53,636 bases of DNA from Dimargaris cristalligena (taxonomy: Eukaryota): positions 1 through 53,636 of the forward strand of contig ML002265.1 in the NCBI GenBank assembly GCA_003614675.1, written 5' to 3'. Position 1 is the first letter of the stretch. Every line of letters begins with the position of its first letter. A program made the position numbers and the translations under genes. Shown here one piece after another: positions 1-53,636 of this stretch. Below the pieces are notes generated by a model. The model was not told the origin of the DNA and made no database searches. It saw only the letters and a list, made by a program, of their open reading frames with translations.

Positions 1-215
1 ATCCGGATAATCCAACTGGTTAACTTAGGTTGTGTGGGTGGCAGTGGCCTCGAATGCCAAAGTGTTATCGCCTATCTAACCAGTAACAGAAGTAATAGTA
101 GCGCTATGAAGGTCCTGGTATATATATTTATGTATATATGTATCGATATGTATATATTCAACGTGTGCATATCGGCATTTGGCTATCCCAAATTACCCTC
201 CACTCACTGGCATGG

Positions 216-2613
216 TTAGGCCAAGTAGTTGAGGGTATTCTTTTGCTCTTCTGACCGCTCCAGGAACTCGCGTTCAATCAGGATATCGATATTCTTTTTG
301 ATGCTGGCTACTGACGGTTTGAACCGGGATTGGACTTGGACAATGGTTTCATTGACCAACTGGACGTGCTCCATTTGCTTGCGCGCCTTCATGATCCGGA
401 CAATAGCGGCCTGGATCAACCACTTCCGGTCTTCTTCGACGGTCTTGTGGGTGACCTCGGCCTCCACTCGCTGCTCACTCTTGACGGGCATGTTGAGGTT
501 GACCCGGACCTTCTTGTTCTTGAAGCCCAGGTTAATCTCGTACCAAGAGCCAGGTCCGCCCACCGACAGGGCATTTCCACCCGGTGTCGAGTGGTGGGCG
601 ATTACCAAACGGGACTTGACCAAGTTGGTCAGACTATTGATCAGCGTACTGGCCTCCAGTTCCGTGAGGTGGGTCAGGTCTTCAAAAGTGACGGTGTCCC
701 GGTCATTGAACAGGAGTAGAATGGCCATTTGGTAGGTTGACACTTGCAGCAAGTAGGGTGGGTTGGCCCCCGCTTTCACCCCCGGTTTGTTAAGCCGGGC
801 CCGTAGTTCACCCCGGCTGTGCTGGAATAGCCAGTTCAATTTGCGACCGTTGTGTTTAGTATCGTAGTATTTCTGGAATTGCTCGTAGAGAGGGGCTACG
901 GCATCGGGTACCCGGAAGGTCGTATTGGGGGGCTGGAGGGGCCACGACGCCGTACTCAGTACCAGGATGGAAAAGTCGGGGCAGTTGTTCCGACCCTCAG
1001 CCTCTAGATTATCCTTGAACCCGGTATCCAATTCGCGACTGAGCCCCACATCGGTGAACATGCGCTGCAGTTTGTGGGTGTATTCATGGCCGCACGCCAC
1101 TTTAAGTTTAGAAATCATGTTGGCCTCGGCGTCTTCACTGACCGAAGTTCGGTTGATGAGCCGTTTGGCGAGCATCTTGGAGTAGAACTTCTGGAAGACG
1201 TCCTTATCGTCAATATACTTAAAGACCGTCATAATGCCGCTGAGCTGCTGCTCCAGGAGGTTGTCGTCGGAGGTTCCCGCCCCACCGGAGGTAGTTGCCG
1301 TAGAGACCGCTGCTTTAGCCGGGGCCTTGCGTAGGAGACTGTCGCTGAAGCGGGCCAGGAGTTCGGGGGACCGAACCGAGTCGCCCTGCTTGCAGATACT
1401 ATTCCGGTTAATGAATTCTCGGCAGGCCTTGTCCAACTCCACCACGAAGCCCGAGTCATTGCTGAATGTATTGGCCACGAGAGTTTGGAAATTGCTGTGC
1501 ACCCGCAGTAAGGCTTCGGTGTAGGCCCGGGGGGTCGACGGTGGTGGGGTCGTCCAGCGGCTTGGCCAGCTCATCCACGGCATCGTGGCCCACCTGACCG
1601 ACGTGGTCCTTGAATAACTTGAGCAGAGGGACCATGCCGTCCTTCAGACGGGCCAGTAGGTGATAGAGTCGCCGTAGATCCTCCGTGGCTTCCTTACGTA
1701 GCAGGGGCAGAAACTCGCGATTCAGGATTTCGACCGTGGTCTCAATCAGGGTGGTGTTGCACACTTTCCGAAGCGGCGCCAGGGTAACCTGGGGTAAATA
1801 GAGCTGACACCACTGTTCCTCGTCATTAATCCAGGTGTCGGCCTGCTGCAAGTACTCGACAATGGTATGTTGGCTGCGGAAGGCCTCGCCTTCGCTCTGG
1901 TAGTAGGCCCGGGTGGCATCTAGGAAGGGGGTCTCAAAAGCTTGGTGGTATACCAGATGGGATGTTTTCCCCGGCTGACCTTCTTCGATGCTAACCAGAA
2001 CGAGGGAGTTTGCGAGTTCCTTGATGTATTCGGAGTGGATAGAGCCCCCCGCCCGCTTCGCGGCCATTTGATCTAAGACGGTGTTCATGAGGGTGGGTTT
2101 GAGGGGGGTAATCAGATGGACATTCCACAGGTGGAGGCAGAGGGTGTATACATCGTAAATGTCGTTCCGGCCCTCCTCGCGTTGGCGACGCACCCAGTAG
2201 CGGTTCATGTAGCGGAACACATGGTCAATGTAGCGGGCGCCCTTCTCGTAGCGCAGCCATTCCCGGCTATAGTAGGCCATGAGGTCCTCGCCGGCTTTGG
2301 CGTTGGCCTCCTGCTTAAGGGTTTCTAGGCGTTTGCGGAGATAATTTTGGAGAGAATTGTACAGTTCGCTGCCGAGGCCACTGCTGTGGGCCCGCATGGT
2401 GTTGTAGGGTGACCGACCGGCGGAGTGGTTTATGGTACTGAAACCGGTCTGGGTGGTCTGGGTCAAGTGGTTATATACGGTGGTGTACAGGTCCATGGAC
2501 CCACTGAGATTAAAGCCGTCCTGGAAGGCCATCAGGATCCGGTCCAGGCCGCTCTCTAGCAGAGCCCAATTTTCGCTGAAACTCCGACCCACACTATGGT
2601 TGCTTAGGTTCAT
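216..2613 (-). CDS. CUL1: Cullin-1 (SCF scaffold), intronless, about 798 aa; split by an apparent 1-bp insertion in the G6 run at 1529-1534
   Basis: Two overlapping ORFs (1456-2784 and 216-1583) give the N-terminal half (W..LESGLD, FRYMNRYWV) and the C-terminal half (SPELLARFSD, DKDVFQKFYSKMLAKRL, GRKLNWL, neddylation motif IVRIMKARK). Likely ATG at 2613. Removing one C restores ...VDPRAYTEALL. Confidence 0.93.
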
Positions 2614-5077
2614 GGCGGGTGGGGGGAGGAAGGAGAAGAGATAACACCAGCAGATAGGTAGAAACTGTAAAGAGAAGGGGTATATAGAAAGAAAAGTCGG
2701 AAATGAAGAAGAAATACACAGGAATGTGTGGGCGGGAGTAATTGTTAGAAAACGAAATAGGCTCGGGAGTAAAGCTGGGTTCAACTGGTCCCAAGGGAGG
2801 GGTAGCAGGATATAGGGGGGTGCTGTGCCTTCATAAGACCCCCGCGCCCCAGTGAAGAAGCAGAGTGGGTGGGAAAAGTTAGGAATGGCTGTGGGGGCTT
2901 TTTCCGTGCCTTCAGGCGAGTGGTTTAATGGTTCGTGATGTAGGCGAGAAGACTGGACCCGCTGACTGTGTCAGCGAATAAAACCCAGCCGAATGACCAT
3001 CGCAATATAGACTGGACGATTGTGAAGGCTGCGGTGACCAAATAGGTGTACCTGAACTTAATAGCTGGGTGCCGTACCTGTCCCAAATTAAGGCATTAAT
3101 GAGGGCTCCTCCTCATTGTTCCATTTATCCGAGGTACCAGCCACTGTCCTGATTACAACCAGATCCCTCTTGCTATCTAACCCAACGATCTCGATTTCAA
3201 AATAGCCTTTAAAGCGCATCTACAGTCTGGTGTGCCCGGCACCCAACACTGCCCATTCAGCGTTTTTCGGATTATCTTATAGACTGAGTTGATGGCTTGA
3301 TCACGGAATTAGTTTGGGCTGTAGAGTGAAGGGTCTATTGCTATTGAACAGTCCCTTTTAAGTGGCCAGATGTGATAGCAGCGGATCTCTTGCAAGAAAG
3401 TTCCTCAACTATTGAGAATAGCACGCCCTGCATCAATTCTGACATTCACTATTGTGAAACAATTGGTGAACATTTAGGATAAGTAAGTAAATGCTGTAGA
3501 CGTGTGTAAGGGAGCAGACCTATCTTTAGGCGGCTCACCTATAAAGGTTTAAAAAGGGCGGTCCTGTTTATAAGAACCGGTAAGCTGAACATGAACAGCT
3601 AAAAGATGAGTAAATAAACTAGGTACTTTTTGAAGATGCAATATGGCTTGGTTAACAGTCGTGCCACCTGATAGAAACACGGATTTATAGGAACATTTTG
3701 ATACTTTTATCGCTTTATAGGAAATACCTCACGTATTAGCATCACTTTACCTCTGGGAAATAGGTGAGGTCGCCCGCACATCACATGAGTTAGCGACTGT
3801 CAAAATATTAAGGTAAATGCTATCATTACCCAAGCCAAGCGCATGGGTCTCCCGCCTTTCTCAATGTACAAAGGCAAATATTAAAGTAGCAGTTTATCAT
3901 TCCATACCCATCGACCTATTATTCTTGGGACCCATTATAATTAATATAAAGGTACTATTTTAAACCGAGGCCTGACCCAATGCCACGGCGTTAAGTTTGG
4001 AGATTGTAATGTAATGGGAAGATGCTGATTAACTACAGGGAAAATCCAACCCAGCTATGCAATGCAGCATCTTCGGTTTTCCCACTCACCTATTATTGAA
4101 AGTATTCAGCAGTTATATTGAACTATTTTCCCATACTTGTTGCAAGGGGACTTGGGCTGGTTACTTTGCTGAAGTCCATCGGTTCATGCAGCTCACCTCA
4201 CTCCCCCTCGGACACTGAGCACATCCCGCCAACTTCTAAAATCACAGTAGTGCTTATAATGCACAACCCCGCAGCTACAAGTCCACGCTTAGCGGAACGC
4301 ACGGCAGCTGGGAGATTGCCAACGATACTACCCCTCGTGGGTTCTGACTTCCCTGTTAAATTGAGTCATAAAGCGATGCCAATTACAGTAGTGCTGACAC
4401 CCCTAATGAATAGGGAGGCTTGGTGTGCTACGTTTCGATTCCTGCTTGGATATCCAGATCCCTTTAGAATTGTATTAATATACCCATCCAACCGCTCGCC
4501 CTACCCGTGGCAGATATTCTAAGGGACCTAGAAGTCTACAGAAGTGTGCCAATTCATGGATTAGCAGTATACAAGGTACCAGACCAGTCACATGTGCTCA
4601 GTCGGGGGTCAACTAGCCTGTAGTTTTGATAATTACGTTTCGATGGTAAACACTGTCACTTTCCAGCTTAAAGAGTTTTAGTATTACGCAGGCAAAATAT
4701 ATCAGCAGCTTTGCTAAATATGAGGATCATTTCTCCTCGGATTAATTAGTGTATTAGATGTATAAAAGTCCCGGCTAATTTCCACCCCTTACGAACTGAA
4801 TAAGAAATGCCTTCAATAAGCCAAGAGTCCCATTGTTCACTTCTTATAGGGCACTACACATTGTGACTAGCTTAACCGTTCAAATTATCTAACCATTAAG
4901 CCAATGTCAGTAGGAAACCACACTGAATGCAGACTCCACTGAACCTATGGATAGAACTGAGAAGCATAGTAAACCAAATGAGGGTGTATCCCACCTCACT
5001 TAAGTTAGGCCATCTATTGTACTGCCATGGGTGGTGGAAACTCTGCTGCATAAGTATTGGCACCACTCGGCCATCAG

Positions 5078-5560
5078 GGCACAGTTGCCATATGGGCAAG
5101 GTCAAATAACCGGCTACTACCAGGTTCCTATGGGAGCTGGGAGTTTTATCACCTTCTTTTTACAAATTGATTCACCCATTATTCAGCCTTTCGATCCAAT
5201 TATAGTATTCTAAGTCTTCTACATTAAGGCTGAATAAAGGTACAGTGGGTCGAAGTTGGTGCTGAGCCTGGCCTAGGATTACCCCTTTGAACTACCGTGT
5301 TTATACTATTAACCCCCTCTTTAAGCCATGACTTGGAAATATCCTGGCTATCTGACAGTCTCCTCCTTGGAATTGCATCTAGCAATAGTGAATCATAAAT
5401 TATTTTATACCCTATCAACATCGGATGTTTAGGAGGCTTTTAAATACTACCACTCTGCAAGTCTTCCAGCCTTTTAACATCACTTTCCTTCCATTTACCT
5501 ATTTTATAACCACAGTCTAGTCATCACACTAGCTTTTCCCCTACCACGGGAATATATGAT
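5078..5560. repeat. Left arm of a 483-bp near-perfect inverted repeat (partner 7875-8357)
   Basis: Reverse complement matches 7875-8357 with one mismatch seen by eye. Identical 65-aa ORFs appear at 5224-5421(-) and 8014-8211(+). Confidence 0.95.
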
Positions 5561-7129
5561 CCATGATCATTAGGGTTTACATCGTTAGAAATAATTATCC
5601 TAGTCTGGTCATCTAGTATACATACATCACCCCATTTTCCCCTATTCAAACACCGAGTATCATATGAGATATTCAAATAAATTTATTTCAAACTTCACCA
5701 GTATAAGGGATGTTTCCCAGTTAAATGTATCGTTTTGCTCTATTTTCTATTCCATTATCTATTTAACTTAATACCTCTTTCATCGAATTTGTATACCAGT
5801 ATTAACCTGCCAATATAACAGCAAAACCAGTGCTTGACTTCAATGGATCTGCTCAATCCCGACCTACCCAAGTCCACCTCTACCTCTGGCCCCTTGATGT
5901 CTAAGCACAGCATCCCCTTCCATACCACCAAGCTCAAGGAACCAGTCACGAGTGATGTGTTAGGATCTTCTCAAAGTGCTGACCCAACACTACGCTCAGT
6001 TATAATGTATTCTAAGGAGTCTTATTTACCAAAAACTATTTAATAAATATTCCAAATAGCTTAGTCTACTCCTTGAGGCCTTTTCCTCCTTTTACCTGTA
6101 TTAGTGAATCCGATTTATCTACCTCAGTATTACATATTTCGAGGGAAGTTGTGGTTATACCTAATAATTAGAACCATGCCACATGTCAATTATGGTACAA
6201 TATTTGTACAGCTACTTTTAATAACTGTGCATTCAGAAAACGGTATGATAGAATAAATATTGCTTAGTCAATTCAGACAGTGCACCAAAAGTGTACCTCC
6301 AGATTGGATTGGATCACTACAGTTAGGTTCATTGATTGAACCTAAGCAGCCAGCCATGCACCATCATCAGATCTAGGGTCACTATTAGTACAAAGGGTCA
6401 TTAAATCAACCTCAAACAAGACTGCAGACAATTATTGCCTACTAATGAGTAAAACACCAACTGCTTACAGCATCTTAAAGCCACGGATTTAGTGAAATTC
6501 ATCCTAATCATTGGCCCTTCTAATCCAACTTAATCTGGACATAATAATTGCCTGGCCCTATTAGGCCTTATAGTGTCATATTAACCTTCCCATGGTCATC
6601 TCTGGTACTATGGGATTACCCTATATCATATAACCATTCCCCTTCTGGACTCCTTAGTTTGCACTAATTACTCCAGTACTGATCTGTAGACTCCTCCAGT
6701 TCCTAATAAGAGTCTTCCAATTCCTCACACTGTCTGGTGGGTTTATTTACCTATACCTTAGTCTTAGTAGTAACCTCCCCCAGGGACCTCTCTCTGGAGT
6801 TGCCCCTGTGTATATATAACTGGGCCCCACTGGGACCAGTTAGATTCCTCAGCTTATTCTTACCCCCTAGTTTATCCCAATAAACCATATATATACTCAC
6901 CCCCTTGTATTTAACTAGTAAGTATACCCCCTGCACATCCCTTACCTATACCTGCATCTTGTAGCCTTTATTAGTTAGTACTATGCCCCCACCTAACATC
7001 AAGACCCACTTGGTTGAGCCTGACCCCTTTCTGCTATTAGAAGCTTAACCCCAGGACTCTTGACAGACTAAGAGTAGTTAACTCAGGTAATAAGTAAACT
7101 AGGGGTAAGAATAACCTAAAGACTCTAAC

Positions 7130-7318
7130 TGTTGGAATATTAAGGACACAAAGAAAAAAAAACTGGAAGTAAGGGAAGAAAGCAGCTAGAGGACAGTAGG
7201 TTCCTCTAGGTGGTTAGTTTTATTAAACTATAATTTCAATAGGGTGAAATATAAGTAGCTAATATAATTGGGTGAAACAGGATATGATAAAGAACACATA
7301 GGAACATATTCTTCAATA
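7130..7318. mobile_element. Solo LTR (189 bp), copia-like termini, 5-bp TSD CTAAC
   Basis: CTAAC|TGTTGGAATAT...ATATTCTTCAATA|CTAAC (terminal CA decayed to TA). The empty site is seen in the opposite fold-back arm. Confidence 0.8.
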
Positions 7319-7362
7319 CTAACTAGTCTTAATGGGGCCCAGTTATATATATATGGGGATAA

Positions 7363-7577
7363 TGTTAGAAAACCATTTCATCCTGAGTGTGGAATACTCT
7401 TCCTGATGCAGCACATGCTCACTGGCCTCCTATTGGTCAGATTTTCTCTAATAAAAACTACTATAGAGAGCTTAATCATCTCCTTGTGGTTCTTTCCTAC
7501 TCTTATCTATTTTTGGCATAAGCTTTATTATCAATCTCAGATTATCATCTATGAGAGAACTTGCAGTTATTCCAACA
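7363..7577. mobile_element. Solo LTR (215 bp), copia-like termini, 5-bp TSD GATAA
   Basis: GATAA|TGTTAGAA...TTCCAACA|GATAA with TG...CA ends. The empty site (ggggcaactccagag) is present in the opposite arm. Confidence 0.85.
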
Positions 7578-7874
7578 GATAACTCTAGAGGGAGGTCCTA
7601 AGGGAAGGATACTATTAAGACTATAGAATAAGTAAATAGGCTGACTGGATGGCTACTAGTATCTAGAAGACTCTAACTGATTAGTACTTAAGTAATTAGT
7701 ATGAATGGGTAGAGTCTAGAAGGGGAAGGGTTATATAATAAGGGATAATCCCATAGTACCAGGGGTGACTGTAGGAAGGTTAATATAGTACTATAAGGCC
7801 TAATATAGTTAGATATCTAAGCTAGCTAGATTAAAGTAGATTAGATGGTCTAATATATACTTTAATAATTTTAA

Positions 7875-8357
7875 ATCATATATTCCCGTGGTAGGGGAAA
7901 AGCTAGTGTGATGACTAGACTGTGGTTATAAAATAGGTAAATGGAAGGAAAGTGATGTTAAAAGGCTGGAAGACTTGCAGAGTGGTAGTATTTAAAAGCC
8001 TCCTAAACATCCGATGTTGATAGGGTATAAAATAATTTATGATTCACTATTGCTAGATGCAATTCCAAGGAGGAGACTGTCAGATAGCCAGGATATTTCC
8101 AAGTCATGGCTTAAAGAGGGGGTTAATAGTATAAACACGGTAGTTCAAAGGGGTAATCCTAGGCCAGGCTCAGCACCAACTTCGACCCACTGTACCTTCA
8201 TTCAGCCTTAATGTAGAAGACTTAGAATACTATAATTGGATCGAAAGGCTGAATAATGGGTGAATCAATTTGTAAAAAGAAGGTGATAAAACTCCCAGCT
8301 CCCATAGGAACCTGGTAGTAGCCGGTTATTTGACCTTGCCCATATGGCAACTGTGCC
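7875..8357. repeat. Right arm of the 483-bp near-perfect inverted repeat (partner 5078-5560)
   Basis: Both boundary pairs sum to 13435 (5078+8357 and 5560+7875). Weaker homology continues about 55 bp outward (about 5023-5077 vs about 8358-8414). Confidence 0.95.
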
Positions 8358-9969
8358 TCGATGGCCGAGCGGTACCAATATTTACGTGACCAAGCTCCCA
8401 TCACCCATGGCAGTTCATCTAGCATGTGTCCAGAGGATGGGCAGTTAAATTTTGGGCATACCAGGCCAACTTATCCAAAACCCGGGTAGGTTACGAATAA
8501 GGGTTGCCAATGATTTGCGAGCCATTCACACACTCTACAATCCTGGACTCTTCACCAAATAAACGTGCAAGAAACTCCGGGGACTTCATTCACCAGGGAA
8601 CCCCTTATTTGCAACCAGGCCTATACTAACCAATGATTAATCCCTAAGGTCAGCAGCCCCCGGGTCGATCCACGTGGTTTCCATGGCCAGAAATGCCCAA
8701 CCGTACCCGGTGTAAACTCTAAACCTATATTATCGCACTGTTCTGCGAAACGAAGGGCAGCCAATTTTTCCTACCATCCCCATGGCAATCCAAATCATCA
8801 GCTGTGCTCCCATCCCCCGACCCCCAAGGGAAAACGAGCAAATCCTTTGTAAGGGTAAGTTCAGTAGGGTGCGGCCAATCTCTAGGGTCTGAGTATAGGT
8901 ATGCCCTTCCATATTGGCGATTGTAATGCTTACCTATTTCCCATAGCGCGGAACCGAGGGATTATATATTATAATAACAAGACCCGCTATATTCTAAGTT
9001 GACATTGGGACTTGGGGTGTTGCCGATAAGCGGAGTTTATTCATTTAAAACTCCCTTCTAATCTACCCACTTATGAGCCCGACCTGTCAGTGATGAGATG
9101 ATAAGTCGGAAATTTGAAAAAATGATCTCCTTTATTCAGGGCCAAGCCCATGGTGGAGAGCCAAAGATTATGCATCCCTGATTCGGGCAAATTAGACAGA
9201 CTAGGGATAGTTTGGAGTTGGGAAAAATGACTCGTTTCTTCGGCAATCTCGCACGAACATCCATGTCTTATTGCCTCTAATGGCCGAGTCGGTGACGTTG
9301 TACTACTGGGCAGTCACTTTGTTGAGCGCTGGGAATGGGTGCAGGTATGATAGACCCCACCCTCGGTAGACATTTAACCAGAGGAGCTGGATTGTCGCTG
9401 TGAAAAATTTTGGCAACCTATTTCTCAAACGTAGGGTAAAGTCAACTGGGTACCCTTGACTAGAGCAGCAGGGAAACCAATGAAATTTTGATGAGCGGAC
9501 TTTGGATTGATTGGATAATTTATGGGATTTCTGCCATTAGTTCTAAGAAAAAGGGATAAACGAGTTGGGGGTATCGTAAACGATTTATTGGACGACCACC
9601 CCGGGGTTAGTATGGGAAAGGGCCAGTCCTGCTATGTAACGAAAATTCCGTTGGATGAAGTAGATTTTATTGGTTAAAGGCGACTTGCTCATCTATTTCA
9701 CCGCTCGATTTTCAATCAATATCTAATACAGGGGTGGTGAACTTCGCTCAATTCTCCATTGGGAATTTGCGCCTAGGATGGTGTAGCCCAGCCGAGTATT
9801 ATCAAATATTTAGCCATATATTATGTTGATAGTATGTAAAATGAAACATTTGGTACATAGCAAGACACTCTAGCAATATCCTAGAAGCTGTTCACATTAT
9901 CAATTTTGGAAGCATGCTAATTCACCACCAGTCGATTGTTTGCCTCTCACTTGTCCTCGTCCCGGCAAG

Positions 9970-9976
9970 TATAAAA
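9970..9976 (+). promoter_or_regulatory. Candidate TATA box of the small peptide gene
   Basis: TATAAAA about 135 bp upstream of ATG 10107, followed by a C-rich leader. Confidence 0.5.
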
Positions 9977-10106
9977 GAGCTTCAATTCGCCTACTATGTA
10001 ACAACAGTATTCACCGATTCCAGTCTCCCATCTACCCCACTACCTCCCAACTCTCCCCGACCGTACCCCACCTACCTACCCCCTCCAACTCGCCCATTCA
10101 CTCACC

Positions 10107-10286
10107 ATGGTTTCCATTCGCCTCGCTGTTATCGCCGCTGCGGCTGTTCTCTTAGCCGGTACTCAGGCTAGCCCCGCTGACCACCGCTTCCCCGATTTGA
10201 GCAAGCGCCAATTGACCGGCGGTTCCGGCAACGGCAGTGGTGGCATTGGCCTGGGCTGGGGGTCTTGCTGGAACGGCTGGTGCTAG
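10107..10286 (+). CDS. Small secreted prepro-peptide, 59 aa (MVSIRLAVIAAAAVLLAGTQASPADHRFPDLSKR-QLTGGSGNGSGGIGLGWGSCWNGWC)
   Basis: Translated by hand; below the ORF-track cutoff. CACC-ATG-G context, hydrophobic signal peptide, KR dibasic site, C/T-ending codon bias like the neighbouring real genes, upstream TATA. Confidence 0.8.
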   Translation: MVSIRLAVIAAAAVLLAGTQASPADHRFPDLSKRQLTGGSGNGSGGIGLGWGSCWNGWC

Positions 10287-11041
10287 ATCACCAGTTAACT
10301 CCCCCCCTCCCACACACACACACATTTATCTCGACTCCCCTCCCCCGCCCACACCCCTACTATTGCCGCCCCAACTCCAGCTCGGTTGACCCGTCCTTAG
10401 GCATGATGGTCCGGTACCCCTGCTAGTTTAACCCAAATCACCTTTACTGGTGATTACACTATTTACCTAATAAATTTCTATAACCCCTGATCTTGAATAT
10501 GCGGTCCTATGTTAATAGAATGTAGATCATGCGGCTAATCTGAGCATTTGTATTATAGACTAGGTATTTTGCGATGAGGCTCAAGGGCCGCTGTTGGCCA
10601 TACAATAGACAGGTACCATTGTAGTTGGATAAAACGCAAATACTCAAGGATATAAACTAAGGTCACTACCACCGTGGCCTATATCACTTAGCCCAGTTAG
10701 TTCAATAGCACACTGGTTAACAGAGCAGTGAATGTCTCATTTTACCTCAGGGATGAGGAGTTGTTTCCAACTGGAATTTTAATGGTCTAAATTCAGCGGA
10801 TTATGGAGATATTGCAAAGGAATTACCCATATTAATCAGTATGTGTTAGAGCTTCTGGCAGGAATGGTCGTCCAATTAAAAAACTGGCCGTAAACTACCG
10901 AGCCGACCTAGGATTTTATCTAAGATGCAAAAACAAGAACGGGCTGAAAAGGATTAAAGGTGATCGATAACGGTTAAAAATACAAAGGCCACCGCAACAT
11001 GGGGGGGGATATACCGCCCTCATTCGGACAGGCGGTAGCGT

Positions 11042-12061
11042 TCATTCGAGTTTGGATTTGTCCCGAAGAGCCAGTATCATGCGCGTGGCAAGCGGGTTAA
11101 ACACAAAAACGGCAAACAGAACCGCCCCCACGATGGCCACGGCTAATTTGTAGGCCTGGTACGGGATGTAGAAGTAGAGTTGCTCGAGCACAATATTGTA
11201 GTAAACGGGTTGTTTGTCCCGATCCTGAATGTGGGAAAACCCCGCATAGAGGGCCCGTACCCGTAGAAACCGGGTGACCCCGTCGGGCCGACCGGCCAAG
11301 GAAGAGGCGGGGTCGTCGGATGCGGGAGGGTCGGACTGCGTGGACGAAGCGACAATCTCCTGGGGCGTGGCCAAGGGCAAATAGTCACTGAATTGGTCCA
11401 ATTCGACGATTTCCATTTTGAAATCGGTGGGTGAGCTGGCTGGATACGATACCCGGGCCTCGTAGCTTCGGCCGGGAGCCAGATGGGCCAGGATATACCA
11501 ATGTTCGAGCGCATGGGGGCCCGTAAGGTTGGCGTTGGAGGGAGGGGGGTCCGAATGCACCACGAGGGGGTTGAAATAGGGAAGACCAAGGCGTTCAGGA
11601 GGAAAGGGGAATAGCATACGGTTGGTGAGGCCGGTGTGTTTGGGAACCATAACCGGCCTGGGGTAGACGAGGGACGGCGAAGGGGGGACGGTAGATAAGA
11701 AAGTTAATACTGGTGGGTTTTAAATATTATATATATATATATATATAATAACGCGCAGGCTGGCGTGGGTCTGTTTGAAAACCAGGCCAGTATTGGCCAG
11801 CAGTGGCAGTTAACGGTCGCCTTCTCGTCCAAACGGACCACAGCCAGAAATGTTGAGACTGGTTCACTCGGGTTTAGCATCTCGGACATACCATGACAAG
11901 TCGTTGGATAGACGTTCGACCCAGGGTTGTAGTCCGTCTTCGGTTTGGGTAGCTGGGATGGCAAAGATGCACTTTTCAGTATTGGCCAGACACAGGGAAG
12001 CGCAGAGAAGCCCCAGGAGAAGGCAGTAGTAGTACCAGCAGTGACGGGTCACGGCGCCCAT
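11042..12061 (-). CDS. Pga1-like (GPI-mannosyltransferase II co-activator-like) type I membrane protein, 261 aa; exons 12061-11892, 11657-11042
   Basis: Signal peptide then ANTEKCIF; L.PGRSYEARVSYPASSPTDF; VYYNIVLE..Y; C-terminal TM helix. GTATGT..CAG intron joins in frame. Family assignment is from recalled motifs. Confidence 0.65.
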
Positions 12062-14861
12062 GGTGTAGTTGAAGAAGCGGGAAAAGTAGAAAATGATAAC
12101 AGGTTGGCGTGAAGTAAAGCTCGGAGGGCTGCTGCAGCGCTGTTGTTCGCATTCACCAAAGAAAGGGTATATAAGGTAAGAGCTAAGTGAAAAAAAATAA
12201 TAGAGGGAATGAGGACATCAATCTGTTCAATAAGTCCGACTGGATTCTCCTTATTGGTTCATCACTCTATGCAGCTCTAAGACTCTCCAGCCAAAGTGGG
12301 GTACGCTGATTCCCTTGGCTGGGGGAGCTTCGAGGCATGCTACAGCTTGTCCCGTCGGCAACGACGGGTCGACGGGCTTCTGGCGAGGCTTCCGCTTTCC
12401 AGCTTGCTTGCGGAAGGGGGACTGGCGGGGTCTTGGTAGAATAATTTACCTCAGGGTCGAAAATGAACATTGCGCTCCTGTAGAAGTCAACCAGGGTTGG
12501 CGGGTTCCTCGTAAACTATGCAGGATATAGCAATATACGCGTCCACTAAATGGCGTAATCGACACGCAGGAACATAGATAGATAGGAGCTGCTATGGTTT
12601 ATCTACCAATCTATCTATATCCTGTGCATTATATTCCAGCCGGCTGTATTATACGGTATGCTTACGGCGGACTGGCCCCGAAATGCATACGTAGCCAACC
12701 CTTGACTAGGCTCGTCTAACACATGAATCATAGAGTGAAGTAGTTGCATAACCGCTGAGTATAGGGAGGGTTGTTTCCATTACGATGAAGAATTAGCCCT
12801 CAACTGGTCAATAATGCAGTAATTATATTTAGAGCCTAGGCCGCCCAAAGCAGCTTTTGTTCGGGACAGTTTATATGGCCATAGGTCTGTTTTCGGGAAT
12901 CATAAGTGTACCGCCACTAAGAACTGGTGCCACCGGTGTATACGCTAGGAAGCCCATGTAGCAGTACACTTTGAGACTAGGGTCCCGCTATTAGTCTAGC
13001 AGCAGCGACATTCAGGCGGTCATTAGCGTGTGCTCTATCCCCCCTCTCTAAACTACATCAGTGCCCTTCAAAAAGAGTATCATGGAGTAGATGGGGAGGT
13101 GAATAATGCTTGGGAACGGGATAGATAGAGTGGTGGTCAAATAACTCGGCTAACTTTGATATTAGTTCACGTAAGGTGTGTAACGTAGACTGCGGGAAAC
13201 AGGAAAAGGGGACAGGGACAAAAGCCGGCAGCAATAATACAATGTCTTCCATAAACCCTACTATATAACCTTGAAGGCTTCATGGGGCATGTGATGGATA
13301 TGTAATACATCTGAATGGGGGGGGAGAAGTGTGATCTGGCAGATAAATTAAGCCCGATAGTCCAATTTAAACGAGACTAGTAGAGTCGTCTAATCAGGCA
13401 GTTTCCAGGCCGGTGTGGTATGGCAATGAATATACTTTATACTACCCTAACCCCTTAAGGCCATGAATATGGGTTCTGACAGGACCGTTTAGTCACAATA
13501 ACTGTCATTACACCTCCACTAGTTTGTTATTAATGTAACTCATTATATATATATATATATAGGATACCACGTTCTTTGATTGCAATAGCGAAGTTCAAAC
13601 AACTGAACTTACAATGTACCCTCCAGCGGCCAAGTCATCACACCCACTCGCAATTCTATACCCCCCCCCATATCGCGGCTTGTTACCGGGCCATGAAACA
13701 GTAGGAGGGGGGATGGTGTTGCGTAAGGTGCCAAGGGAAATGGTTAGAAATAATGGTAGAGATAGTATGCAAAAGGAATGAGGGCACGGATTTGATGAGG
13801 AGGGGGTCCACAAGGACTGGTGACCGATAGAAATGTCTATTCAGTCGACCCCAACAGCCGCGGAAATACGATACGACGGAGGACACGGTTGCCACTTGTG
13901 CACCCCGGCAGATGAGCCGTGGCCATTTTAGGTAATGGGCTGAGGAAACCATATGACTTTAGTAGTCATATATAATTTTAGTGACGGGAAGGATTGCTGC
14001 AGCTGGGGGAGGCAGGAAGTCTGGGCTTATCTAGCGTTGGGGGAAGTGGTGGTGGCGGCTGGATCAAGATAGCGAGGTGTGTGAAGTTTTCGTATATGGC
14101 TTTCCTATGCTATTTAGTTTATCCGCGATAGAGGACTGCGAGGGGCTTGCGCACGGGTTGTTTCATAGATAGGGCGTATACAGAACAAGGAATCTTTTGT
14201 ATAGAGTCGCGCAGCTATTTATTTTACATTAACTTGGCACAGTTGGCGGGGGTAGATCAGTCGCAAGCTGAGACGACGGGCCATCCACGAACATTATATG
14301 GTACCAAGGGGCTTCGCTGATCCACAGGGAGCGGCCCTTCGTTCTCCCCTTTGTCTAGCCAAAGGCAGAGGAGCTTAGCTGATGGAAAGCTAGGAGGAGA
14401 CCGTTGCGAACACGGCAGCCCCCTCTTTTCTAACCCTTCTAGTCAGCAAGGTCGTAATGGACTGTGAAAAAAACCCCCCCGAAAATAAGACGGAGAGGAG
14501 GAAGAGTGGTGTCCTCTCCTTCAAGTCGCACAAAGCGCTGCCTACCTAATTGAGGGGCCGGAAAGACCCAACCAGCTGCCGTCTCATTTATCTGTGCGAC
14601 CCAAGTCAACGGAAGAACGGAGGAGGTTGCACGACCGCTGCTAACCCTGCCAGAAGCTGCTGTTTATTGGTACTGACACTGCCGTGGCCACGACGACGGC
14701 AACGGCAACAACAACGGTGCCGACGGAGGCGGACGGGACAGGTCCGGTGGCTAAGCAAGCAAGAAAGAGAGAAAGACAGGGTCATTTTTTCGGTGGAGTG
14801 TGCGTGTGCACATCTCCTACCGAATCCCGCTTATGGCTGAGCTTAGTATAGCGCATGGGCA

Positions 14862-14872
14862 TATATATAAAA
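14862..14872 (+). promoter_or_regulatory. Candidate TATA box upstream of hexokinase
   Basis: TATATATAAAA about 290 bp upstream of ATG 15156. Confidence 0.4.
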
Positions 14873-15155
14873 GTATGCGCGCCCCTGGCACCTCCCCACA
14901 TTGATTATTGTTCCCATCTGAAACCGCATGTCTTTAACCCTAACCCCCACCATAGTATCCCCGCATAGTAGTAGTATTAGTAGTATTGGTAGTAGTGTAT
15001 AGCCCTCGCCTTCCCCGCTCCATATCGAGTCACTATCTTATATTACCCACCCACTTGGTTGTCTTCTTCTTAGCTAAGCGACTTCCCCCCTTATCCTTCC
15101 ACACCCCTTCACCTAGCCTGTCTATTGTCTGTCTCCCCCCCTCTCGTAACGTACC

Positions 15156-16583
15156 ATGGCCTCGCTCGACATCCCCTCGGCTTCAACCGCCCAGTTGGAC
15201 GCCCTCAAGGAACTCAAGTCCTCCTTCACCCTAACCACCGATCGCCTCCACCGAATCGTCGAAGGTTTCGTGCACAGCATGAACGAAGGTCTGGAGAAAG
15301 ACGGCAAGAACCTGGCCATGATTCCCTCCTACGTCAAGACCCGCCCCACCGGTGATGAGAAGGGCACCTACCTGGCCCTCGACCTGGGCGGCACCAACCT
15401 GCGTGTCTGCGAAGTGTCCCTCAAGGGCGACAGCCAGTTCGACATTGTCCAACAGAAGTTCACCATTCCCCAGGCCATCAAACACAGCAACGCCCGCACC
15501 TTCTTTGACTGGATCGCTGACTGCGTGTCCGTGTTCCTGACCGACCACGATAAGGAGCCTAGCCCCACGGGTTTGGATATCCCCCTGGGCTTCACTTTTT
15601 CGTTCGCCGTGGCTCAGTCCTCCATTAACCGGGGTACGTTGATCATGTGGAACAAGGGCTTCACCGTCGAGGGGGTGGTGGGTCGGGACGTGGTGCTCCT
15701 GCTCCAGGATGCCCTGAAGCGTAAGCACCTGCGCGTGTCCGTCGCCGCCCTGGTCAACGACACCGTCGGGGCTTTGATGACCAGCGCCTATCAGCACCCG
15801 TCGTCCCTCATGGGCGTGATCTTCGGTACCGGTACCAACGCCGCCTATTTTGAAAAAGCCGGCCGTATCCCCAAGTGGATCCAGTCGGCCGACGGCGCCC
15901 GCGACGCTGCTGATGTGGACGAAATGGTCATCAACATGGAGTGGGGCGGTTTCGACAACGACAAGGATGTCCTGCCCCTCACTTTTTTTGACAACGGAGT
16001 GGACCGCGAGACCCAGAACCCCGGCAAGCAGATCTTCGAAAAGATGATCTCCGGCTTATACTTGGGCGAAGTGACCCGTAAGGTGCTGCTGCACCTAGTG
16101 GACCGCCGGTTGCTCTTCAACGGCCGGTCCTCCACCGAACTCAACCAGCCCTACAGCTTCGACACCGCCTACATGTCCACCATCGTCGCTGATGAGACCC
16201 CCGATTTGGCCGATACCCAGTACACCCTCGAGTCCGTGCTCCTGCTGCCCCCCACCACCCCCGCCGACCGCGCCATGGTCAAGGCCGTTTGCTACATGCT
16301 GGGTCTGCGCGCCGCCCGGCTCTCCGCCGCCGCACTGGCCTCCGTGCTCACCGTGCGCAAGGATGTCCTCAGTGCCAGTAAGACCACCATCGGCATCGAC
16401 GGCTCCATGTACGAGTTCTATCCCAGCTTTGAGCGCTTCCTGATGGAGGCCATGGCCGAAATCCTGGGCGAGAAACTCGCTCAGAACATCCACACCACCC
16501 TCTCCAAGGACGGCAGTGGGGTGGGTGCCGCCATCGTGGCCATGGTGGCCGATAAACAGCGGGAGATGTTCGGTCACAACTAA
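15156..16583 (+). CDS. HXK: Hexokinase/glucokinase, 475 aa, intronless
   Basis: LALDLGGTNLRV, LGFTFSF, VNDTVG, GTGTNAAY, INMEWG, FEKMISGLYLGE, DGSGVGAA motifs. Confidence 0.97.
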   Translation: MASLDIPSASTAQLDALKELKSSFTLTTDRLHRIVEGFVHSMNEGLEKDGKNLAMIPSYVKTRPTGDEKGTYLALDLGGTNLRVCEVSLKGDSQFDIVQQKFTIPQAIKHSNARTFFDWIADCVSVFLTDHDKEPSPTGLDIPLGFTFSFAVAQSSINRGTLIMWNKGFTVEGVVGRDVVLLLQDALKRKHLRVSVAALVNDTVGALMTSAYQHPSSLMGVIFGTGTNAAYFEKAGRIPKWIQSADGARDAADVDEMVINMEWGGFDNDKDVLPLTFFDNGVDRETQNPGKQIFEKMISGLYLGEVTRKVLLHLVDRRLLFNGRSSTELNQPYSFDTAYMSTIVADETPDLADTQYTLESVLLLPPTTPADRAMVKAVCYMLGLRAARLSAAALASVLTVRKDVLSASKTTIGIDGSMYEFYPSFERFLMEAMAEILGEKLAQNIHTTLSKDGSGVGAAIVAMVADKQREMFGHN

Positions 16584-17399
16584 GTAGGGGTTAGTTGGCG
16601 AGGAGAGGAATGGGTCCATTTCTCCTACGACCATTTCATCCGCATGGCACTTCCCCAGACCAACATGTACTTTTGGTCTGCTCTGTACTTTTTTAATCCT
16701 TCTCTTATCTTGCGCGAAAAAACCTACATTTGGATGTATGTGGTATCTCCATGGCGATTTATAGAGGTATATCCATTTTTATATCTATATCCACATTCTA
16801 GTATATCTGTTGTACTTTGTCCTTTTTTATTTTATTATTCTTATTAGTAATCCTACTTTTGGCACTCTTTATACATAGGTTTATAAATATACCTTCATTA
16901 ATGATGTTGTTTAAAAAAATTGATATACTAAATTAACTAAGGGACGTATCAAATAGCTATTACGTTAGTTATAGTAAAGTTAACCATGGCTTACTACAGG
17001 GAGTGGAGGGTTAGTGTATGTTTGTGGGGGCGGTGTATGGTTGGGAGGCAAACAAAGAAAGTAAATACAGGGGAGGAATTCTCATAGGCCGTTTTTCCCA
17101 TCCCCCAGAGCAGAGCATATGCCGCCTAATCAACATAAATCGGACCCAACATCGGCAGTACCGAAAGACCCTAGAAAAAGCGATCCAATCCCATCGATTA
17201 CTCCACACCCATTTAAATCTCAACAATGCCCTGGATCTACCCCTCCATCAATAAAGGGAGCGGACCCTGTATCTCGGGAAAACCTATTACCCATTAGCCC
17301 CCCTCCCCTACATACATTGCAGTATACTACAATAGTAGTTAACGGATCGGGTGGGCAAACCAGCCCCCTCCTATTGGGAGGTGTAAGTTCTAGGGTATT

Positions 17400-18601
17400 T
17401 TATCCTGCCTGTGGTGCGGAGTCCACGGTGCCGGCAATGATCATATCGTTACCCAGCTGCTGAACCTGGGCCAGGGCCAGGCTCGGAAGAGCCATCGCTC
17501 CCCCAGTCTCGGTGGTCGGGGACTTCCTCGGTGTGACCGCTGTGCCCTCGGGACCAACCCATTTGGGAGCCACCGTGATAATACAGCGCACATCCGGGCG
17601 ATTGGACTGCTGGGTCTTCCGAATGGGAGTGGTGGCTGCGTAAGTTAAGAACTGGTCAATCACGCGGGCCCCGCCCTCGACCATCACCCGCCGAATTCCG
17701 TTGGTCCCTAAACATTGGAGGATGCTCTTGACGGATATGATACGGCTGTTATTGCCATTACCATGCCCATTATTATGATCATGGGAGTTGTTATCCGGGT
17801 GATCCGTGGGTGCGGGCAGCTCATCGATTATGAAGATACGGGCACCGGCCCCTTCGAGTAGTATTTTGCTGTCCAGATTGTATTGACCGGTGGTGAGAAT
17901 CCAGGGGAGTTTGGCCGCGGGATTGTCGAACCGGGCGGTCATTAGGGCACAGGAAAGGGGAGTTTTTAGCGTGGAATCCAGAATAACGGGCTGGGGATTT
18001 TCCAAGGGGGTGTTGGGAGCACACATGCGCGCTATGTATGTATGGAGGGAGGTGTGGTTGGATATAGATGGGTATGTATAATGTTTTGTATAAATATATA
18101 TGCATAGTGGTAAATCATTTAGTTAGGCGCCATAACTAATATCAGTGGGGATCAGCGAGAGTAGGATAGGGAAATATAACCATCTCACTCTACACCGCGA
18201 CCCAGCCCAGGTTTTGTTCGTAGCGTGCTATATATGGAGCAGGGAGGGAGGGGGGTTCCAGTTAGTCAGGAGGACTCATAATAAGATAGTGGCAGTTGAC
18301 GGGTGGTTAGTTATAATGCCAAAGGACGCTTACCAGTTAAACGAGGATTATCGTTTAGTACAGTTTGCACGCCCACTAATATAGCGTCGTGGGTGGTACG
18401 GAGCTGGTGAGTCATGGCCATGGACTGAGGGCCGCTGAGTATCAGTTGCTGGCCTCGCGGACCAGCTATTTTGCCGTCCAGGCTCTGGGCATAGGTCAAG
18501 GTCACGGAGGGTAAGGGAGCAGCGGACGGAGGGGGAGGAAGTGCCTGGTCCAGAAAGCGAGTGATGTCGGACCACGGAATAGGAGCGGAGGTAGAGGTCA
18601 T
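17400..18601 (-). CDS. RIB7: RibD C-terminal-type reductase of riboflavin biosynthesis, 299 aa; exons 18601-18334, 18031-17400
   Basis: VTLTYAQSLDGKIA, THQLR..HDAILVGVQTVLNDNPRL, PQPVILDS, VMVEGGARVI. GTAAGC..TAG intron joins in frame. Confidence 0.9.
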
Positions 18602-19180
18602 GGTGTTCGGGAGGTTCGCAGGTAAAGAAGGACAAGAGAAAACGCGAATGGAGAGGTATAATAGTACATGTAAAAGGGAAAAGAGGTAGGGGGAGGAGAG
18701 GAGAGGGTTCGTTTTGGGAAGGACGGCCCAAACCGGTGGGTTCAGGTGGGTGTCGCAGCATATAGTATAGTTATCCCCTTGTTGGGTGGTCAAGTCGAAA
18801 ACTCTCCGAAGTCCGTGTCTCTTATCTTAATGCTTTTTTCGCCTAGTAGAGTAGTGACATCCTATAGAGAAAGTGCAAGGTGTGAGGAAAGTCGCTTCCC
18901 CTGGCCCGGTGGGACTTTTTTTAGTCCAAAGGTGGGACAATAAATGCTTTCCAGTCCGGACTTTAAAAGTGGCGCATACGAGGGAGATTGCAGGCTATTA
19001 GACCAATGAGAGAAAGAGTGAGCGAGCATAACAGCCGAATCTAGGCCCCAGTAAAGCTCTCCCTCATTATTAGCCTACTGCAACCACCACCACCATTCGC
19101 TGTATTCCCATCCCTTTGGCCTTTTCGGTTGTTTTTTATAGACTGTTTCTATCTACACTACTCCTTCGCATCCGGTAACC

Positions 19181-21002
19181 ATGGCTACCGCCGCCCCGAG
19201 CAAGTATGCCACTCTTCCCGATATTGTAAGTCCAACTGGCTCATCCTCGAAGCAACGCCGCTTTCTGCCCCGTACCCAGCCGTCGGGATATATATATATG
19301 TGCTGGCCAACCTAACCTAACCCTACCCTTTACCCAATACTACACCCGCATGTGCCTACTAGGACACCCAACCCGATGTCTACGAGACCACGGTGACCGA
19401 CGGCCTTGCCCCCTACTCGTTCCTCAAGGTACGCTCCCCCCTTGCTATCATTTTCCGGCCAACTTCGTTCATTACACCCCCACCCATATCCCTGGATAGC
19501 GCCATTATCTTTATTAAAAATGCGCTTCGCTAGAACCACCTCCTTCCTTCCTAATCAGCCTAAACCCGAACCCCACCCGCCATATACTCCCTGCCTCTAT
19601 ACACCAGCCCCAAGAAGCCGAAGTCTACAACGAGGATATTGACATCCGCACTGTGCCCGCCCGCCAGGCCCTCGACAAATTCCGGGAATCGACCGGTGAG
19701 CCCAGCGGCACCAACCCCATTCCCCCGCAGGTCCGTCGCCACCGGGCCACCTTGTACCGTAACTATCTCCTAAACACCCTGCCCAACGCCGGTGAGTACC
19801 AAATTGACCTTTCCACCACACCGCTCCACGAAACGCCCAGTCAGAAATTACAGCGCCTCCTCTTCGAAACCCAGGAACTGGCCGACACCCTCCAAGCCGC
19901 TGAGGCGGAGGATTCCGGTACCGATACCAAAGCCGTGCCCGACGCCGACGGGAAAAGAACCCAGCCCAATTTATTCACGCAAGTCACTATTCTGCAGAAT
20001 GAACTAGCGTCGCTGGCCACCCGAACCCAGAACCCAAATGGCCAGCGTTCGGCTATATTCAAAACGGGCGCCGGTAAAACATTGCTCGATGGTCTGCAGC
20101 GGCTGAACGTGGACAAGGCGTCGGCTGAATCAACGGGTGTGAAAGAGGCCTCACCAGCTACCACCGAATCGGTAAGTCTTATTGAATAGTCCCCCGACTT
20201 ATTTATTACATATTTTTGCAAGCTCTGGCCCCGGTACTTCATTTATCTCTAAGCACAGCCCATCGAAATATCTTCTATATCCCGCCATGAGTAAGGGTCG
20301 CCGTTACCTATCTTTTTTAAATACCATCTCATTATTATATCCAAGCCCATTGTTTACCCCTATTTCGGCGTACCCACCTCCTCATGGGTATCATCCTAGT
20401 CGGCTGCCCCGGCCCAGGAATCATCCTATATTAGCCAGCTGGAAAAGCGCATCGCCGACCTGGAATCCCTGCTTGGCCTTACTTCGGCCTCGAGCGACCC
20501 CAACCAACTCCAAGGCCGCGGCATTCTTTTTGTCATGCAAGACCTGGAAAGTAAAGTAAAGCTCCTGGCCCAACCCCACCATCTGGACGGCCTTTCCCGG
20601 CGCACCAAAGTGCTCACCCAGGAGTTGGAGAAGCTGGCCGCCGCCCGGGCCCGCACCGAAAACTCGAGCCACCTGGACGATGAAGTGTTGGAAAAAATCA
20701 ATACCCTGTTTGGTCTGGTGGGTAAAATCGACCCCCTCATCGATACCGTACCTAGTGTAGTGGCCCGTCTGCAATCCCTGCAATCATTGCACTTGGACGC
20801 GTCGCTGGTCAGCCAGAACCTGCGCCAATGCACCCAGGAGCAAACTAAATTTGGGGAGGATACCAAAGCACTGCTGGATATTAGTAACCAACTGCAGGAC
20901 AACATTCGGACGAATACGGCCACTATTCAATCGAATGTGGAGAGCCTTGATGTCCGTATTACTGACCTGGTTCAACGGGCCGAGAAACTCAAGGCCCCGT
21001 AG
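19181..21002 (+). CDS. DCTN2: Dynactin subunit 2 (dynamitin/p50); exons about 19181-19225, 19363-19428, 19608-20171, 20400-21002
   Basis: KYATLPDI-DTQPDVYET N-terminus, ETPSQKLQRL, LEKRIADLESLLG, VVARLQSLQSLH. All joins are phase-0 GT-AG. Confidence 0.88.
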
Positions 21003-21794
21003 ACGACGACGGGCCCCACATTTATACAGTAAATTGGGTGAGGGAGCATTCCCTCCCTAAATATACCTTCTCATCTTCAGCACACCATTTATATACTTCT
21101 TTGATGTGTCGTTTTTCTCCAATAGTCGAACCGCAATATTCCTAGTACTCCCCACCCCTTCGCCCCATTATTTTTTATGGACTAGTTGTCTCTCGCAATC
21201 TAGGATAAAAAAAGACTATAGGCATACCATTCACCTACATTGATATTTCATGCGCGACATGCGAATACATGCGGACAGCACCAGTTTCCATGAATTAGTG
21301 AATCCTTCAACATCCTTTTAATACCAGAAATCCACAATAAATTGAAAAACGCTGATATTTGGAAATATCTTTAGTATTTAACCAATTGATGTAAAATACG
21401 CGGCAGGGCTATTGCAATTTTTAACCTTGACTTTAGCTTACCACTCGTTTCCTGCCAATAGCGGTATATATTGCAGTCAACATCACCATCCGGCTGTTAC
21501 AAGCCCAATAGAGAGTGATAAATAGAACATAGCAGCCACACCATACTATTTAATTCCACACACACTCTAATTTTTGACTGTGCGAATTAGTTTCAGACCA
21601 GTCTATTTCATGGGGCTGTCCTTTTTTTCTTTCTTTCTTTCCTATTCCTCCATTCCAGGCTTCTTTGACTTCGTCTATTTTTGACCATTCATTCAACCAT
21701 TTCTCCCTGTTCCTGCCCAGAGGGCTTTCTATAGTCCCCCCTTTAGTCTAGACTACGCGTATCTATAAGTCTTTTTTATATAGCTATAACTATA

Positions 21795-22778
21795 ATGTCA
21801 CTCGACCCTACTCACCCGAGGTACCCCAAACAGTATGAGGGCCAAATTCGGTACCCGTGCTTGGTGCAACGGACAGGGCCCATTGAGGAGGTGTATTTCC
21901 GCTGCGAGCGTAAACGGTTGCGATTCCAAGCGCATAAACGAGCCCGGGATCGGCGAGTGGCCCGCCGCTTGGCTAATTTAGGCGACGAGCACCTCGGTCC
22001 AGCCGATACCACCAAAATCTGCATATTGTCCAGCGACCTGCCGCCTATTCCACCCTTCACGCGGAAAAGAACCGCCGAGGAAGAGGCTGGCCTCGTCATC
22101 AAAGTGCTGAAAAGCGAGAGAGTGGCCGATGTCAAAGGTGAAGCCGAAGCCGAAGACGGAGACGGAGAAGAAGATGCCGACGACGACAACGCAATAATAG
22201 TGAAAGAAGAGATGGAAATCCCCCTGGTCCTCTCTCAAACCCAGCAGCAGCCCATGCTTCCCTTGTCTCCCTCCGCATTATCAGCTGACGAAGACCGCGA
22301 TGGTTCAGCCGCCGTACCACCCAAAGGAGTCGCTGGCTCAGGGCTACCTCCGTCACGTTTGGGTGACTTGCACCAGCCGTACACCACGTCCAAGTTTATC
22401 GGAGGCACTTTTGACCAGCCAACGTTTCGGATTCTATTCCCCGAACAGGGCAAGGATACGTCGCCTTGGGACACTAAATACGGCCACTTGCTTAACCAGC
22501 GGCCGGCTTTACCGGAGGACAACCCGACCAGAGGCGGCAGTGGTCCGCCGACTACTACTACTACTACTACTACTACTCCGTTGCCCGACTTGGATCTTCC
22601 GTCGTACGACCTTATTCACCACCTCCACGGCACGGCATCCATTTATACCCAGCTCCACGGGATGCAGCGGCTACAGGGAAGCCTAACCCCGAGCTCGATG
22701 GTTTGCTTTGCCATCATGATTCAGGAATACGCCCGCCATTTGCTAAAACACGACACCCACCCTAAACCTCCCCAATAA
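21795..22778 (+). CDS. Hypothetical protein, 327 aa, with a C-terminal region resembling the UAF subunit Rrn10
   Basis: Long ORF with coding-like composition. LPSYDLIHHLHGTASIY...SLTPSSMVCFAIMIQEYARHLL resembles the recalled Rrn10 pattern LP.SDLL..IH.YAS...S.DE.AL...GIL.EE. Confidence 0.55.
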   Translation: MSLDPTHPRYPKQYEGQIRYPCLVQRTGPIEEVYFRCERKRLRFQAHKRARDRRVARRLANLGDEHLGPADTTKICILSSDLPPIPPFTRKRTAEEEAGLVIKVLKSERVADVKGEAEAEDGDGEEDADDDNAIIVKEEMEIPLVLSQTQQQPMLPLSPSALSADEDRDGSAAVPPKGVAGSGLPPSRLGDLHQPYTTSKFIGGTFDQPTFRILFPEQGKDTSPWDTKYGHLLNQRPALPEDNPTRGGSGPPTTTTTTTTTPLPDLDLPSYDLIHHLHGTASIYTQLHGMQRLQGSLTPSSMVCFAIMIQEYARHLLKHDTHPKPPQ

Positions 22779-23536
22779 CCACACTTATATGGGTAAAATT
22801 CAAACCAGCTGTATAAGGTTTTACAATATACGTGTATGGGCGAATATATGTGAGAATAGCTTTTAACCAGTAATATTGGCCGCATCCAATGGATTTTTCA
22901 TTATACAGCCTGAATGACCTTCTCCCATATTGTACTTTTAATAAACTATTTTCAGGCATTACTATTCGGCCGATCCCCCCTCTAGTTAAACAAATAGTCG
23001 TTGGCTAGATTTGTAATATTGAATAAGTCCAGTCATAACGAATCTAGTCTAAATGATCGTCTTATACAGAGTAGTGGTAATTGTGCAAGGTTTCAGAAGA
23101 TATGTGAGTCAACTGGATTGAGTAAATTAGAGAGTATCCACGATAAATTACAGATCTTACTAGACCTTGTATGTACCAGACTGTCTCAACTATATATAGG
23201 GCAGTACCCATACCATAGATCTTAAATAGTGGGTGATATTTCCTCACCATTAGAAACCAACCAAATTTCCCACCTAAGCAAGGCCAACGCTACGAAGCAG
23301 TTAACCAGGTCAATACCATTCCATCCATTTGTTGGCTTTCTTACGATACCCAAGCATTTCCATTCCACTCTTTACATCGGTTTAGTATTTCTTGAAAAAT
23401 TCTTATTATCAAACCCGCTAATCGATAGGTTATTGCTACTACCAACCCAGGGCCTCTCTCTCTCATTCGGGTCCGCTCTACTAAAAATTCACTTCGTACC
23501 CACATCCGGGACACTTACCCATCGCAAACCTTAGCC

Positions 23537-25739
23537 ATGGACGGATGCGCTGGTCAGTCCAACACGGTGTCGCTGCCTCGGGCGTTCCAGACCGCTCAGG
23601 CTCTCTTCCGCGAAATTGACGACAGTCCGTTGGCCACCAACTCCGACGAATATCAGGTAAGTCCCGCCAGCCTCCCTCCGCATCTGCAACCCCCCGCGCC
23701 TTTCTACCGTTCGTTCTCAGATTGGTTTTTTTTGGGGTCGGGTGACCCATTTTGCAACGGGGTGCAGTTGCGCCTAGGCCCAGTACTCAGGGGCTATTTT
23801 GCAAGGAAGTCGGTATGTGGAGCCAAAATTCCCGATCCTAGTGATAAGTGTCAAACACCCCATCACGGGGCTACTTTTCTCTCTCTCTCGAAAAAGCCAT
23901 AATCATGCAAACATGGTTAAGTTATGGCCTAGCGACAGCACATCCTCTCATTTTCCTTCTCTCCTTTTATTTAACATGGTTTTATACATACCGAATCCCT
24001 ACCATCGCATGCGGCTATAGAATCTGGTGCGAAGCTGTATCGAGCAGTATCAGCTCTGCCGGCGCATGGTCGACCAACTGAGTCTCTTTAGCGTCGACGA
24101 GATCATCGATGATGTCTCTACATTTAATTTAAGGTATAGTTACTCTCTTGGACTTATCGGTTAATGTCATCACCTTATCATCCCGAATACATTTTTTAGT
24201 CGGCTCCACTCTACAACTGTTGCAGTTTTAGCAGACATTCGATATTCTCCATGAGTTCATAACTATCTCTGACCCTTCAGCACTTACCATTTTCTTTATG
24301 ATGCTTATAATTTATAGATACATGCTTATCGATGCGTACTTGGGCCAGGTTATCCTCAAACTAATGCAGCAGGACCGTAAACCCTTGCTAGTTCAAGCTC
24401 AGGTACGTCCCTCCCTCACTTTGTCCAACTAAGGACGCCAAAGTTGACTTCGCTCGTTGCCCCAATTATTAATATGATATTACTTAAGTACTATAGTTCG
24501 AGTGACTCATGCGCTACGTGTATATATATATACCCCTGTAAAACCCTGGTTACATTACGTCTAGATTTGTTTCGAGCGTTTCTATGAATTATGCTCCGAC
24601 TATGGATTGGTCGAGAAACCGGTAAGTAGGCTCGACAGCTCCTTGCTAACGGATAATCCTCGCTGATACATTCAGTGGTTAAGCCATTATGTACCCCGCT
24701 ACTTGCCCCAATTCTCCTCCTCGGACTCTCATTTTATAATATACCAATACCCTGGCTATATACATATTTACGGAAATAGGACCAGCAATACTACTTGGCC
24801 ATCAAGAATCAAATCCAGTCCAACCCGACCCGTAGCCGAGAGGAAAAAATCGCCCGTTATAAGCGCCATAAGCAACTAAAGAGCCAGGCCAAAGAGCTCG
24901 AGGATGCCATCTCGAGCCGTGGCCCAAGCAACGGGCGCGGCAATGGTGATAACGACGATGATGATGATGATGATATGGACGACACCCAGCGGGATCACTG
25001 CTTACTATTAATCCAAATTGCGATCTATAATACCATGGAGGGGCTCAGGTCTATCCAGGACGAAAGGGTGTTGCTGGAGATGCAGGAAAAGCTCCTGGCC
25101 GGACAGGGACAGGTGGCTCCGGCGGATGTCGATAACCGGCTGGACATTCATGCCGGCCGATCCCAGCTACAGCAGGCGACGGGGCCCCTCCTGGCCAACA
25201 ATGGCAAGGTAAGTAAACTTTGACATCGTTATAAATAGATAGTTGCCTTTGGCAATGCTAGCTCGGGCGAGCCATATGGTCATCTCCGCAGATCCCCTTC
25301 ATTATTTTAACCGGCGATTTCAAATCAGTGTTATCTCTGACTCCTTTTCCGCACACTTTCACGTGCCTCGTTTAACTTGATGATTACGATGGACTTATTA
25401 TCACCCCATGCTCCCCCCCTTAAACCAACAACTGGCCCGTATTTATGTATCTCTCAGATCATGCGACCCTTCACCATCACCAGCAAACGTCAAGATATCC
25501 AAGATGGTGTGTTTAGACCCAGTTGGCGCCTGCCCACCATGACCGTGGACGAGTACCTAGACATTGAAATGGAGCGGGGTAACATCATTAGCGGCGGCGG
25601 TAAAGAGCCCGAAAAGAAGGACACGGAGCACGATGGAGATGAGGAGGCCCAGGACCGCGAGACCTTGAAACAGCGCGAGTGGGACGAATTCAGGGATAAT
25701 AACCCTAGGGGTTGGGGTAACCGTGCGGGCAAGGGTTAA
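23537..25739 (+). CDS. TAP42: TAP42/alpha4 (IGBP1) PP2A regulator; exons about 23537-23656, 24021-24133, 24318-24402, 24565-24621, 24780-25208, 25458-25739
   Basis: LSLFSVDEIIDDVST.NLRY, REEKIARYK, VFRPSWRLPTMTVDEYL, REWDEFRDNNPRGWGN. Six exons join in frame. Confidence 0.92.
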
Positions 25740-26034
25740 GATCTCCCGTCCGCTAAAATCCGGCGCCTCTTTGGACCCTCTCCATGTCTCTTTGCACTGG
25801 AAAGACAGGGTATGTTCTATTTGCTTTGACATTGGCCCCTGGCCTAAATTGATTACCCCCCACTAATGGGGATTGAAGTGAATAAAATGAACTATTTGGT
25901 TTCATTAATTTAAATCGATTTGGCGTAGACGTCTGGCATCTGTAGACATGTCTACTTGGTAACAAAATTAAAAAACCGACAATGAGTGATGTGGGGCTTC
26001 AAGAATGGTACTAACTATGTTAAATCCACGCTCA

Positions 26035-27249
26035 TTAAGCAAACTCGTCACCATCTTCACCATCCGACCCAGCTACTCCTCGCTGTTTTGACGACCGAGA
26101 AGAAGCGGAACCTATAAACCCATTGTTATGACGTTGCCGAGTGCTCGACCGCTGGGTATCGTCCTCCATATAATCTTCGTCACTCGAATGATTCTCATCA
26201 TCGCTATCCCGACCCTTCATATTGGACTTGGGGGGTCGGGGGTTACGAAGGACACCAGTGTTGAGCAGGAAGGTCTCCAATTCAGCGGTCTTGAAATCGT
26301 CGTGGTTGCCTAGATCCTCGAAACCCACGAGTCGCCGTCCAGCAATTGCATCGACAATCGGAATGACACAGGGCAGGATTTGGATTTTCAATTTGGTGAC
26401 CAGGAAGGGGGCATTGGCTACATTGATTTTGAAGAATTTAGTGGTGAAGTACTTGGCCGAGAGAGTCTGGTATAGTTGGAGACAGTAAGGGGGGGATGGG
26501 CAGAAGAAGATAATAAAAGTTAGCGGATCACAGAATATGATTAAATTGATTATTTCGTAATTCAAAAAGGTCAGTTACAGTGGCCAATGCATGTTGCACA
26601 ACGGAAGAAACCAAGTAGAGAAAGAGTATGGTAGGGTTTGAAACCACACTGAAAGGGGATTATTTCCAACGGGTTAGAAACGAAGATCATGGGTATTTTA
26701 CTTCCACCAGTCTATCCAACGCAATAGCGCTAACATTTGCAGAATTATAGATTACCTTCAGATGCTTATCGATAATCATACAGCGCCGGAATTCGGGATG
26801 ATAAAAGTGGAGTACGCACAGCTCAGTCGAAGTCATGAGCTTGATGGCTGATTTTTCGTCAAGGATTTCGGTATATTGGCCATGATCCTTGGCCTTCATT
26901 TCACCTAGTTCAGCCATTCTAATCTCAACCGACGACAATGACGATACCCGTCGTATATAGAGTTGAGGGTGGCAGAGAGGTACCCGGCCCAAAGTTAGTA
27001 AAATGGTTAGGGTTTTAACAAGCAAGAACGCCGGGCAGTTAAGGAATGTCGCATGGATACCAATACTAATACTTACTGCTTCTTGAGGGCCTCGAGGCGT
27101 TGCTCACGGTAACCGGCGAGTTCATCGTCCTTCTCGAGCTCGTCAAAGAGGGAATCTTCATCCTCCTGGTCGGGGTTTTCGATGGCCCGGAAAGCAAGGC
27201 GGTCAGCGATGTTGTCTTGGTGGGACCGTGAAGGACCTGGTGAAGCCAT
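26035..27249 (-). CDS. PLP1: Phosducin-like thioredoxin-fold protein (PLP1/TXNDC9); exons 27249-27077, 26918-26756, 26466-26035
   Basis: YREQRLEALK, HGQYTEI, HFYHPEFRRCMIIDKHL, APFLVTKLKIQILP, LVGFEDLG..DDF. Confidence 0.88.
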
Positions 27250-28320
27250 GGTAGCAAATAGGAAGAGAAGGGGGGAGAGTCGATTTTATTTTGGTTTAGG
27301 AAGAGAGGGGTTGTACTTGGGACGAGGAGGTCGAGGGGTGAATGGATGCAACGTAGGGCTTAGTCTACAATGGGGTCTCCTCTTTGGGTGACAGCCGCTA
27401 ATGAGAGGCAATAAGTGGAGGGGAGGACTACTGACTTTGGGGAATCCACCTTCTCTCCTTAATTATTCCCAGCTTTCCACCGGTTATGGAAATGGAGAAC
27501 AAAGCCCTCTGTAGCCACCGCACTGGAGTTGGTAGTAGCAGGCCTCGTTGACCCATGATGGGAACAAAAAAATTTTAGGGAAATGGAGGCCAAGATACAC
27601 CACATTTAGGGGGAATATAGGCGGGAGGGAAGAAGCAGGTGTGCTAGGTATGACAGCCATCACCCGCTCATTGTATCCTTCCCTCTCCCATACCAGATTT
27701 GGTCAAAGGGAAGAAAGAGGTGCTTGAAAAAAATTAATCCCGTGGTCTCTCTCTATGGACGCCATGTATTATATATATATATACACATACATATGGGAGT
27801 AGTTCAACAAGGCTGTATAACGAAAAATCCATTTGATGAGGCAAGTACTACTGGTTGAAAATAAATCTCCCATACATTATCCCATACACATATCGGTTAA
27901 ACCCCTATACAACCGAGCTGAACTTTACCCATATATACTATACAGCTTATACGCTGCTGGTTGGCTGGTGACATAGACTGCATATAGGCAACTCCTCTCT
28001 CCCTCCCCCCCCACTATACTACCTCGTTTTTTTGGCCCAGAGTGGTTATATGCTACTCTAAAATATATGCGCTTATACGCTATGGTTCTATACACCTGCT
28101 AGCCCTTGTTCTTCCATCTGCTTGACTCTGGTCCCTTCCTCTCTCCCTTACCTCACCTTACCTTCCCGCCCACCTCTACATTTCCGTGCTTGTACCTCTT
28201 TCGGTCCATACTACCGAGCCCCTTTGCTCCGTTTTTTTTCCGCGGCCCCCTTCCACTTCAGCCTATCCTATTTACTCCATCCCTTTTTCCAAGCCTATAC
28301 TATTATCATTACAACCAACC

Positions 28321-31278
28321 ATGTGGGCTCCGGAACCTCAAAGCCTGGCCGATCTCGTCCAGATGCTGGCCAACTCCATCTCGTCCAATAACGATATCCA
28401 GGCCACCAACGCTCAGGTATGTTATATCTACTACTATAGGCCACCCCCAATACTCCCTTGTCTATCTGGGGTGAAACTCCGGAGTCCCGAGTCTAACAAT
28501 ATAATTCCCGAGCCGAGTCTCCATGCACTCGGTTTGGTGAAAGTGTCTGAGTTTCCCCGTTGCGGAATTATGTGTCCCCCCAGCATAGTTATATTCAGTG
28601 TCCGTGCTTAAACTAACCCCCGCCCTAACTTCTTCTATGTGCACTTCCACCTACGCCCCTATCTTCAACAGAAACTGGAGGAGCTGAACCGGGTGCCTGA
28701 CTACAACAACTACTTGATTTACGTCCTAACCCAACTTCCCCAAGAAAGCGCTGAAACCCGGGCCGTTGCCGGTTTGCTGCTGAAGAACAATGTTAGGTTG
28801 CACTTCCCGGAAATTACCCCGCCCGTGCTCGAGTACATCAAGGTACACTGCCTGGAGGCCCTAGGCGACTCCGACGCCATGGTGCGTGGTACCGTGGGTA
28901 CCTTGATTACCACCATTGTGTCCCGGGGTGGTATCGCCGCCTGGCCCCAAGTGCTCCCCCGTCTGATGGAGCTGCTGGATCACTCGAACTACAATGTGGT
29001 CGAGGGTGCCTTTGGTGCTCTGCAAAAGATTTGTGAGGACTCCGCTGCCGAACTGGACAACGAGGTAGACGGTACCCAGCCTTTGGAGTTCATGATCCCC
29101 AAATTTATCCAGTACACGGATTCGCCACAGCCTAAACTCCGCGTCTTGGCTCTGTCCTGCATTAATCAGTTTATCCTGGGCCGCCCTAATGCGCTGATGG
29201 TCCACATCGATGCGTTCATGCAGGCTCTGTTCAAGCGGGCGTCGGACGACCGTCCTGAAGTGCGCAAGAACGTCTGCCAGGCTATGGTCATGCTGCTGGA
29301 GTCCCGCCCCGATAAGATCCTGCCCGAGCTCAGCAATATTGTCGACTACATCATCTTCTGTACCGACAGTGACGACGAAAGCCTGGCCTTGGAGGCCTGC
29401 GAGTTTTGGCTTACCTTTGCCGAACAATCCGATATTAGCGGCCACCTGCGCCCCTATCTGCAGAAAATTATCCCTTCCCTGCTTAAGGGCATGGTCTACT
29501 CGGAAATGGACCTGCTGACCCTTGATGTGGACGAGGACGACGCGGTGGTGCCCGATCGGGATGAGGATATCAAACCCCGTCACCACCACTCCAAGGCCCA
29601 TGAGTCCAGCCGCGGCGAGGGTGCGGAGCCTCAAGCCGCCGGGTCGGACGACGACAGCGATGACGATGATGATGACGACGACATGGATGACATGTACGCC
29701 GAATGGAACCTGCGTAAATGTTCCGCTGCTTCGCTCGACGTGATGGCCTCCGTGTTCGGCACCGATATTCTGGAACACATTCTGCCCCTGCTGCAGCAAG
29801 CCCTTTTCGACTCCGACTGGATGCGGAAGGAGTGCGGCATCTTGGCCCTGGGTGCCATCGCGGACGGTGCTATGGCCGGTATTGAGTCGTATCTGCCCGA
29901 ACTGGTTCCTATCCTGTTGGAGCACCTTAACCACCCCAAGGCCCTGGTGCGCTCCATTTCCTGCTGGACCCTCAGCCGTTACTCGGCCTGGTGCTGCCAC
30001 ACCGTCGACGAAGCCGCCAAGGCCAAGTACTTCATCCCCATGCTTGATGGTCTGTCCCGCATGATCCTGGATAACAATAAGCGCGTCCAGGAGGCCGCGT
30101 GCAGTGCCTTCGCCACCATCGAGGAGGAGGCCGGTGCCGAACTGGCGCCCTACCTCGATCCCATTATCCAGTGCCTGGTCCAGGCCTTCACCAAATACCA
30201 AAAGAAGAACCTGCTCATCCTGTACGACGCCGTAGGTACCTTGGCTGATTCCGTCGGCGAGGCTCTGAACCGCCCCGAATACATCCAGATGCTGATGCCC
30301 CCGCTCATCAATAAGTGGCACCAGCTGGGCGATGAGGACCGCAACCTGTTCCCCCTTCTGGAATGCCTGTCCTCCGTGACCGCCGCGGTGGGTCTGGGTT
30401 TCCAGCCCTATGCCCCGCCCGTCTTTGAGCGGTGCGTCAACATCGTGACCAATTCGATTACGATTATCCAGCAGGGCAATCTCGACCCGACCCTGGAACA
30501 GGAGCAAAAGGACTTTATTGTCGTGGCCTTGGATCTGCTCAGCGGTATGGTACAGGGCTTGGGAGCCTCCAGCGAGGCCCTCATTGCCTCCAGCCACCCC
30601 CCGTTCATGCAGATTGTTATGGCCTGTTTGAACGACAGCCTGCCCGAAGTCCGTCAGTCTACCTACGCATTGTTGGGTGACTTGGCTATGTCGACCTTCA
30701 CCCACGTCCGCCCGCACTTGGAGCAGATTTTCCCCGGCCTCATTGCCCAAATCGACCCCCGCTCGGAGGAGATTTCGGTATGCAATAACGCGGCCTGGTC
30801 CGCCGGTGAAATTTCCCTGAAGTACGGTGCGGAAATGCAGCCCTGGATCAACCCGCTTCTCGAGCGCCTCATTCCCCTGCTGAACAACCCCAAGACCGCC
30901 CGCACGTTGGCCGAAAATGCCGCCATTACCATTGGTCGCCTGGGCCTGGTCTGCCCCGCCCTGGTCGCCCCCCACTTGGAGAGCTTCGCCAAGCGATTCT
31001 GCACCCTCCTGGGCCAAATCCGCGACAATGACGAAAAGGACTCGGCGTTCCGTGGTTTATGCACTCTGATTGAGGCTAACCCTAACGGCATCCTGCCCTC
31101 CTTTGTGTACTTCTGTGACGCTGTAGCCCGGTGGCAGACACCCTCGGCCCCACTTAACGAGATGATGGGCAAGATTCTGCATGGTGTCAAACAAATGAGC
31201 GGCGAGAACTGGGCCGGGTATCTGAATAGTTTCCCCGAGAATATTCGGACCGTATTGGTGGAGCGTTACGGTATCTAA
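28321..31278 (+). CDS. KAP104: Transportin-1 / karyopherin beta-2; exons 28321-28416, 28672-31278
   Basis: MWAP..., PDYNNYLIYVL, AGLLLKNN, ALEACEFWL, acidic H8 loop, WNLRKCSAASLD, KYQKKNLLILYDA. Confidence 0.96.
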
Positions 31279-33507
31279 GGACTAGTTGATTCGACTTTTC
31301 CATTTGCCATTCCCCATTTACTCGCACTTTCATCATTATGTTCCCCTTTCTTCGGTTTGCCTAAAATTTAACCATTTTCGGCATTTTTGGTAATGCGACA
31401 TTCCAAATTCGACATGTGGTAACTAACTACTCCTACTTTTACATTCACCCAGCTCTTTTGATAGTTGTTCCACACTTCTCATTTCTTCCCCACCTTCTCT
31501 CTCTTTAATATATCGCCTGTATGGTTTGGTCAGCGGAAACCAGTTTTTGTGACGTTCCTCTGTACCATCTCCTCCAAGCCATCATTTCCAAATACACTCA
31601 TTACCCCCCCCCCTCCTTTCATTTCCACCATTTTGTGTTTTGTCCCTTAGGCTAACCTTTTTATTCTTCATTCACCCCCCCTCTCTCCTTCTTGTCACCG
31701 CTGCCCAATTACAGCTGTGGCACTTTCCCCCGTTTCAATGAATTACCACACTTCCATCACCTCCTATTTTATTTGTTCTCCTGGATTTCCTGATAATCCC
31801 GCCCCCCCCCTATTTCTCCATTTCATCGATCTTCACCTTGCCATTTGTTTTGTGGATTGCCTTATAAATATATATAACCCTTCACGATTCAGTCGTAGAA
31901 TATAGTAGTCCAATATTTTGTACATCAGGGTTGGTAATGTGGGATGTACAGTATGTGCCGGTTTATAACAGACCCACTCAGACGATCACTCATTACGAAT
32001 TTCTCTATAAACAATAATTCCAAGAAAGCGCAACTCGTATGTAGAATCTAGATCCAAGGGAGATAGCATATTCCCAGTAATGGTGAGTTGTACCCCAGAT
32101 TACCTTTGCATTCTGCCAAATAAGACAAAGGAATCTAGGTGCTTGGCGGATGCGGATGGGTTAACGGTAGTTAGTATAATAGGGCCTACTTGGCGGAACA
32201 ATACTAGGTATTAAATCCTAGTTTTTTGATACACAGTCCTGTTTTTGCAGGAGAGACTGAATTATCAGGGATGCGCTGTCCTGCCAATGGTCACCCGCCA
32301 TAGGAAATGGGGTAATAGTATATCCTACCTGTATGATCTCTAGACATCCATTGGAACCACTGACTGGCCTTTGAGCTCCACCCCGGGTGAATGTGGGGAG
32401 GGGAGGACCCTACTGGCCCTTTTTGGATTGATGTGTGGAGGAGATGGGCCAATTAATTCCACGCCGTAGCATGGGCATGGGACGGCACCGATTAACTAAG
32501 GTAGCGCACGGTTGCTGGAAAATGCCCGGTGAAGTCAGCGGATATGGTGCTGTTGAGTCCAATGCCCACTAGATGGGCCGTACCGGAACAAGAGTGGGTT
32601 AGAAGGGCTTATTTTTTTGGTTGGGTTGGATGGTAGTAACTTTGTAAAATGGCGGCGGATTCGAAGGTTAAGTAGGCGGAATAGCCTCACTCCCCCCAAT
32701 GCACACCAGAGTAGTTCTCACCACTCGCCGCCCAAACTATACGGGAAACATTAGAGTATCTCCCCGATGGTTCTTTCAGGTTTCACTAGCTCTCCAAAGA
32801 AAAGAAAGGACAGTCCGCCTAGTCCGAAGTAGTGCTGTGGTCACTGGCGGATTATTTATCCTGGATGAACCTGGCTCGCTGGAAAGTACAGCTTTGTCTA
32901 ATGCGGCTACCACAACCTGTTTTCCCGAACAATGCCGCCGGTAATCAAGTAGTCACCGAAGGTTCGATTGCGCGAATTACTCCACGGACTCCCATACTCT
33001 AGAAGTAGGTTCCTGTGCACCAAGGACATCCCCCCCCCTTCTGGAAATAGCGGTCCGAATACCCATATATTTTACCATTGTAGGCCCATTTCTAACATTG
33101 TTGTGCAGAGTGACATTGGGTTAGGGTTGCGACACGATCCACCAAAGGGTTTGACTGCCTGAATAAGGCGTATTTAATATAGAAACATCCGGCTAACCTA
33201 CAGGCACAGCCACTCGGGCTACCATTGTACCATTGTGACTATTCTCCAAGAGATGCATCATCATTTAAAAACAGTACACTTCTCCACTTGAAACAAGGCA
33301 ACTCTTCAGACCAGTCAGGAGATGCGGCCGCGCCACGTAACCTATACAAATCAGTTGCGTGAGAGGGTTAGCGCTGGGTCAAGGGATGTTGTTTATTAGG
33401 CAGGGATATATGGGGTAGGGTGTAAGGGTGCGAGGAGAGGGGGGGGGTTAATCCGTCGCATGACCAGTATGCCTAAAAATTAAAGAAGAGGGGATTTACG
33501 TAGTTCA

Positions 33508-34809
33508 CTAGGCCTCGGGCTTCATGTTGGCCAGTCCCTCAATGAGATGTTCATAAAAATTGATACCCTCCAAGAAACAGTCCACGGTCACGTATTCGTT
33601 ATGGTCGTGTAACAAAATGGGGGTATTCCGCATGGGCGATATGCCAAAGGCCGGGATACCGAGGGGCCGCACAAATCGGGCATCAGTGGCTCCGGCAAAC
33701 ACATCGACATCCAGGGCAATATCCAGCTGCTTAGTGACGTTCTGGATCACCCCCCACCAGGGGTTATTGTCGTCCAGGTCGGTGATGTTCCGGGCGGTGT
33801 ATTTTTGGATGAATTCTAATTCGACGCCGTGGTCCTGGGCTAGTTTATGGAGGTAGGCATCAAATGCGTTAAAGTCGGTGAAGGGAGTGACGCGAATGTC
33901 AAAGGAGGCCTCGACGGATTCGGGGACTACGTTGACTTGTTTGCCGCAGTGGAGCATGGTGAGGTTGACGCTGGTGACGTCGCCCAGGCGCAAGCGAGGG
34001 GCGAATTGCGCCCTGCTCTCCCCTTCGTGGTCTTGGTCCTTAGTTTGATCTTGATCCTGGCCTATCATCCGACGCTCCTCCCGATCCCGAAAGGCCAGCA
34101 GTTCGTTTACCACGCCCATGATTTTAGTCATGGCGGTGCCCTGGATAAACTGGCTGCCGTGGCCGGTATTGCCATGGGCGGTGAATTTAGTCCACCAGGG
34201 GGCCTTTTCGCTGTGGAACAGCTTGTACATATTACCGGGGTGGGCGACCCCTTCGTCCAGGAAGGCGCCGATGTTAAGGGCTTCGAAGCCGGGGTGGTGG
34301 CAGAATAGTTCCATGCCGCGGTGACTGCCGATTTCCTCGTCGGGCACGAACAAGACGTGGATGGTCCGGAGGAGTTGCGTGATTCCCCGGGCCTTTAGCT
34401 TACGGATGGCCTCCAGGTAGCACATGCCAACGATTTTCATATCCTGGGCCCCGCGGGCGACGATGCGGTATTCAGTCTTTGTGGGGTCTGCGCTGGAGGG
34501 GGCGGGAACAATGACGGCGGCGAAGGGGGCGTGGTCCCAGAAGGCCTCGTAGACGGGTACCACGTCGGTGTGGCTGTTCAGGGCCAGACTGGGCAGAGTG
34601 GGGTCCTGGCCCGGCCAGCTTAGAATGACGATGGGCCGGTCGGGGGCCATTTCGTAGGTTTGGACGGCGAGGTCCAGCTCGGCGGCCTGTTGGAGGAGAA
34701 ACTGGGTGCATGTGCTATAGTCGGGGTCGGGCTGGACGGTCTTAATGCGTAAATACTGTTGGAAGCGGTCGACCGACGGAGGGAACTGGGGAAGGGGAGC
34801 GGAGGTCAT
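33508..34809 (-). CDS. ACY1: Aminoacylase-1 (M20A metallopeptidase), 433 aa
   Basis: NSHTDVVP, ARGAQDMK, PDEEIG, LDEG, GATDARF, LLHDHNE; metal-binding motifs intact. Confidence 0.93.
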   Translation of the reverse strand: MTSAPLPQFPPSVDRFQQYLRIKTVQPDPDYSTCTQFLLQQAAELDLAVQTYEMAPDRPIVILSWPGQDPTLPSLALNSHTDVVPVYEAFWDHAPFAAVIVPAPSSADPTKTEYRIVARGAQDMKIVGMCYLEAIRKLKARGITQLLRTIHVLFVPDEEIGSHRGMELFCHHPGFEALNIGAFLDEGVAHPGNMYKLFHSEKAPWWTKFTAHGNTGHGSQFIQGTAMTKIMGVVNELLAFRDREERRMIGQDQDQTKDQDHEGESRAQFAPRLRLGDVTSVNLTMLHCGKQVNVVPESVEASFDIRVTPFTDFNAFDAYLHKLAQDHGVELEFIQKYTARNITDLDDNNPWWGVIQNVTKQLDIALDVDVFAGATDARFVRPLGIPAFGISPMRNTPILLHDHNEYVTVDCFLEGINFYEHLIEGLANMKPEA

Positions 34810-36587
34810 GGTGGTGGCTGGAGGAGAGGAGGGGTGGAGGTGGGAAGAATGGGGTAAGGAAATGGGCTGGAAAGAAATGGAAAACGGCGGGAAGAGGAGG
34901 GAGCGGGACAGGTTACCGCTGTTCTACGGGTCTCGCTCTGGCCGTGTGAGGGGAGTGGTTCCCCTTCCCACACCTACGCCCCAGCTGCAGGTGCGATGGA
35001 GGTTGCACCTTCCTAATTAAACATTCTCCTTTGTGACTCGCTGGTTGTTGTCTGTGCTCCAGGGACAAGGCCAAAAAGGGGAGGGCATATTACCGATGCA
35101 TCGTATCGGCGTATTGATCCGGTTTTTTGTTCGGGACTGAGACCCGGTAACAACGGCCCTTTGTGTCCCGGATTCCGCTCGACGGAGCCGATAAATCCGA
35201 CGGATCGGGTGACCAAAACTCGTCATCACAAGGGACTCGCGCCTGACAAGATCAGGGCCATGTAAAACAGTCCAAAGGAGGCGCAATGATCCGTGCTGTG
35301 TCACAGGAGGGAGTTATGGGCAGCTCAGTAACGCTTTCTCGTTTTGGGAAGGTCTGGTGAGCAACCACTATCACCACACCCGGTGACTTATTCCAGGCCC
35401 AGGCCCAAGGATCACCGGCTACTTTTATAGGCGAGAGCTTTTCGGAGCCAATTAGATTAGTAGAGGAGAGTAGAGTAGTAGTGGATTGTACACTCCGCCC
35501 CACAGCACCCCGTCGCTTGGTTAATTTCCCTTCCTTCCTCCTTTATTTTCCCTATCAACTCAACTCAACTCAACGCCTATTCTCTTCCGCTATTATACTA
35601 GTTTGCTCCCGAGTTTTTCTGGTTTACCGAGCCGCTCGTTACTTACGGCCACCTAGTTGTTTATAGCTATATTATTACCAGCTGCCCTTGTTTTGTGCAC
35701 CTGCACCCGAACCTACGACTCGACAACCACCGCCCCCCAAAAATAGGCTTTTCCACACCCGGCTAGTCTAATCCATTCAGCGGACGCGCCCACTCGCTTT
35801 AAAAAGCCCGCTGGTTTCACACCGCGTGCCAGTTTCCCGGTTTCAGTCCTGTCTGGTATAATACACTTCTACTTCTACCGTCTTCGCATTCCTTTTTGCT
35901 AGCATTGCCCTTTATTCTGTGCCTGGAATCCCCAGTCTCCCTTCTTACCTTCAATTCCATAGTCTCCCCTTGGCTAATCGACTGCGCTGCCTCGTCCCCG
36001 CTACACTCGCTTCGTTGCTTCCTCTTTGGTGCTCGCCACCCACTCCCCTGCACCAGTAAGTACGCCATGCGTCAACGGACAGCCCCGTCTGAAACACCCC
36101 GCAACGGTTTAATTTTGTTCCCTTATATTCCGACTGGACACGGGTTGGATTGAGTTATCAATTTTAATCCATACCCACAATGAAAATGAAGGGGTCAGCG
36201 GGTGCCCATTTAATGAGATTTCCAATGGGGGTACCTGAAACGCCCTGGGCTCTATTCCCCGGTGCGCTATCCCCCGATCCATATTATCCATGCAATCAAA
36301 GCGACCCTAATAGCCCCTGGCGGGGGGAAAGACTAGTAGTCAGTCCCCCACAGACCGTGCAAAGGGTTTATCCGAATTCTAATCAACTCATCACCATCAT
36401 TAGGGTCGAGTTGCCTCAGAGGCTAACCGGGCATTCTGTCCCAATATAATCCCCGGTGCTCGCTCCTGGATTTCTCGTCAAATAACTGGTGAATTATACC
36501 CTTCCGTTTATCAACCCCATCCTTCCTCCATTAACCGAATTTCCCTTCCGCCGCCATTACCCCTATCCATTCTCCCCTCCGCCCGCC

Positions 36588-39383
36588 ATGGCTCTGCGTT
36601 CCCGTGTCCGTTCCGTCACTAGCCTCCTTAAACCCATTAGCACTATGGGTAACCAGCAAAGCTCCAACCTCCCCGCCTACTACAACGCTGACCCGACCAA
36701 CGAGGCCACTTTCCATGCGCTATCCAAGTACACCGGTAGGTCCCACTATGCTCTCCACCCCATCCTTCTTCATCTACAACCTAGTTGTCCCCTGGTCTCG
36801 ATATCCGGTTTAACTAAACCGCCCCAATCACTTCAACCATATTTTGCCCTGCATCTCCCCGCATTACGAGCTCAGACCTGGCCTCCAACCAACTCGGCAG
36901 TGAAATCGTTAGTGTTAGTGACGAGTTTTTCGCCGCCGCCCAGAACCTCCTGAAGCCCGGGCCGTCGGTTCAGGATAAGACCCGCGTTACTGGTAAGTTC
37001 CCCATATGGATGGCCGTGGGAAGCCCCCTTATATATATATATTGGTAGACCCTTCTTTCAGCACTGATTAATTCATCAAGACCCGATATCTCTCTCTCTA
37101 CTGATTCTTTTCCTGCCTGTTTACAGACCAGGGCGCCTGGTACGATGGCTGGGAAACTCGCCGTCACAATCACGCACACGACTGGTAAGTGCTTCTCTCT
37201 TCTTACTATTATTTTCCGCCGACTGATTTTATCCCGATTGGGCATGCTGCCGACCCGCGCGTTACATGTGATGACTTTCATTTTGTACTTATGGGTCCCC
37301 TCCTGATCCAAGAGATGGATATAATATTTAACTCCGGCGTTATCCACCCCATCCCTCGTATGATTATTTTCTGCGGCGGCCTCCTCCCCTGCCTAATCGT
37401 TCAGGGTAATCATTAAGCTGGGCTTCTCCGGCTGCATCGCCGGATTCGATATAGATACCGCCCACTTTAATGGCAATCACGCCCCGGTGGCCTCGGTGGA
37501 CGCCTGTTATGTGTCTGAGGACGCTGGCCCTAATCCGGAATACAAGGTAAGCACATTTGCCTTAAGTGGCATTCCCTCTCTCTCACTCTCTCACACACTA
37601 TCTCTTGCGGAATGAGTGCCCCTCCTAACCACTGGGTATTACTTGGGCTTCTGCATCCTAATGCACTGGCCTGTTCTATTGCCATCATATTATTCACCAT
37701 TGGTTAAATCATTATCGGTACTTTCTTCTTTGCTGGACACGTTCCTTAGTGGGAGAATATTCTGCCCAAGGTTGACCTAGGCCCCTCCGCCCGTCATTTA
37801 CTGGCTCTCTGGAATCCCCCGGCCGCCATTTTCAGTCATGTCCGACTGAACATCTTTCCTGACGGCGGCGTGGTAAGCAAACACCCATCGATATCCCGAT
37901 TTAATACACATACCGAGGTTTGCTTTTATCCGATCCCCTTCTTATCACGATCTACTCATCATTTATTTTTTCATTATACCTTGATACATGGTCCTCTGCA
38001 TTCCTGCATTAATAGGCTCGGTTCCGTGTCTACGGCAATGTGAAGCCCAAGTGGTCGCTTATCAGGTAAGGATTGCATTGCCCCTCGATGGCTTACTATA
38101 CTGATCCAACTCGATTAAGGACGCCCCGGCAAAACGCCAGTATATCCTTTTCTGCTCCCCACTAGGAGGCTGCATATTCGAACATATATCCTTATCGTAT
38201 CTAAACGCGCTGTATGCCTTTCTATATCCTAATTAAGCATCACCCCTTATAGCATTGACGAGGATATTGACCTGGCCAATGTGGGCAGTGGTGGCCGAGC
38301 TGTGGCCTGCAGTGATAGTCACTTTAGGTAAGTCTATCCGATAAAGTCGTAGAATGGAAACCAACTTTGCCCCCACTATTCGTACCATCTCATGATATAC
38401 CGGCTACTATCCGTTTACTTCGATTAAACGATTGTCGACCATCACATGGCACAAATGCCGTCAGATTGAATGCCGGCATGCATACGGCCTCTTTAACTAA
38501 CTCGTTACGCTTATTTACCCTCCCCCCTTATCCTTTAATCGTCGCACCCATCAGCTCAATGAACAACCTCATCCTGCCGGGCCGCGGCAAAGTCATGATG
38601 GACGGCTGGGAAACCCGGCGCTCGCGGACTCCCAACCATTCCGACTGGGTTACCATCAAGCTGGGGGCCACCGGCTACCTGGACAAGGCCGAAATCGACA
38701 CGTACCAGTTTAAAGGCAACTTCCCCGAGGCAGCCACCCTCCAGGCCTGCTACAGTTTGGAAGAGAACCCCGATGATGACCCCGATTGTTTCTGGTTCCA
38801 AATCCTGGCCAAGACCCGTTTGGAAGCCGACCGGGTGCACTTCGTGACCCTGAACCTGGCTAACCAGCCTTTTACCCACGTCAAACTCACCATTTATCCC
38901 GATGGCGGCGTCAAACGGCTCCGGGTGTACGGGCGGCACTGTACCGACCAGGAAATCAAGATCCGTCTGCCCGTGGGAGCGTCCACTAAGTCGCCAAGTC
39001 AATCCGCCAATCACCAGCCACCCAAGGCACCGGTGACCAAGCCCCGGGAAACTCCTACCAATGGGCATAACGCCGTGGCTGCCACTACTAATGGTAGCGG
39101 GAACGTAGAAATGGTCCTGACCACCACCGAATTTAGCATCGAACGCACGATGGTCAACAACGGGGACCAGGCCACCACCACCACCACCACCACCCAGTCT
39201 TCGACCAGCCACGGTAAGAAGGCCCGCGCCCGTGCCCGTGAAGAGGACGACCACCATAACAACAACGACCAGGATGAAGCCGAGTCGCCCCGGTCCTCAA
39301 CCCACTCGGCCACCGGATCTCTAAAGCGCCCTAAAAAGTCCAAGCAGCGGTCTCGCAATGGGAGTCTGTCCAAGACCCAGTAG
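36588..39383 (+). CDS. DAL2: Allantoicase, 8 exons, with a low-complexity C-terminal extension; alternative start at 36645
   Basis: Two allantoicase repeats assembled over GT-AG introns: SDEFFAAAQNLL, YDGWETRRHN, IDTAHFNGN, NIFPDGGVARFRVYG, DGWETRRSR, IYPDGGVKRLRVYG. Confidence 0.92.
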
Positions 39384-40325
39384 TTTTGGTGCTGCACGCT
39401 CCTATACTTGTCTCATTATATAGACATCCATCTATATATAACTATCAATTCGCCAGGCACCTTGAATTATCCGTTGCCTAATCGACCCGGGCATTCCTTT
39501 TTAGTTATCGCGTAGTAGTCTATTGTAGTTTATATAGTTTTTTAATTACCCCTATTTCAAGTCGGTCTTTCCAGGGTCGTTTCGAATAGCGAACGAGCTG
39601 ATGGATGATGGTTCTTCTGGACCATATGTCTTCTCTGAGCCAGCATGGCGATTTGTTATACGTGATTGATCATTGTGAAGCGACCCTGTTTGCCCGCTCT
39701 ATATACTGTTATTACTTCCGATAAACATGTTTTACAATTACTAATTTATGTGAAGTGGGGTATGGCCGGGGTTACTATTTCCAAGAACTATTGGGATAAT
39801 ATAACGAGCTATTTGAGGAGGAAGAGCCTCCTTACTAGCTATTGGAGTTTCTGAGAGTAACCTTCACGAATCCAGCCTATTGTTTAGTTTGTTTCTCTCT
39901 CTCCCCTACTGCTTAGTCCATTCAAAGTAGCAGCACCATTAAGCGAATCGGTGCACATTACACAGTTTCCCTCCCAGCCTAGCTTATTCCCTATTTAAGC
40001 CTGCTCTCCGGCTCTTTAGGATATTTTGGTTCCACTTTGGTTAGCCACTTCAGCGCCTCGAAATAATAAATACCGCGGCTTGTTATTGATTATACTGACT
40101 CAAACCCCTCCTATCGCCTCTATTTACTCAACCCTTCCAAAACCCATTGTCGACTCCGAGTAGTGGTTGAGACCACCACTGCCCAGCTCTGTCCTATTTC
40201 AACTTACATTCCACACCCCCGTCCTTTCATTCCCCCGCGTTGCTCTCCTAACCCTTACACACATATATATACACATCCCCCTTCCTCCATTCTCGGCCAA
40301 CCCTAGCCACCGCCCTCCGCCTCCC

Positions 40326-42459
40326 ATGGACATTACCCGCGACAACTTCGAAATCCACTTGGACTACATCCAAGAGTCTATCTCCGAGGCCAGTTTTATT
40401 GCCATCGATGCTGAATTCTCGGGGTTACACGTCGGTGCTGAAACCAAAGACGCGCCCAACGACACCCATGAGGACCGGTACCTCAAGAACCGGCGCATGG
40501 CCGAAGCTTACGACATTATCCAGTTCGGTCTCACCACCTTTATCTACCGGCCCGAGACCAGCACCACCACTACTACTGACAATTCCCCGGGGGTAGAGGA
40601 CTCCATGACCCTGCACCGGCTCCGAACGTCGTTCCAGCTGGCCCCAAAGACCAGTTATGTGGACCCCGAAGAACCCCACCACCCGGCTTATTATGAGGCC
40701 CGGACGTTTAATTTTTACCTGTTTCCCACCACCGTATCCGTCGGACGGGCCCACCTTGACGTGATGGGATCGTTCCAGAATTCCGCCCTGGATTTCCTGG
40801 CCCGTTCGAAATTCGACTTCAATAAATGGATCACGGCCGGCATACCGTACATGAATCCGGCCCAAGTGGTCGAGTGTCGGTCGCGGCGGCAGGAGGAACT
40901 CCATAATGGACTGCCGGATATTCCGGTGGACGATAAGAGTGAACAATTCTACAGGCATTTAGAGTAAGTCACGAGAGGAACCGTCCGGTGCAACCCTTGT
41001 TCGGGTCGAAGGGTAGCTGAAACAGGCCAATCCGTCTCCTCCCTATCTATATATATATATATGTGACCCAATAGATGGCCCCACGATTTATGCTATATAC
41101 AAGTATACTCAGGTTGATCAATCGATACCTTTTTATTTGTTCCATGACCTTGGCTTTATCTATCCTCCGCCACTCTAGCCGTAAACTGAAGAAATGGGCT
41201 TCTAACCCAAGCGCCCCTTTGAAATTAACCGTCTCCAGTAATTACCAGAGGCGCTTAATTCACCAACACGTTCGAAGGTAAGCCTGGCCGAGTCTTATTT
41301 TTGTCCATGGTGGAGTGATTAACCATGGGTTCAGATACCGGTTGTTGCCCTCGTTTCTAAAGTCCCAACATCGTCAATGGGCTCCCCTTTGTAGGAGTAC
41401 CGGCTGCGTACATCATCAATACCGGTGCTAATGAACCCCCCCCTCTACACCCGTACCTCTTACCCAACCTATACTATTATACAACAAACTAGCCTAGGAC
41501 CGCGGTTCGTATCCAAGTCCTATGGGAATCATGTCCAAGTCACCTGTATTTCGAGCGAGCAAGCCAAAACCCGGAAAATGCAGCGCATCACCGAATTCGA
41601 AAACAATCTCAAGCGGGCCGAAGGGTTTTCCCAGGTCATTAAGATGCTCATCCGGGCCCGCAAACCACTCATTGGCCACAATATGTTTCTGGATCTCTGT
41701 CACTTGTACGACCAGTTCTGGGAGCGCCTACCACCCACCCTAGTCGAATTCCAGCGGGCCATCCATAAGCTGTTCCCCCGGATTTGGGACACGAAGAACA
41801 TGGCCGAGGAAATCTTCAATTACGGCGGTGGGGATGGCACCCATCACCAACTGGAGACAAAACTGGAGGACCTTTACCGGGATAACCGCCACGTGAAATG
41901 GGACTACCCCTACGTACGCCTCCACAATGAATTCAATCGCTACGAGTCCGACAAATTCCACGAGGCCGGCTTCGATTCGTTGATCACGGGGATTGTCTTT
42001 GCCCGTCTGCACCGCAGGTGGATGGAGGATATGGACCCCGGCTTGGAAGATCTGACCTACGAGATTAATTTCACCGATATCGACCTTATCAATATGGGCA
42101 ATGCCGTACCCATGTATCAAATGAAGGAACGTCAACTACACCTCGATGCCCCAGCCTGTAAGTCGCTTACTATACCCCAACTGGTTTTCTTGGCTATATT
42201 ACAAAGTGTCTATCGCACACCATTATCGGACATGCGACTAGTTATGCTTATGGGTTTATACTTATATATATATATATTATATCTTCCGACATTTCAATCA
42301 CCATGGCTTTTTCACATCTATCTAGTACGCGATCAAGCCGCTGCTTATCGGCGGAAGATCCGGACTAACGGCCTCGACTCTGACGATTATGATGAAGGCA
42401 CCCCCGTAGAGGATATTGCTATTGGGATGCTTTCCAGTTGGATTGGCAGGCCCTACTAG
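40326..42459 (+). CDS. PARN-like CAF1-family (DEDDh) ribonuclease, copy 1, catalytically intact; exons 40326-40963, 41179-41277, 41493-42157, 42326-42459
   Basis: MDITRDNF, IAIDAEFSG, FDFNKWI..GIPY, R3H motif QRRLIHQ, GHNMFLDL, WDTK, HEAGFDS. Confidence 0.92.
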
Positions 42460-43582
42460 ACCCAGTCCCTATTTACTTTGGTGCGTGGAAAAGAGAGCCT
42501 TCCTTTACACTTTGGCTAGATGTTCCTACTTTTACCTAAGGATCCAACCCCCGACTGATCGCCCTGCCGTCGGTATGTACGTCATTTAAGTCGTATGCTT
42601 CAGTTCTATCTATGTTTTACAAAAATTCTATTATTTTCGATACTCCTACACTTTTTGGATGTTCAACCTCTTATATTATTCTTGAATCCCCATATCATCC
42701 TATAGTATGCATGTACAACAGTTGTATCGTTCCCTCTATACTACTCAGGCTTGTATATTATGTCTTAAACAAAAACTGGTTTGCTTAGTGTATTTTTCAG
42801 ATTTATATAATAAATATCATAGTTCGAGTTTAGACTAAACCTTTCACTATATTTGACAATACTTACTAAGAAATGGGTTTAATTCATACCGAATGTAGCA
42901 ATGCGAAATATACTACTCCATTTAAATAATGACATGGTATACTTGACTAGATTGCGATGGCGAAGGAAGCAAGTAACTAAAGACAAGAATACCCACAGGA
43001 ATATGGATGGGTAGATAAAATATTGTGGTGTTCTGTATGGCACTTACTGAATGGCTTCCCCAACCCATTGAACAGGCAATGTTGATTTACTACCACGATT
43101 TTCTTAAATTAACATCCTCTCATTTATCCCGTTACCACTGTAACCACGACCCTTGATAACACCATGCCAGACCCCACCATTGTAGGCTTCTAAATACCGC
43201 CCAGTGTATATCGGCTATACAACACCTGTTCACTGTGGAGTTCTATCAGTAGACATACCCTTGTTCCCCCCCATTCAGCTCTGAACTCCCCCCAGCTTGA
43301 ATCGCGTCCATTTGGCATCCCATGGGTAAAATTGGAGATGTGCATTCCCAGATTCCTCAACCCGTGTACTCTACTTTTTTAAACCTTCCAATTAGTTCCG
43401 CATGCCTTCAATTGAGGCAAGCCCGGCGTTTTATCCACCCTCGTCCCCCTCATTCTCACTCCCCTTAGCTTATTCTATTTCCATTTTCCCCTTCGCCTTG
43501 AATCCACACACCTACGCCTCCATTGGCCCAGGGTGCAACCCTCGGTGAGACTCCTTCCCCCCCATTCTCCTCCCGCCCTTCC

Positions 43583-46000
43583 ATGGACATAACCCGTTTG
43601 AATTTCGAGTCCCAACTGGGCTATATCCAACAAACCATCACCGACGCCTCCTTTATCGCCATCGACGCCGAATTCTCCGGGGACAGCCTTGACCATGTCC
43701 CCCGGGACGACCCGGACGACACTCCCGAAGTCCGCTACCACAAATGCCGGCGGCTAGCCGAAACGTTCGATATTGTCCGGTTTGGCCTCACCGCGTTCGT
43801 TTGGCGACCGGCCCACCATTCGGCTGGGCGGGGGGGTAGTAGCAAGGGGGAAAAGGGGTTGGAGGCTTCCATAGCCCTGCCACCTTCTCCTCCTCCTCTA
43901 GTACCATCGAACCAGAAGAGGTTTGGTTCAGTGAGCCGTAATGCTTCTTCCCCAATTAAAGGAAACGGGGGAGACCACCACGTAAGCGACGTGGAAGACT
44001 ATTACGAGGCTCATTCGTTTAATTTTTACCTATTTCCGACGACCCAGTCCGTCGGTCGGGCCCACTTGGACGTGGTCGGGAATTTCCAGAATTCGGCCAT
44101 GGATCGGTTGGCCAAGGCCCGGTTCGACTTCAACACGTGGGTTAACCACGGGATTCCCTACATGAATTCCCCACAGGCTAAAGAATGCCGTCGGTTACGT
44201 CACTTGGAAATTCGGGAGCCCCGGCCCGATATTCCGGTGGACGAAAAGAATCGGGCGTTTTACCAGGATATATGGTGAGTACGATGTATTTTGAAATATA
44301 CCTCTAGTTAATTAGATATCCGATCTATGCGGAATAGAGGCACCCATGGTGCAACGGTGCTATCAGGCAGTTCATTCCTGAGTATGAGGTGCCACATTAG
44401 GTGCCATAGCCGGCGCTCTTGGGTATGCTCCTTGGAATTGAAGGTAACTTGGGCGATACCTTACTTTCCCGAATTTTAACTCATCACATTACTGTTATGC
44501 TTCCGAACTCCATGTATGTTAAATGTAATTACCCAATTTTACGAGAGCAGCGCTCAACTAACCAAGTGGATGGGCACAGACACGCCATTTTTGCGGATCC
44601 CGGTGGCCAATAACTACCAACGGCGTCTAGTTCATCAAACAGTACGGGGGTGAGTTTTCATTGGCATTTTCTTAAATCTGCATAGCCATTTAGCAGTTTT
44701 TAAGGGGCAAATAGGAAAATACCATCCAATACACCATTCTTGGGGCAATGGCCGCATACACATAGCCCTTTACTAATACGTGCCTCTCGACCCGTTCACC
44801 AATCGCCTGTATCTCCGTTTGCCCCCGGCCCACCACCAGATTTGGTCCCCGCTACTTTTCGCAGTCCTTCCCGAATTGCATTCAAATAGGCCATGAAACG
44901 ACCGCCCAGGCCCAAAAGCGCAAGAAACGACTCATCCAGGAATTCGAAGCCAACCTCAAAAAAGCCCGGGGGTTTTCCCGGGTTATCCGGATGCTGCGCA
45001 AAGCCGCCAAACCGATCATCGGCCACGACCTTTTCCCCACCCTGGTACACCTGTACGACCAATTCTGTACCCACCTACCACCGACCTTGACGGCTTTTAA
45101 AAAAGCGCTTCATCGGCAATTCCCGCACATGTGGGATACTCGGAATATAGCGGAAGCCTTGACGGATGGGCGGGCGGCGGCCGACTTTGATTGTACGCTC
45201 GAAGGTCTGTACACCGCCGCCGCCGTCGACGCTGACACCGACTGTACCGGGCTCCGCCGGGATGCGACCGCCTACCCGGTGATCCACCGCGTGCACCACG
45301 GTCCTCCTCCGGCGGACTGCGATCGTTTGGGTCCGGCGGGCGTTAATTCGTTGGCCGCTGGGATAGTATTTGCTCGCCTCCATGGCGCTTTGCACGAACG
45401 CAACCGAGTATCCGCTCCCCCGGGGGATAAAGCGCTCCCGATTGCCTTTGGGGAGGACGTCCTGCGGCCGTTTGCTAGCCAGTTACACATGGGCCAGATG
45501 AAAGTCAACCGGCTATGCGTGAACGATCCCATTGGTAAGTTTTTTTAAAATTTGATGGTGTACTCTATTCGGCCTTTGTTTGCTGAGTTGTCTGTTTTGG
45601 TCTAAGATGTGACATTGTCGGCATTGGCGTTCTACCGGTAACTACTTGGGCTGTGGCTACCATTTAACTCTATATTTGCCAACTGGATCTGGCGACTGCT
45701 ATAATACTGGGCCGGGGTCACTATATCTATTTTTCCTTGTTTTATATTATGCATCCAGTGGTTTTATCACGCACCGTCCGGCGTTTGGCCACATGGAACG
45801 AGTACCTTCGCTGGGGTCCGCGCCCGGCCACGATGGGAACCATCACCCAGCGCACTTTTCCTTATCAACTCTTTGAGCGCTATTTGGCAACTGTCGGGGA
45901 TACCGAGCGTGAGGGCGATCATAATGATCATGCAACGGATAGTGATCAGGATGACGGCGATGTCCATCATGCTGATGATGGACTTGGTGGAGACGTATAG
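43583..46000 (+). CDS. PARN-like paralog, copy 2, predicted catalytically inactive; exons 43583-44274, 44551-44649, 44840-45534, 45759-46000
   Basis: MDITRLNF, IAIDAEFSG, QRRLVHQ and the same three intron positions and phases as copy 1. It carries GHDLFPTL and GPAGVNS in place of GHNMFLDL and HEAGFDS. Confidence 0.87.
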
Positions 46001-46717
46001 GCCAGGTGCCATGGGCTACAAAAATCACCCAATACTTGGCCCCGGGCGTCGCATCAGCTAGTAACACCAAAATCGACCGTTTTATGAATATGAACTTACC
46101 ACTGGGGTTCCAGAAATCAACACAACCAACCTTGTAGCGAAGATACACCCTCTCGACTCATTCTTCTTGGCTGGAGGCTGTCTCGTGTGTTCACCAATTT
46201 ATTCTTGATCGATTAGACCCACACGCCAATGCCAACGGTTGCGCTCGCATGCGATATGGATCGACACGTTTAGCCCATTCCACCCTATTTACAGCGACGA
46301 ATCTCTATATCTTATATTGCTCTATTCGTTGTGATTTGAGTAGTATAATCCGTGTATTTTGCGGCCGTTGATGAATAATTCGCGATGGCGAACTGCCTTA
46401 AACTACCAAATAACTATTTAACTATGCTCTCGAATTTCTTACGGGATCTTTGAGAAACTTTCTGTAATAATATGTACTCTAATCAGCGCTCCTATTGGTT
46501 TCCACAGACAAAAATAAGACATTGTTATTAATTGATGTGTGATGCGATGGGGAAGTCAGAAGATGCTAGGAAAAGATAAACTGGATATTGTAAATTAAAT
46601 CGAAAATAATCATAATTCTTGGAGCCACCCTTTTTGAATAGCAGGAATGCCTAATGTGGATATATATATACCAATTACCCGAAGAGAAGAGTGGGTGCGG
46701 TAGCCATCCCGGCCTCG

Positions 46718-48091
46718 TTAATTAGTAGGGGGCAGTACCCCCCCTAAGTGTAACCATCCGAATACTAAAGGTACCCCAAAACAGGCCAGGTAACCAATGC
46801 CGGCGTAGTTCAACATGCGGGTCAGGTTGTGCAAATCGAATGCGTAGTTGAGTTGAATTGGGAGTGTTGAGGGCACGGACGGTTGTTGCCGATCGGCAGG
46901 CGAAGCCAGCGGGGTCAGAAATTTGAGCACCGTGGTCAATAGGGGCAGGGCGGTTATTTTCCAAACCACCAGGATAGTAAGGCCCAGGATGATGCGGACC
47001 AAAGTCCAAAACAGCCCCAGGGTCCGAAAGTCGTAGGGCACGGTGGCCAAGTACGGACTGGATACGGATTGGGGATGGTCGGCGTAACTCCAAGTACCAA
47101 TGGCGATGCCCACCAACACTCCCAGGGAGGCAAAACTATCCTGGTAGCAGAGGCAGGGGCCGATGGCCACGGGAAAAATGTAGGTGGCTACCCAGACCAG
47201 GGCCACAGTTACCCAAGGGACCGAGTAGTGGTGGCTCACCAAGTAGGCGTCAATATAGGGCATACCGAGATAAACCACAAGCCACCAGGTAGCCCCCACT
47301 AATAACCCCCCCACCACGTCGGTTAAGCTATGCATGCCGCAATAGAGCCGGCCGGCGGAGATACTGGTGGCCAACAGGGTGATTAGGATTACAGAGACCC
47401 ACTGCCAGTTGGAAATGATCGCGTAGGTTACGGTGGGGGAAGTGGCCGTAATAGAAGTGATCTGGAGAGTCTGCTCAAGCAAGAATAGGGCCACGCTGAC
47501 CGAGTAAGTGGTATGGCTACTGGGAAACCCGTACTCGAAGCTGTGCGAAGTGGTCCACGTTAGCCGGTGCAGGGGTGGAGCCGGTGGACGGGGTAGACAG
47601 AGCCAGTCTTTGATCATGCTGGATAGGTAGATGCCCCCCAGAATCAACAGGACCAGGGTTCGGGCAAAGTAGGACCACCCGAGCCAGAAGAGGAGGGGTA
47701 GGAACAGTAGAAAGAAATTGTGGTTGCCCAGCAGAGAAGTGAGGATAAAGTAAAGATCCCGGTAATGGCTCGGTGAACGAACAGAAGGGGTGCGGCCGGC
47801 GCTGGGTTTTTTGGGCGAAGTTGGATCCTGCTTCTTCGCACATGGATCGAGGTCGCCGCGAGCATCATAGCCGGCGTGGCCGCGCAGGGCGGTTTGTATC
47901 CGGACTAGTAAGGGCGTCTCCGACTGAACGAGGAGGAGTAGAGTCGCGCGACAAGCCGCGCGCCAGGAACCCACATATTGCGGGGCCAGGGTATCGTTAT
48001 TAGTCGGGGGCTCGTTGGGGCCGGGTTTACCCGTGAGCACGGACGTGGGGGCGACATCCGCGCTCGGTTCGGGGGGTTGGGTAATGGTCAT
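46718..48091 (-). CDS. LCB3: Long-chain base (sphingosine)-1-phosphate phosphatase, PAP2 family, 457 aa
   Basis: KDWLCLPRP, EYGFPSSH, GRLYCGMHSLTDVVGG, multiple TM helices. Confidence 0.9.
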   Translation of the reverse strand: MTITQPPEPSADVAPTSVLTGKPGPNEPPTNNDTLAPQYVGSWRAACRATLLLLVQSETPLLVRIQTALRGHAGYDARGDLDPCAKKQDPTSPKKPSAGRTPSVRSPSHYRDLYFILTSLLGNHNFFLLFLPLLFWLGWSYFARTLVLLILGGIYLSSMIKDWLCLPRPPAPPLHRLTWTTSHSFEYGFPSSHTTYSVSVALFLLEQTLQITSITATSPTVTYAIISNWQWVSVILITLLATSISAGRLYCGMHSLTDVVGGLLVGATWWLVVYLGMPYIDAYLVSHHYSVPWVTVALVWVATYIFPVAIGPCLCYQDSFASLGVLVGIAIGTWSYADHPQSVSSPYLATVPYDFRTLGLFWTLVRIILGLTILVVWKITALPLLTTVLKFLTPLASPADRQQPSVPSTLPIQLNYAFDLHNLTRMLNYAGIGYLACFGVPLVFGWLHLGGVLPPTN

Positions 48092-49847
48092 GGGCTAGAT
48101 GGTCGGGCCGGGGAGGAGGGGCTCTTCTCTTAGTTCTCGGTATGCAATAGCCTTTGGGTAATGGGAATGGTGGCTATTGAAAGGAATAGGCCAATTCGAA
48201 TTAGGTTTAGGGTAAAGAGGGTGTATATAACTCGACACGTAAAGACCGCCACGGACGTAGGTAGAGGAGACATGCCCTTCGTTACACGGCAGAAGGCAAG
48301 GAGAGTAACAAGGAGACGCTAAAAGCTCGGGCGGGTATGTGTACTGGATGGAAATGGTGTGAGTCCGCAGAAGCACTCTTTTTTTGCTAGCAAGCACCTC
48401 TTGAAAGGGAAAACCTCAGAAATACTCGCTCGCCCCCCTTGTCTACCTCTCTGGCCAAGCTTTGGCCAAGCAGAAAGCATAGGAGGGCTTGCTGAAAACG
48501 CAAAGCATTGGTTACTACTGTGAATGGTAATCGATTTGGACAGTAAACAGAACGCCACACATGGGTTAGATTCCTCACCACAAATTAGCGCTGTTACATG
48601 GTATTATTGAATCGGGCAAAACGAGCTATGTAGGCCGTCGTATATTATATATATATATATATATATAGTTCTCATAAAAGAAATGGCCGACAATCATACA
48701 TCCATGTCTTAGTGCTGTCCTGATTAGCACACCTATTATTGGTGTCCTAATATAATGTCGCCCACCTCGGCCTAATATACCACATGTGGGGGGACATTTG
48801 ATTCCGGCATTGGGCGGCTTGCTTGCACTCAAGTCCATCTCCAATTAAAGTATAGAAAGATGGGGGGGTGGAAAATTACCCACAGCTAGAAGGATATATA
48901 TAGTATTTATGAGGCATTGTTTACCACGCCTTGGTGCCACCTAATTGGAATTATACATTTCTTAAGCCTTTCTCCAATCTAGCTGACGGGGCAAAAGTCT
49001 GCGCTGTTGTAATGATGAGCTCATGTTAAAGGACAGGCAGCAGAAGAGATAAACCAGATTGGGCATCTTCTGGAAGATGGTGTTTGCGTTGCTGGACAAT
49101 GGCGGGGTTATTTTATATTAGGGTTTGCGCTAACTTAAAACACTATGGGAGAATATGTGAAATAATTTGGGGGTCAATCGGATACCATTTCGCTGGTGGT
49201 CAAAAATCATTTTTTCTAGGCATATATATATATATCCTCTCGTTGGTAGTGTGGTTCGAAATGGACCAGGAAAATCACAATATCCTTCCTTAATAAAGAG
49301 TAAGTTACCTTCCTCCCATTGCCATTTCTAAAGAAATATGCCAATTCCTTCCACCTTATGATTCCTTCAGTATTATAAGGCAAATGTGCCAAATTCGCGG
49401 CCTAAGAACCTCTTTGTTTATCATTCCCGTCAGTTCCGAGTAACCAGCTGACCTCTCCCCTCACCGACACGGGCAATTCCCCCCCCCAGGCTGGCCCATT
49501 CCCAATCCCCTCCTACTCAACCTGCCCTTTTAACCTCGCCTTCACCTTTCCTGTTTAATTAACCCTTCTTAGAAAGCCCATTGTTGGCGATTCACCACCA
49601 CTTACCTACTTACTATAATTCCTGCTGGTTTGGCCCCAAACTCTACCTAACCTAAACCCCTTCTGGACCGATAAATACCTACTATACGCCCTACCCAACC
49701 CAGTCTATTTTTTTATTCCCCCTCCCTGCTACCAGTGGCCCGGCCCCGCTTGCTATACACCTCCCCACTTGCGCGGCTGTCCTTACTTATATCTCTATCT
49801 TCTTCCCTCCTCCACAACCGACTGGCCCCAGTCTACATGCACCGACC

Positions 49848-50386
49848 ATGAATGTCGTTCACCGTAAAATAACCGTAGTTACTACCCATGAATTACCCAA
49901 GAACCCCGTCAAGGTGGAGGGCATTCCCATCCGCAACTGGTCCGTACTTCTGGCTGAGCGGGACCCCCTTACGAACACCCTGCGTTACGACCTGCCCTTC
50001 ATAAAAGCCGTCGAGTTCGAGCTCCATCCCACCTTCCCGAACCCCGTCACCACCATCCGCCAGGCCCCCTTCCAGTTGCTGGAGAGCGGCTGGGGCGAAT
50101 TCGACATGCGCATTCATATCTACTACTACGACCCCGAAGTGCCGTCCGCTACTTTTCAACATGATCTCAACTTCCGCCGGAAACGGTACGAAACGAATGT
50201 AGACTTGGTAAGTAACTGGCCCTCCTTCTTCTCGGCACCCCTGGCTTGGCCGCGATTCTAAACCGCGTCCCTGTCCAGCGCATATATGAGGGTATATGCA
50301 TCCATATATTCAACGGTGCGTCTTGAGTAGTGCTGGCCAACCATGACGACTTTATGCGTTCTCATTATACATACATAAATAAATAA

Positions 50387-50420
<34 letters not shown>

Positions 50421-51756
50421 ATACGCTCCGCACTACGCGCCATCCCCCTCTTTTTACTTGAATAGCCCATTTCTTCACTTCTTTGGCTGCCTTATACCAC
50501 TCTGCCTGTGCAGTAACGTCACCCTTCACTGATGGAGATATCGATCAATACCAACCCCGTATATGCGGCCATCGACCATACATGCCTCCCTAACTTCGTT
50601 ACCCGTTTTGATTCTGATTCTAATTATGGTTCTGGTTCGGTTTTTGTACCCCTTTATTTATGGAAACCTGCAGGAAATCATCGAACCTAATCCAGAAATG
50701 GTCCGACGCCTTGATCCACATTACCCCGCCCAAGATATCCAGCCCCTCAAGTGCCCTGCCACCAGCGGTAAAGCCAAGCGCAAGGAAAAGGAAAAGGATA
50801 AAGATAAGGACAAGAAAAAGGCCCGCTCGGCCTATGGCTCGGCGCCATCGCAAACCGCTAGCCCCTCTGTAACCGCCCCCACCCCGGCCGAGTCGGTTGG
50901 CCACGGTCGGTCACGGGAAGACCAGTACGAGACCGACCACCATTATTCACCCTATGGTTCAATCCCCCTCCCCGAAACTACTTCGACCCCGGCCTCCACC
51001 GTCAGCAACGGAGGGATCCCCCATGCCATGAACTCCCTGAATCAAGGTGGCGCCGTCCCCTTTCCTTCAGGCTCGTCCACGGCCATACCCAGCACCGCTT
51101 CAGCTAATGCCAACTACCGATCCGGGCCTGGGAACCAGTTTGGGGGAATCCCAGACGCCGTGGAATACTCCCCGGCCGAGAACGGCATCGACCCTGCAGG
51201 CCGGTACCCAAGTTACCCTCACACCTATCCCATTTCAAATGAATCATCTTCCCCATTATCCTCCGTGGGTTCCCACCTGACCCCGGCCACCCACGTCAAC
51301 CCCCCTGGGCAAACGCGGCGGGGACCAGTTGACTTGGGAACCCATGACACCAGCGGAGGGGGAGGCTATCCATCCGTAGCCACCTCTAACTATTACCCTA
51401 CCATTGCCGGAAATCGACCAGTCAACGGGCACATTGGTGATGCAGACACCCGCCGGGTAACGGAAATGATTTCAACCACTGACGAACTTTGGATACGTAT
51501 GAAGGCCCTGGCCGACCGATTATACACCCTCCCACCTAGCGGGGTATTAGAGGTGGTTGAAACAGTCAAGGCCCAGCGCCTGCCGTACACCTACATCAAC
51601 GAATCCGTCGCTGATGAATTCCATTTTGATCTCTTTACCCTCCCGACACCCCTTATCGATCAACTATGGGCCGTCATCGACACTTACGAGGCCGCTGGTC
51701 AACTAGTCCCAGCCACCACCACCACCAATACCACCACCTCATCATCCTCTTACTAA
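49848..51756 (+). CDS. TAF14: YEATS + ET domain protein, TAF14-like; exons 49848-50207, 50674-51756
   Basis: PIRNWS, FELHPTFPNP, PFQLLESGWGEF, HDLNF. C-terminal LADRLYTL...EFHFDLFTLP..LIDQLW (ET domain). Confidence 0.85.
50387..50423. repeat. (TA)n(TG)n microsatellite in the TAF14-like intron; other (TA)n tracts at about 11727, 13545 and 48644
   Basis: Directly visible dinucleotide runs. Confidence 0.85.
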
Positions 51757-52791
51757 TTCGTCGCCGCTCCCTCCTCCTCCTCCTCTTCCTCTTCCACTAC
51801 TGCCCCCTGGATATCACACCAATCCGACCTTGCCGGCGTCCCCCATTCCTCGACCAGTAGCAAGCCCGCGGATTCTTCACGGTTCTATATTCCCAATAAT
51901 AACGATCGCGCATCTAGTGGAACTAGCAGTAAAAATGAGTACTCGGTATCTGTACAATATGTTGTGTAGGGTGGTGGTTCATAAACAATTGCGTAAAACT
52001 ACTTGACTTATTTTATATATATTTATATTCTTCGGGCTTAACCGAATGGTGACGTAGGTCCCGATTACTCCGAGAGGAGTGCACCGCTAACTAATGAGTA
52101 TGATAATCCAACCGATAATTGCCCGTTCGCCCAACTAACTGAGCCCAAATTAGGAAATCTGGGTATCTTTGATGTATAATGGTGCTTACCCATCTCCCCC
52201 TCCTATTTAAATTCATCCGCATATCCTTGAAATCGGTACATAATTATTATTATTTTACAATGTATTCTCTACGAATTTTCTGCGTGATACTCGGCCATTC
52301 AAGTATTATATTTTATCCATCTACCTTTTCTCAATCGTAATCAAAATCGAAATCTCCACCCCACCCCCCGCTTTTCCGATATTTACCGAGCCCTTTATAT
52401 GCTGTTTGTCGCTCAATCGTCTAAGACCTAATTATTATAATTGCATTAAATGAAAAAAGACTACGCTGTCCGGCTCAATTGATAATCCGAGTATGCCTTA
52501 TAAACTCATATATTTTCTCTTATTTCTTGTTATGATTAATCAATATCTCATGATTCAGTCACCAGAACCCATGTAATACTTTTTTGTAGTGGAAGACCCA
52601 AATAATTTCCGGTTACCAAGAATCATCCATGGGGAGAGGGCCAAAATAATGATTAATCCAAAATACGGGAGTCGTCTTGTTGTTTATAAATGCATGTCGG
52701 GCATCATTTAATCAGTGCGGGCGTGTCCACCAATGGGAACATATGAAATACTCAGGAGGGATTAACTGGCCTAAGCAGCAAATTCGCTATA

Positions 52792-53636
52792 CAGTGGCTC
52801 CAAAAAGTGTATTAATGTCTTGCACTGTGGGATTTTGAAGGCGATTACTCAGCACCTAAGGGATATACTAATAAATATATACTACCCGGAGAAAACCCCA
52901 GGTCTCTAGTATATATGGGTGCAACTATAGGTTTATTACTACTTTCAATGGCAAGATGTGGATATTAAAAAATAATTAGCACATTGATATACTTTTTGGA
53001 GTTGCTACAAAAACTGCCAATGTATTTAGAACATGTAGTTAATAGTTTATCCAGTAGCTCTTATTGGCAATGATCTACTTGCAATGTTCAGGCATGGTGC
53101 TAATGACCTATTGGCATGCCTCCTTAGTTACCCTATGTCAAGTTTGATATTTTCCTAGTATTCAAGCATCCCCTTGGGGAGCTGTTTATAGTTGCAGTAG
53201 AGATGGTTCTTGAGATAGGAACCTCTTACTATTAATAGGATTAAGGTCTAGGCTCTATGCAGACTACTTTATAGCCTTGAATTTCTACTTAGTAGGCCAT
53301 TTTTGAATAAATACAGGGGTGGGAACATCAAGCTTTGGAGCTGCATTACTAGATTAATATTGGCAAAAATATCTTTTAATAGGATAATGATCCTAAATAC
53401 ACAACCAAATCTAATGGTTTTATTAATATTGTAACTGGGTGGGCCAAGTAGGGCCAATAACTATAAGTGAAAATGACTATAAAGACACCGAGTGGGACAG
53501 ATAGATAAAAAATTACTAAACAAGCTTGATTCTAAAGTAAGTATTTATTTCTATGACAAAGAACAATAGTTGGCTGCTCGGGGCAGTATGTTTTTTTCCT
53601 CTTGGATGAGGTGCTGCTCTTGTGCCATTGGGGGGG
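52792..53636 (-). mobile_element. Decayed Tc1/mariner transposon (3' part; probably truncated by the window edge)
   Basis: Minus strand reads K*SA*SLDLNPIN (cf. WPAQSPDLNPIE) near 53231-53270 and EACQ*VISTMPEHCK*IIANKSYWINY* (cf. SMPRRC..VI.AKG..TKY) ending near 53039. TA-CAGTGGCTCCAAAAAGT at 52790 is a Tc1-type terminus. Confidence 0.8.

Follow-up and report, generated by a model that had tools for sequence, protein, structure and literature searches.

A tandem PARN-family gene pair in Dimargaris cristalligena: an intact DEDDh nuclease beside a probable maintained pseudo-nuclease

EXD1 and Maelstrom have a DEDD fold that lacks the full catalytic set, and multiple PARN paralogs, which may include divergent ones, occur in trypanosomes and C. 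elegans. Exuperantia and PML PXL have likewise been described as catalytically dead, nucleic-acid-binding DEDD folds (PMC13659232, excerpt). PARN itself, a Mg-dependent 3'-5' exonuclease of poly(A) known from human and mouse structures (2a1r, 2a1s and 3d45), has been characterised as a homodimer that bears two active sites (PMC3516499; PMC2504292, excerpt), and the purpose of these duplicated sites has been called unclear (PMC2504292, excerpt). PARN activity requires the dimer surface (PMC10493513, excerpt; PMC3516499), across which a role for R99 has been claimed in silico (PMC3516499). D292, H377 and D382 are each reported as essential for human PARN and E30 as a reader of the 3'-OH, and the excerpt of the same review describes 2A1R as being without base hydrogen bonds (PMC10493513). 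The RNA-contact residues named for PARN include I34, N288 and Q68 (PMC3516499). The PARN-family enzymes S. pombe Triman and PNLDC1 trim small RNAs and are both active enzymes, in which they differ from the predicted pseudo-nuclease described here; PNLDC1 is an active dimer with a partial RRM only (PMC5062988, excerpt). The logic that we propose below, in which one of two related nuclease subunits is catalytic, is that of the KREN1-3/KREPB6-8 RNase III pairs of the trypanosome editosome, although these are endonucleases of a different fold whose pairing was shown by genetics (PMC9508840, excerpt). For the locus described here, pairing would be an expectation drawn from sequence.

Our study examined a window of 53,636 nucleotides from Dimargaris cristalligena, a mould-parasitic fungus, which holds two PARN genes in tandem with four exons each:

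40326..42459, plus strand: copy 1, a PARN-family DEDDh nuclease gene of 511 aa, with all catalytic residues and no RRM-type tail
40326-40963, 41179-41277, 41493-42157 and 42326-42459, plus strand: exons of copy 1
43583..46000, plus strand: copy 2, a putative PARN-fold pseudo-nuclease gene of 575 aa, with an open frame
43583-44274, 44551-44649, 44840-45534 and 45759-46000, plus strand: exons of copy 2

A sequence-only reading had described two same-strand PARN-like genes about 1.1 kb apart with three matching introns, and the gene models, built from the window, bear this out. The stop of copy 1 and the start of copy 2 are separated by 1,123 bp, all six introns are GT..AG, and the introns occupy homologous positions in both copies with phases 2, 2 and 1. 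Neither model contains an internal stop, and both the splice sites and the start context of copy 2 are intact, in agreement with its earlier description as free of stops and frameshifts with canonical splice sites. The models match public records letter for letter (P0158 for copy 1 and P0002 for copy 2), although copy 2 has a doubtful last exon, as a rival public model (P0001, 499 aa) ends within intron 3. The copy 2 protein of a second public assembly shows a single difference over 495 residues, and its frame is open. An assembly artefact or allelic copy was ruled out by the 46 % protein identity between the copies, the unalignable introns and the adjacent locus tags of the second assembly, and a methylation-silenced repeat by exons without CpG loss (o/e 0.99-1.19). 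Codon adaptation was 0.507 for copy 2 and 0.601 for copy 1; four neighbouring ORFs ranged from 0.46 to 0.65 and intergenic frames from 0.30 to 0.34.

Phylogenetic inference placed the two copies as sisters (support 100/100), nested inside fungal PARN. Their nearest relatives were found in four Dimargaritales, namely Tieghemiomyces parasiticus (P0010), Dispira simplex (P0011), Dimargaris xerosporica (P0012) and Dimargaris verticillata (P0161); one PARN gene was seen per species, in every case with DEDHD and an RRM-type tail, and identity to copy 2 was 30-43 % depending on the method. The duplication, and copy 2 with it, was seen in D. cristalligena only (two public assemblies of that species), and an ancient paralog common to the Dimargaritales was rejected (AU p=1.1e-4). 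No further PARN copy was found in the genome, where the other CAF1 matches were a TOE1-like and a Caf1-like gene, as read from their sequences. Word-based protein searches returned the two copies and distant PARNs only, a weak blank given that one search missed its own query-alignment proteins, and a metagenome scan with exon 1 of copy 2 confirmed none of its 248 pattern matches. The genome also has five Piwi matches and one RdRP match, and the presence of this pathway is the single observation by which either copy might be linked to small RNAs.

The residue register of both copies was confirmed by alignment to human PARN 2a1r, which placed the catalytic and substrate positions as follows:

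40407..40415, plus strand: copy 1 ExoI, D28-A-E30 (D28 at 40407, E30 at 40413)
41692..41694, plus strand: copy 1 D313 (human D292), from the alignment to human PARN
41959..41976, plus strand: copy 1 H402 to D407 (human H377 and D382; H402 at 41959, D407 at 41974)
43664..43684, plus strand: copy 2 ExoI, with D28 (43664), E30 (43670), F31 and G33 kept
43778..43780, plus strand: copy 2 R66, replacing a family-invariant Gln (human Q68)
45021..45041, plus strand: copy 2 ExoII, GHDLFPT, with N327D at 45027 (human N288) and D331T at 45039 (human D292)
45135..45143, plus strand: copy 2 D363-T364 kept and K365R (human D324, T325 and K326)
45330..45347, plus strand: copy 2 ExoIII, GPAGVN for HEAGFD, with H428G (45330), E429P and D433N (45345)

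Relative to the human set D28, E30, D292, H377 and D382, copy 1 is complete (D28, E30, D313, H402 and D407), and its residues suggest an active DEDDh nuclease. Copy 2 is incomplete (D, E, T, G and N). Every coordinate first given for the intact set of copy 1 (41692, 41959 and 41974) was correct, as were the retained Asp and Glu of copy 2 and its Thr at 45039, Gly at 45330 and Asn at 45345. Substitutions at D292, H377 and D382 together were found in copy 2 alone among 163 aligned rows, 143 of which read DEDHD. Copy 2 differs from human and mouse PARN not only in these three residues but also in several RNA contacts, its further losses being I34, Q68, F115, N288 and K326 (human numbering). Position 34 is Asp in copy 2 (Leu in 84 % of the family), and F175R at 44105 falls at the equivalent of human F115, which is 97 % conserved.

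Four further features were located:

44621..44635, plus strand: copy 2 RxxxH motif (RRLVH) in the R3H insert; the insert covers approximately residues 221-282 across exons 1-3
40707..40832, plus strand: copy 1 dimer-surface segment (residues 128-169), with G148/F150
44018..44143, plus strand: copy 2 dimer-surface segment (residues 146-187), with the equivalents of human F93, R99, Q109 and F123 kept
44916..44930, plus strand: copy 2 basic run KRKKR (residues 290-294), not in copy 1 or the four orthologs

Both copies share the CAF1-family DEDDh fold and R3H insert of human and mouse PARN, with PF04857 scores of 285 bits (copy 1) and 208 bits (copy 2) against a cut-off of 24.2, and their PDB sequence matches were to PARN chains only. 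The structure model of copy 2, whose folding drew on 59 mostly active relatives and which is biased towards them, resembled mouse PARN (Z 37.5, rmsd 2.5, 312 residues) far more closely than Exu 5l80 (Z 11.5). RxxxH is present in both copies and Pfam R3H scores fell below the cut-off (20.8 and 13.2 bits vs 26.8); despite this, the copy 2 model matched PARN R3H 1ug8 (rmsd 1.9 over 73 columns, with pLDDT >90 there), and the earlier claim of an intact R3H motif in copy 2 holds.

The equivalents of F93, R99, Q109 and F123 are common to human and mouse PARN and to both copies. At the sequence level only, human F93, F106, C108, I113, F123 and F127 correspond to F, G, F, L/M, F and I/V (copy 1/copy 2). 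Both copies therefore carry a swap, with G in place of human F106 and F in place of human C108 (G166/F168 in copy 2), that is absent from their five nearest relatives, the Dimargaritales orthologs differing in this respect from the D. cristalligena copies. The dimer segment is the best conserved block between the copies (41/55 identical) and the ExoIII surroundings the most diverged stretch (22/64). The retained dimer-surface residues and the common G/F swap would agree with a heterodimer. A complex prediction for copy 1 (residues 1-467) and copy 2 (residues 1-495) scored 0.77, compared to 0.58 for a single unrelated control, with alignments left out. This score is weighed neither for nor against pairing, and a PARN dimer could in any case pass through likeness to solved structures. 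The calculated pI of copy 2 is 8.96, compared to 5.8-7.2 for copy 1 and the four orthologs, and its KRKKR run presumably resembles a nuclear localisation signal.

The C-terminal RRM of PARN is a cap-binding domain. Human and mouse PARN has an RRM-type tail, as do the Dimargaritales orthologs, whereas both D. cristalligena copies are without it. In both copies intron 3 falls at the junction between nuclease and RRM, and the sequence that follows it in copy 2 is:

45759..46000, plus strand: copy 2 exon 4, an uncertain tail of low confidence in which no RRM homology was detected

The expectation that neither copy has a C-terminal RRM was confirmed, as no RRM homology was found in the tail of either copy and two profiles gave no match for a hidden RRM exon 3' of either one. 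A tail profile of 118 other homologs scored all four Dimargaritales orthologs at E 1e-17 to 1e-19, matched copy 2 at profile positions 12-54 only, ahead of the RRM, and did not match copy 1 or six downstream frames. Residues 466-560 of copy 2 had no usable match in the Atlas, and exon 4 as an RRM remnant, suspected by eye, was dropped as not significant. Because 4/4 of the other Dimargaritales orthologs retain the tail, these alignments indicate that its loss is lineage-specific.

Synonymous divergence between the copies is near saturation (pS 0.75, with 61 of 100 four-fold sites different; dN ~0.50), in line with the many synonymous-looking differences noted at the outset, and the three pairs of introns gave alignments that did not surpass those of shuffled sequences. 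Across 34 columns conserved at ≥90 % in 160 homologs, copy 1 has no changes and copy 2 has seven, of which six fall in 13 pocket columns taken from PMC3516499 and one in the 21 columns outside (Fisher p=0.007). With an extended pocket list, which includes positions picked after seeing the data, departures from the family majority numbered 12/20 inside the pocket for copy 2 and 2/20 for copy 1; outside it they were 9/53 and 8/53 conserved columns, respectively. Three of the seven changed codons in copy 2 differ at positions 1 and 2, and the insertions found only in copy 2 preserve the frame. The branch of copy 2 is longer (0.56 changes per column vs 0.35 for copy 1), and outgroup-polarised counts of 56 vs 43 did not differ significantly (p=0.23).

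A decaying duplicate that lost constraint recently, with its frame still unhit, would fit the occurrence in one species, the longer branch, the diverged ExoIII surroundings, the lower codon adaptation and the uncertain last exon, and a very recent loss after long maintenance (<~0.03 substitutions per site) gives a P(no stop) of at least 0.26. However, neutral-decay simulation yielded at least six pocket changes with at most one other at P ≤0.0021 at any divergence tried, three double-hit codons at P ≤0.004, and no stop with at least seven changes at P ≤0.009, the chance of no stop being 0.015-0.022 at the divergence that yields seven changes. In copy 2 the exons are also free of CpG loss, the splice sites and start context are intact and the frame is open in the second assembly, and we consider decay improbable. 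Because the losses cluster in the pocket for catalysis and RNA, conservation of the scaffold equals that of copy 1 and neutral decay rarely matches this pattern, copy 2 is likely a maintained pseudoenzyme, as the sequence-only reading had suggested. An enzyme rewired to a weak or altered nuclease activity, with metal held by D28, E30, the new D327 and perhaps D34, is more improbable still. D28 and E30 are kept and N327D lies four residues ahead of the lost D331, but in a two-metal mechanism D327 could at best stand in for the metal-B ligand; no general-base His or ExoIII Asp is left, GPAGVN offers no acidic or His substitute and the substrate pocket is altered too. Budding-yeast Caf1/Pop2 is active in vitro with a non-canonical metal-binding region (PMC3870282, excerpt) and the RNase H-like superfamily includes rearranged active sites (PMC3985635, excerpt), yet the loss of either H377 or D382 inactivates human PARN (PMC10493513, excerpt).

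The same evidence of selection would equally suit a maintained pseudoenzyme that works separately from copy 1, namely a homodimer that binds RNA or serves as a scaffold in the manner of Exuperantia or PXL; we regard this as somewhat unlikely. Such a protein would bind RNA through R3H, its basic surface and a residual pocket (D28, E30, F31, H326, R365 and L384), and might possibly cap 3' ends; the retained E30, the raised pI and KRKKR run, and the precedent of nucleic-acid binding by dead DEDD folds favour it. The kept dimer segment fits a copy 2 homodimer equally well, because this segment is conserved family-wide and is part of the core. On the other hand, it is still close to that of copy 1, and the equivalents of I34, N288 and Q68 have become D, D and R and that of F115 has become R; PARN-style binding of an oligo(A) end by the copy 2 pocket is therefore unlikely. 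A role as 3'-end protector, proposed at first beside those of heterodimer partner or inhibitor, is weakened for the same reason, several of these replacements being charged.

Taken together, copy 2 is most likely a lineage-restricted, selectively maintained PARN pseudo-nuclease that would pair with copy 1 as the non-catalytic half of a dimer, and its role is probably that of a non-cutting partner or regulator. In this scenario, a PARN gene already without its C-terminal RRM-type domain would have undergone tandem duplication in the lineage of D. cristalligena; copy 1 would have remained a DEDDh 3'-5' exoribonuclease, and copy 2 would have become non-catalytic in the distant past, selection having since maintained it as a PARN-type protein that folds but does not cut. 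If made, copy 2 would partner copy 1 through the inherited dimer surface, giving a dimer with a single active site, and would provide the dimer contact that activity requires, an R3H domain and a more basic surface, thereby setting the level, place or substrates of trimming by copy 1. As a whole, this sequence of events is proposed tentatively, its prospects being slightly short of even. Copy 2 being seen in one species only, its faster evolution, lower codon adaptation and disputed last exon speak against it. That the two copies prefer to form a heterodimer with one active site, in which substrate selection or localisation passed from the lost RRM to the dead subunit with its R3H domain, basic surface and remodelled pocket, is a more speculative and unlikely extension.

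DEDD pseudo-nucleases are already known, and copy 2 appears to be one, having the fold, an incomplete catalytic set and a conserved scaffold. Like copy 2, Exuperantia and PXL lack the full set; however, they are EXO/SAM proteins of other subfamilies, whereas copy 2 is PARN-type with an R3H insert, sister to copy 1 within fungal PARN and hence outside the EXO-SAM family proper, and it adjoins an intact sister gene. A PARN-family case, in the form of a catalytically dead paralog, was not found in the largely open-access literature searched, nor was any paper on Dimargaris and PARN or on the trypanosome and C. elegans paralogs.

In summary, although the locus comes from one poorly studied species and pseudoenzyme paralogs are generally common, copy 2 would extend the few known DEDD pseudo-nucleases by a PARN-family member. 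If the preferred heterodimer is true, it would amount to a half-active PARN of natural origin and to the first pair of enzyme and pseudoenzyme found for this deadenylase family in the literature searched. An intact and a disarmed copy that lack an RRM and match in their dimer surfaces would allow a direct test of what the second PARN subunit contributes, be it dimer contact, R3H, processivity or substrate choice.

The gene models placed both copies of the PARN pair where the sequence-only reading had put them, and these are listed below with the flanking and other genes.

Gene models and ORFs of the window
40326-40963, 41179-41277, 41493-42157, 42326-42459, + strand: copy 1 exons, 511 aa
43583-44274, 44551-44649, 44840-45534, 45759-46000, + strand: copy 2 exons, 575 aa
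38328-39383, + strand: allantoicase-repeat protein gene, flanking the pair
46718-48094, - strand: PAP2-family membrane phosphatase gene, flanking the pair
216-2970 (-), 15150-16583 (+), 18311-22778 (+), 28612-31278 (+), 33508-34923 (-), 49656-51756 (+): other ORFs, ordinary-looking by eye

Neither copy contained an internal stop, and all six introns were GT..AG and homologous in position between the copies, which lie 1,123 bp apart, in keeping with the earlier description of copy 2 as free of stops and canonically spliced. The models of copy 1 and copy 2 were identical to the public records P0158 and P0002, respectively. Both proteins carry adjacent locus tags in a second D. cristalligena assembly, where copy 2 showed one difference in its first 495 residues and its model terminated at a stop within intron 3, which makes exon 4 of copy 2 uncertain. 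Another public model of copy 1, P0003, is a partial 374 aa protein omitting part of exon 1 (40326-40963); the frame was open across the skipped stretch, which P0158, from the second assembly, includes. The flanking genes have no apparent functional link to the pair, and the other ORFs of the window we take to be cullin-like, hexokinase-like, RibD-like, dynamitin-like, transportin-like, M20 aminoacylase-like and YEATS-domain genes.

Residue numbering was set by aligning both copies to human PARN, the check that the sequence-only reading had proposed, and it returned the predicted residues: D28, E30, D313, H402 and D407 in copy 1, and D28, E30, T331, G428 and N433 in copy 2. Each of the four acidic residues of PARN is essential and H377A inhibits activity, according to a review (PMC10493513). 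A 163-row alignment was built from the two models and 161 fetched proteins, omitting the duplicates P0001-P0003 and one protein of 1,524 aa. DEDHD was found in 143 of the 163 rows, most of the remainder being gapped at catalytic columns, and copy 2 alone was substituted at all three later catalytic positions, among homologs drawn from the best 150 of 1,753 matches. One full-length row of this alignment, P0097 (549 aa, 571-column row), reads EEDHD, with GYN replacing GHN and DVR replacing DTK, and is possibly another degenerate PARN by its motifs.

The tandem duplication is old, as synonymous sites were near saturation (pS 0.75, with 61 of 100 four-fold sites differing, bearing out the many synonymous-looking differences noted earlier) and the introns were unalignable, with 115, 203 and 216 of 300 shuffles scoring as high for the three pairs, no better than chance. 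Protein identity was 46 % (229/498) and dN approximately 0.50. A 16-row tree recovered the copies as a sister pair (support 100/100); a 30-row tree and a 162-row FastTree agreed, with no other row joining them. Grouping copy 1 with four other members of the order Dimargaritales, to which D. cristalligena belongs, to the exclusion of copy 2 was rejected (AU p=1.1e-4). A long stem (0.48 changes per column) preceded the duplication. One intact PARN was seen in each of Tieghemiomyces parasiticus, Dispira simplex, D. xerosporica and D. verticillata among annotated proteins clustered at 50 % identity, a threshold at which a close copy 2 ortholog from a sister species could be hidden. No third PARN copy was found in the genome, whose two remaining CAF1 matches resemble TOE1 and Caf1.

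The structure model of copy 2, from a 60-row alignment, had a mean pLDDT of 79 and a pTM of 0.78, falling below pLDDT 50 over most of residues 501-575. It matched mouse PARN 3d45 (Z 37.5, rmsd 2.5, 312 residues) above Caf1 proteins (Z 22-25) and Exuperantia (11.5), and a 7-row model built earlier had likewise aligned with the PARN R3H domain. Descent and fold place copy 2 in the PARN family, but its catalytic residues do not fit. The family profile reached the PARN RRM structures 1whv and 3ctr. A tail profile of 118 homologs, Dimargaritales excluded, matched four of four Dimargaritales orthologs across the RRM region (E 1e-17 to 1e-19), whereas copy 1 gave no match and copy 2 matched only to profile position 54; the domain has thus been lost from both copies, as suspected from the window, most simply once, before the duplication. 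Judged by its sequence, copy 1 is an RRM-less PARN-family member with a complete predicted catalytic set. Intron 3 falls at the nuclease/RRM junction, and within 42158-42459 and 45535-46000 the two last exons share no clear likeness. Copy 2 is the more basic protein (pI 8.96 vs 5.8-7.2 for copy 1 and four orthologs), and an NLS-like KRKKR run (44916-44930) occurs in copy 2 only.

Selective maintenance was assessed at 34 columns that were ≥90 % conserved among 160 homologs, of which copy 1 altered none and copy 2 seven: Q66R, F175R, N327D, D331T, K365R, H428G and D433N (human Q68, F115, N288, D292, K326, H377 and D382). Of these columns, 13 hold residues that PMC3516499 names as catalytic, RNA-contacting or supporting. 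Copy 2 changed 6/13 of these pocket columns and 1/21 others (Fisher p=0.007). The seventh, F115, falls outside that list and is presumably also a substrate-pocket residue. On a wider list of 20 pocket positions, partly picked after the data were seen, copy 2 departed from the family majority at 12 and copy 1 at two, whereas at 53 conserved non-pocket columns they departed at nine and eight, so that constraint outside the pocket equals that of the intact enzyme. Six insertions are unique to copy 2, all frame-preserving, and exon CpG o/e was 0.99-1.19. Codon adaptation was lower in copy 2 (0.507) than in copy 1 (0.601), yet it exceeded that of intergenic frames (0.30-0.34) and fell among the values for four neighbouring ORFs (0.46-0.65).

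That copy 2 is simply a decaying gene is improbable. Its longer branch (0.56 vs 0.35) counts against maintenance, and a very recent death following long maintenance is compatible with the data. However, in neutral simulations that took the coding sequence of copy 1 as their start, run at 0.03-0.3 substitutions per site under two transition ratios, the pocket-only pattern appeared in ≤0.21 % of runs and three double-hit codons in ≤0.4 %, and the frame stayed unbroken in 1.5-2.2 % at the divergence giving seven changes. A weak nuclease rewired to use D327 is less probable still, although budding-yeast Caf1, which is active in vitro despite a non-canonical site (PMC3870282), urges caution.

The dimer segment was the best-conserved block between the copies (41/55). 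Both retain the equivalents of human F93, R99, Q109 and F123, and both carry a reciprocal swap, G at F106 and F at C108 (40767-40775, 44078-44086), missing from the five nearest relatives shown; G at the F106 column had a frequency of 0.0 in 160 homologs. PARN is a dimer whose activity is lowered or abolished by substitutions of I113, F123 or F127, and E30, retained in copy 2, is its reported 3'-OH reader (both from PMC10493513). The 3'-end protector role suggested earlier keeps this point in its favour, but pure capping is less likely because charged residues now replace the equivalents of I34, Q68, F115 and N288. A stand-alone RNA-binding homodimer of copy 2 is a somewhat unlikely alternative on the same conserved scaffold. 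Our tentative preference, slightly short of an even chance, is that copy 2 protein would be produced and would pair with copy 1 across the surface they share, forming a single-active-site dimer that would tune or direct trimming.

No catalytically dead PARN paralog was found in the open-access literature, a coverage that leaves out most subscription papers. Two reports offer parallels: copy 2 is alike in kind, not in subfamily, to Exuperantia and PXL, both dead DEDD proteins (PMC13659232), and trypanosome RNase III enzyme/pseudoenzyme pairs (PMC9508840) resemble the pairing we propose here. The genome holds five Piwi matches and one RdRP match, so Triman-like small-RNA trimming is conceivable. 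Two Piwi matches lie approximately 4 kb apart on one contig (G000 C749:7586-8482 and C749:12187-13014), a possible tandem Argonaute pair.

Taken together, the results show an old tandem duplicate in which the cutting and RNA pocket has been dismantled, with fold, R3H and dimer-surface residues conserved. The proposal of a maintained pseudoenzyme, seen in one species, is better supported than by the sequence-only reading itself, with changes concentrated in the pocket, the scaffold constrained and neutral decay rarely producing such a pattern.
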